From assembly GCA_040905765.1 (NCBI GenBank), contig JBBDQX010000061.1, positions 1 to 48,916 on the forward strand: a DNA stretch of 48,916 bases. Direction: 5' to 3'. This stretch comes from Acetobacterales bacterium (GTDB lineage: Bacteria > Pseudomonadota > Alphaproteobacteria > JBBDQX01). Every line of letters starts with the position of its first letter. Within the stretch, counting starts at the first letter, position 1. Below, piece after piece: positions 1 through 48,916 of this stretch. A program made the position numbers and the translations under genes. The notes under the pieces are model-generated. The model saw only the letters and a list, made by a program, of their open reading frames with translations. It was not told the DNA's origin and did not search any database.

Positions 1-365
1 ATCAGCTCGCGTGCATAGGCGTGCACGACCTCCGCCTGCTCGCGGTCGCGCGCGACGGCCATCACGATGGCGCGCTCGCCCGGTGCAAGGCGGCGTGACC
101 AGTCGCGCATCGTTGCGGCGTAGGCGCCAAGCGCGGCCATGACGATGCTCTTGCCCGACCGGCGGCCGACCTTCAGCACGAGGCGGCGCACCCGTCGCGA
201 CGGCGGCGCGCGTCCACCCGCGACCTCGGCGAAGACGGCGCGCTCGGCGTCGGTCATCGGCAGGGCGAACGTGGCGCGTAATACTGCCTTCCACGTGGCC
301 CACGACGGCTCGGCGAAGACACGGCCGAGCAGCTCCGGGTGCTCCATGAACGCGACGGCGTCCAT
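1..365 (-). CDS. Phage terminase large subunit, N-terminal part (partial, continues past the left edge)
   Basis: Own minus-strand translation from ATG 363-365: [83 protein letters not shown]... It has a Walker-A-like GRRSGKS and an ATGA overlap with the upstream small ORF. Absent from the ORF track because it has no stop in the window. Confidence 0.6.
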   Translation of the reverse strand, partial: MDAVAFMEHPELLGRVFAEPSWATWKAVLRATFALPMTDAERAVFAEVAGGRAPPSRRVRRLVLKVGRRSGKSIVMAALGAYAATMRDWSRRLAPGERAIVMAVARDREQAEVVHAYAREL

Positions 366-772
366 CAGCCGCCTCCGCCGTGGCGCTCGAGGATCTCGGC
401 CAGCGACGGGCCGGCAGGCGCGTCCTCGCTGCCGCTTCGGGGCAGGCCGAGCATCGCTATCGCGTGCATCAGGCCGTAGGTCGCCGCGCGGTGCTCGGCC
501 GGGTCGACCGGCAGGCCGGCGGTGATGCGGCCCTCCATCGCCTCGCAGATGATCGTCAGGCCTGCGACCCTGTGAATCATGATGCGCTGGCGCACCGTCG
601 GCTCGCGGCCGAGCTCGGCCAGCAGCTCCTCTGTCAGGTCGCGGTAGCGACGCGCTCCCCGGCTCCGGCCGTCGCCTATGGGCAGCCGGCCGTTCGTGAC
701 GCGGCTGCGGCCGAAGATTGACCGCGGGGGTACTTCGTCGCCATCCGGGGGCGTTCCTTTGGCTTGAGACAT
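365..772 (-). CDS. Hypothetical protein, candidate terminase small subunit (by position only)
   Basis: 135-aa ORF directly upstream of terL and translationally coupled to it (stop overlaps the terL ATG). No motif recognised. The product call rests on position only. Confidence 0.4.
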   Translation of the reverse strand: MSQAKGTPPDGDEVPPRSIFGRSRVTNGRLPIGDGRSRGARRYRDLTEELLAELGREPTVRQRIMIHRVAGLTIICEAMEGRITAGLPVDPAEHRAATYGLMHAIAMLGLPRSGSEDAPAGPSLAEILERHGGGG

Positions 773-1084
773 GGTTCCTATATTAACCCAAGGATAACCA
801 GCCGTACACCATGCATCCGAAAGCCGCAGAACGATTGTGGTTTTTGGCCGTAGAGCCGTTAATCAGATATTAACGGAGCGCTCTGATTGGGGGCCGAGCA
901 GAGGGTCAGATCTCGCGTCGACTTCCCGGTCCGAGGGGATCAGGCCTCCTCCACGCGCTCGCTACGGGCCCAAACATGCTCACTCGTGCGCTCTAGGCCC
1001 TTCGAGGCGCCTAACCCTGCGCGCAGCGGGGTCAGGGTGCGTGCCGCGCTGACAGGCGGACATGGGCAGCGCGTGTCCCGCTCG

Positions 1085-1272
1085 CCCCCTATATACGGAG
1101 AAATCGAATCTCAATTGAACTGGTGTAACCGCGCGGGTAAGCAGAGGGTTATACCTGAAACATACGTAGAATATACGCTCTAACCTCTCTACCCTGGTTA
1201 ACCTGATATTTTTCATCTCTCTCAATTGAGGTTCGATTTCTCTGTATATAGGGGGGAACAGGATATAGGGGG
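1085..1272. repeat. Imperfect 34-bp inverted repeat (1085-1118 / 1222-1255, 2 mismatches) flanking an AT-richer ~100-bp core, plus a third direct ATATAGGGGG copy (1263-1272). Candidate replication origin or packaging site
   Basis: Left arm is CCCCCTATATACGGAGAAATCGAATCTCAATTGA. The reverse complement of the right arm is CCCCCTATATACAGAGAAATCGAACCTCAATTGA. The core holds an inner hairpin GGTGTAACC...GGTTATACC (1122-1153). The block lies between the primase stop and the terS-like start. Confidence 0.6.
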
Positions 1273-1278
1273 AGCAGG

Positions 1279-2775
1279 TCAGAAATCGGCGCGCTCGCCG
1301 AAGCGCGGCGGGTCGAACTCCTCCTTCTGAGCGGCGGCCTCTACCTTGTCGAGGGGCACGGTCCACAGCTTCGTGTTCGCGCCCTTCAGGTGCACCTGCA
1401 CCTGCGATTGTGCGCCACGTGCTTTCAGCGCGTTCCACACCTCGCTGGGCTTAACACGCACGCGCTGCTGCTCTAGGTGCTTCTTGAAGTCCTGCAGGCG
1501 GAAGAACACGAGGCCCTTGTCGTAGTCCTTGTACGACTTACCCATCAGCACCTCGTCCAACACCCTCCCCTGCCAGTTGGCGTTCGCGAAGTTGAGAAAC
1601 TGTACCCAGATGATCCCGGACGTCGTCGCGTCCTCTGGCATCGCCTCGACCTCGGCCTCGGCGAGCAGCGGTTCCATGATCTGCTTGAGCTGCTTCTTGG
1701 TGAGCGGCTCCGGCCAGTGTCGCGTCTGCTCGACGATCCGGTTCTGGAGCCGGGTCGGACTCGTCAGGTCCTCGACGGCGTCCAGCCTCACGGGATCTCC
1801 GCGGAAATGCAGGACGAAGGAAATAGGCTCCGTCAGGTGCTTGACCAGCGGGCCGTACTCGTTGCTCCGAACGGTCGGCTCCGCACGGCGCTTCAGCACG
1901 CTCCGGACGACGCCCTCGACCTCTCGGCTCGGCAGCGGCCCGTCGTCGAACTCCTCGTTCAACCGGTGCGCCTCGGCGCGGAGGCGCGCCTCGGAATACT
2001 CCTCCGGCAGACTGATCAACTGCACGAAGAGCGAGTTATTGCGGCCGCCCTCCTCGTACGGCGAGTCGTGAACCGGCGTGGCGCCCAGACGCCGGACCGC
2101 AGCGGCCGGTTCCGGCGCGGCCAGCTCGTTCAGGCGCTCGATTCGGACCTCGAAGGGTTCGGCCTTCCGGTGCAAGAAGCCGGGGAGGCGCATCACACGA
2201 GGCAGATCCTTCACCTTGTGGTCGCCGTCGAAGCGTGCGGCCAACCCACTCTGCACGTCGCGGAAGGCGCCTAGAGGCAGCTCGGCCACGCGCCAGTAGC
2301 AGTGCCAGCGGCCCGGCGACGACTCGACCACGCAGTGAGGCGGCAGCTCGCACGCCAGCACCGGCTCCAGCGGCGCGCCGTCGAGGTCGACGAACACGGC
2401 ACGCACGGCGTCGATGTTCTCGGCACGCCGGCCGCGCAGGTCTGTCCTGTTGATCGTGATGAAAATCCCGGCGCCCTTCTCGCTCAGCTGCGCCAGCTCG
2501 GCTTCGTGCTGCTTGAGCGTCCCGTTCAGCACCTTCACCAGCGCGTCGGCCTTCCGCTCGCGATCTTCGTCGAAGGTCTGGAACGTGAAGGCCTCCGCCT
2601 CCGGGTCCAGCCAGCGCAGGAATCGCTCGGCGTCGGCGTGTACGGCGCCGCGCTCAGTGGGTATAATTTCCGGCGAAGAACGGCTTTCCTCAGCGTTCTC
2701 GACCCTTCGGCCGCCGCGGTCCCCAGCCGCGGCGGTCTCTTTTTCGTCAGCCATCTCCAGCGTCTCCGCCTTCAA
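1279..2775 (-). CDS. RepB-family DNA primase / primase-polymerase with C-terminal extension
   Basis: 498-aa ORF. The segment FTFQTFDE...GAGIFITINRTDLRGRRAENIDAVRAVFVDLDG...VESSPGRWHCYW...RLPGF matches the RepB-type (RSF1010-like) primase catalytic core as I recall it. The start may instead be the second ATG at 2752-2754. Confidence 0.7.
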   Translation of the reverse strand: MKAETLEMADEKETAAAGDRGGRRVENAEESRSSPEIIPTERGAVHADAERFLRWLDPEAEAFTFQTFDEDRERKADALVKVLNGTLKQHEAELAQLSEKGAGIFITINRTDLRGRRAENIDAVRAVFVDLDGAPLEPVLACELPPHCVVESSPGRWHCYWRVAELPLGAFRDVQSGLAARFDGDHKVKDLPRVMRLPGFLHRKAEPFEVRIERLNELAAPEPAAAVRRLGATPVHDSPYEEGGRNNSLFVQLISLPEEYSEARLRAEAHRLNEEFDDGPLPSREVEGVVRSVLKRRAEPTVRSNEYGPLVKHLTEPISFVLHFRGDPVRLDAVEDLTSPTRLQNRIVEQTRHWPEPLTKKQLKQIMEPLLAEAEVEAMPEDATTSGIIWVQFLNFANANWQGRVLDEVLMGKSYKDYDKGLVFFRLQDFKKHLEQQRVRVKPSEVWNALKARGAQSQVQVHLKGANTKLWTVPLDKVEAAAQKEEFDPPRFGERADF

Positions 2776-3256
2776 GGATCAGGCATCCGCGACCGGCGGC
2801 CGCGAGGGAGTCGTTGCGTGTGTACAGCACCGCCAGCGTGCCGCCGGGGAGGTACCAAGACACTGGTACTACCTCCGCGCTCAGCCCGTGCTCCGCCGCG
2901 AAGGCGACGTGCTCCATGAAGTCTGTCTGATAACTGTGGGACAGGATCGCCACGGGGCGGTAAGGGCGCGCCAGCTCGCGGAAGCACTCCGGGTGATCGA
3001 TCTCCGGATAGTGCCGGGAGACGTCGCTCCGGTAGCTGGAGCCCTCGATCAGGTTCCGCAGTCCGAACGGCTTGCGCGTGTAGCGCCAGCCGCGCCGCTC
3101 GGCGAGCTCCGCGCAGGCGTGATCGCGGGCAGCGAAGTACGCGTCTTGTAGTCGCCGCTCGCGCAGCCTTGTCTCTCGCGTCTTCTGCTGGCTGTAGGCC
3201 CACCGCGCCCGATGCAGCTCGATGGACGCGACGACAGCGTCGTCCGCCGCGCTCAT
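2747..3256 (-). CDS. Hypothetical protein (169 aa from MSAADDAVV)
   Basis: ORF 2747..3328. The ATG at 3254-3256 forms an ATGA overlap with the alpA-like stop, which suggests coupling. No recognisable domain. Confidence 0.5.
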   Translation of the reverse strand: MSAADDAVVASIELHRARWAYSQQKTRETRLRERRLQDAYFAARDHACAELAERRGWRYTRKPFGLRNLIEGSSYRSDVSRHYPEIDHPECFRELARPYRPVAILSHSYQTDFMEHVAFAAEHGLSAEVVPVSWYLPGGTLAVLYTRNDSLAAAGRGCLILEGGDAGDG

Positions 3257-3483
3257 CGGTCTGGATCGCCCTTGAGGCGCACTTCGGGCAGCTCGTCCAG
3301 CCAGCGGAGAACGTCGTCGCGTCGCCACATCGCCTTCTGAGCGACGCGCACCGAGCGGGGGAACTTGCCCTCCCGCATCATGGTCCAGATCGTCGGGTAA
3401 CTTAAACTAACGAGGTGACAAACGGTCTTCTTGTCGAGAAGGGCGCGATCCGCCAGCTCCTCGGCGAGGTCAGGAACGATCAT
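3253..3483 (-). CDS. AlpA-family phage transcriptional regulator / excisionase (HTH)
   Basis: 76 aa. LLDKKTVCHLVSLSYPTIWTMMREGKFPRSVRVAQKAMWRRDDVLRWLDE fits the AlpA/Xis MerR-like HTH pattern. Typical position next to an integrase. Confidence 0.75.
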   Translation of the reverse strand: MIVPDLAEELADRALLDKKTVCHLVSLSYPTIWTMMREGKFPRSVRVAQKAMWRRDDVLRWLDELPEVRLKGDPDR

Positions 3484-3664
3484 CGCTATCTTCCTCCGGC
3501 CGACGCCGGCGGAAGACGACCGCCGACGGTCAGCCTGTTAGGGCCAGTCCGTCTCGCACGATGTCGTTCTCCTCGTTATTCGGTGGCACGGGCCGCGAGT
3601 TGGCCCGTACCGTTGATACTACCTAATTACACCCGGTATTAAAACCTTTATTCGGGGGTCGAAG

Positions 3665-3699
3665 AAAAAAGCGCCCCCGCTGCTTTGCAACGAGGGCGC
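3665..3699 (-). terminator. Rho-independent terminator after the 89-aa ORF
   Basis: Minus strand reads GCGCCCTCGTTGC-AAA-GCAGCGGGGGCGC followed by TTTTTT. Confidence 0.7.
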
Positions 3700-3715
3700 C
3701 GGTTCTTCGCCTTGC

Positions 3716-3985
3716 CTACTCGCCCGCCTTCTCGACGGCGGCCGGGATTTCGAGGTCCTCGACTGCCTCGATGTAGTCCTCGAGTTCGTCCTCGAACGTG
3801 TCCTCCACGATCACCATCGCAACGGCGAAGAGGAAGCCGAAGAGGATGTAGCGGTTGGGGTGGGCCTGATCTCGGTCCAGCACCAACTTGAACAGGTCGA
3901 GTGCGACGTCGTCGGCCGACGCCTGCGTACCGTCGGAGCGGTAATCGGCGATGGACACTGCGAGGTGGAAAAGATTGGTAGGCAT
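3716..3985 (-). CDS. Hypothetical acidic protein (89 aa)
   Basis: ORF 3716..4024. The internal ATG at 3983-3985 has a strong SD (AAGGAG, 8 nt upstream). C-terminus is Asp/Glu-rich. It has its own terminator. Confidence 0.55.
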   Translation of the reverse strand: MPTNLFHLAVSIADYRSDGTQASADDVALDLFKLVLDRDQAHPNRYILFGFLFAVAMVIVEDTFEDELEDYIEAVEDLEIPAAVEKAGE

Positions 3986-4152
3986 CGTGAGTGCTCCTTG
4001 ATTTGAGCACTCGGCTGCAGACAACGGGAGCCAGCAGCCGAGCGCAGTTGCGCTTCGGTCTCCGCATGCTGGTTATCCTCGTTATGAACTCGGGCGGGGT
4101 CGGCGCCGCGGGTTGCGCCGCACGCCTTCACGTGGGAAGGCGCCCGAGTAGG

Positions 4153-5382
4153 TCAAGAGCGGATCGCAACAATTTTTTCATCGTCGGCCTTGCCGTTCAC
4201 CAGCGCCTCCACGCGTGCGGCGATGCTGCTCCAGACGGCACGGTTCTCGTCCCGGTACCGGTGGCGGTCGTAGACGCCGGCGATCCCGCCGTCGCGGTGG
4301 TTGAGGAGCCGGTCGATGGCGTCGCGGCCGACGCCGAGGCTGGCGGCCAGCGTGGCGAAGGTCCTGCGAAGATCGTGCGGCCTGACGGGCGGCTCGAACG
4401 ACAGGCTGCGCATGGCGGTGTCCAGCTTCGCAGCCGGCCCGCCGCGCGCGCCGGGGAGGACCCAGCCGTCGCCGCCGTCCTCGACGATCGCCAGCGCCGT
4501 GTCGGACAGCCAGACCTCGTGCGACTGCCCGTTCTTGGTGCCGGGCCAGCCGGTCACAGGGTCCGGCTCCCCGGGCAGCGTCCACCACCGGCCGTCGATG
4601 TGCTCGCGGCGCATGTGCCTGATCTCGCCGGGCCGCTGCCCGGTCAGCAGCACCAGCCGCAGCGCGTCGGCGGCGACCGGGTCCACGTCGTCGAGGCCTT
4701 CCCAGAAGGTCGGCATCTCGGCGGCGGACAGGACGCGCTCGCGGGACTTGCTGCCGAACCGCTCGACGCCGCTGCACGGGTTGGCTGGTAGGACGACGAC
4801 CTCGTTCTTGATCGCCCAGCCGAAGAGTCCCGACAGATGCGCCAGCAGCGCGTCCGCCGCCACCGGCGCCGTCGCGCCGACGGCTGCGTGGAGGCGGCGC
4901 ACCTCGGCGCGCGTGACCTCCGCCGCCGGCAGCGGACGCCACCGGCGCAGGGCGTGGCGTCGGATCGCCGTGTCGGCCTGCCGCCACGACCGGTTCTTCC
5001 GCTTGGCGTACTCCTCGACGTAGCGGTCCAGCAGCTCGCCGAAGGTGTCGGCCTTGCGCGCCGCCAGCTTCTCGGCCTGCGGGTCGTCGCCGGAGGCGAT
5101 CTTCACCCACAGCTCCTTCGCAAGCTGCCGCGCCTCCTTCAGGCCCAGCTTCGTCGCGTCGCCCAGGTGGTACAGCCGAGGCCTGCCGTGGTGGCGGTAC
5201 GGCACCTTGAAGCTGCGCTTGCCGCTCGGCTCGACGACCAGCGTCAGGCCGTAGGCATTACCGGCCGCGTCGTAGATCCGCCGCCGCCGGTCGGCGGCCG
5301 GCGCCCTCCTGACCAGCGCGTCGGTGAGCACGCGCCGCTCGGGCGCAGCGGCTGCGGAGCCGTCTTGTCGGGGTCGGGGCAT
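4153..5382 (-). CDS. Tyrosine site-specific integrase (phage integrase family)
   Basis: C-terminal catalytic region ...GQRPGEIRHMRREHI...HDLRRTFATLAASLGVGRDAIDRLLNHRDGGIAGVYDRHRY carries the R..H-x-x-R..Y pattern. The ATG at 5380-5382 has GGAGGG 8 nt upstream. The ORF-track start is a GTG at 5424. Confidence 0.9.
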   Translation of the reverse strand: MPRPRQDGSAAAAPERRVLTDALVRRAPAADRRRRIYDAAGNAYGLTLVVEPSGKRSFKVPYRHHGRPRLYHLGDATKLGLKEARQLAKELWVKIASGDDPQAEKLAARKADTFGELLDRYVEEYAKRKNRSWRQADTAIRRHALRRWRPLPAAEVTRAEVRRLHAAVGATAPVAADALLAHLSGLFGWAIKNEVVVLPANPCSGVERFGSKSRERVLSAAEMPTFWEGLDDVDPVAADALRLVLLTGQRPGEIRHMRREHIDGRWWTLPGEPDPVTGWPGTKNGQSHEVWLSDTALAIVEDGGDGWVLPGARGGPAAKLDTAMRSLSFEPPVRPHDLRRTFATLAASLGVGRDAIDRLLNHRDGGIAGVYDRHRYRDENRAVWSSIAARVEALVNGKADDEKIVAIRS

Positions 5383-5400
5383 GGTGGGTCCCTCCGCTCG

Positions 5401-5419
5401 GGTTAACGTCTGGTTAACG
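5401..5419. repeat. Two direct GGTTAACG boxes spaced 11 bp, just upstream of int
   Basis: GGTTAACGtctGGTTAACG. A related GGTTAACC sits in the ori-like block at 1196-1203. Confidence 0.4.
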
Positions 5420-5639
5420 CCCACACGCTAATACATCGGAATAGGAATTAACACCCCTTTATGGAAAAAGCGCCGTTTTCTGCGGCTTTCAGGCGTTACC
5501 CTAACAGGTCTTCATGCCCTTGAACGGGGGATAAAATTAATCGTCGGTTAAGGATTTTGCGGCAGAGTCCGTCACGGTCGTTCCCTGATCGAGGGGACTT
5601 TCCCGCCGCGGACGCCGGTTCGCGGTCGCCTCCCTCCAG

Positions 5640-5672
5640 AAAGCCGTCCGCCCCCGGGCGGGCGGCTTTCAT
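5640..5672. terminator. Strong GC hairpin flanked by an A-tract and a T-tract (possibly a bidirectional terminator), ~120 nt downstream of hsp20
   Basis: AAAGCCGTCCGCCC-CCGG-GGCGGGCGGCTTT, followed on the plus strand by TCATCTTT. Confidence 0.5.
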
Positions 5673-5790
5673 CTTTGCGGAAGCCGCAAGAGAAACGGGG
5701 CGGCGCAAGAGAAAGAGGCGGCGCCCGGGCCGGGGGCACCGGTCGCGGGGCCCCCCCCACTCAGATGCTTCCGATCTCCGGAAACGGCCG

Positions 5791-6249
5791 TCAGGCGGCC
5801 TTCTGCTCGATGGTCCGGGCCTTCTGGTCGGCCGCGATCTCGATCTTCCGGGGCTTCATCGCCTCGGGGATCTCGCGGACCAGGTCGATGTGCAGCAGCC
5901 CGTTCTCGAGCGATGCGCCTACCACGCGGATGTGGTCCGCAAGGTCGAACTTTCGCTCGAAGGCGCGGGTCGCGATGCCGCGATGGAGGAACTTCGAGTC
6001 CTCGGACTTGCCGTTCTCCTTGCGGCCGGAGACGACCAGCCGGTTGGCATTGGCCGTGACATCGAGCTCATCTTCGCCGAAACCCGCCACGGCCATGGTG
6101 AGCCGGTAGGCGTTCTCGGCGGTCTTCTCGATGTTGTATGGCGGATAGGACACATCGCTATCGAAGCCGGCCGCGGATTCCATCACGCGGGCCAACTGGT
6201 CGAAGCCGATGGTCGAACGGAACAGGGGAGTCAGATCAAGCGTGCGCAT
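5791..6249 (-). CDS. Small heat-shock protein, Hsp20/IbpA family (alpha-crystallin domain)
   Basis: 152 aa. PPYNIEKTAENAYRLTMAVAGFGEDELDV...LVVSGRK...FLHRGIATRAFERKFDLADHIRVVGASLENGLLHIDL is a typical IbpA-like sequence. Confidence 0.93.
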   Translation of the reverse strand: MRTLDLTPLFRSTIGFDQLARVMESAAGFDSDVSYPPYNIEKTAENAYRLTMAVAGFGEDELDVTANANRLVVSGRKENGKSEDSKFLHRGIATRAFERKFDLADHIRVVGASLENGLLHIDLVREIPEAMKPRKIEIAADQKARTIEQKAA

Positions 6250-6345
6250 GGCGCAACCTCCTTATGCCTAAGCAAGGTTCTGTCCAGTCCGCGCCCACAG
6301 GGCCGACGGACGGTTCACTCATGCCGGACCCGACTATCGGCATCC
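6250..6345 (-). promoter_or_regulatory. ROSE-like RNA thermometer in the hsp20 5' UTR
   Basis: Minus strand hairpin CCUUGCUU-AGGCAU-AAGGAGG (6257-6277). The UUGCU motif pairs with the SD and leaves a bulged G. The AUG is 7 nt downstream. Confidence 0.6.
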
Positions 6346-6352
6346 GGCGACA

Positions 6353-6385
6353 GATTATCTATGACGAGGCGGGGGCGATTTCAAG
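6353..6385 (-). promoter_or_regulatory. Candidate RpoH (sigma-32)-type promoter of hsp20
   Basis: Minus strand CTTGAAA-N15-CATAGAT. The -35 matches CTTGAAA exactly; the -10 is only a partial match. Confidence 0.4.
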
Positions 6386-6476
6386 AGGCTTGTCAAGTAT
6401 CATTCATCACATGAAGAATATCAATCATCATATTGAATTTTATATATAAATCCTTGTCTTCGCGCGCAACCTCGGC

Positions 6477-8288
6477 TCAATTCCACGGCACGATGAACAA
6501 CGGCACGGGCTGCGAATAGCCCTTCATTTCCCACTTGCCGTGCTCGTTGAACTTGAGGTTGGCGCGACCGGAGCAGAGCTGGCGGACGATATCGGTCACC
6601 AGGATTTCGTCTGATTCGGCCTTGGAGCAGGTACGGGCAGACATCTGCACGGTCGTGCCGAACAGGTCGTCGTCCTCGGATATGGCCTCGCCGGAGTGCA
6701 GGCCAATGCAGATGTGGAATTCCAGTTCCTTGTTCGACTTGTTGTGCTGAGCGGTGGCGCGCTGGATCTCGATAGAACCCTCCACCGCGCCGGAAGCGGT
6801 CATGAACTGGGCCATGATGCCGTCGCCGGTGTGCTTGATCTCCTTGCCGCCGAAGCGCTGCAAGGCCGAGCGGACGATGGTGTTGTGGGCGCGAACGACG
6901 ATCTGTGCCTTCTCGTCGCCAAGCCGCTGGGTCATCGCCGTCGAGCCGGCGAGGTCGGTGAACATCACCGTGATCGGCGCGCTGGTCCGGCTGTCCGACA
7001 CCGGTTTGTTCCACTTGTCCATCGCGTTGGACAGCAGCCTGGCGGCGGTGGGGTCCTTGTCCGCCTGCTTCGACATTGCCGTGCGGCCAGCGTTGAACAT
7101 GTCGAGATACTTCTGGTCGAGCAGGTAGTCCTCGTACTTGTCGATGAAGGTGCGGGCAAGGTGCGTTTTGGTGCCGTTGCTCTCAAGGCACGACTGCAGC
7201 ATCTGGCGCGCGCCATCCGCGTCAAGGTTGTTGTCGTCGGCGACGACGCCGCAGGCCCCGGCGAGGAAGAGGTTGAAGCCGAACTTGTTGTAGGCGTCGA
7301 GACTCGGCCGCTTCTTGATCACCGGCTTCAGCGATTCGCCGATGAAGTCCATCACCGAAGTCCGATGCTTTGCGACTTCGGCGGGTACCTCGCTGTTCTT
7401 CTTCTTTTTCTTCTTCTTGCCCTTGGCCTCCTCGACGGCGCGCTTCTCCGCCTCTTCCCGTGCCTTCTTCTCGGCCTCCTCGCGATCCTCCTTCGACTTC
7501 ATCTGGGCCACCGCGTCGGCGGCCGATGTCTCGACGGGGGGCAGCGCCTCCGGACGCCCTGCTGCCGGCTTGGGGCCGCTGGCACGCCGGCGCCGGGCGC
7601 GGCGGCGCGGCTGACGGCGCGGCCGCGCCCCGCCACCCATGCCGGCGAAGGCGAGCTGGTTGATGGGGAGGTATTTCTTCATCAGCAGCATCGCGCTGGC
7701 GATGAAGCCGACGACGAACGCGCCGAAGGTCAGGTTGGCGCCAAGGCCGCGGGAGATATCGAGCGAACTGAGGACGAAGCTGGTCCCGAGCGACAGCCCC
7801 GTGGCGCCGAGCACGCTGAGCAGAAGCACGATGAGAATGCGGATGATGACGCCGACGAAGCCGACCGAGATGGTCTGGCCGCCAGCCGGTGCAGTCGGAC
7901 CACGCTGCGCACTGGCGGAGGCATTCGCCGGCTTTTCGGGAAGTGCTTCCCGTCCGCTTCCGGCAGGACGTTCGCCGCCACCGCGCACGCCGCCCCCGCC
8001 GCCACCCCCTGCCGGGGCGGGGGGGCGGTTCTTCATGCGCTCGGCTTTCTTGGCGTCCTCCTCCTTCTTGAGCTCGGAGCTCAGAAAGATGACGGAGTCT
8101 TCGCTGAGGTTGGTGTCGGGGTAGTAGACCTCGCGAATCACCTTGACGCTGCCGGCATTCGGTTGCGCGTCGATCTGCCTGGCTTCCTCCAGGGCCTGGT
8201 CTCGCTGGGCCCCGTCGAAACGGGCATGCAGCATCCAGCGACCGCTGCTCTGGACGTAGACCTCGTAGGTGACCTGCCTTCGACTCAT
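6477..8288 (-). CDS. Membrane-anchored class III adenylate/guanylate cyclase with a novel N-terminal domain and low-complexity linkers
   Basis: 603 aa. C-terminal ITVMFTDLAGSTAMTQRLGDEKA...HTGDGIMAQF...HSGEAI...GTTVQMSAR is a CYTH-less class III cyclase domain. Two hydrophobic segments lie mid-protein, along with poly-Gly, Arg-rich and K7 tracts. Confidence 0.85.
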   Translation of the reverse strand: MSRRQVTYEVYVQSSGRWMLHARFDGAQRDQALEEARQIDAQPNAGSVKVIREVYYPDTNLSEDSVIFLSSELKKEEDAKKAERMKNRPPAPAGGGGGGGVRGGGERPAGSGREALPEKPANASASAQRGPTAPAGGQTISVGFVGVIIRILIVLLLSVLGATGLSLGTSFVLSSLDISRGLGANLTFGAFVVGFIASAMLLMKKYLPINQLAFAGMGGGARPRRQPRRRARRRRASGPKPAAGRPEALPPVETSAADAVAQMKSKEDREEAEKKAREEAEKRAVEEAKGKKKKKKKNSEVPAEVAKHRTSVMDFIGESLKPVIKKRPSLDAYNKFGFNLFLAGACGVVADDNNLDADGARQMLQSCLESNGTKTHLARTFIDKYEDYLLDQKYLDMFNAGRTAMSKQADKDPTAARLLSNAMDKWNKPVSDSRTSAPITVMFTDLAGSTAMTQRLGDEKAQIVVRAHNTIVRSALQRFGGKEIKHTGDGIMAQFMTASGAVEGSIEIQRATAQHNKSNKELEFHICIGLHSGEAISEDDDLFGTTVQMSARTCSKAESDEILVTDIVRQLCSGRANLKFNEHGKWEMKGYSQPVPLFIVPWN

Positions 8289-8499
8289 GCCGTCAGACTC
8301 AAGCGCCCCCGACGCCGCTGCCCGATCCGCACGTCACTCGCCGGAAACGGCCACACGCGCCGCACCGCCGGGCGCCACGCGCCGCCAGCAACAACTGTTC
8401 ATGTCCGGCTGCCGTCCTGTCCGCCCCGTCCAGTCCGCCCAAGCCGGACCGGGTGCCCCCGGACCGGCCGATTATAGGAAAAATCCGGAACAAATCGGC

Positions 8500-8549
8500 A
8501 AAAAAATGCCGACGTCAGGCAAGCAGGCCGCCGGCAGCGTCCCCGGCGG
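8500..8549 (-). terminator. Candidate rpmE terminator (two hairpins plus a T7 tract on the minus strand)
   Basis: Minus strand CCGCCGGGGACGCTGCCGGCGG ... TGCCTGACGTCGGCA TTTTTTT. Confidence 0.45.
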
Positions 8550-8561
8550 TCTGGTGAGGGA

Positions 8562-8786
8562 TCAGCCTTTCAGGCCGAATCCCTTGAAGCGCTTGTTGAA
8601 CTTCGAGAGCTGGCCGCCGCCGTCCATCAGGCGGTGCACGCCGGTCCAGGCGGGGTGGGTCTTCGGGTCGATGTCGAGCCGAAGCTCCTCGCCCTCCTTG
8701 CCCCAGGTCGAGCGGGTCTTGAACGAGGTCCCGTCAGTCTGGATGACGGTGATCTCATGATAGTCGGGATGGATGTCCTTCTTCAT
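8562..8786 (-). CDS. rpmE: 50S ribosomal protein L31
   Basis: [32 protein letters not shown]...FNKRF from the ATG at 8784-8786. The upstream part of ORF 8562..9035 is not L31. Confidence 0.95.
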
Positions 8787-8908
8787 CGCCCGTGTCCTGC
8801 TGCCGGTCGCGACTCTGCCGCCGCGAGAGGGCGCCTTATACCGGAGCGGCGCCGGAGGCGCAACCGGCTGATGGCGTTGCCTGCGCGGAGCCCCCCGTCT
8901 AGTTTCCG

Positions 8909-10735
8909 GTGATGGCAGAGGGGGCAGGCAGCGCGACCGGAAGCGGTCGCGGGGAAGGCGAGGCGGCGAGGCTGGGCGGCCTGCGGCGGCTGTGGCCCTT
9001 CGTCCGTCCCTACGGCCGGACGGTCGCCCTGGCAAGCCTCTGCCTGACCGCTGCCGCCGGGGCGGTCCTGGTGATCGGTGTCGGGCTGAGGCGCCTGGTC
9101 GACAGGGGTTTCGCCGGGGGCGATGCGGCTATGCTCGACCGCTCGCTGGTGATGCTGCTGGCGGTGGTCGCGATCCTCGCGCTGGCGACCTACGGGCGGT
9201 TCTATTTCGTCTCCTGGCTCGGCGAACGGGTGGTCGCGGACCTGCGCCGCGCCGCCTTCGCGCATCTGCTTCGACTCGACATCGCCTTCTTCGAGAGCAC
9301 GCGATCCGGCGACCTGGTATCCCGGCTGACGACAGACGCGGCATTGCTGCAGCAGGTCATCGGCTCCTCTGCGTCGATGGCGCTACGCAACGCGCTGCTC
9401 TTCGTCGGCGGCGTGGGGATGCTGGTGGTGACCAGCCCGCGGCTCACCGGTCTCGTCGCAGTGGTGATTCCGCTGGTGATCGCGCCGATCGTGCTGATCG
9501 GGCGGCGCGTCCGGGTGTTGTCCCGCGCCAGCCAGGAAGCCCTCGGCGCCCTCGGTGCACAGGCGGAGGAGCGGATCGCGGCGATCCGCACCGTCCGCGC
9601 CTTCGGGCAGGAATCGGCCGACGGGGCCCGCTTCGACACCCATGCAGAGGCCGCCTTCGCGGTCGCGGTACGACGGATCCGTGCCCGGGCGGCCCTGACG
9701 GGGCTGGTGATCGTGATGGTGTTCGGCGCCGTCAGCTTCATCCTCTGGTCGGGCGGTCACGACGTGCTGGCCGGCCGGATCAGCGCCGGCGAACTGTCGG
9801 CCTTCGTTTTCTACGCCGTGGTGACCGCAGGGGCGGTCGGCGCGATCAGCGAGGTCAGCGGCGACCTGCAGCGCGCCGCCGGTGCGGCCGACCGGATCGT
9901 CGATATGCTCGAGACGCGCTCCGCCATGCCGGCGCCGGCGCATCCCCTGCCGTTGCCCATGCCACCGCTGGGCGAGGTGACGTTCGACGAGGTGACCTTC
10001 ACCTATCCCGCGCGGTCGGACCACGCAGCCCTGCACGGTGTGTCGTTCCGCGTCGGACACGGCGAGAAGGTGGCGCTGGTCGGCCCTTCGGGGGCGGGCA
10101 AGACGACCGTGCTGCAGCTCCTGCTGCGCTTCTACGATCCTGACCGCGGCACCGTCACGGTCGACGGCGTGGCGGTCGACCGTGCCAATCCCGACGCGTT
10201 GCGCGCCCGGATGGCCCTGGTGCCGCAGGATCCGGTGATCTTCGCTGCCAGCGCCTGGGACAACATCCGCTACGGACGGCCGGAAGCGACCGACGCCGAG
10301 GTGCGCCAGGCTGCCGATCGGGCCGCCGCGAGCGATTTCCTCGAGCGGCTGCCGGAAGGCTTCGAGAGCTATCTCGGCGAACGCGGGGTGCGGCTGTCCG
10401 GCGGGCAGCGCCAGCGCATCGCCATCGCCCGGGCACTGCTGCGCAGTCCGGCGATCCTGCTGCTCGACGAAGCGACGAGCGCCCTCGACTCCGAGAGCGA
10501 GCGGCTGATCCAGCAGGGACTGGAGAAACTGACGAGCGGGCGCACCAGCATCGTCATCGCGCATCGGCTATCGACGGTGCTCAATGCCGACCGGATCGTG
10601 GTGATGGACGAAGGCAGGGTGGTCGCTTCCGGTACCCATGAGGAACTTCTCGGGCGCAGTCCGCTCTACGCCCGGCTTGCCGAACTGCAGTTCGGCTCGG
10701 CAGGGTCGGAGGGCGTCAGGGCGTCGTCAGCTTGA
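8909..10735 (+). CDS. ABC transporter, fused permease/ATPase (ABCB/MsbA-like exporter)
   Basis: 608 aa. Six-TM N-terminal half, Walker [10 protein letters not shown], signature [14 protein letters not shown], Walker [13 protein letters not shown]. The start is GTG 8909 or ATG 8912. Confidence 0.9.
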
Positions 10736-12032
10736 ACTCGATGCGCCGGTTGCGGCGCAGCGCGATCTCGTCGTTGCGGTCGTCGATCGGGTGATATTCG
10801 CCGAAGCCGGCGGCGAGCAGGCGGTCCGCGGGCACCCCGCGCTCGATCAGCGCCTTGACGACATCGACTGAGCGCCCGGTGGACAGTTCCCAGTTCGACG
10901 GGAAACGCAGAGTGCTGATAGGTCGCTTGTCGGTATGCCCGTCGACGCGGAGGATCCAATCCACATCGGCGGGAATCTCCCGGGAGATCTCCAGCAGGGT
11001 ATCGGCGAGCTGGTTGATCTGTTCGCGACCCCCCGGCTGCAGCACCGCCTCGCCGGTCTCGAACAGTACCTCGGACTGGAACACGAAGCGGTCGCCGACG
11101 ATGCGGATGCCGGGCCGGTTGCCGAGCACCTCGCGCAGCCGGCCGAAGAACTCCGAGCGATAGCGCGCGAGCTGTTGCACGCGGGTGGCGAGCGCGGCGT
11201 TCAGCCGCTGGCCCAGATTGGCGATCTGGATGTCCTTCTGCTCGACTTCCTTCTCGGCGGTCTCCAGCGCCGCATTGAGCTGGGCGATCTGCTGGCGCAG
11301 CGCGGCGACCTGGTCGTTCAGCATCGCGATGCGGGCGCGGGCGGTCTCGGAGACGCTGCGCTCCTCCTGCAGCAGCTTCTCGAGACCCTCGCGCGCATCG
11401 GCGCTGTCATCGAGCTGGCTCGCCAGCTTGCCGACCTCCTGCTCGAGATCGTCGCGCAGCGCGCGGAGCGCCACCACCTCTTCGGCCAGCCGGTTACGTT
11501 CCTGGTCGAGCTGTTCGCGCTCCGACTCGAGGTCGGCGAGGCGGGCGGACATCTGCTGACGTTGTTCGAGCAGGGTATTGCGTTCGTCCTGCAACGACTG
11601 CCGTTCCGTCAGCAGGCTGGAGCGCTGGTCGCCGAGCGACTCCTGCTCGGAGCGCAGCCGGGCGAGTTCTGCCGAGATGCGATCCCGATCGGAGCGCACC
11701 TCCGACAGCGTCTCCTGCAGTGTCGAGAAGCGCGACTGCAACTGGTCTCGTGTCTCCGTGGTCTCTTGGAGCTGGGCGGACAGCTGGGTGACGTTGAGCC
11801 GCAGGTCGGCCGAGGTTTCGCGCTCCAGCGCCAGCATTTCGGCGAGTTCGTCGATCCGGTTGTTGAGCCGGTCGAGCGCCGCGTCCCGGCCGAGCAGCGC
11901 CTCGTTGAGGAAGACCTGCGCCATCACGAAGACGAGCAGCAGGAAGATCAGCACCATCAACAGCGTGGCGAGGGCGTCGACGAAGCCCGGCCAGATGTTG
12001 TTGTCGCGTCGGGAGCGGCTGGCTATGGACAT
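10716..12032 (-). CDS. MotB/TolR-like membrane protein with ~250-aa coiled-coil stalk and C-terminal OmpA-like peptidoglycan-binding domain
   Basis: 438 aa. N-terminal NIWPGFVDALATLLMVLIFLLLVF is a plug/TM with a conserved Asp. A long Q/E/R/L-rich heptad-like region follows. C-terminal ...RVDGHTDKRPI...NWELSTGRSVDVVKALIERG...NRRIEFKL. Confidence 0.8.
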   Translation of the reverse strand: MSIASRSRRDNNIWPGFVDALATLLMVLIFLLLVFVMAQVFLNEALLGRDAALDRLNNRIDELAEMLALERETSADLRLNVTQLSAQLQETTETRDQLQSRFSTLQETLSEVRSDRDRISAELARLRSEQESLGDQRSSLLTERQSLQDERNTLLEQRQQMSARLADLESEREQLDQERNRLAEEVVALRALRDDLEQEVGKLASQLDDSADAREGLEKLLQEERSVSETARARIAMLNDQVAALRQQIAQLNAALETAEKEVEQKDIQIANLGQRLNAALATRVQQLARYRSEFFGRLREVLGNRPGIRIVGDRFVFQSEVLFETGEAVLQPGGREQINQLADTLLEISREIPADVDWILRVDGHTDKRPISTLRFPSNWELSTGRSVDVVKALIERGVPADRLLAAGFGEYHPIDDRNDEIALRRNRRIEFKLTTP

Positions 12033-12062
12033 CCTGCTGTTTCGGCCCGCGAGGGCCGCCCG

Positions 12063-13202
12063 TCAGCGCCCGGCGGAATCCGCAGCGGCAGCAATCGTGC
12101 GGGACAATACCTTGATCTCGTTTCGAATTTCCCGCACCACCTGTTCGCGTCCCGCCTGGGCGTCCTCGGTGATGCGGGCAGCGTAGAACTCGATGTTCCG
12201 GATATGGTTGCGTGTCGCCTCGTCCATACCCCCCGAGCTGCCTTCCTCCAATAGCCGGCTGAGGAGCGATTTCAGCTCGATCTGGCTCTCGCCCAACTTG
12301 ACCAGCAGGTTCTGCTCGGTGCGCATCTGGTCGGTCAGGGTACTCAGCCGTTCCGTCAGGTTGACCACGCTGGCGTTGGCGGTGATGCGGCTCTCCTCGC
12401 CGCGTTCGAGGATGCGCTGCAGCGACTCCATGTTCTCGGCCGTCTGCTCCAGCAGTGCCTGCACGTAGGCAGGCACTGAATGGTCGCCATCGCCCCCGAT
12501 GCTGCCCGAAGACAGTCGGGTCAAGCTGGAAAGCCATTCCTCAAGATCGTTGTAGAAGCGGTTCTGCGCCTGCCCGGCCTGCAGGTCGAGGAAGCCGAGC
12601 GCCAACGAGCCCGCCAGGCCGAACAGCGAGGACGAGAAGGCGGTGCCCATGCCGGACAGTGGCGCGCGGAAATTCTCCTTCAGTTCGGAGAAGACGGCGG
12701 TCGCTTCCGCGCCGGCGCCGACGGACAGGCCGGCAATGACGTCGCTGACGGAACTGACCGTCTCCAGCAGGCCCCAGAAGGTGCCGAGCAGGCCAAGGAA
12801 GATCAGCAGGCCGATCAGGTAGCGCGAGATCTCACGCGACTCGTCGAGACGCGACTGGATGCCGTCGAGCAGCGACCGCATCGACATTGTGGACAGGCTG
12901 AGGCGGGTGCCGCGCTCGCCGAGCATGGTCGCCATCGCGCCCAGCAGCTGCGGCGGCCGCTGGACCGACAGGCCGGGCTCGCCGCGGCGGTAGGTCTCGA
13001 TCCAGGTCACCTCGGGGGCCAAGCGTAGCACCTGGCGGAAATTGTAGATGATGCCGAGCAGCAGCACGCCGACGATCAGGCCGTTGAGCGCCGGGTTCGC
13101 CATGAAGGCGCGCCACAGGCCTTCGAACAGCAGCCCCCCCACGATCGTGACGGCGATGAGGAACATCACCATCCGGATCAGGAAAGGGCGGGGGCTCGTC
13201 AT
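12063..13202 (-). CDS. MotA/TolQ/ExbB proton-channel family protein with ~150-aa C-terminal cytoplasmic helical extension
   Basis: 379 aa with four hydrophobic segments. Family motifs LGLLGTFWGLLETV and GMGTAFSSSLFGLAGSLALGF parallel TolQ at 28374 (GLFGTVWGIM, AEALFATALGLVAAIP). Confidence 0.8.
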   Translation of the reverse strand: MTSPRPFLIRMVMFLIAVTIVGGLLFEGLWRAFMANPALNGLIVGVLLLGIIYNFRQVLRLAPEVTWIETYRRGEPGLSVQRPPQLLGAMATMLGERGTRLSLSTMSMRSLLDGIQSRLDESREISRYLIGLLIFLGLLGTFWGLLETVSSVSDVIAGLSVGAGAEATAVFSELKENFRAPLSGMGTAFSSSLFGLAGSLALGFLDLQAGQAQNRFYNDLEEWLSSLTRLSSGSIGGDGDHSVPAYVQALLEQTAENMESLQRILERGEESRITANASVVNLTERLSTLTDQMRTEQNLLVKLGESQIELKSLLSRLLEEGSSGGMDEATRNHIRNIEFYAARITEDAQAGREQVVREIRNEIKVLSRTIAAAADSAGR

Positions 13203-13243
13203 ATCAGGTTATGCCGGCTCGACCGTCGTCCACGAGGGCGCGG

Positions 13244-14350
13244 TCAACGCTTCACGACGTTGACGTCGACGCGGTCTGACGGCCCGCCGTCGGTGTTGGT
13301 GCCGAGTGCCCGCACGTCGATGCGCGTGCTGCGCACGCCCTGGTCGATCAGGAACGAGCGCACAGCCAAGGCTCGCGCCAACGAGGTACGGCGGGCACGG
13401 CTGGCGGTTTCGGCGGAGCCGGAGGCATAGGCCATGAGCTGCAGTCGCGCGCTGCTGTCCTGCTCGAGCCGCGAGGTGAGCGCCTTGAGATCGGTTTCCG
13501 CGGAAGTCGGCAGCTTCGACTCGTTCGCTGCGAAGCGGATCCGCAAGGCCTGTCCGCTGCTCAACGCCGCGGCACCCTGCATATGCGCCGTCTGCATCGG
13601 CGCTGGATCTGCCTGCCTGCCGGTCGCCGCGGGAGGCTGGGCCGCCGGTTCACGCTGCGTCTCCGGGCGCGGCGGAGCGGCCGGCGGTTCGGGTACGCGG
13701 GTCGACGGGGTGGGGGGGGGCATATCGACTGCGGGCGGCTGCGCCGCCGGCGCGCGCTGCGTCGATTGCCGCGGTGCCGGATTGACGGAAGCGACCTGCG
13801 GTGGCGGTGCGCTCTCCGGCGTGGGTGCGATAGGGGCTGGACGCGCAGTCGCGGGCCTGGGCGGTGGTGCAGCCAGCCGGGCAGCCGCGGCGGCAGGCGC
13901 CGGTTCGGCGAGGCGCGGTGGCGGGGCCGGTTCGCTCCGCCGCGGCGGCGTCAGCATGGCGGAGCGTGGCGGTGTCAGTCCCGAGAATGAGCCGCTACCG
14001 TTCGGTGGCGTGAGTGTGATGCTTTCGCGCGCGGCGCCGTCGCCGACCAGCAGGCGGGACTGCGGCGGCGATGGCGGCGGCGGCCGCAGGAGTTCGATAC
14101 CTTTGGCACGCGCGTCGAGGACGTCGAGGTTCACTTCGACGCTGGTGGAGGTGCCGCCGATATAAACGGTATCCTGCGCCCGCACGGCGCCGGAAGTTCC
14201 GGCGACCGCGAGCGTTGCGACCAGCAACAGAGCCCCCCGCGCGCGGCTGGTCCCCGCGACAGCCCCGAGACGGCCGTCCGGTGTGAAGGTCTCCGCCGAG
14301 ACACCCATTTTCGGTTTCGTCTTGCCCCGCTTCATCGACGAAAAACGCAT
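13244..14350 (-). CDS. Secreted OmpA-family protein with a long Pro/Ala-rich linker
   Basis: 368 aa. Signal-like LLLVATLAVAGTSGAVRAQ, ~200 aa Pro-rich, C-terminal LQLMAYASGS...RRTSLARALAVRSFLIDQGVRSTRIDVRALG (OmpA-like). Confidence 0.75.
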   Translation of the reverse strand: MRFSSMKRGKTKPKMGVSAETFTPDGRLGAVAGTSRARGALLLVATLAVAGTSGAVRAQDTVYIGGTSTSVEVNLDVLDARAKGIELLRPPPPSPPQSRLLVGDGAARESITLTPPNGSGSFSGLTPPRSAMLTPPRRSEPAPPPRLAEPAPAAAAARLAAPPPRPATARPAPIAPTPESAPPPQVASVNPAPRQSTQRAPAAQPPAVDMPPPTPSTRVPEPPAAPPRPETQREPAAQPPAATGRQADPAPMQTAHMQGAAALSSGQALRIRFAANESKLPTSAETDLKALTSRLEQDSSARLQLMAYASGSAETASRARRTSLARALAVRSFLIDQGVRSTRIDVRALGTNTDGGPSDRVDVNVVKR

Positions 14351-14417
14351 ATGCGACAGAACAATAGCCCATGGTATGCGCCGGTCACAACCGGTTTGGG
14401 TCGGCGCGCGGCGGGCT

Positions 14418-15203
14418 TCAGGGTGTGTGCGCCGCTTTCAGCAGCTTCTGCGCCGGCTCGTGCAGATCGGTGTTGGTGGCGAGGACGTCGCCGTTCTCCG
14501 GCACATGGCCGTGCTGCCGGGGCCGGCCGCCGATCTCGGAGACGAACCCGCCGGCCTCCTGGACCAGCAATACCCCTGCCGCGATGTCCCAGGGCTTGAG
14601 CCCGTATTCCCAGAACGCTTCGTAGCGTCCCGCCGCGACATAGGCGAGGTCGAGGGCGGCGGAGCCTTGCCGCCGGACCCCGGCGGTGGCGGGCATCACC
14701 GCCGCCAGCGTACGCAGGAAGCGGTCCTGGTCCGGCATGTCGGCGAAGGGGATGCCGGTGGCGAACACTGCCTCGCCCAGCTTCTTGCGCCCCGAGACGC
14801 GCAGCCGGTTGCGGTTCAGATAGGCGCCGACGCCCTTCTCGGCCCAGAAGGTCTCGTCGCGCAGCGGGTCGTAGACGACGCCGGCGACGATGCGGCCCTC
14901 GCTCTCATGCGCGATGGAGATGCAGAAGTGCGGGATGCCATGCAGGAAATTGGTGGTGCCGTCGAGCGGGTCCACGATCCAGCGGTTGGCGTCGTCGCTG
15001 CCCTTCGTCTCGCCCTGCTCCTCCATCAGCAGGCCGAAGGCGGGCCGTGCGCGCGAAAGCTCCGCACGCAGCGTCCGTTCCGCGCGCAGGTCCGCCGCGG
15101 AGACGAAGTCGGCCGGTCCCTTGACCGAGACCTGAAGCTGTTCGACCTCGCCGAAGTCGCGGATCAGTCCGCGGGCGGCTTTCTGCGCCGCGCCCGCCAT
15201 CAC
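14418..15203 (-). CDS. suhB: Inositol monophosphatase family protein (SuhB). The true start is probably upstream (see finding)
   Basis: WIVDPLDGTTNFLHG, GVVYDP and WDIAAG motifs. The ORF-track start is a GTG that cuts into the conserved N-terminal helix. Confidence 0.9.
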   Translation of the reverse strand: MMAGAAQKAARGLIRDFGEVEQLQVSVKGPADFVSAADLRAERTLRAELSRARPAFGLLMEEQGETKGSDDANRWIVDPLDGTTNFLHGIPHFCISIAHESEGRIVAGVVYDPLRDETFWAEKGVGAYLNRNRLRVSGRKKLGEAVFATGIPFADMPDQDRFLRTLAAVMPATAGVRRQGSAALDLAYVAAGRYEAFWEYGLKPWDIAAGVLLVQEAGGFVSEIGGRPRQHGHVPENGDVLATNTDLHEPAQKLLKAAHTP

Positions 15204-15249
15204 CGTGATGATGGCGGAGCGGCGGGAGATGATGGCTCCAGACAGGGTG

Positions 15250-15819
15250 CTAGTCCTTCGCGCGTTCGACGTATGATGCGTCGTAGGTGTTGACCACGAC
15301 GCGGGTGCCCGACCCGATATGCGGGGGCACCATGATGCGCACGCCGTTCTCCAGCTTGGCCGGCTTGTAGGAAGACGACGCGGTCTGGCCTTTCACCACC
15401 GCGTCGGCCTCGACGATCTCGAGCACCACATGCTCGGGCAGTTCGACCTCGATCGGCTTGCCCTCGTAGCTTTCGATGGTGACCACCATTCCCTCCTGCA
15501 GGAACGGCACGCGGTCCTCGCCGATCACCTCGCTCGACACCGCCACCTGGTCGAACGTCTCCATGTCCATGAAGGTGTGCATGTCGCCCTCGGAGAAAAG
15601 GTACTGGTGCTCCTTCTGCTCCAGGCGGATGCGCTCGACGGTTTCGGAGGAACGGAAGCGTTCGTTCAGCTTCGTGCCGTCCATCAGGTCCTTCAGTTCG
15701 ACCTGCATGTAGGCGCCGCCCTTGCCGGGCTGGGTGTGCTGGGTGCGCACGGCGCGCCACAGTCGCCCCTTGTGTTCGATGACGTTGCCGGGACGAATCT
15801 CGTTGCCGTTGATCTTCAT
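15250..15819 (-). CDS. efp: Elongation factor P
   Basis: [24 protein letters not shown]...[15 protein letters not shown]... from the ATG at 15817-15819. Confidence 0.95.
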
Positions 15820-15934
15820 GGCGCGGGACGGCTCCTTGGCCGCGGGCTTGGCGAAAGGGGGCTGCGACGACCCGGCTGGCCGGGAGGCGCGGAAATTATC
15901 AGCTTGCCGGGGGAGTGGCAACGCGCGCGGAAGG

Positions 15935-16579
15935 CTAGGGAAGGGTCCTCGCGATCGCCTCGTTGAGCGCCTTTACGCCGCCGCCTGGCCCGTCGGGATG
16001 GCTCCACACCGCGGAGACGACGGCGAGGAAGTCCGCCCCTGCCGCGACCAGCGATCCGCAGTTGTCCGCCGTGATGCCGCCGATGGCGACGCAGGGAACG
16101 GTCGCCATGCCGCTCCAGTGCACCAGCAGGTCCGATGTCGGGAAGTTCTTGCGGCCGGGTTTGGTCGGACTGGGGAAGAACGCGCCGAAGGCGACGTAGT
16201 CGGCACCGGCTTCGCCGGCCGCCATGGCGCGGTCCACCGAATCGCCGCAGGTCACGCCGACGATGGCATCGTCGCCCATGATGCGGCGCGCTTCGGGATA
16301 GGGCGTATCCTCCTCGCCGATGTGCACGCCGTCGCAGTCGCACTCGGCGGCGATCGTCGGGTCGTCATTGAGGATGAAGGCGACGTCGCGTGACTGCGCC
16401 ACCGGCAACAGCGCATCGCAGGCTCGCCGCACCGCGTCGGCATCGACGTTCTTCAGGCGAAGCTGCACGCAGGCGACGTCGCCACCGTCGAGCGCCCTGG
16501 CGAGCTCGTCGGCGAAAGCCGACGGCTCCAGCCGCTCGGGCGTGATCAGATAGACCCGGCAACCGGGTGCGTCGGCCAT
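15935..16579 (-). CDS. thiE: Thiamine-phosphate synthase
   Basis: 214 aa. VYLITP...VQLRLK...GVHIG..., AIGGIT and FLAVVSAVW are typical ThiE segments. Confidence 0.88.
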
Positions 16580-16591
16580 CTTCGCGCTGCC

Positions 16592-17512
16592 TCAGGCCTT
16601 GCCCTGATAGATGCTGATGATGGTGTCGAGCATTTCCACGGCCTCTTTCTTCGGCCGCTGGAAGGTGTTCCGGCCGATGATCGAGCCGTTGCCGCCGCCG
16701 TCGCGGATCTGGCGGATCTCGTCGAGGAAGCCGGGCAGATCCTTCGCCTCGCCGCCGGAGAACACCACCAGCCGCCTGCCGTTGAAGCACGATTTCACGA
16801 CATCCTGGATGCGCTCCTTCATCGACTTCAGCGGAATGCCCTGCTTCTCGTAGACCTTCTTCGCCGCGTCGAGGAACAGTTGGTCGGTCGGCGGCTTCAC
16901 CTTGATGATGTGCGCGCCGAGCAGCGCCGCCATATGGGCGGCGTAGGAGCAGACATCGAGCGCGGTCTCGCCCTCCTTCGTGAGGGGCCCGCCGCGCGGA
17001 TAGGACCAAATCACCACTGCGAGGCCGGCGGCCTTCGCCTCCTCCGCAAGCTCGCGGATCTCCTCCATCATCTCGAACTGGTCTTCCGAACCGGGATAGA
17101 TGGTGAAGCCGATGGCCGAGCAGCCGAGGCGGAGCGCGTCGCCGACCGAGGCGGTGACGGCCTGGTCCTTGGTGGTCGACAGGCTGTTGGCGCTGTTGGC
17201 CTTGAGGATGGTCGGAACCGCGCCGGCGAAGCTGTCGGCGCCTGCCTCGATCATGCCGAGCGGCGCGGCGTAGGCGGAGAGGCCGGCGTCGACGGCAAGC
17301 TGGAAGTGGTAATGCGGATCGTAGGCGTCCGGGTTGGGAGCGAAGCTCCGTGCAGGGCCGTGTTCGAAACCCTGGTCGACCGGCAGGATCACCAGCTTGC
17401 CGGTGCCGCCCAGCTTACCGTGCGACAGGATGCGGGCGAGGTTCGCCTTGGTTCCCGGATTGTCGCTTTCATAGTAGCTGAGGATCTTCTTTACACGCTG
17501 GCTGATCCGCAT
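16592..17512 (-). CDS. fba: Class I fructose-bisphosphate aldolase (FbaB/DhnA-type)
   Basis: 306 aa. LVILPVDQGFEHGP...ILKANS...IIKVKPP...GGNGSIIGRNTFQRP matches the pattern of archaeal-type class I FBA. Confidence 0.85.
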   Translation of the reverse strand: MRISQRVKKILSYYESDNPGTKANLARILSHGKLGGTGKLVILPVDQGFEHGPARSFAPNPDAYDPHYHFQLAVDAGLSAYAAPLGMIEAGADSFAGAVPTILKANSANSLSTTKDQAVTASVGDALRLGCSAIGFTIYPGSEDQFEMMEEIRELAEEAKAAGLAVVIWSYPRGGPLTKEGETALDVCSYAAHMAALLGAHIIKVKPPTDQLFLDAAKKVYEKQGIPLKSMKERIQDVVKSCFNGRRLVVFSGGEAKDLPGFLDEIRQIRDGGGNGSIIGRNTFQRPKKEAVEMLDTIISIYQGKA

Positions 17513-17564
17513 GAGTCCGCCTCTCTTGGATTGGGGTTTGGACGATGTTGGATGTAACTGCCGG

Positions 17565-17978
17565 TCAGGGCCTTTGCAACCAAACCCGCAGGTCGGAGGC
17601 AGGTTCCCTCGCGCTATGCGGGTCGAAACATTCCGGCCGGCGGGGGACGATTTCGGCGCCGAGCCGGCTTGCTATGTCCTCCAGCTTGCGGCGCACGGTG
17701 TGCGTGCCGGCGTAGCGCACGCAGCGGATGCCGCTGCGCAGGGCAGCGGAAGCCGCGCCGGCATCGTCACCGCAATCGAGGACTGCCGTGAAGGTCATGC
17801 CTGGCTCCGCCACCTCCGCCTCCGCGACCAGCGCCGCGAACCATCCGGCCCCGGCGTAGCGGCCGGCGCCCGGCGCGCTCCACAACGCGACCGGAACGCC
17901 GAGTTCGCGCGCCGCGGCGAGGGCGGCGCAGGCATCCTCGAGGCCGTGGACCACAACCGCGCGGGCGGCAAGGTCCAC
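17565..17978 (-). CDS. Hypothetical protein (137 aa) embedded in the tkt-gap-fba operon
   Basis: ORF with high GC3, 13-nt and 52-nt gaps to its neighbours, same strand. No recognised motif. Confidence 0.55.
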   Translation of the reverse strand: MDLAARAVVVHGLEDACAALAAARELGVPVALWSAPGAGRYAGAGWFAALVAEAEVAEPGMTFTAVLDCGDDAGAASAALRSGIRCVRYAGTHTVRRKLEDIASRLGAEIVPRRPECFDPHSAREPASDLRVWLQRP

Positions 17979-17991
17979 GACCCGACGTCTC

Positions 17992-19008
17992 CTACTTGCC
18001 GAGCTGCTTCGCCATGTAGACGGCGGTGTCCACCATCCGGTTGGAGAAGCCCCATTCGTTGTCGTACCAGGACATAACTCGTACCAGCGTGCCGTCGACC
18101 ACCGCCGTCTGCGGCAGGTCCGCGGTGGAGGAGGCCGGGATGTGGTTGAAGTCGATCGAGACGAGCGGCTCTTCGTTGACGGCGAGCACGCCCTTCAGCT
18201 TGCCGCGCGCCGCCTTCTTCAGCGCCTCGTTGACGGCCTCGACGCTGGTCGGCTTCGACACCACGGCCTTGAGGTCGACGACCGAGACGTTCGCCGTCGG
18301 CACGCGGATCGAGGTGCCGTCCAGCTTTCCCTTCAGCTCGGGCAGCACGAGCCCGACCGCGCGCGCCGCACCGGTCGAGGTCGGGATCATCGACAGCGCC
18401 GCCGCGCGCGACCTATGCAGGTCGCCGTGCAGCGCGTCCTGCAGCCGCTGGTCCGAGGTATAGGCGTGCACCGTGGTCATGAAGCCGCGCTCGATGCCGA
18501 AGGCCTGGTGCAGCACCCAGGCGAGTGGAGCCAGGCAGTTGGTGGTGCAGGAAGCGTTGGAGACAACCGTGTCGGCCTTGTCGATCGTCTCGTGATTGAT
18601 GCCGTAGACGACGGTCCGCTCGACGCCGGTCGCGGGGGCGGAGACCAGCACCCGCCTGGCGCCGGCCTTCAACAGTTCCTCCGCGGACTCGCGCGTGGTG
18701 AAGCGGCCGGTGCATTCCAGCACGATGTCGGTCTTCAGCTTCTTCAGTGGCAGCTTCGCCGGGTCCGGCTCCGCCGTCACCGTCATCGGGCCCATGCCGA
18801 TGTCGATGCTGTCCTTCGTGGTCTTGACCTCGCCGGCGTACCGGCCGTGCACCGAGTCGTAGCGGAACAGGTGGGCGTTGGTCTCGACCGGCCCGAGGTC
18901 GTTGATGCCGACGACGTTGATATCGCGGCCGCGCTTGCCTTCGGCGATAGCGCGTAAAACCAGACGACCGATGCGGCCGAAGCCGTTGATGAACACGTTG
19001 GCGGGCAT
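17992..19008 (-). CDS. gap: Glyceraldehyde-3-phosphate dehydrogenase (type I)
   Basis: INGFGRIGRLVLRA..., SNASCTTNCLAP and WYDNEWGFSNR. Confidence 0.97.
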   Translation of the reverse strand: MPANVFINGFGRIGRLVLRAIAEGKRGRDINVVGINDLGPVETNAHLFRYDSVHGRYAGEVKTTKDSIDIGMGPMTVTAEPDPAKLPLKKLKTDIVLECTGRFTTRESAEELLKAGARRVLVSAPATGVERTVVYGINHETIDKADTVVSNASCTTNCLAPLAWVLHQAFGIERGFMTTVHAYTSDQRLQDALHGDLHRSRAAALSMIPTSTGAARAVGLVLPELKGKLDGTSIRVPTANVSVVDLKAVVSKPTSVEAVNEALKKAARGKLKGVLAVNEEPLVSIDFNHIPASSTADLPQTAVVDGTLVRVMSWYDNEWGFSNRMVDTAVYMAKQLGK

Positions 19009-19039
19009 GCGGGACCTCCTCCTTGCCAGATTCCGGCCG

Positions 19040-21025
19040 TTACAGGCGCTGCTTTACTGCAGTCACGACGGCAGCCGGCGTGATTTCGAAATGTGCGTAC
19101 AGTTCCGAATACGGTGCCGACGCACCGAAGCCGGCCATACCGACGAAAGCCCCGGCCGGACCGATGTAGCGGTCCCAGCCGAACGACACCGCCGCCTCCA
19201 CCGCGACCCGCACGCCCTCGCCGAGCACCGCGGCGCGATAATCGGCCTCCTGGGCGTCGAACAGCTCCCAGCACGGCATCGAGACCACCGCGGTCGGGAT
19301 GCCTTCGCCTTCCAGCACGTCTCGCGCCTCGCAGGCTAGCGAGACCTCGGAGCCGGTGGCGAGCAGCGTCGCCTTCCGCGGACCCGAGGCTTCGCGGATG
19401 ACGTAGCCGCCGCGTGCCGACAGGTTCTCCCCCGCCTCCTCGCGGAGGGCGGGCAGTCCCTGCCGGGTAAGCGCCAGCACGCTGGGTCCGCCGCTGCGCT
19501 CCAGCGCCAGCGCCCAGCATTCGGCAGTCTCCACGGAATCGGCGGGTCGAAATACACACACGTTGGGAATGACCCTCAAAGACGCGAGATGTTCCACGGG
19601 CTGATGCGTGGGACCATCTTCGCCGAGTCCTATGGAGTCGTGCGTCATCACGTGGATGACCCGCTGGTGCATCAGGGCGGCGAGCCGGATCGCCGGCCGG
19701 CCGTAGTCGGCGAAGGCAAGGAAAGTGCCGGAATAGGGGATCAGGCCGCCATGCAGCGCGATGCCGTTCATCGCCGCCGCCATGCCGTGCTCACGCACGC
19801 CATAGTGCACGTACTGGCCCGCATAGTCCCCCGGCGCGACGGCCTTCGTGCCCTTGACGTAGGTGCCGTTGGAGCCGGTGAGGTCCGCGGAGCCGCCGAG
19901 CAGCCCCGGAAATGCCGGAACGAGCGCGTCGAGCACCTTGTTGGACGACTGACGGGACGCCAGCTTCGGCTTCTCGGCGACGAAACTCCCGGTGACGGTG
20001 CGGAGCGCCGCGTGCGCGGCCTCCGGAATTTCGCCGGCCATGGCGCCGTCGAACTCGGCGCAGCGGGAATGTCCGAGGCGGCGCTTTTCCCACGCCTCGC
20101 GGCTCTCGGTGCCGGCGGCGCCGGCCGCGCGCCATGCGCCCAGCACATGCTCCGGCACCTCGAAGGCCGGGTACGGCCAGCCGAGCGCCGCGCGCGCGCC
20201 GGCGATCTCCTCGGCGCCGAGGGGCGAGCCGTGGGTCGCCGCGGTACCGGCCAGTTTCGGCGCGCCGAAACCAATCGTGGTACGGCAGGCGATCAGCGAC
20301 GGCCGGTCGGTGTCCCGTGCCGTTGCGATGGCAGCCGCCACGGCCTCGGGGTCGTGGCCGTCGACCGCGCTGACGTCCCATCCGTAGGCGCGGAAGCGCG
20401 CCTGCGTATCGTCGCTCTCGGCCAGAGATGTCGGACCGTCTATGGAGATGCGGTTGTCGTCGAACAGGACGATCAGCCTGGCCAGCTTGAGGTGGCCGGC
20501 GAGCGAGGCGACTTCGTGGCTGATTCCCTCCATCAGGCAGCCGTCGCCGACGATGGCATAGGTATAGTGATCGACTAGGTCGTCGCCGAAGCGCGCGGCC
20601 AGGATGCGCTCCGCCAGCGCGAGCCCGACCGCGTTGCCGAGGCCCTGACCGAGCGGGCCGGTAGTGGTCTCGATGCCGGGATGCGCCTCGACCTCGGGAT
20701 GGCCGGGAGTCTTGCTGCCGAACTGGCGGAAGTTGCGCAGCTCGTCGATCGTCATGCCCTCGTAGCCGGTGAGGTAGAGCAGCGAGTAGAGCAGCATCGA
20801 GCCGTGCCCGGCCGACAGCACGAAGCGGTCGCGGTCGGGCCAGCGCGGCGCCGCTGCATCGTATTTCAGGAACCGCGTGAAAAGCACGGTGGCGACGTCC
20901 GCCATGCCCATCGGCATGCCGGGATGACCGGACTTCGCGCGCTCGACCGCGTCGGCCGCGAGAAACCGGATCGCGTTCGCCATCTCGCGATGGTCGGCCG
21001 CGGGGGTGGCTCGGCTTGAGATCAT
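19040..21025 (-). CDS. tkt: Transketolase
   Basis: 661 aa. [42 protein letters not shown] and [16 protein letters not shown]. Confidence 0.97.
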
Positions 21026-21145
21026 TGCGCCCCTCGCGCCTTATTGGGAAAAACCTGAAAACGCGCCTGGCGGGATAGGCGGCGCGGTGCGCGGCAAAAT
21101 GCATCGCCGCTCATGCGCCGTCAACAAGCTATCGCCGCGGCTTTG

Positions 21146-21175
21146 TTGACGATTTGGAGCAATTCCCACTATGCT
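21146..21175 (+). promoter_or_regulatory. Candidate sigma-70 promoter for the DUF4164-zapA operon
   Basis: TTGACG-N18-TATGCT, ~60 nt upstream of the ATG at 21236. Confidence 0.3.
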
Positions 21176-21235
21176 CCGGCTACTTACGCGCGGTCGTTGA
21201 GACGACTTCCGAAGAATTCCAAGGATTGACGGCGG

Positions 21236-21457
21236 ATGGGTCAGGTGCGCGACGCGACAGCCCGACTGGAGGTGGCGGTTGCACGGCTCGAAGCAGCCGT
21301 CGTGACGACGCCAGGAGAAGATGACGAGGGTTCGGCGCAGACGGAGCTTGACGAACTGCGCCAGCAGTACGACCAGCTCCAGCGGCGCACCGGCACGGTA
21401 GCGATCCGCCTCGACAAGGCGATCGCCCGGCTACAGCAGGTGCTGGGAGAGGATTAG
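21236..21457 (+). CDS. Small coiled-coil protein (DUF4164-like), partner of zapA
   Basis: 73 aa, helical and Leu/Gln/Arg-rich. Abuts the zapA start with no spacer, as commonly seen upstream of alphaproteobacterial zapA (recalled, not searched). Confidence 0.6.
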   Translation: MGQVRDATARLEVAVARLEAAVVTTPGEDDEGSAQTELDELRQQYDQLQRRTGTVAIRLDKAIARLQQVLGED

Positions 21458-21802
21458 GTGGCGCAGGTCACGCTCACCATCGGCGGCAACAACTATCCGG
21501 TTGCCTGCGACGACGGCCAGGAGCCGCATCTCATCGAGCTGGCGCAGCATGTCGATCGCCGGGTCGCCGAGTTGCAGGCGGCCGTGGGCAAGGTTGGCGA
21601 GGCGCGCCTGCTGGTTCTGACGGCCCTGTTGCTGGCCGACGAGCTCGGCGACGCTCGGCGGGAGAACCAGCAGCTTCGTCAGGCGGTCGACCGCGACCGG
21701 GGGGCGGCGCAACGTGCCGCCGACGAAGACGCCGCGGCGCGCGCCATCGAACGGGTGGCCGGACGCATCGAGGATATTGTAGCGCGCCTCGAAGGCGCTT
21801 AA
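21458..21802 (+). CDS. zapA: Cell division protein ZapA
   Basis: 114 aa. VTLTIGGNNYPVACDDGQEPHLIELAQHVDRRV...ARLLVLTALLLADEL. Confidence 0.85.
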   Translation: MAQVTLTIGGNNYPVACDDGQEPHLIELAQHVDRRVAELQAAVGKVGEARLLVLTALLLADELGDARRENQQLRQAVDRDRGAAQRAADEDAAARAIERVAGRIEDIVARLEGA

Positions 21803-21805
21803 CTA

Positions 21806-21985
21806 TAGCCTCAGACGGGGCTGTCCGGTGCGACAGGCTTTATCGTCCCTGGGGCTGAGACGTTCTCCAGGGAGCTGTCCCTGCCGAGATCGTGGTCTCG
21901 GTACAACGGCGCCCACCTGCACAAGCAGGCCACAGAGGACATGCATTGCCACCGGCCGCGATGGCTCCGTCTGCCAGCCCTGTTG
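21806..21985 (+). ncRNA. ssrS: 6S RNA (SsrS), ends approximate
   Basis: Conserved zapA-ssrS-5-FCL(ygfA) synteny. A ~200-nt non-coding gap. The termini pair as a long rod: CAGACGG..CCGGUG (21812-21830) with CACCGG..CCGUCUG (21949-21973). Further partial complementarity surrounds an unpaired centre. Confidence 0.65.
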
Positions 21986-22000
21986 CCAGCCCAGAGCATA

Positions 22001-22630
22001 GTGACCCGTACAGAAGACAAGGCATTGCTGCGCGCCGACGCTTTTCGGCGACGCAAGGAGGGTATCGCAGCCCTCGACGGCGAGGTCGTGGCCGCGGAGC
22101 TCCTGCGCCATTTCGAATCGATCCTGCCGCAGGTCGCCGAGCACGCGACAGGTGTCCGCGTGGTCGCCGGCTTCTGGCCGATCGGCGACGAGATCGACGT
22201 ACGCCCGACGCTGGTTCGGCTCGCCGCCAGCGGCTGGGACTGTGCGTTGCCGGTGACGCCGCCCCCGGGGCAGCCACTGGGCTTCCGCCGGTGGCGCCAC
22301 GGCGACGCCATGGTGCGGGGGCGGTTCGGCACCTCCGAGCCCGGACCCGAGGCGGCGATCCTGGTACCGACCCTGCTGATCGTGCCGCTGCTTGCCTTCG
22401 ACCGTCGCGGCGGTCGGATCGGATACGGCGCAGGGTACTACGACCGCACCCTGGCGGCGCTGCGCAAGGCGCAGCCGACGCTTACTGTCGGCGCGGCCTA
22501 CGCGCTGCAGGAAATAGAACGTGTTCCGGTTGATGAGCGCGACCAGCCGCTCGACTGGGTGGTGACTGAGAAGGAAGCCATCGACTGCCGGGCAGACCGA
22601 CGCCACGCAGCGGGAAGCGTGGCCTCGTGA
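22001..22630 (+). CDS. 5-formyltetrahydrofolate cyclo-ligase
   Basis: FWPIGDEID..., LIVPLLAFDRRGGRIGYGAGYYDR and DWVVTE. A GTG at 22001 is chosen so that the CDS does not overlap the 6S RNA. The ORF-track start is 21941. Confidence 0.85.
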   Translation: MTRTEDKALLRADAFRRRKEGIAALDGEVVAAELLRHFESILPQVAEHATGVRVVAGFWPIGDEIDVRPTLVRLAASGWDCALPVTPPPGQPLGFRRWRHGDAMVRGRFGTSEPGPEAAILVPTLLIVPLLAFDRRGGRIGYGAGYYDRTLAALRKAQPTLTVGAAYALQEIERVPVDERDQPLDWVVTEKEAIDCRADRRHAAGSVAS

Positions 22631-23451
22631 GACTGCTTTTTTGCGGTGACGTCGTCGGACGCAGTGGCCGGGACGCCCTGCTCGCCGCACTTCCGGACCT
22701 GCGGAGCCGGCTAGCCATCGATTTCGTCGTGGTCAACGGCGAGAACGCGGCCCACGGCTTCGGCATCACGATGAAGCTGGCGCAGGACATGTTCGAGGCC
22801 GGCGCCGATGTCGTCACCACGGGCAATCACGTGTGGGCGCAGCGTGAACTGATCACCCAGATCACCGCCGAGCCCCGCATACTGCGACCGGAGAATTTTC
22901 CGCCGGGCACGCCGGGGCGGGGCTTCGGCGTGTTTCCGGCCCGCGACGGCCGCAAGGTACTGGTCGTCAACATGCTGGCGCGAGTGTTCATGGAGTCGCT
23001 GGACGATCCATTCGCGGCGATGGAAAGGATCCTCAGGGCGCATCGGCTCGGCGACACCGTTGCCGCCGCCGTGGTGGATTTCCACGGCGAGGCGACCAGC
23101 GAGAAGGTGGCGATGGGCCACCATCTCGACGGGCGTGTGTCGCTGGTGGTCGGCACCCACAGCCATATCCCGACCGCGGACTGGCAGGTTCTGCCCGGCG
23201 GCACCGCCTACCAGAGCGATGCCGGCATGTGCGGCGACTACGATTCGGTGATCGGCATGAGCAAGCAGGAATCCTTGCGGCGCTTCCTGACGCAGATGCC
23301 GTCCGGGCGGATGACGCCCGCACAGGGAGAGGCCACCCTGTGCGGCCTGTTCGTGGAGACCGACGACGCGACGGGTCTCGCGCGAAAGGTCGAGCCGCTC
23401 CGCCTGGGCGGGCGGCTGGCGCAGGCCATGCCGGGCACCGGCGCCCCCTGA
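22627..23451 (+). CDS. YmdB-like metallophosphoesterase (TIGR00282 family)
   Basis: MRLLFCGDVVGRSGR...VVVNGENAAHGFGIT...VTTGNHVW...DFHGEATSEK...GTHSHIPTAD. Confidence 0.88.
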   Translation: MRLLFCGDVVGRSGRDALLAALPDLRSRLAIDFVVVNGENAAHGFGITMKLAQDMFEAGADVVTTGNHVWAQRELITQITAEPRILRPENFPPGTPGRGFGVFPARDGRKVLVVNMLARVFMESLDDPFAAMERILRAHRLGDTVAAAVVDFHGEATSEKVAMGHHLDGRVSLVVGTHSHIPTADWQVLPGGTAYQSDAGMCGDYDSVIGMSKQESLRRFLTQMPSGRMTPAQGEATLCGLFVETDDATGLARKVEPLRLGGRLAQAMPGTGAP

Positions 23452-23474
23452 CCGCCGTTACCGGCGGCTTTGTC

Positions 23475-23520
23475 GGGCGGCATTGCCGGGCGGCATTACT
23501 GGGCGGCATTACTGGGCGGC
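23475..23520. repeat. 13-bp tandem repeat, 3.5 copies (GGGCGGCATTGCC, GGGCGGCATTACT x2, GGGCGGC)
   Basis: Read directly from the sequence. It spans the yihY stop codon (TAA, 23509-23511) in the convergent gap with the ymdB-like gene. Confidence 0.9.
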
Positions 23521-24765
23521 GGAGAGCACAGGCTCTGCGGAGCGATGTTCGACTACCTGGGAGAGCGGCCTGCCGAGATGCTCGCGGCTGGCGTGATCGG
23601 CCGCTGAGAGGGTACGGCCGAGTGGCGCTGCGTCGTCTTCGCCGGTCGGCGTGGCGATGCCGAGATCTTGCAGCAGGTCATAGACCGTCGCCGACCCCAG
23701 ATCGCGCGCCAGCACCCAAGCCTCCTCTGCGCCGACGGCGGCGACGTAGCCTGCGTGGCGCAGTTCGCACAAGACGTCGTGCACCGAGGAATCGCTCATT
23801 CGGCTGTTGTCGACGATGGTCTCGTAGCCGAGCGGTCCTCCGTTTCGGCTGGCGCGCGCGAGCAGACCCAGCAGATCGACGGCCAGCGCGATCCGCTCGC
23901 CGCGCGTGATCTCGCGATCCTGGTGCCGGCTGCGCCATTCCGGCAACGCCGCCGTGAGGCTGGCGCCGGCGAGCACGACCAGCCAGGACATGTACATCCA
24001 CACCATCAGGATCGGCAGCGTCGCAAGTGCGCCGTAGACCGCTTCGTAGGTCGGGAAGTAGACCAGATATGTCCCGAATCCCCGGCGCAGCGCCGCGAAG
24101 GCGAGGCCGGCCATAGTGCCGCCGAGGACCGCGTATTTCCATTGCACCGGGCGGTTCGGGACGATCTTGAAGACCAGCGTAAAAGCCGTGACCAACAGCA
24201 GGGCCGGCAGCCCGCGCAGCAGGTAGCCGAAAGTGTCGAGGTCGCCGCCGATGGCTTCCACCGCCCGCGTCTGGGTCTGCAGATAGGCGGACATGGAGAA
24301 GCTGGTGCCGACCAGCAGCGGCAGCAGGGTGAGCACTGCCCAGTATACGAGGATGCGGTTGATCGTAGGGCGCGGCTGCGCGACGCGGAAGATGGTGTTG
24401 AGGGCGGTCTCGATCGAGACTAGCAACAGGACCGCGGTGACGCCGAGGAACAGGATACCGATAGAGGTGAGGCTTCCGGCGTTGTTGACGAAGGCGTCGA
24501 GATGGCTCTGGACGTTGTCGACCGCCCCCGGGATGAAGTTGTCGATCACGAAGTCGCGGATCTGCTCGCGCTGTGCCCGGAACACCGGAAAGGCGGCGAA
24601 CATCGCGAAGGCGATGGTGGTCAGCGGCACCAGAGCCAGCAGCGAGGTAAAGCTGAGACTGCCTGCCATCTGCGGGCAGTTATCGTTCAGCATGCGGCGC
24701 CAGACGAAGGCGAGGAATCCGCCGGTTTCCTTCAGTGTGGCGCGATCGGGGCGCGGCAGTTTCAT
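23509..24765 (-). CDS. YihY/BrkB-family inner-membrane protein with ~130-aa C-terminal soluble extension
   Basis: 418 aa. N-terminal FVWRRMLNDNCPQMAGSLSFTSLLALVP followed by about six hydrophobic segments. The C-terminal tail is non-membrane. Confidence 0.85.
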   Translation of the reverse strand: MKLPRPDRATLKETGGFLAFVWRRMLNDNCPQMAGSLSFTSLLALVPLTTIAFAMFAAFPVFRAQREQIRDFVIDNFIPGAVDNVQSHLDAFVNNAGSLTSIGILFLGVTAVLLLVSIETALNTIFRVAQPRPTINRILVYWAVLTLLPLLVGTSFSMSAYLQTQTRAVEAIGGDLDTFGYLLRGLPALLLVTAFTLVFKIVPNRPVQWKYAVLGGTMAGLAFAALRRGFGTYLVYFPTYEAVYGALATLPILMVWMYMSWLVVLAGASLTAALPEWRSRHQDREITRGERIALAVDLLGLLARASRNGGPLGYETIVDNSRMSDSSVHDVLCELRHAGYVAAVGAEEAWVLARDLGSATVYDLLQDLGIATPTGEDDAAPLGRTLSAADHASREHLGRPLSQVVEHRSAEPVLSAAQ

Positions 24766-24957
24766 GGTAGGGGTTGCCTTCCGCGGCCCGCGAGGGCCGC
24801 CGCCGTCGAAAAATTGCCGTATTCTCGGTCAAGCTTCACGTAATGGCTGCCTGCGGCATTGCGAGCCCTGACCGAGATACCGAAACCCACCAGATATGGT
24901 ATAAGTTGCCGCGAACGGTGCATTACTTGGACCGTTAGACGACGGAATCGAAGAGCC

Positions 24958-25707
24958 ATGGCAGGCCACTCACAATTCAAGAACATCATGTACCGGAAGG
25001 GCGCGCAGGATAAGAAGCGTGCCCAGCAGTTCGCCAAGCTGGCACGGGAGATAACCGTCGCCGCCAAGGAAGGGTTGCCCGATCCGGACATGAATCCGCG
25101 GCTGCGCGCGGCCATCCAGGCCGCGAAGGCGCAGAACATGCCGAAGGACAACATCGAGCGGGCGATCAAGAAGGCCACCGGCGGCGATGGGGACACGGCC
25201 TACGAGTCGGTGCGCTATGAAGGTTACGGTCCCGGCGGCGTGGCGATCATCATCGAGGCGCTCACCGACAACCGCAACCGGACCGCGTCGGAGATACGTG
25301 CCGCCTTCAGCAAGCATGGCGGCACGTTGGGCGAGACCAACAGCGTCAGTTTCATGTTCGACCGTATCGGCCTGATCCGTTACCCGGCGGACGCTGCGGG
25401 CGCCGAGGAGATGTTCGAGGCGGCGCTCGAGGGCGGCGCCGAGAACGTGGAATCGGGCGACTTCGGCCATGAGGTCACCTGCGCGCCGGACGATCTCAGC
25501 GAGGTGCGCGATGCGTTGGAGAGTCGCTTCGGCGCCCCGGAGGAATCGCGGCTCGACTGGCGCTCCCAGGCCGAGATCGTCGTCGACGGGGACACCGCGG
25601 AAACCCTGTTCCGGCTTATGGAAGCACTGGAGGATTCCGACGACGTACAGCACGTCGCCTCCAACTTCAGCATGGCCGAAGAGGTCATGGAGAGACTGAG
25701 CGCGTGA
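24958..25707 (+). CDS. yebC: YebC/PmpR-family transcriptional regulator
   Basis: [32 protein letters not shown]...[14 protein letters not shown] from the ATG at 24958. Confidence 0.95.
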
Positions 25708-26219
25708 TGCGCGTCCTCGGCCTGGATCCCGGCCTGCGCAATACCGGCTGGGGCGTGCTCGACATCCGGGGGAACCGCATTTCCCATGTGGCGGACGGCG
25801 TCGTGCGGTCCGACAGTTCCCTGCAGATGCCGGACAGGCTGGTGCAGCTGCATGCGGGGCTGGCCCAGGTGATCGCGACCTACCGGCCCGATCATGCGGC
25901 GGTCGAGGAAACCTACGTTAACAAGAACCCGGATACGACGCTGCGCCTGGGGCAGGCCCGCGGCGTCGTGTTGTTGACGCCGGCCGAGGCCGGCGTCGCG
26001 GTGTTCGAATACGGCGCGATGCAGATCAAGAAGGCGGTGGTCGGCTATGGCCATGCGCAGAAGGCGCAGGTGGCGATGATGGTGCGCACGCTGCTGCCCG
26101 GCGCGCATCTCGACAGCCCCGATGCGGCCGATGCACTGGCCACGGCGCTGTGCCACGCGCATCACGTGCAGACCGCCGCGAGCCGCGGCCTGGCCGGGGA
26201 ACTGAGGGCGGCGCGGTGA
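25707..26219 (+). CDS. ruvC: Holliday junction resolvase RuvC
   Basis: [18 protein letters not shown]...[10 protein letters not shown]...GHAQKAQV...DAADALA. The ATG overlaps the yebC stop. GTG at 25704 is an alternative start. Confidence 0.93.
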
Positions 26220-26839
26220 TCGCCAGGCTGGCCGGGTTGGTCGATTCGGTGGACGAGGACGGGGTCGTCGTCGACGTGCGCGGCGTCGGATATCTGGTCT
26301 TCTGTCCGGCGCGCACGCTGTCGGCGTTGCCTGCGCCGGGCGAGGCGGTGACGCTGCTGATCGAGACCCACGTCCGTGAGGACCACATTCACTTGTACGG
26401 CTTTTCCACCACGGCCGAGCGCGACTGGTTCCGGCTACTGATGACGGTGCAGGGCGTGGGCGCGCGCGTGGCGCTCGCGGTGCTGGGCGTGTTGTCGCCG
26501 ACCGAACTGATGCAGGCGGTGGCGGCGCAGGATAGGGCTGCTGTGTCGCGGGCGCAGGGCGTCGGCGGCAAGCTGGCCCAGCGCATCGTCAACGAGCTGA
26601 AGGACAAGGCCGGGGCGATGCCTGCCTCGGTGCTGCAGGCTGCCGGCGGCCGCCGCGGCACCGTTGCCGAGGGTGCCTCCGGTGATATGGCGGTCGGGGA
26701 CGCGGTATCGGCGCTGGTCAACCTCGGCTTCGGTCGCAGCGAGGCGTTCGGCGTGGTCGCCGCAGCGAGCCGGAAGCTCGGTGCCGAGGCCACCGCCGAA
26801 ACCCTGATCCGCGCCGGGCTGCAGGAGCTTCACCGGTGA
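26216..26839 (+). CDS. ruvA: Holliday junction branch-migration complex subunit RuvA
   Basis: VIARLAGLV...[10 protein letters not shown]...[12 protein letters not shown]...[16 protein letters not shown]. The GTG at 26216 overlaps the ruvC stop. Confidence 0.93.
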
Positions 26840-27906
26840 TTTCGGCCCCGGACAGGCTGGTGGCGCCGGGCGCGGCCGGCGACGAGGGCGGGGATCCGGC
26901 CCTGCGTCCCCAGCAGCTGTCCGATTTCATCGGTCAGGCCAGGCTGCGCGAGAACCTGAAAGTATTCATCTCGGCGGCCTCCGGGCGCGGGGAACCGCTC
27001 GACCATGTGCTGTTCCACGGTCCGCCGGGCCTCGGCAAGACGACGCTGGCGCAGATCGTCGCACGCGAACTTGGCGTGGGCTTTCGGGCCACCTCCGGGC
27101 CGGTGGTGGCTCGTGCCGGCGATCTTGCAGCGATCCTCACCAACCTGCAGCCGCGTGACGTGCTGTTCATCGACGAGATCCACCGCCTCAATCCTGCCGT
27201 GGAAGAGGTGTTGTATCCCGCCATGGAGGATTTCCAGCTCGATCTCATCATCGGCGAGGGCCCGGCCGCTCGCTCGGTGCGCATCGATCTGCCGCGCTTC
27301 ACACTGGTCGGCGCGACGACGCGCTCGGGGCTGCTGACGACGCCGCTGCGCGAGCGTTTCGGCATTCCGCTCAGGCTGTCCTTCTACGAAGTGCCGGAAC
27401 TGACCGAGATTGTCGGCCGCGGCGCGCGCGCGCTGGGCTTCGTGGTGACGCCGGAGGGGGCGGGGGAAATCGCCCGCAGGTCGCGCGGCACGCCGCGGGT
27501 GGCCGTCCGCCTGCTGCGCCGGGTGCGCGATTTCGCGGCGGTCGACGGCGCGGCGGACCAGCCGGTGGATGCGGGCCGCGCCGATGCCGCGCTGAACCGG
27601 CTGGAGGTCGACGGCCTCGGCCTCGATGCGATGGACAGGCGCTATCTCAACTGCATCGCCGAAATGTACAGCGGCGGCCCGGTCGGAGTGGAGACGCTGG
27701 CGGCGGCACTGTCGGAGCAGCGCGACACGATAGAGGACGTGATCGAGCCGTTCCTGATCCAGCAGGGGCTGATCCAGCGTACCCTGAGGGGTCGCATGAT
27801 GGCGGATTTCGGCTATCGGCACCTGGGTCTGACGGTTCCGCGGCGTTCGGCCGACCAGCTCGACCTGCTCGAGCGCGCTGCCGCGGAGGAGGCTGCCGAT
27901 GCCTGA
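26836..27906 (+). CDS. ruvB: Holliday junction DNA helicase RuvB
   Basis: [12 protein letters not shown]...[16 protein letters not shown]...LFIDEIHRL...[18 protein letters not shown]. Confidence 0.97.
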
Positions 27907-28366
27907 AGCGGCTGCCCGATCCTCAGGCCGCCTGACCGATGGCGTGCACGTGATGCCGATCCGCGTCTATTTTGCCGACACCGACGCCGGCGGGGTGGTG
28001 CACCATGCGAGCTATCTGTCCTTCGCCGAGCGGGCGCGCACCGAGATGCTGCGCCTTCTCGGTTTCGATCAGGGCCATCTGATGCGCGAGCACGGGCTGG
28101 TGTTCGCCGTGCGCCAATGCGAAATCGATTTCCTCAGCCCGGCGCACCTCGACGAACTGCTTGAGCTTCGCACCAGCATTGTCGGGATCGGTGGCTCGTC
28201 GGTGAAGGTATCGCAGAGCCTGTGGCATGACGCGCGGGAACTGGTGCGAATGCTGATACGGCTGGTCTGCGTCCGGCTGTCGGACGTGCGTCCGGCCCGG
28301 CTGCCCGCCGATATCCGCGTTGCATTCGAGGGTGCCCTTCAACCTCAGGCAGGGAACACGACATAG
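27899..28366 (+). CDS. ybgC: Tol-Pal-associated acyl-CoA thioesterase YbgC (4HBT family)
   Basis: [32 protein letters not shown]. Located directly upstream of tolQ. Confidence 0.85.
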
Positions 28367-28373
28367 CAGGCCC

Positions 28374-29102
28374 ATGGAACCGAACGCCGTAGAAGCCGCG
28401 TCCATCGCCGGCACCGCCGCAGCCGACCTCTCCGTCTGGGGGCTGTTCTGGCAATCCGATCCGATCGTCAAGTTCGTCATGCTGCTGCTGATCGCCGCCT
28501 CGGTGTGGTGCTGGGCCATCATATTCGACAAGGTCACGCGCATGCGCCGGCTGCGCCGGGAGGCAGAGGAATTCGAGAACCGCTTCTGGTCCGGCGGGTC
28601 GCTGGAAGAGCTGTTCGAGCGCGTCGGCAGTTCCCCGACCCATCCGATGGCGGCGGTCTTCTCGGCCGCGATGCATGAATGGCGGCGGGCGACACGCAAG
28701 GGCCTGTTGTCGTCGCAGCGGGCGGTGGACAGCCTGCAGGAGCGCATCGAGCGGGTGATGAACATCACCATCGGCCGGGAGATGGAGCGTCTGGAGTCGC
28801 AGCTCGGCTTTCTCGCAACCGTCGGCTCCACGGCACCGTTCGTCGGCCTGTTCGGCACGGTCTGGGGTATCATGAACAGCTTCACGGCCATCGCGGCGAC
28901 CAAGGCGACCAACCTGGCGGTTGTCGCCCCCGGTATCGCCGAGGCGCTTTTCGCCACCGCACTCGGCCTCGTCGCGGCTATTCCCGCGGTTGTCGCCTAT
29001 AACAAGCTGGCGAGCGATCTCCGGCGCTACGGTGACCGCCTCGAGCAGTTCTGCGGCGAGTTCGGCGCCATCCTCTCCAGGCAGATCGACGAGCGGAGCT
29101 GA
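28374..29102 (+). CDS. tolQ: Tol-Pal system protein TolQ
   Basis: 242 aa from the ATG at 28374. FVGLFGTVWGIMNSF and IAEALFATALGLVAAIPAVVAYN. Confidence 0.93.
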   Translation: MEPNAVEAASIAGTAAADLSVWGLFWQSDPIVKFVMLLLIAASVWCWAIIFDKVTRMRRLRREAEEFENRFWSGGSLEELFERVGSSPTHPMAAVFSAAMHEWRRATRKGLLSSQRAVDSLQERIERVMNITIGREMERLESQLGFLATVGSTAPFVGLFGTVWGIMNSFTAIAATKATNLAVVAPGIAEALFATALGLVAAIPAVVAYNKLASDLRRYGDRLEQFCGEFGAILSRQIDERS

Positions 29103-29104
29103 CC

Positions 29105-29587
29105 GTGGCCGTTTCTCTCGGCAACGGACGTGCCGGTCCCCGCTCCCGCGGCAGGTTGCGCAGCTATGCCCCGATGAGCGAAATCAACGTGACGCCGCTG
29201 GTCGACGTCATGCTTGTGCTGCTGATCGTGTTCATGATTACGGCACCGCTGCTCACGGTCGGCGTGCCGGTCGACCTGCCTAAGACGCAGGCGAACAACC
29301 TGAGCGATCAGGACGAGCCGCTGGTCGTGACCGTCGATGCGGAAGGCCGGATGTTCTTGCAGGAAACCGAGATAGAACCCGCGGCTCTGGTGCCGCGTCT
29401 GCGGGCGATCACCGACAACAAGCCCGATAGCCGGATCTATGTCCGCGGCGACCGCAAGATCGCCTACGGCCGGGTGATGGAGGTGATGGGGCTGGTGAAT
29501 GCGGCCGGCTTCACCCGCGTGGCATTGGTCGCCGAGCTGCCGAATGCGACGGACGTGCCGAACGGCCGCCGGCAGGGAGCTCCGTAA
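29105..29587 (+). CDS. tolR: Tol-Pal system protein TolR (ExbD/TolR family)
   Basis: MSEINVTPLVDVMLVLLIVFMITAP...YVRGDRKIAYGRVMEVMGLV. Confidence 0.92.
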   Translation: MAVSLGNGRAGPRSRGRLRSYAPMSEINVTPLVDVMLVLLIVFMITAPLLTVGVPVDLPKTQANNLSDQDEPLVVTVDAEGRMFLQETEIEPAALVPRLRAITDNKPDSRIYVRGDRKIAYGRVMEVMGLVNAAGFTRVALVAELPNATDVPNGRRQGAP

Positions 29588-29590
29588 CCG

Positions 29591-30565
29591 ATGCGCGGGC
29601 CGGTGGCCGTTTCCGCAGCGATGCATGTCGCGGTCATCACGCTCGCGTACGTCGGGCTGCCGGCGCTGATGAGCTATGAGGAACCGACAAACCGGCCGAT
29701 CATCGTGGATATCGTCACGCTGGCGGACAAGACCAATGCGCCGCCTCCGAAGCCGGTGAAGGAGGCCGAGGCGCCCGAGCCCAGGCAGGCGGCGCGGCCG
29801 GCGCCGCCGCCTCCTGCGCCGGCGCCCGCGGTCGCACCCGAGCCCGAACTCGCGCCGGTGCGGAAGCCCGATCCGGTGCCGCCGCCGCCGGAGCCGGTGC
29901 AGCGGAAGGTGGCGAGCCTTCCGCCGCCGCCGCCCGAGCCGCAGGCGAAGGTGAAGCCGAAGCCCGAGCCCGAGCCGGAAGCGAAGGCGCCCCCGAAGCC
30001 TGCGGAGAAGCCGCAGCCGCCGAAGCCCGAGCCGCCCAAGCAGGCGGAGAAGAAGCCGGAGCCGAAAGAACCCGAGCCGCCCCAGCAGGCCGAGAAGAAG
30101 CCCGAGGCCGCGACCGACTTCGCGCAGGTGCTGAACTCGCTCAACAGGATCAAGGAGCGGGTGGCGCAGCGGGAGGATGAGCAGGAGGCGTCGGCCGCTC
30201 CCGAGCCGGAAACCCGCACCTCGGACAGCCGCGTCCCGCACCGGCCCGACCAGCCCCTGACGGTAAGCGAACTGGATTTCATCCGGGCGCAGATCCAGCG
30301 CTGCTGGATCGTGCCGATCGGGGCCAAGGGCATCGAGGACATGAACGTCGAGATCCGGGTCGAGATGAACCGCGACGGATCGGTTCGCGATGCCAGCATC
30401 CAGAATATGTCGCGCATGCAGGCCGACCCGTTCTTCCGCACGGTGGCGGAGAGTGCCCGCCGCGCGGTCCTGAGATGCAGCCCGCTGCGGGTCCCGGAGA
30501 AGAAGTTCGACCAGTGGCAGGTGATGAACCTCCGATTCAATCCAAAGGACATGTTCGGATCATGA
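29591..30565 (+). CDS. tolA: Cell envelope integrity protein TolA
   Basis: N-terminal TM, a long P/E/K/A-rich domain, and a C-terminal TolA/TonB-like domain (IRAQIQRCW...). Located between tolR and tolB. Confidence 0.88.
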
Positions 30566-31905
30566 CGTTTCAACAGACACCCCGCCGCCTGGCGCAGGCC
30601 GCCGCCGCCGCATTGGCCGTCCTGGCAGTCGTCGCGCCGGCGCGGGCGGAGCTGCAGATCGACATCACCCGTGGCCAGGTCGAGCCGCTGCCGATCGCCA
30701 TAGTCGACTTCACGGGGGATGCGCCATCCGGCGGAGAACTCGGCCGCAACGTCGCCGAAGTGATCACCAGCGACCTGCGGAATTCGGGTCTGTTCAAGCC
30801 TGTCGACCCCGAGGCGTTCATCCAGAGTACCGATGCGTTCAACGTCCAGCCGCGCTTCGCCGACTGGCGCGTGATCGGCGCTCAGGCGCTGGTGCACGGG
30901 CGCATGCAGAACACGCAGGATGGCCGGGTGAGGGTGGAGTTCCGCCTGTGGGACGTGGTCGCAGAGCAGCAGATGAAGGGGCTCGCCTATTCGACGGTCG
31001 AGCGCAACTGGCGCCGCATCGCCCACATCATCGCCGACGACATCTACGAGCGGCTGACTGGCGAGCGCGGCTATTTCGACACCCGCATCGTCTATGTCGC
31101 CGAGAGTGGGGCGCGAAACCGGAGGGTGAAGCGCCTCGCCATCATGGACCAGGACGGCGCCAATCACCGTTTCCTGACCGACGGCCGCAATCTCGTGCTG
31201 ACGCCGCGCTTCTCACCGGCAGCGGACATGATCACGTTCCTGTCGTATCAGGACGACAGGCCGCGCGTTTACTTGTTCAACATCGATACGGGCCGCCAGG
31301 AACTGGTCGGTGACTTTCCGTCGATGACCTTCGCGCCGCGCTTTTCCCCTGACGGCAACAAGGTGCTGATGAGCCTCGCCGACAAGGGCAACTCCGACGT
31401 CCACGTGATGGACCTGCGCACGCGCCAGAGCCGGCGCCTTACCAACAGTCCGGCGATCGACGTGTCGCCGAGCTTCGCTCCGGATGAGGAGGCCATCGTC
31501 TTCAACTCGGACCGCAGCGGCCGCCAACAGCTCTACGTGATGAAGCCGGACGGCAGCGACCAGCGTCGCATCAGCTTTGGCAACGGCAGCTATGCCACCC
31601 CGGTATGGTCGCCGCGGGGCGACTACATAGCCTTCACGAAGATCGAGGGCGGGCAGTTCTTCATAGGCATCATGCGGCCCGACGGGTCCGGCGAGCGGCT
31701 GCTGGCAGACGGCTACCGGGTCGAGGGCCCGACCTGGGCCCCCAATGGCCGGGTGCTGATGTTTTTCCGCCAGTCGAGATTCGACGCCCAGGGCGGGTCC
31801 GGCTCGGTCCGACTCTATTCCGTTGACATCACCGGCTACAACGAGCGGCAGATAGATACGCCGATGGACGCCTCGGACCCCGCTTGGTCCCCCTTGCTTC
31901 GTTGA
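30562..31905 (+). CDS. tolB: Tol-Pal system beta-propeller protein TolB
   Basis: Signal peptide then ELQIDITRG...PIAIVDF. Repeated PxFSPDG/WSPxG propeller motifs. The ATG at 30562 overlaps the tolA stop. Confidence 0.95.
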
Positions 31906-32054
31906 TTTATCGCCACTATAGTGCCGCCTTCGAGGTGAAGTTCCGCTTTATTTCACGGTCCTTAACACCTCTTTGCATATGCCACTGAAAGTATTCGTTA
32001 GGGTGCTTGCAGGGTTGTGTCCTGTGACTATCGTCCCATAAGGAAAGGCGGACT

Positions 32055-32591
32055 ATGCACATTCGTTTTGTGACTCTCATCGCGTCGGTGGCGTTGCTCG
32101 GGGCTTGCCAGACAGCGCCCGAAGAGGCCGCGACGACTTCCGGCGCGGGGTCGGGATCGACGTCGACCACCTCCGCGGCGCCGCCGTCGGCGCCGGCGAT
32201 GCAGCAGGCCGCGCCGGCAACGGACGCGGTGACGCCCGGTTCGCAGGCCGATCTGGCCGCGAACGTCGGGGATCGCGTTTTCTTCGCTTTCGACAAGGCA
32301 GGTCTGGAGGCGGAGGCACGCTCGACGCTGGAGCGCCAGGCGACCTGGCTGAAGCGTCATCCGTCGGTCCGTGTCGTCGTCGAAGGCCATGCCGACGAGC
32401 GCGGCACCCGCGAATACAACCTGGCTCTCGGCGAGCGTCGTGCCAATTCAGCGCGCGACTACCTCGTCAGCCTCGGCATCGACCCGAGCCGGGTCGAGAC
32501 CGTGAGCTACGGCGAGGAGCGGCCCTACGCTATGGGTTCCAACGAGGCGGCCTGGCGTCTTAACCGGCGCGTGGTCACCGTCGTTCGGTAA
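32055..32591 (+). CDS. pal: Peptidoglycan-associated lipoprotein Pal
   Basis: Lipobox LLGAC. OmpA-like VVVEGHADERGTREYNLALGERRANSARDYLVSLG...NRRVV. Confidence 0.95.
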   Translation: MHIRFVTLIASVALLGACQTAPEEAATTSGAGSGSTSTTSAAPPSAPAMQQAAPATDAVTPGSQADLAANVGDRVFFAFDKAGLEAEARSTLERQATWLKRHPSVRVVVEGHADERGTREYNLALGERRANSARDYLVSLGIDPSRVETVSYGEERPYAMGSNEAAWRLNRRVVTVVR

Positions 32592-32618
32592 TCTGCGAAA
32601 CAATCTCGGCGAACACCC

Positions 32619-32672
32619 GGCGCCGGGCCGTCATGCCGCTTTCGAGCGGTATCGGCCCGGCGCCTTTTTCTT
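32619..32672 (+). terminator. Rho-independent terminator after pal
   Basis: Perfect 12-bp arms GGCGCCGGGCCG / CGGCCCGGCGCC with an inner CCGCT-TTCG-AGCGG, followed by TTTTTCTT. Confidence 0.8.
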
Positions 32673-32741
32673 GCCAGGATTCTGTGCCCTGATGGGCCGG
32701 ATGAGCAGAGCCGTAAATCCCGAACCGCACGCTTCGGAGCG

Positions 32742-33869
32742 ATGACGATGTCCAGCCGAAACGCGGGCCGCGCCCTTGCGTCGCTGATCGGCGCGGCCTT
32801 CATGATGGCTTCCGCCTCGGCGTTTGCGCAGAACGCGCGGGTGGAGTTCCTCGAGACGCAGATCGACCGGCTAACCCGGGAGCTGCAGGATCTTCAGCGG
32901 GAGGTCTACCGCGGCGGCACGTCCGGCTCGGCGCCTGCTGCGGCTGCCGGGCAGTCTTCCGCGGGCTCCGCCGGCTCGATCCCGAACACGGCGTTGGCGC
33001 GCATCGACGAACGGCTGACCGGTCTGGAGGACGATCTGCGCTCGCTGCGCGGGGAACTGGAGCAGGCGCGCCATGCCGTCCAGCAGGTCACCACGCGGGT
33101 GGATCAGCTCGTCGCCGATGTCGATTTCCGGCTGACCGCGCTGGAACAGGGCACCAATCGTGGCCGGCCGGTGCAGTCGGGCACCGCGGAGTCTCGGCAG
33201 GGGCGGCCGGACGGCAGGCCGCAACCCTCCTCCGACGTGGCGCGCGCCCTCAACAGCGAAGGGGCGACCGGCGGCAGCCAGCTTGCTCCGGACGAGCGGA
33301 AGCTGCCGGAAGGGGTACGCTCGCTTGGAACCATCCCGCTGAGCGAGTTGGACAACGCCGGCACCTCTCCCGCAGACAGCGTCAACGGACAGCCGCCGGC
33401 GGCGGGGGCGGGATCGTCGTCGTCCGGTGCGCAGCAGCGGAGCCGGCAGGCGTCGCTGGCCACGCCGCCCGCCGGCGCGGCGATGTCGCCGGCCGAGGCC
33501 TATAACGAGGCTTACACGCTGCTGAAGACGGCCCGGTTCGATCAGGCCGAAACGGCCCTGGACAGCTTCATCAAGACCTATCCCGACCATCCTCTGGCGG
33601 AGAATGCGCGGTACTGGCTGGGCGAGACCTATTATGTGCGCGGCGACTTCGAGCGCGCCGCCCTGACCTTCGCCGACGGTTACAAGTCCGCGCCGGAGGG
33701 TGGCAAGGCGGCCGACAACCTCCTCAAGCTGGCGCGCTCGCTGGCGGAACTGGGCGACAAGGCCAACGCCTGTGCGACCCTGCAGCGCCTGACGGAAGAA
33801 TTTCCCAACGCCCGCCCGGCGATCGAACAGAGCGCAACGAGCACCCGCTCCCGCCTCGACTGCTCGTGA
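32742..33869 (+). CDS. cpoB: Tol-Pal system protein YbgF / cell division coordinator CpoB
   Basis: Signal peptide, a coiled-coil N-terminal domain (LETQIDRLTRELQDLQ...), a low-complexity linker, and a C-terminal TPR region (YNEAYTLLKTARFDQAE...YWLGETYY). Confidence 0.88.
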   Translation: MTMSSRNAGRALASLIGAAFMMASASAFAQNARVEFLETQIDRLTRELQDLQREVYRGGTSGSAPAAAAGQSSAGSAGSIPNTALARIDERLTGLEDDLRSLRGELEQARHAVQQVTTRVDQLVADVDFRLTALEQGTNRGRPVQSGTAESRQGRPDGRPQPSSDVARALNSEGATGGSQLAPDERKLPEGVRSLGTIPLSELDNAGTSPADSVNGQPPAAGAGSSSSGAQQRSRQASLATPPAGAAMSPAEAYNEAYTLLKTARFDQAETALDSFIKTYPDHPLAENARYWLGETYYVRGDFERAALTFADGYKSAPEGGKAADNLLKLARSLAELGDKANACATLQRLTEEFPNARPAIEQSATSTRSRLDCS

Positions 33870-35209
33870 CCGCCGCTGCAGGCTGCGCGCCCGTCGACGA
33901 GCGGGCGTTCGCGGTCGCGATGTCCGCGCTGGGTCCCTTCGAGAAGAATCCCGCCGTCGCCGTCGCCGTGTCCGGAGGACGCGACAGCGTCGCTCTGGCG
34001 CTGCTCGCGCGACGCTGGGCCGCCCGGCAGGGCGGCACCCTCACGGCCCTCACCGTCGACCATGGTCTGCGTCCGGCCTCGGTGCGGGAAGCCCGGCAGG
34101 TGGGGAGGTGGATGCGTGATCTCGGTCTCCGCCACCACACCCTGCGGCTGGCCGCGCAGGAGGCGTGGCGAAGCGAACCTGGCGGGCTGCAGGCGGCGGC
34201 CCGAACCGCCCGCTACGATGCGCTTGCCGGCTGGTGCCGCGCGCGGGGCGTGCTCCATCTCCTGCTCGGCCATCACCGCGACGATCAGGCCGAGACATTC
34301 CTTGAGCGCCTTGCCCGCGGCAGCGGTCTGACCGGGCTTGCCGGCATGCCGCCGCTCGCCGAACGTGGTGGCGTCCGTTTGTTGCGGCCGCTGCTCGGCA
34401 TGGCGCGGGAGCGGCTGACGGCCACCCTCGTCGGTGCCGGGCAATCCTGGGTGGAGGATGAGAGCAATGCCGACCCTCGCTTCCTGCGCACGCGCCTGAG
34501 GCAGAGCCGCGCCGTGCTGCAGGCCGAGGGGCTGGATAGCCGCCGACTCGCTGATACGATGCGCCGGCTCGGACGTGCGCGGCAGGCTATCGACGATGCC
34601 GTGGCACGCCTGCTGGCGCGCACCGTCGCCATCTATCCGCACGGCTATGCCGTCGCTCGCGCGGGCATGCTTGCGGGGGGGGGCGGCGAGGTTCGGCTGC
34701 GGGCTCTGGCGCGGCTGCTCCAGGCGATAGGGGGCGGCACCTATCCTCCTCGCGAGGAGCGGCTGGAGGCGCTGGACGCGGCCGTCACGGAATTCGCGGC
34801 GGGGAGCGGCCTGCGGGGACGGACGCTGGGCGGCTGCCGCGTGATCGGTAGGAGGGTGGACGGCTCTGTCCTGATCTGCCGGGAACCCCGCGCCATGGCG
34901 TCGCCCCTGCCGCTTGGCGATGCAACCGAATACGTATGGGACGGGCGTTTCGCGGTGCGCCTCCCGGCCAGGGAAAAGGGGTTGGAGATCGGGGCGGTCG
35001 AGACCGTCCCCGACAGACGTCTCCGGGTCATTCTCGCGCGTCTGCCGGCTGCCGTGCGGCCGACCGTTCCCGCGATGATTCGCAATGGTGCGGCCGTGGC
35101 GCTGCCGACGATGGGGTGGACTGCGGAGGATGCGGCGGGAATGGAGGGCGTAGCGGTGACATTCGTGGCGGCACCACCGCTCGCGGGAGGGTGCTTTACC
35201 GTTGCTTAA
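33866..35209 (+). CDS. tilS: tRNA(Ile)-lysidine synthase TilS
   Basis: PP-loop AVAVSGGRDSVAL...LTVDHGLRP...LLLGHHRDDQAETFLERL. Confidence 0.9.
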   Translation: MTAAAGCAPVDERAFAVAMSALGPFEKNPAVAVAVSGGRDSVALALLARRWAARQGGTLTALTVDHGLRPASVREARQVGRWMRDLGLRHHTLRLAAQEAWRSEPGGLQAAARTARYDALAGWCRARGVLHLLLGHHRDDQAETFLERLARGSGLTGLAGMPPLAERGGVRLLRPLLGMARERLTATLVGAGQSWVEDESNADPRFLRTRLRQSRAVLQAEGLDSRRLADTMRRLGRARQAIDDAVARLLARTVAIYPHGYAVARAGMLAGGGGEVRLRALARLLQAIGGGTYPPREERLEALDAAVTEFAAGSGLRGRTLGGCRVIGRRVDGSVLICREPRAMASPLPLGDATEYVWDGRFAVRLPAREKGLEIGAVETVPDRRLRVILARLPAAVRPTVPAMIRNGAAVALPTMGWTAEDAAGMEGVAVTFVAAPPLAGGCFTVA

Positions 35210-35317
35210 TGCCCCGCATGCCACCACATTCGGGCAAGCCTGTCTGCGTGCTGTCCCACCCTGGGCCCGTTCGCCGAGAAAAAACGTACAAGATCCCCTT
35301 CACGAGAGTCCGCGCAC

Positions 35318-37273
<1,956 letters not shown>

Positions 37274-37286
37274 CCTTCCGCTCGCC

Positions 37287-38423
37287 GTGCCGCTGAGCGG
37301 GACGTACCCGGCCCCCGACAGCCCGTTCGCGACTGGTGACGGCGGGGCCGTCGATGTCTACCTGCGCCCCGTCGCTTTCGTTACCCAAGTCGAAGACGAT
37401 CCGGGCGCCTGGCCGCTGACCGGCGGGCCAAGGGGGTTTTCTGCCGTCGAGGTGCTGCGTCGGGCGGGCGAGGGTGTCGAGCGCGAGGTCGTTCCGGTAG
37501 CCCTCCTCGATGACTGGCTGCAGGAAAAGCCTGGCAACGAGCGGGTTGCTCTTCTGGAGAAGTTCGCGGCGCTGGAAACCGGGCGGGAGTCCTTTGCCGG
37601 CCTCGACCTCGATCGGCCGCGGCTGATGGGCATCGTGAATGTCACGCCCGACAGCTTTTCGGACGGAGGGCTCGCGTTCGAGCCCGCTTCGGCGATCGCG
37701 CATGGCCGGACCCTGCTCGCGGCCGGGGCGGACATCCTTGACGTCGGCGGCGAATCGACGCGGCCGGGTGCAGCGCCGGTCGACGAGGCGGAAGAGGTGC
37801 GGCGCGTGCTGCCCGTGGTGCAGGCGCTGGCGGAGGACGGAGCTGTCGTCTCCGTGGACACGCGGCGTGCGGCGGTGGCGCGCGCCGCCTGTGCCGCGGG
37901 TGCTCATATCGTCAATGACGTCACGGCGCTGGGCGGAGATCCGGAGGCGATTGCCGCTGTCGCCGAGGCGGGTGCCTCGGTCGTGCTGATGCATATGCAG
38001 GGTGAGCCGCGGACCATGCAGCACGACCCGCAGTACCGCTTCGCGCCGTGCGATGTATTCGACTTCCTCGCCGGACGGATCGAGGCGTGCGAGGAGGCCG
38101 GCATCCCGCGCCACCGCATCGCCGTCGACCCCGGCATCGGATTCGGCAAGACGCCGGCGCACAACCTGCAACTGCTGTCGCACCTCTCGATGCTGCACGG
38201 ATTGGGCTGCCCTGTCCTGTTGGGCGCCTCGCGCAAGAGCTTCATCTCGCTCGTGGCCGGAAAGGCGGGCCCCGGCGAGCGGCTTGCCGGCACGCTCGCC
38301 GCCAACCAGGCTGCGCTGGAGCAGGGGGTGCAGATACTGCGCGTGCACGACGTGGCCGAAGCCCGGCAGGCGGTGTCGATCTGGTCGGCGATAGCCCGTT
38401 CCAGTCTGCCGCACGACTGTTAG
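37287..38423 (+). CDS. folP: Dihydropteroate synthase with ~110-aa N-terminal extension (start uncertain)
   Basis: The core is [15 protein letters not shown]...[14 protein letters not shown]...VSVDT...IVNDV...DPGIGFGK...[10 protein letters not shown]. The in-frame GTG at 37287 is the first start after the ftsH stop. The extension has coding-like GC3. Confidence 0.85.
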
Positions 38424-38475
38424 AATGCTGCCCGCGACCCGGTCGGACCGCCGGTCGGGCAGACAAGGAGAAGGA

Positions 38476-39834
38476 ATGACGCGAAAATTCTTCGGGACCG
38501 ACGGCATCCGCGGCCGCGCCAACAGCCATCCGATGACCGCTGACGTCGCCCTGCGGGTCGGCATGGCGGCGGGTCGCAAGTCTCTCAGGGGCGATCACCA
38601 CCACACCGTCGTCATCGGCAAGGACACCCGGCTCTCCGGCTACATGCTGGAATCGGCGCTGATGGCCGGCTTCACCTCGATGGGCATGGACGTGGTGCTG
38701 CTCGGTCCGATGCCGACGCCGGCGGTGGCGATGCTGACGCGTTCGTTGCGCGCCGACCTCGGGGTGATGATTTCCGCCTCGCACAACCCCTACGAGGACA
38801 ACGGCATCAAGCTGTTCGGACCCGACGGCTTCAAGCTGTCGGACGAGGAGGAGACCGAGATCGAGCAGATCATGGAGGAGCCGCTCGAGTCGCTGGTCGC
38901 TGCCGCCGACAAGGTGGGCCGGGCGCGGCGGCTGGAGGATGCCGACGGCCGGTACATCGAGTTCGCCAAGAACACCTTCCCGAAGCGCTTTCGTCTCGAC
39001 GGGCTGAAGATCGTCTGCGACTGCGCCCATGGCGCCGCCTATCGTGTCGCGCCGCAGGTGTTCTGGGAGCTAGGAGCCGATGTCGTCGGCATCGGCGTCA
39101 AGCCGGACGGGCGGAATATCAATGCCGGCTGCGGCTCGACCGAGATCGATGCGCTGTGCAAGGAGGTCAGGGCCCAGGGTGCCGACCTCGGCGTCGCCTT
39201 CGATGGCGATGCCGACCGTGTCCTGCTGGTCGACGAGAAGGGGGCCGTGGTCGACGGCGACCAGATACTCGGTCTGATCGCGGATTTCTGGAACCGCGCC
39301 GGCATGCTTCGCGGCGGCGGGATTGTCGCGACGGTGATGTCGAACCTCGGGTTGGAGCGTTATCTGCAGGCGCGCGGCCTCGGCCTGGAGCGAACCAAGG
39401 TGGGCGACCGCTACGTCATGGAGAAGATGGTCGGATCAGGATTCAACGTCGGAGGCGAACAGTCCGGCCATGTCATCCTCACCGATCACACCACCACCGG
39501 CGACGGCCTGATCGCGGCGCTGCAGGTGCTGACGGTGCTGGTCGAGGAGCAGAGCCCCGCCAGCGAGGTCTGCCGGGCCTTCGAGCCGTTGCCGCAGGTG
39601 CTGCGCAACGTCAGCGTGACGGGGCGCGCGCCGCTCGACAGGTCCGACGTGATGGAGGCGATCCGCGCCGGAGAGACCTCCCTCGGGAAGAACGGCCGCC
39701 TGCTGATCCGCCCCTCTGGAACCGAGCCGGTGGTGCGGGTCATGGCGGAGGGTGAGGACAGGAAGCTGGTGGCCAGCGTGGTCGAACAGATCGTCGTCGC
39801 CATCGAGCGTGCGGCGGCCGACGCCGCAGCCTGA
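38476..39834 (+). CDS. glmM: Phosphoglucosamine mutase
   Basis: [13 protein letters not shown]..., [23 protein letters not shown] and GGEQSGH. Confidence 0.96.
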
Positions 39835-39851
39835 ACACGGGCGCCCGCCAC

Positions 39852-40649
39852 ATGAAGGGACGCGTGCTGATCGTCGCCGGCTCCGACTCCGGCGGGGGGG
39901 CCGGCATTCAGGGCGACCTCAAGACTGTGACCATGCTGGGCGCCTACGGCGCGACGGCGATCACCGCGCTCACCGCGCAGAATACGCAGGGCGTGTTCGG
40001 CGTGCACGAGGTGCCGCGCGACTTCATCCGCCAGCAGATGGAACTGGTGCTGCAGGACATAGGCGCCGACTGCCTCAAGACCGGCATGCTCCACAGCGCG
40101 CCGGTGATCGAGACGGTGATGCGTGCGGTGGAGGAACTGGCTCCCGATACGCCGCTGGTCGCCGATCCGGTGATGGTGGCGAAGGGAGGGCATGCGCTGC
40201 TGGATCCGGCCGCAGTGGAGACGCTGAAACGCCTTGTCCTTCCGCGTGCTTCACTCCTGACGCCGAATGTCCCGGAAGCCGAGGCGCTGTGCGGCCTTCG
40301 GATCGCCGGTCGGGAGGAGATGATCGGCGCCGCCGAGGCGCTGAAGGGCCTTGGCGCCCGGGCGGTGCTGCTGAAGGGGGGGCATCTGTCGGGCCCCACC
40401 GTGGCCGACCTGCTGTTCACGGCGGACGGTCCTGAGTTCTTCGAGGCGCCGCGCATCGATACGGTCCACACGCACGGCACCGGCTGTACCACCGCCTCGG
40501 CCGTCGCGGCCGGGCTGGCACAAGGCATGCCGCTGCGCGATTCAATCGCGCGGGCACTAGCCTACGTCCGTCGGGCGATCGAACGCGCCCCGGGGTTCGG
40601 CAAGGGACACGGGCCACTCGATCACGCCCACCCCCTTGACCGGGGTTGA
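39852..40649 (+). CDS. thiD: Hydroxymethylpyrimidine/phosphomethylpyrimidine kinase
   Basis: VLIVAGSDSGGGAGIQGDLKT...LKTGML...DPVMVAKGG...LLTPN...KGGH...HGTGCTTASA. Confidence 0.93.
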   Translation: MKGRVLIVAGSDSGGGAGIQGDLKTVTMLGAYGATAITALTAQNTQGVFGVHEVPRDFIRQQMELVLQDIGADCLKTGMLHSAPVIETVMRAVEELAPDTPLVADPVMVAKGGHALLDPAAVETLKRLVLPRASLLTPNVPEAEALCGLRIAGREEMIGAAEALKGLGARAVLLKGGHLSGPTVADLLFTADGPEFFEAPRIDTVHTHGTGCTTASAVAAGLAQGMPLRDSIARALAYVRRAIERAPGFGKGHGPLDHAHPLDRG

Positions 40650-40794
40650 CGGGCCGGATTCGGCCTCCGACCCCGTTCGGCGGAGTGGGGTCTCCGTCCT
40701 CCGATTCGCCTAAGCCTCTGAAGTAAAACCGGCTTCGGGAACCTGCGCAGGCGTTGCATGGCGCCATTTGACGCAGCGCAGCACAACCCGTTAA

Positions 40795-40882
40795 GGTCCC
40801 GCCCTCTCCGGCGGGCCACAATCCGCAGTTACTGGTCCGCCGCATTTCGGACCGAGATTCCCTTGACCGCCCGGAGCCTGCC
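40795..40882 (+). promoter_or_regulatory. Structured serC 5' leader (candidate alphaproteobacterial serC-leader-type element)
   Basis: Hairpins GGUCCCGCC-CUCUCC-GGCGGGCC (40795-40817) and GGUCCG-N8-CGGACC (40834-40853). The CUCCGGCGGG segment is largely complementary to the SD region CCGCCCGGAG (40867-40876). Confidence 0.35.
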
Positions 40883-42058
40883 ATGAGCCAACCGACCAAA
40901 CCCGACGTTCGACCGAAGCGTGCCGATTTCAGTTCCGGTCCGTGTGCCAAGCGGCCAGGCTGGTCTCCGGCCGCGCTGTCGGGCGCGTTCCTCGGACGGT
41001 CGCACCGGGCCAAGGCGCCGAAGGCGCGTATCCAGGAAGTCTCCGACCGCAGCCGCGCGATCCTCGGCATGCCGGAAGACTGGCTGCTCGGCATCGTGCC
41101 GGCGTCGGACACCGGCGCCGTGGAGATGGTGTTGTGGTCCATGCTGGGCGCCCGCGGCGTCGACATACTTTCCTGGGAAAGCTTCGGAGCCGGTTGGGCG
41201 ACCGACGTGACCAAGCAGCTCAAGCTGAAGGACTGCCGCGTCATCGAGGCGGACTATGGCAAGCTGCCCGACCTGTCCCAGGTCGACTGGACGCGCGATG
41301 TCGTGTTCACCTGGAACGGCACCACCTCCGGCGTCCGGGTGCCGGACGGCGCGTGGATCGACGCCGACCGCGAGGGGCTGGCCATCTGCGACGCCACCTC
41401 GGCGGCATTCGCCATGCACCTGCCCTGGGAGCGGCTCGACGTCGTCACATGGTCCTGGCAGAAGGTGCTGGGCGGAGAGGCGCAGCACGGGATGCTGGCG
41501 CTGAGCCCGCGGGCGGTGGAGCGGCTGGAAAGCTACACGCCGCCGTGGCCGCTGCCGAAGATCTTCCGCATGACCAAGGGCGGCAAGCTCAACGCCGATA
41601 TTTTCAAGGGGGCGACCATCAACACCCCTTCGATGCTGTGCGTCGAGGACGCCGTCGACGGGTTGAAATGGGCGGAGTCGGCCGGCGGACTCGAGGGGCT
41701 GGTCGCCCGTGCCGAGACCAACCTGGCCGCGGTGGCCGACTGGGCCGGCGAGCGGGACTGGGTGGATTTCCTCGCCGAGGACCCGGCGACCCGCTCCTGC
41801 ACCTCGATCTGTCTGAAGATCGTCGCGCCCTGGTTCAAGGCTCTTTCGGAGAAGGACCAGGCGGCGGCGGCGAAGCGGGTCGTGTCGCTGCTCGAGTCCG
41901 AGCACGTTGCCTACGACATCGGCAGCTACCGCGACGCCCCTCCCGGGCTGCGGATATGGGGCGGCGCGACCGTCGAGATCGACGACCTGCGCACGCTGCT
42001 GCCGTGGCTCGACTGGGCCGTGGCCACAGTCGCCGAAGAACTTACGGAGAAAGCCTGA
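40883..42058 (+). CDS. serC: Phosphoserine aminotransferase (alphaproteobacterial/archaeal-type SerC)
   Basis: 391 aa. [12 protein letters not shown]...ASDTGAVEM...SWQKVLGGE. Directly upstream of serA. Confidence 0.88.
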
Positions 42059-42061
42059 TAC

Positions 42062-43639
42062 ATGCCTAAAGTCCTGATTTCCGACAAGCTCAGCCCCACC
42101 TCGGTGGAGATTTTCGAACGCCACGGCATCGAGGTCGATTACAGTCCGGGCCTGTCGAAGGAAGATCTCATCAAGCGCATCGGCGAGTTCGACGGGCTCG
42201 CCGTCCGCTCCGCGACCAAGGTGACCAAGGAGGTCCTCGCGGCGGCGCCGAACCTGCGGGTGATCGGCCGCGCCGGCATCGGCGTCGACAACATCGACGT
42301 CGAGGGAGCCACGGCCGCCGGAGTCGTCGTGATGAACGCGCCCTTCGGCAACACCATCACCACCGCCGAGCACGCCCTCGCGATGATGATGGCACTGGCC
42401 CGCGAAATCCCGATCGCCAACGCCTCCGTGCGGTCCGGCAAGTGGGAGAAGAGCAAGTTCATGGGCGTCGAGCTGTTCAACAAGACGCTCGGCCTGATCG
42501 GCGTCGGCAACATCGGATCGATCGTCGCCGACCGCGCCCTCGGCCTGAAGATGAAGGTCGTTGCCTTCGACCCGTTCCTGTCGCCGGAGCGGGCGGCGGA
42601 CCTCGGCGTCGAGAAGGTGGAACTGGACGACCTGCTCGGTCGGGCGGATTTCATCACGGTACACACGCCGCTCAACGACCAGACCCGCGACATGATCGAC
42701 GCCAAGGCGATCGCCAAGACCCGCAAGGGCGTGCGCATCATCAACTGCGCACGCGGGGGCATCGTCAACGAGGCGGCGCTGAAGGAGGCGCTGGACTCCG
42801 GGCACGTGGCGGGGGCGGCCCTTGATGTGTTCGTCGAGGAGCCCCCGAAGGACAACCCCCTGATCGGCCTCGACAACGTGGTTGTCACGCCGCATCTCGG
42901 CGCCTCGACCGAGGAGGCGCAGGAGAACGTCGCGCTGCATATAGCCGAGCAGATGTCGGCCTATCTGAACAGCGGCGCCGTGATGAACGCGATCAACATG
43001 CCGTCCGTCAGTGCCGAGGATGCGCCGCGCCTGCGCCCGTACATGACGCTGGTCGAGCAGCTCGGCGGCTTCGCGGGACAGCTTGTCGAATCGTCGATCA
43101 GTGAGATCACCATCGAGTACGCCGGCAACGTGGCGGCGCTCAACACCCGGCCGCTTACTTCGGTGCTGGTCGCGGGGCTGCTGCGTCCCTCGCTCGACAA
43201 CGTCAACCTGGTCAACGCGCCGGTGATCGCCAGGGAACGCAACATCAAGGTCAGCGAGGTCAAGACCGACCATGTCGAGGAATACCAGACGCTGGTAAGG
43301 CTGACCGTGAAGTGCGAGCGGCAGTCGACTTCCATCGCCGGCACGCTGGTGATCGACCGCAAGCCGCGGATCGTCGAGGTGAGCGGCATTCCGGTGGAGG
43401 CGTCACTCGGACCGAACATGCTGTACGTCACCAACCGCGATCAGCCAGGTTTCATCGGCAGCCTCGGTTCCGCGCTGGGCGAGGCAGGTATCAACATCGC
43501 GACATTCAACCTCGGCCGCACCGGGCCGCAGGGCGATGCGATGTCGCTGATCGAGGTCGATCAGCCGATCCCGGAGGAGGTGCTGGGCCGCCTCAAGGAA
43601 CTGCCGCTCGTGGTGCAGGCGAAGGCGCTGCGGTTCTAG
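42062..43639 (+). CDS. serA: D-3-phosphoglycerate dehydrogenase (long form with ASB and ACT domains)
   Basis: 525 aa. LGLIGVGNIGS, INCARGGIV, TPHLGAST and a C-terminal ACT-like region. Confidence 0.95.
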   Translation: MPKVLISDKLSPTSVEIFERHGIEVDYSPGLSKEDLIKRIGEFDGLAVRSATKVTKEVLAAAPNLRVIGRAGIGVDNIDVEGATAAGVVVMNAPFGNTITTAEHALAMMMALAREIPIANASVRSGKWEKSKFMGVELFNKTLGLIGVGNIGSIVADRALGLKMKVVAFDPFLSPERAADLGVEKVELDDLLGRADFITVHTPLNDQTRDMIDAKAIAKTRKGVRIINCARGGIVNEAALKEALDSGHVAGAALDVFVEEPPKDNPLIGLDNVVVTPHLGASTEEAQENVALHIAEQMSAYLNSGAVMNAINMPSVSAEDAPRLRPYMTLVEQLGGFAGQLVESSISEITIEYAGNVAALNTRPLTSVLVAGLLRPSLDNVNLVNAPVIARERNIKVSEVKTDHVEEYQTLVRLTVKCERQSTSIAGTLVIDRKPRIVEVSGIPVEASLGPNMLYVTNRDQPGFIGSLGSALGEAGINIATFNLGRTGPQGDAMSLIEVDQPIPEEVLGRLKELPLVVQAKALRF

Positions 43640-43721
43640 ACAAGGAAGTACGGGCAGCTTGCTGGCTCTGTCGCGGCCGGAGTGCTAAAAGCGCCGCGCC
43701 AAGACCTTCCCGCGAGAATCG

Positions 43722-44891
43722 ATGTCCGGACCCGATAACCGAGCGCTGCTTCCTGCCGGTCTCCGCGATGTGCTGCCGCCCGATGCGGAGCGCGAGGCGG
43801 ATACCGTCGAGCGCCTGCTGGCCCATTGCGCGGGCTTTGGCTACGAGCGCGTCAAGCCGCCGTTGCTGGAGTTCGAGGAAGGCCTGCTGAGCGGCGCCGG
43901 CGCGTCGGCTACCGCGCAGGCGTTCAGGCTGATGGACCCGCTGTCCCAGCGGATGATGGCGCTGCGCCCAGATATGACCATCCAGGTGGCGCGCATCGCC
44001 GCATCGCGGCTCGCCGCCGCGCCGCGGCCGCTGCGTCTGTCCTATGCGGGGCAGGTGCTGCGGGCGCGCGGCGACCAGCTGCAGCCGGAGCGGCAGTTCA
44101 ATCAGGCCGGGCTCGAGTTGATCGGTCCGGCATCGCCGGCCGCCGATGCGGAAGTGGTGAGCGTGACGGTGGGAGCCCTCGAAGCCGTCGGAGCGAGGGA
44201 TCTTTCGATCGACTTCAACCTCCCCGGCGCGCTTTCCGCCATAGCAGCCGACGCGGCGTTGCCGGAGGGCGACCTCGCGGATCTCCGCGCCGCGCTCGAC
44301 CGCAAGGACCGCGAAGCGGTTGCCGCGGCAGGGGGCGCCGCCGGACGGACCCTGGCGGCCCTGATGGACGCTGCGGGGCCCGCCGACGCGGCGCTGTCGC
44401 GGCTGCGTGAGACGGCCCTGCCGGCAGCGGCCAGGGCGGACTCCGATCACCTCGCGGAGGTGGTGGCACAGGTGGCGGCGCGCTGCCCGTCGCTGACGCT
44501 GTCGGTCGATCCGGTCGACTTTCGTGGCTTCGAGTATCACGAGACGATCAGCTTCTCCCTGTTTTCGCTGGCGGCACGAGGCGAGCTCGGCCGGGGCGGG
44601 CGCTACCGTGTGGAAGGGGAGCCGGCGACCGGCTTTTCTCTGGCCATGGACCGCGTCCTGCGGGCCTTGCCACCGTCGGAGCCACGGCGGCGGGCGCTGG
44701 TCGCCGCCTCTTTGCCCGCCGATGCCACGCTGGCGCTGCGGCGCGAAGGCTGGGCCACTATCGCTACGTTCGAGGCGGAGGCGGACCGCGATACATTGCT
44801 GGCCGAGGCGCATCGCCTCGGGTGTACCCACCTTGTGACGGCCGAGGGGCTGGAGGCGATCCCGCCCGCCGGCGACGGCAACGGAGAGTGA
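43722..44891 (+). CDS. hisZ: ATP phosphoribosyltransferase regulatory subunit HisZ
   Basis: 389 aa. LPAGLRDVLPP...GYERVKPPLLEF...FRLMDP...LRPDMT... is class-II aaRS-like and His-RS-related. Confidence 0.85.
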   Translation: MSGPDNRALLPAGLRDVLPPDAEREADTVERLLAHCAGFGYERVKPPLLEFEEGLLSGAGASATAQAFRLMDPLSQRMMALRPDMTIQVARIAASRLAAAPRPLRLSYAGQVLRARGDQLQPERQFNQAGLELIGPASPAADAEVVSVTVGALEAVGARDLSIDFNLPGALSAIAADAALPEGDLADLRAALDRKDREAVAAAGGAAGRTLAALMDAAGPADAALSRLRETALPAAARADSDHLAEVVAQVAARCPSLTLSVDPVDFRGFEYHETISFSLFSLAARGELGRGGRYRVEGEPATGFSLAMDRVLRALPPSEPRRRALVAASLPADATLALRREGWATIATFEAEADRDTLLAEAHRLGCTHLVTAEGLEAIPPAGDGNGE

Positions 44892-44894
44892 CGA

Positions 44895-46184
44895 ATGGCG
44901 AACGTTGCGGTGATCGGCTCGCAGTGGGGCGACGAAGGCAAGGGAAAGGTGGTGGACTGGCTGTCCAAGCGCGCCGACGTGGTAGTGCGCTTTCAGGGGG
45001 GGCATAACGCCGGCCATACCCTCGTTATCGGTAACTCCACCTACAAGCTGAGCCTGCTGCCTTCCGGCGTCGTGCGCGGCAAGCTGTCGGTGATCGGCAA
45101 TGGCGTCGTCGTCGATCCGTGGGCGCTGCTTTCCGAGATCGAAACTCTCCGCAAGCAGGGCGTGGAGGTGACGCCGGAAGTCCTTCGCGTCGCCGACAAT
45201 GCCACGCTGATCCTGCCCTTCTACCCCGACATCGACAGGGCTCGCGAGGAAGCGCGCGGCAAGGACAAGATCGGCACGACCGGTCGCGGTATCGGCCCGG
45301 CCTACGAGGACAAGGTGGCCCGCCGGGCGATCCGCCTCTGCGACCTCGCCGATCGAGATGTGGTGGAACAGAAGCTGGACCACTTGCTGTTCCACCATAA
45401 TGCGGTGATGCGCGGGCTCGGCGCGGCGGAGATCGACCGCGCCGCCGTACTGCAGAAGCTGATGGACGTGGCGCCGAGGGTGCTGCCGTTCGCAGACCGT
45501 GTATGGAGCCGGCTGGATGCCGAGCGCCGCGCCGGCCGCCGCATCCTGTTCGAGGGCGCCCAGGGAATCATGCTGGACGTCGATCACGGCACCTATCCGT
45601 TCGTCACCTCCTCCAACACCGTTTCGGCGCTGGCGGCGGCCGGTTCGGGCGTGGGGCCGGATGCCGTCGGTTATGTCCTCGGCATCACCAAGGCGTACAC
45701 GACGCGGGTCGGCAGCGGGCCTTTCCCGACCGAGCAGAACAACGAGATCGGCAAGCGCCTTGGAGAGCGGGGGCACGAGTTCGGGGTCGTCACCGGCCGC
45801 AAGCGGCGCTGCGGCTGGTTCGATGCCGTGCTGGTGCGCCAGGCGGTGCGCGTGGGTGGCATCAAGGGCATCTGCCTGACCAAGCTCGACGTGCTGGACG
45901 GCTTCGACGAGATCTGCGTCTGCACCGGCTATCGCATCGGCGACACGGCCTACGATCACCTGCCGGCCTCGATGCGACTGCAGGCACAGGTCGAGCCGGT
46001 CTACGAGACCTTCGAGGGCTGGGGTGACAGTACCCGGGGCGCGCGCACCTGGGCGGACCTTCCGGCGACCGCCATCAAGTACATCCGCCGGATCGAGGAA
46101 CTGATCGGGGCGCCGGTGGCGATGCTGTCCACCAGTCCCGAGCGCGAGGACACCATCCTTGTGCATGACCCGTTCGAGGACTGA
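44895..46184 (+). CDS. purA: Adenylosuccinate synthase
   Basis: [43 protein letters not shown] and TKLDVLDG. Confidence 0.98.
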
Positions 46185-46218
46185 CCGCGCTTCCTGCGGA
46201 TGTCGTCTCGCCAAGTCT

Positions 46219-46242
46219 CTGTTAATATTCTTCCGTTAACAG
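46219..46242. promoter_or_regulatory. AT-rich inverted repeat CTGTTAA-N10-TTAACAG upstream of the kinase-like gene
   Basis: Read from the sequence. It lies 37 nt upstream of the TTG start at 46279. Confidence 0.25.
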
Positions 46243-46278
46243 GAGAGCCGTTCCGGGGGTAGCGGGGGAACAGGCGCA

Positions 46279-48303
46279 TTGGCGAAGGCTCCGGCGGCGG
46301 AAGGGCAGAGTCTCGGCCCGGGCGTCACGCTCAACGATCGCATAATTATCTATCCGGATGGGCCACTGCCCCATCTGGACGGATTCCGCGTGCTCGCCTA
46401 CCGCGCCGAGGACAGGACGGAGCCTGGCCGCGAACTGGTCGCCTACGCCTGCACCCATGGGCTGCCGGTCCGCTCCAGGGACATGGAGTCGGTCGCCGGA
46501 ATGGAAGCGGTAGGCTGGCTCGGATTGATCGATTCCGGAACTGTCCGGTGGCCGCTGAGCAGTTCCCAAGTGCCGATGGTCGTGTACCAGGTGCCGGGCG
46601 GCAACCGACTCATGCACCAGATCAACCAGAAGATCCGCCCGGTACAGGATACAGACCTCGCCCGGCGTGTGGCGCAACCGGTCGCGAATGCCCTGCGCGA
46701 GCTACGTGCGCGCGGAGTGACCCACCGCGCGGTGCGTCCGACCAACATGTTCCTGTCGGCGGAGCGTGGCGGGCCGGTGATCCTCGGCGATTGCTTCACC
46801 ACCCCGCCCGGGATGGGACAGCCCGCGGTGATGGAGCCGATCGAGAGCGGCCAGTGCCGGCCGGAGGGGCGCGGCGAGGGCATCTTCGCCGACGACCTCT
46901 ATGCGCTCGGCGTCACCATGCTGATCCTCTATCTCGGCCAGAACCCGGCGGCCAATGTCGACGATGGCGCCATGATCCTTGCCAAGATCGAGCGCGGCAG
47001 CTTCGGTGCGCTGCTCGGCGATCACCGCCTGTCGCCCCTGATGAACGACGCCATCCGGGGCCTGCTGCACGACGAACTGGACCGCCGCTGGACGCTGGAC
47101 GATCTCGATGCCTGGATCGACGGCACGGCCGCCAAGGCGGCGGTACCGCGGCCGGAAGGACGGGCGACACGCTCGCTGAAGTTCGTCGGACGCGACCACT
47201 ACACCACCCGTGGCCTTGCCTGGACGCTCTGCCGGAACTGGTCGTCCGGGCCGACTCTCATGCGCGGCGAGGAGTTGGACGCCTGGCTGCGGCGCAGCGT
47301 CGACGACCCGGACCGGGCGCTACACGTTGCCGCGATCGTGAGGACGATGAACACCGGGCCGGCGGTCGCACGCGAGGCCAATGAGGATATCTCGGTCGCC
47401 CGCCTGCTCAACGTGCTCGATCCGCTGGGGCCGATCCGCTACAAGGGCATCGCGGCGATGCCGGACGGTCTAGGCCCCTGCATCGCCATGTCGTTCCTGG
47501 AGCGCAACGACGTCCCGCTGTTCTCGGAGATGCTGCGCCGGGACATCCCGCATTACTGGTTCGAGACGCGGCAGGATCCTAACTGGGGAGCCGAGGAAAG
47601 CCGCATTTCCAGCCTGCGTCAGACCGTGGCGCGGCCGAACTGGGGGCATGGCATCGAGCGGGTGCTGTACGAACTCAATCCGACGCTGGCCTGCCAGAGC
47701 CCGCTCCTGAAAGACGACAACGTCAGCCGGCTGCCGCACCTGCTGCCCGTGCTGGACGGAAAGGTCGGCAAGGTGGAGCGTGGCACGCTCCCCGTCGACC
47801 GGCATATCGCCGCGTTCATCGCCCGCCACTTCAGCGACAGCGTCGACGGTCAGCTTGCGATGATCAGCGACGACGCGGATCGCGATCGCCGGATACTCGG
47901 CGTGGTGAACCTCTATGCCACCCTGCAGTGGAAGCTTGGTCCGAAGTCCCTGCCGGGACTGGCGACGTGGCTGGGGCGCCTAGCGGATCCGATCATCGAT
48001 AGCTACCGCAGCCGGAGCACCCGCGACCGCTTGCGCTCGCAACTGCCCTCGGTGCTGGAGAGAGGCGACCTCGCCGCCCTGAACAATCTTCTCGACAGCC
48101 AGGACACGCGGCAGGAGGACCGTTCGGCGTTCGATGAGGCCGTGGCGCGTTATGCGGAGACCCGCTCGGAGATCGACGATCTGGAGGTTTCCGGAGCCGC
48201 CCGCCGCGACGAAGCGGTGCGGATCGGCCAGCAGGCCGCAGCGGTTACGTCTACCCTGGTCGCGATGATCGCGATCGCGATCTTGTTCGTCGTGTCGCTG
48301 TAG
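46279..48303 (+). CDS. Tail-anchored protein with a degenerate Ser/Thr-kinase-like domain (predicted pseudokinase) and a large unknown C-terminal region
   Basis: 674 aa, TTG start. GVTHRAVRPTNMF stands in place of HRDxKxxN, ILGDCF in place of DFG, and DDLYALGVTMLILYLG resembles subdomain IX. C-terminal TM AVTSTLVAMIAIAILFVVSL. Confidence 0.7.
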   Translation: MAKAPAAEGQSLGPGVTLNDRIIIYPDGPLPHLDGFRVLAYRAEDRTEPGRELVAYACTHGLPVRSRDMESVAGMEAVGWLGLIDSGTVRWPLSSSQVPMVVYQVPGGNRLMHQINQKIRPVQDTDLARRVAQPVANALRELRARGVTHRAVRPTNMFLSAERGGPVILGDCFTTPPGMGQPAVMEPIESGQCRPEGRGEGIFADDLYALGVTMLILYLGQNPAANVDDGAMILAKIERGSFGALLGDHRLSPLMNDAIRGLLHDELDRRWTLDDLDAWIDGTAAKAAVPRPEGRATRSLKFVGRDHYTTRGLAWTLCRNWSSGPTLMRGEELDAWLRRSVDDPDRALHVAAIVRTMNTGPAVAREANEDISVARLLNVLDPLGPIRYKGIAAMPDGLGPCIAMSFLERNDVPLFSEMLRRDIPHYWFETRQDPNWGAEESRISSLRQTVARPNWGHGIERVLYELNPTLACQSPLLKDDNVSRLPHLLPVLDGKVGKVERGTLPVDRHIAAFIARHFSDSVDGQLAMISDDADRDRRILGVVNLYATLQWKLGPKSLPGLATWLGRLADPIIDSYRSRSTRDRLRSQLPSVLERGDLAALNNLLDSQDTRQEDRSAFDEAVARYAETRSEIDDLEVSGAARRDEAVRIGQQAAAVTSTLVAMIAIAILFVVSL

Positions 48304-48309
48304 GCCACG

Positions 48310-48873
48310 ATGGCACGGTATGCCAGTCCACCCGCCCGGTCGACGTCGCGCACTAACCAGATCCTGATCCTGGTGCTGGTCTCGGCGCTGGTGGTGCTGT
48401 CGCTGCCGACCTGCGTGCTGCTGGCGTTCGGGATGCTGCCCAGCTGGGTCGCCTATTTCGTCGACCGCAGCCACGGCCGCTATGCCTTCCGCTGTGTCGC
48501 CGGGATCAACATTACCGGAGTGGCGCCGTATGCGCTTGGCCTCTGGGCCAAGGACCATTCGCTGATGGACGCGGTCAACATGCTGGTGGATCCGGTATCG
48601 TTGACGGTGATGTACGGCACGGCCGGGATGGGATGGCTGCTCTACCTGGGCATGCCGCCGGTGGTGGGGACTTTCCTCAACATCGCCGCCCAGCGCCGCA
48701 TCCGCGAGCTGCAGGAGACGCAAACCGACCTGATCGCCGAATGGGGCGAGGCGGTTGCGAGCGGTGGTTACGCTTCCGCCGCCTATCAGGCCGACGAGCA
48801 GCCCTCGGACGACGAGGAGATGGACGACGACGAATTCGAGGACGACGACGAGGAAGACGAGATCGTCGAATAA
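48310..48873 (+). CDS. Polytopic membrane protein with polyacidic C-terminal tail
   Basis: 187 aa, 7 nt after the kinase-like gene. About four hydrophobic segments. The tail is SDDEEMDDDEFEDDDEEDEIVE. Confidence 0.65.
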   Translation: MARYASPPARSTSRTNQILILVLVSALVVLSLPTCVLLAFGMLPSWVAYFVDRSHGRYAFRCVAGINITGVAPYALGLWAKDHSLMDAVNMLVDPVSLTVMYGTAGMGWLLYLGMPPVVGTFLNIAAQRRIRELQETQTDLIAEWGEAVASGGYASAAYQADEQPSDDEEMDDDEFEDDDEEDEIVE

Positions 48874-48916
48874 CCTCTCCCGCAGGGCGACATACATGCA
48901 GAAACGAGAAGGGCCG

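Follow-up and report, generated by a model that had tools for sequence, protein, structure and literature searches.

The locus and its genomic context

Within the window analysed here, a 48,916-nucleotide stretch of DNA from an Acetobacterales bacterium, three co-directional open reading frames lie on the minus strand. P1 (13244-14350) encodes a 368-residue secreted periplasmic protein, A (12063-13202) a 379-residue, four-transmembrane (TM) subunit of the MotA/ExbB/TolQ/ZorA superfamily proposed to form a pentameric ring, and B (10716-12032) a 438-residue MotB-like subunit proposed to form a dimeric axle. The gaps between them are 41 nt (P1/A) and 30 nt (A/B), reproducing the layout given in an earlier note on this DNA. 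A suhB-type inositol monophosphatase gene (14418-15203, minus strand; PF00459, 9.7e-63) is the conserved upstream neighbour and is included for context only. The earlier note had seen no known output genes beside the cluster, and this holds throughout the window: genes for flagella, TonB, gliding or Zorya effectors occur nowhere in it. The separate, genuine Tol system that it had described was also recovered as the cluster ybgC-tolQ-tolR-tolA-tolB-pal-cpoB at 27899-33869, in which six of the seven genes pass their NCBIfam equivalog cut-offs and TolA falls below.

The A-B arrangement is conserved across the Alphaproteobacteria. B adjoins A in all 75 assessable loci, and the order is identical in Sinorhizobium. 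The suhB gene lies upstream on the same strand in 58 of 60 loci, as well as in loci L085 and L086 and in S. meliloti, which shares with the window the gene order thiE..suhB-A-B-ABC(convergent)-rpmE. The adjacency of suhB to A-B spans Rhodospirillales-like genomes to Sinorhizobium, as a matter of neighbourhood only. No match to A-B was found in phages, and the "plasmid" matches were to chromosome-sized replicons only. None of the more than 80 loci had a linked effector gene, and among the loci examined the pair was never surrounded by a flagellar cluster, standing instead in the suhB neighbourhood. Inheritance of A-B looks vertical, in a housekeeping context rather than in defence islands.

The membrane subunit A

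Subunit A is divided into a membrane core (residues 1-212; 12567..13202, minus strand) and a cytoplasmic helical tail (residues 213-379; 12066..12566, minus strand), as the earlier note had described. The core holds TM1-TM4 and a conserved cytoplasmic TM2-TM3 loop of ~70 residues (57-125), and its four hydrophobic segments carry LGLLGTFWG (residues 136-144) and GMGTAFSSSLFGLAGS, with the motif GMGTAFSS at residues 184-191. Columns invariant across orders include E64, W67, R72, D113, R118, E121 and R123, together with G137-G144, T141, G184, M185, T187 and A188. In the AF2 secondary structure the tail forms helices 245-321 and 328-378. It contains one DEATRNHIRNIE-type unit, of which long-tailed homologues have up to ~7 copies, and measures ~165 residues here compared with as many as 393 among homologues. 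Many tail residues are invariant among Rhodospirillales-like homologues, and conservation drops across orders.

The closest profile matches of A are to ZorA. The PADLOC ZorA1 model matches A at E=8.7e-14, and ZorA models match all 51 A homologues tested, with a best E of 3.6e-17. Pfam MotA_ExbB, the sole recurrent Pfam family, scores 18.2 bits on A, below its cut-off of 22.9, and is likewise sub-threshold in 40 of the 51 homologues. The NCBIfam MotA, TolQ and ExbB models gave no match to A (no MotA model at E<0.1), and A-family profiles searched by sequence against solved structures recovered no motor chain. An hhalign alignment pairs IFLGLLGTFWGLL of A with PFVGLFGTVWGIM of TolQ, which holds the GLLGTxWG motif. 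The AF2 model of A is of moderate confidence (pLDDT 66), and its best 50 PDB fold matches in Foldseek are all ZorA, ExbB, TolQ or MotA chains, although the scores are weak (E ~2.5e-3, TM 0.3-0.57). These matches include the solved A-subunits of 5:2 motors, with ZorA 8vvn on top, ExbB 5sv1, TolQ 9ddn and MotA 9lu9; MotA ranks beneath the other three. Judged by sequence, A is a remote member of the MotA/ExbB/TolQ/ZorA superfamily, with ZorA as its nearest family. The earlier note had assigned the pair to the MotA/MotB family and proposed profile searches; membership stands, but it is remote, with A under the Pfam cut-off and unmatched in NCBIfam, and of the profiles proposed PF00691 found its domain in P1 and B while the PF01618-type MotA_ExbB search stayed sub-threshold on A. 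Its view that the pair is of MotA/MotB class, distinct from the real TolQR of the window, is supported.

Subunit B and its heptad-quantised stalk

Subunit B begins with a TM helix (residues 14-40; 11913..11993, minus strand) bearing the motif WPGFVDAL, within WPGFVDALATLLMVLIF, which includes the MotB-type Asp19 (codon 11976-11978). Residues W14, P15, G16, F17, V18 and D19 are invariant across 49 homologues, and WPGFVDAL is present in essentially all B loci, S. meliloti included. The helix leads into a periplasmic heptad coiled-coil stalk (residues 41-303; 11124..11912, minus strand), modelled by AF2 as a helix that runs unbroken from the TM segment (residues 15-206) and, after a four-residue break, continues over residues 211-303. 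The stalk of ~262 residues would measure ~39 nm if straight. Its hydrophobic periodicity (residues 45-303) is 3.50 residues, with a power of 3.57 compared with 0.18±0.17 for shuffled sequences, none of 1000 shuffles equalling it; the heptad frame is constant and there is no proline. The stalk also draws generic matches to crescentin-type rods.

Among homologues the distance from the Asp to the GHTD motif of the C-terminal domain spans 248 to 1161 residues. This distance is ≡3 (mod 7) in 68 of 73 loci (93%), in 102 of 116 further homologues and for 22 of 33 unique values (P~1e-11), and the rule also covers Sinorhizobium and Hyphomicrobiaceae-type genomes. Stalk length therefore shifts by whole heptads. 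The coiled coil ranges from 164 to more than 1000 residues, or from ~24 nm in the shortest homologues up to ~160 nm.

Beyond the stalk lies a MotB-type OmpA-like peptidoglycan-binding domain (residues 309-436; 10725..11108, minus strand) with GHTD, SNWELS and RRNRRIE motifs and a PF00691 match at 9e-13. Its closest PDB sequence matches are MotS (3.5e-17), MotB (1.4e-14) and PomB (3.3e-12), and Foldseek retrieves the periplasmic domains of the same three proteins (E~1e-10, TM 0.65-0.76). The periodicity and the PF00691 match bear out the earlier description of B as an Asp-bearing TM helix followed by a heptad stalk and an OmpA-like domain. The protein as a whole matches PADLOC ZorB3 (E=8.5e-23) and exceeds the cut-off of the NCBIfam PRK09039 equivalog NF006543 (444.3 bits against 305). 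The PRK09039 models (NF006542-NF006546), which include B and under which the S. meliloti orthologue bears the product name "peptidoglycan-binding protein", are naming models that state neither a function nor a link to an A subunit.

P1, a lineage-specific accessory

P1 has the signal peptide, Pro/Ala-rich spacer and OmpA-like C-terminus previously reported. The Sec signal peptide (residues 1-58; 14177..14350, minus strand) ends at AVRA|Q. Every orthologue combines a charged n-region with a run of ~12-25 uncharged, hydrophobic residues and an AxA|Q site, and a lipobox Cys is conserved in none of them. The true start of P1 may lie downstream of the annotated one. Aligned mature N-termini of 55 orthologues define two linear motifs (residues 59-102; 14045..14176, minus strand), VEVNLDVLD (consensus VxVDLSVL/ID) and LLxPP..PxSRLLV. 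The spacer (residues 103-271; 13538..14044, minus strand) differs among orthologues in length and sequence, with 8-22% proline compared with 14% for P1 overall. The conserved C-terminal domain (residues 272-368; 13247..13537, minus strand) matches PF00691 at 39.2 bits (cut-off 27.2) but is degenerate: aligned with B and the Pal of the window, it has AYAS/G in place of GHTD and (N/D)RVD in place of NRRxE, and the canonical peptidoglycan-binding Asp is missing.

P1 stands immediately upstream of A in 63 of 66 assessable Rhodospirillales-like loci, and was not found in Hyphomicrobiaceae-type loci or in S. meliloti, although A-B is kept there. P1 is a lineage-specific secreted accessory and no core member; of the three-gene unit proposed earlier, the A-B pair survives.

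Orthologues in Komagataeibacter hansenii

An orthologous pair in K. hansenii has been handled as motA/motB, and was overexpressed, disrupted and localised (Jacek et al. 2018-2019; PMC6570709, PMC7347698). GFP fusions were polar, disruptants were viable, and overexpression gave elongated cells and more colony spreading (PMC6570709, PMC7347698). The authors read the pair as flagellar-type motility proteins, while stating that Komagataeibacter lacks flagella and that the pair is its sole motility-type homologue; they also cite elongation of E. coli cells on overexpression of tolQ/tolR (PMC6570709, PMC7347698). The phenotypes, which come mainly from overexpression, may be indirect. Table 1 of that work lists WP_086640501 as a 63%-identical match to K. 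hansenii MotA (PMC6570709, PMC7347698). It shares 44% identity with A from end to end (E=2e-91), and A matches its cluster at E=1e-86, so that the orthology of A-B to the K. hansenii pair is indirect, drawn through this one sequence. The K. hansenii proteins, of the same family, are shorter (348 and 321 aa), and their stalk, ZorA affinity and housekeeping synteny were left undescribed (PMC6570709, PMC7347698). The earlier term "orphan" fits the lack of known output genes nearby but not a pair that is wholly unstudied.

A probable non-flagellar motor and its alternatives

Domain architecture, remote homology, fold similarity, invariant residues, the heptad-quantised stalk, synteny and the housekeeping context characterise the pair. 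Taken together, they make it probable that A and B belong, as a non-flagellar form with a housekeeping role, to the "5:2" class of ion-driven motors (MotAB/ExbBD/TolQR/ZorAB); the stoichiometry, proton flow, rotation, cytoplasmic output and physiological role are what we infer from this membership. The TM helices of two B chains, each with its Asp19, would sit within a ring of A subunits and run unbroken into a parallel coiled coil of heptad type. This stalk, ~39 nm long in the present B and ~24 nm in its shortest homologues, would end in the MotB-type domain, anchoring B to peptidoglycan. Proton flow at the A/B interface would turn or strain the A ring against this wall-anchored axle, and work or signal would pass through the TM2-TM3 loop and helical tail of A to a cytoplasmic partner encoded elsewhere. 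In Rhodospirillales-like lineages P1, with its two docking-type motifs, Pro-rich spacer and degenerate domain, would be added on the periplasmic side. Several points count against this model. The Pfam score of A is sub-threshold, its family profiles recovered no solved motor chain by sequence, and its structural model and fold scores are of moderate and weak quality. The A tail is strongly conserved only within Rhodospirillales-like lineages, and stalks of 24 to ~160 nm exceed the distance to the wall and are not fixed in length, which fits poorly with a simple perpendicular axle.

Resemblance to ZorAB is closest, with a helical cytoplasmic tail on the A subunit and an Asp-bearing TM helix and OmpA-like wall-binding domain on the B subunit. 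However, zorC/D/E/F/G genes are absent at A-B, ZorAB is patchily distributed in defence islands, ZorA profiles span 683-1063 positions compared with an A tail of 156 residues, and the long periplasmic coiled coil is on B, where ZorB has none. A Zorya-type sensor of envelope state that lacks a defence role is nonetheless conceivable, if unlikely: the wall-binding domain would report membrane-peptidoglycan distance or tension, gating ion flow through A/B, and the A tail would relay a signal rather than work to a housekeeping effector. ZorA is both nearest family and top fold match, the repeatable tail units recall the ZorA tail, and the published Zorya model has peptidoglycan contact gating ZorAB. 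The lack of any linked effector gene and the short tail, poorly conserved across orders, argue against it, and a stalk of at least 24 nm should keep the wall-binding domain in constant contact with peptidoglycan, not just on perturbation.

Less probable still is a static tether or coiled-coil scaffold from inner membrane to wall, in which A/B no longer conducts ions. Very long, variable stalks, up to ~160 nm, are easier to explain as a scaffold or leash than as an axle, and crescentin-type rods are among the generic stalk matches, but WPGFVD, with its Asp, and the channel-lining GLLGT/GMGTA remain unchanged across the range from Rhodospirillales-like genomes to Sinorhizobium, which is expected only under selection on an ion pathway. 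The axle subunit of GldLM/PorLM likewise has a TM helix continuing into a long dimeric periplasmic stalk; in GldM, from Bacteroidota, the stalk consists of globular domains, drives an outer-membrane track and has no peptidoglycan-binding domain. No sequence or fold match between GldLM/PorLM and A/B was seen.

The automatic name "flagellar motor protein MotA" would make the pair a true paralogue of the flagellar stator, a reading that is very improbable. Database names (MotA for A homologues, MotB for B homologues), the colony spreading in K. hansenii, the four-TM, N-in/C-in layout of A, and the [FY]-x-D-x-[LM] motif and MotB-type domain of B are shared with or point to MotAB/PomAB/MotPS. In contrast, A escapes the MotA models and has only a short TM2-TM3 loop, ZorA, ExbB and TolQ outrank MotA by fold, and B has a coiled coil where the plug and short linker would be; A-B lies beside suhB and, among the loci examined, never in a flagellar cluster, and occurs in Komagataeibacter, which its investigators describe as devoid of flagella and other motility homologues. 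Equally hard to credit is a second Tol/Ton-like energiser with P1 as a TolA/TonB-like, periplasm-spanning transducer: the P1-A-B order resembles tonB-exbB-exbD, P1 joins a long Pro-rich spacer to a globular domain, and A shares with TolQR/ExbBD the superfamily, the GLLGT(V/F)WG motif and an envelope location, but tolQ/exbB models pass over A (the real TolQ of the window scores 288.8 bits), B has an OmpA-like rather than TolR/ExbD-type domain, a complete Tol-Pal cluster lies elsewhere, genomes without P1 retain A-B, and P1, with a cleavable signal peptide and no membrane anchor, cannot occupy the motor as TolA or TonB does, leaving the pair without a membrane-anchored transducer. A-B is neither a flagellar stator, a Tol/Ton system nor a Zorya defence system.

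Implications

The manipulation of the K. hansenii pair and the PRK09039 name were already known; the heptad-quantised stalk, the suhB synteny and P1 as an accessory are new. For the putative motor formed by A and B, the Komagataeibacter data suggest a site of action at the cell poles, with effects on the length of the cell and on how its envelope behaves.

The A-B locus and its surroundings

Three minus-strand open reading frames make up the locus: P1 (13244-14350, 368 aa), which has a Pro-rich spacer and an OmpA-like C-terminus; A (12063-13202, 379 aa), a four-TM protein of the MotA/ExbB/TolQ/ZorA superfamily; and the MotB-like B (10716-12032, 438 aa). They are separated by 41 nt (P1-A) and 30 nt (A-B). 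These coordinates agree exactly with those claimed in an earlier note, and every sequence feature quoted there is present. A genuine Tol system separate from these genes had also been claimed, and a complete ybgC-tolQ-tolR-tolA-tolB-pal-cpoB cluster was found at 27899-33869. Six of its seven genes exceed their NCBIfam equivalog cut-offs (TolQ 288.8, TolR 137.8, TolB 466.7 and Pal 141.1 bits), and TolA scores below its own. The remaining genes of the window are housekeeping genes (L31, ABC exporter, SuhB, EF-P, ThiE, aldolase, GAPDH, transketolase, 6S RNA, RuvCB, FtsH, FolP, GlmM, SerCA and PurA). The reported absence of flagellar, TonB, gliding or Zorya accessory genes next to the locus is borne out, and none of these, including Zorya effectors, was found anywhere in the window.

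Scanning 10400-16100 for promoters and terminators gave no result beyond chance level. B and the convergent ABC exporter gene (8909-10735) overlap at their 3′ ends by 20 nt (10716-10735), with no terminator-like site found on either strand. At 6477-8288 (minus strand) lies a 603-aa protein with a C-terminal class III adenylate/guanylate cyclase domain (PF00211, 4e-15); its N-terminal half has a hydrophobic segment, a poly-Lys coiled region and a run of poly-Gly. Of the 80 related loci, more than 30 have this protein 2-5 kb downstream of B, and its PADLOC PycC matches look like generic cyclase homology. Elsewhere, the 6S RNA (SsrS, 21815-21971, plus strand) scores 59.5 bits with Rfam RF00013 (gathering score 46.4), and no tRNA genes were found in the window. 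A phage-type integrase (4153-5424) and a RepB-primase/PriCT protein (1279-2775, minus strand) sit at the left window edge beside hsp20, and the stretch 1279-5424 (minus strand) looks like a small integrated mobile element. A 674-aa ORF at 46279-48873 (plus strand) has weak kinase-like matches only (LanL and MAD6 models, ~1e-8 to 1e-10) and is followed by a 187-aa ORF without a family match.

The A subunit

Read from its sequence, A has four TM segments with the N- and C-termini inside, an Arg-rich TM2-TM3 loop of ~70 aa and a helical tail of ~165 aa. Of the profiles proposed in the earlier note, the OmpA model matches B and P1, while MotA_ExbB (PF01618) gives A 18.2 bits, under the cut-off of 22.9. 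MotA_ExbB is the sole recurrent Pfam family in A homologues (40 of 51 match, all below the cut-off), and the NCBIfam MotA, TolQ and ExbB models give no match to A at E<0.1. An hhalign comparison of the A family with the window's TolQ pairs IFLGLLGTFWGLL of A with PFVGLFGTVWGIM of TolQ, with only 21 columns aligned and a probability of 49%. The PADLOC ZorA1 model matches A at E=8.7e-14 (HMM positions 105-295 of 683), and five ZorA models match all 51 A homologues (best E=3.6e-17); the best sequence relationship of A is with ZorA.

Searched by sequence profile, using either A alone or two family alignments, the PDB yielded generic helical proteins only, and no solved motor chain. An AlphaFold2 model of A was obtained with moderate confidence (pLDDT 66). 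In a Foldseek search of the PDB with this model, a check that the earlier note had suggested, the top 50 matches are all A-subunits of solved 5:2 motors, the ion-driven class of MotAB, ExbBD, TolQR and ZorAB. Shewanella ZorA leads the ranking, and after it come ExbB, TolQ, E. coli ZorA and a MotA chimera. These matches score weakly (E from 2.5e-3, TM 0.3-0.57), with MotA ranked 46th. The channel-helix signature (GLLGTxxG plus the next TM helix) is thus recognized in A through the ZorA HMMs, the sub-cut-off PF01618 match, hhalign and the fold matches, and A is related only remotely to the classical motor families.

The membrane core and loop of A are conserved across orders, with E64, W67, R72, D113, R118, E121, R123, G137-G144, T187 and others invariant, and purifying selection is strong on the channel motifs and the cytoplasmic loop. 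The loop between TM2 and TM3, where flagellar stators have a torque-generating interface, contains charged residues and is strongly conserved, and its pLDDT in the monomer model is 48-65. The helical C-terminal tail is strongly conserved only among closer relatives; its length varies across the family, mostly within 100-200 aa, with rare tails of up to 393 aa. It is modular, with a unit of the ‘xLxHLRxLDxxLxRL’ type repeated up to ~7 times in some homologues with tails of up to 393 aa, and the window tail carries one such unit, DEATRNHIRNIE. For the tail encoded at 12066-12566, a rough unit consensus is xLDExxRxHLRxLDxxLxRL; the homologues concerned are P0283, P0241, P0291 and P0330, and some A homologues hold 2 to ~7 copies compared to one in the window.

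The B subunit and its stalk

B scores 444.3 bits against NF006543 (PRK09039 ‘peptidoglycan-binding protein’, cut-off 305) and 378.6 bits against NF006545 (cut-off 372), and is a bona fide member of PRK09039, a naming family without a stated function. Its single N-terminal TM helix contains a conserved Asp within the motif W14-P-G-F-V-D19, which is invariant in 49 aligned homologues and is found in essentially every related locus, including S. meliloti. This motif resembles the Asp-bearing TM helix of MotB. The C-terminal domain belongs to the OmpA family (PF00691, 9e-13), with the motifs GHTD, SNWELS and RRNRRIE. Its best sequence matches are the periplasmic domains of MotS (3.5e-17), MotB and PomB, and the same domains are its fold matches (E~1e-10, TM 0.65-0.76). 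The PADLOC ZorB3 model also matches B (E=8.5e-23), mostly via the OmpA-like domain.

In the AlphaFold2 model of B (pLDDT 78), a helix at 15-206 is followed by a four-residue break (207-210), a second helix at 211-303 and an α/β domain, so that the TM helix runs directly into the stalk. Hydrophobic periodicity in the stalk peaks at exactly 3.50 residues, a peak reached by none of 1000 shuffles, and the heptad frame is constant from ~45 to ~260, with zero proline in 259 residues. Across B homologues, the TM Asp and GHTD lie between 248 and 1161 residues apart. Divided by 7, this distance leaves a remainder of 3 (≡3 mod 7) in 68 of 73 related loci, in 102 of 116 further homologues and in 22 of the 33 distinct values (P≈1e-11 compared to uniform phases); moduli other than 7 in the range 3 to 11 show no enrichment. 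The S. meliloti protein and both Hyphomicrobiaceae-type B proteins share a distance of 248 (≡3). The stalk therefore gains or loses whole heptads, and such steps are what a continuous canonical coiled coil from the TM helix to the wall-binding domain would predict. Despite the break at 207-210 in the model, the single-heptad length steps and unchanging register favor an uninterrupted coiled coil over a hairpin fold.

If straight, the stalk is estimated at ~24 nm in the shortest proteins, ~33 nm in the commonest and ~39 nm in the window; the maximum, ~160 nm, comes from a single genome. That genome, a complete-genome MAG (L059, ~7150-10967), encodes a B of 1254 aa with an Asp-to-GHTD distance of 1161 residues and a stalk far exceeding the width of any periplasm. 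The estimated lengths equal or exceed the typical periplasmic width and vary, so the stalk is no fixed ruler and is probably not always perpendicular to the membrane. This architecture is unusual: a TM helix leads without interruption into a coiled coil that spans 24 to 160 nm and varies in length by whole heptads only.

P1, a secreted accessory

P1 also ends in an OmpA-family domain (PF00691, 39.2 bits; gathering score 27.2). All P1 orthologues have a Sec signal peptide ending in AxA|Q, and they lack both a long anchor and a conserved lipobox Cys. At the start of the mature protein are the two short conserved motifs VxVDLSVL/ID (VEVNLDVLD in the window) and LLxP..PxSRLxV, followed by a variable Pro-rich spacer (8-22% Pro) and the conserved OmpA-like domain. 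In canonical OmpA-like domains, the GHTD Asp and an Arg contact the diaminopimelate of the stem peptide, as in structures such as 3td5. B and Pal of the window keep both residues, while P1 orthologues retain the Arg and have a conserved AYAG/S in place of GHTD, so that the diaminopimelate-contacting Asp is missing. P1 was rejected as an anchored transducer of the TonB/TolA kind, given the cleavable signal peptide and lack of an anchor in all orthologues and its absence from other orders. P1 is thus a secreted accessory. Its annotated start places a 58-aa presequence (14177-14350) ahead of the predicted signal-peptidase site, and translation probably begins at an internal codon such as Met15.

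Distribution and inheritance

At least 8000 database entries are close relatives of protein A, and a search of 1.84 billion 50%-identity representatives returned 2867 clusters at E≤1e-3 and 612 at E≤1e-30. Synteny was sampled in 80 species-level genomes, mostly Rhodospirillales-like MAGs, with counts over assessable loci. B follows A co-directionally in 75 of 75 loci (median gap ~25 nt), and P1 precedes A in 63 of 66; suhB (58/60) and efp (53/56) lie upstream. Two Hyphomicrobiaceae-type genomes have the order suhB-A-B (A of 345-346 aa, B of 342 aa) with P1 absent. The S. meliloti order, thiE-sel1-suhB-A-B-ABC exporter (convergent)-rpmE, matches that of the window except for the extra sel1 and the missing P1. 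Thus, of the three-gene synteny that the earlier note had put forward for checking, the A-B part is kept across orders and the P1 part fails in S. meliloti and the Hyphomicrobiaceae-type genomes. Named database entries also place the A family in Acetobacter, Hyphomicrobiaceae MAGs and Sphingomonadales MAGs.

There were no phage matches for the family, and the only ‘plasmid’ matches are five Sinorhizobium/Shinella replicons of 3.5-4.6 Mb. Together, the conserved synteny, the lack of phage matches and the chromosome-scale replicons argue for vertical, housekeeping inheritance rather than a defence island. The record of locus L087 (CP090106.1) is labelled S. meliloti ‘plasmid pSymB’. Its size of 3.72 Mb and the presence of rpmE, purE/purK, thiE and suhB suggest instead the main chromosome under a wrong name. 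The suhB gene (inositol monophosphatase family) is directly upstream of A-B in every order examined (L085, L086, L087 and the window, where the P1 gene intervenes), and its association with A-B is older than P1; no functional reason for this association was found. In a 4.56-Mb genome (L083, 7158-7985), an IS element with a DDE_Tnp_1 transposase lies between A and B, and both genes are intact.

Comparison with known 5:2 systems

The pair is a remote member of the 5:2-motor superfamily and would work like such a motor, and it fails the defining tests for Zorya, flagellar stator and Tol/Ton systems. In proposing a new motor of this class, the earlier note was right on the class and on the puzzle of its output, while P1 falls outside the conserved core; ZorAB is the closest relative of the pair, and experiments on orthologues had been published under a misleading name.

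The main rival to a working motor is a Zorya-like sensor, which would signal instead of doing work, and we regard it as rather improbable. In its favor, A matches ZorA profiles and B matches ZorB profiles, and the variable-length tail of A parallels that of ZorA. Zorya systems themselves have linked zorC/zorD, zorE or zorF/zorG, whereas A-B is flanked by suhB, efp, thiE, the ABC exporter and rpmE, and no PADLOC Zor-effector matches were found in the flanks of the window pair or of related loci. Zorya is also patchy and found in defence-island or mobile contexts, in contrast to the gene order conserved from the window to S. meliloti, and its very long ZorA cytoplasmic tail differs from the short tail of A (156 aa in the window).

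A true flagellar stator is unlikely, although B has a MotB-type wall-binding domain and A carries the database label ‘flagellar motor protein MotA’. Compared to flagellar stators (the FIT clade of PMC12505986), A has no MotA model match at curated thresholds; in B, a coiled coil that runs on for ~164 to more than 1000 residues stands in place of a plug helix and short linker; and in place of flagellar gene association the neighbourhood is housekeeping in all loci, with orthologues in aflagellate Komagataeibacter. Equally unlikely is a Tol/Ton-like system with P1 as transducer. P1 does precede A in most sampled loci, but TolQR and ExbBD use a membrane-anchored TolA/TonB-type transducer, and A-B has none, with P1 unanchored and absent from other orders. 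A also lacks tolQ or exbB matches, and B is OmpA-like and has no TolR/ExbD periplasmic domain. For comparison, TolQ of the window reaches 288.8 bits and its TolR 137.8. A static tether, which the long and variable stalks would fit, is unlikely as well, with the channel motifs of A and the Asp motif of B so strongly conserved.

Orthologues in earlier work

An earlier study dealt with the only MotA/MotB homologues that K. hansenii has, of 348 and 321 aa and encoded by adjacent genes, in a genus stated to be without flagella (Jacek et al., 2019, PMC6570709). The K. hansenii MotA is 63% identical, over 98% coverage, to WP_086640501 of Acetobacter tropicalis (PMC6570709, Table 1). This protein is our A homologue P0401, which is 44% identical to A over the full length (E=2e-91) and whose cluster representative matches A at E=1e-86. 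The link is indirect, and through this bridge the K. hansenii pair belongs to the same family as A-B. Overexpression of either mot gene gave longer cells, tripled soft-agar colony spreading and a looser cellulose network, and GFP fusions were polar, or bipolar in longer cells (PMC6570709). Disruptants of motA, motB and motAB were obtained and made denser cellulose, as reported in a review. The label ‘flagellar motor protein MotA’ has already misled experimental interpretation.

We found no paper recognizing the family as a distinct non-flagellar motor, noting its stalk or linking it to ZorAB, and nothing relevant on PRK09039 or ZorAB-like proteins. The mBio 2025 MotAB phylogeny describes non-flagellar B subunits without OmpA homology and excludes ZorAB, and so does not cover the A-B family. 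Leads on Sinorhizobium Rgs/Tol-Pal, R. rubrum PapS and alphaproteobacterial signature proteins, and two Zorya papers, proved unrelated. The orphan ‘motA2’ of Phaeobacter inhibens, which lies apart from the flagellar cluster and rises more than 12-fold when ctrA or cckA is deleted (PMC12363192), is a candidate for the A family or for an ExbB-type gene.

Proposed mechanism and significance

The A-B pair shows the channel motifs and the Asp that are hallmarks of the MotAB/ExbBD/TolQR/ZorAB class; B has a wall-binding domain of MotB type, joined to its TM helix by a continuous coiled coil. In the proposed mechanism, A would form a ring around a B dimer that is fixed to the sacculus through the stalk. 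Proton flow would drive or strain the A ring against B, and the output would pass through the cytoplasmic loop and tail of A and reach a partner encoded elsewhere. The Komagataeibacter findings suggest action at the cell poles, on cell length or envelope behaviour.

Our joint reading is speculative, and as a whole its probability is low: A-B may be a vertically inherited, housekeeping sister lineage of ZorAB, a rotary unit driven by protons and anchored to the wall by its axle, a long register-locked coiled coil serving as a torsion or tension element, with Zorya as a defence-specialised offshoot. As part of the same tentative whole, the motor could sense or adjust the coupling of inner membrane and sacculus at the poles, and report via the loop and tail of A.

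To our knowledge, every 5:2 motor described so far has a known output: flagellar rotation, TonB/TolA energisation, gliding/type IX secretion or Zorya defence. A-B is a 5:2-type pair without a known output in at least three orders of Alphaproteobacteria, and it occurs in tractable species such as Sinorhizobium meliloti and Komagataeibacter. Establishing what it does would give this motor class a further role, and could show the origin of the Zorya membrane core.
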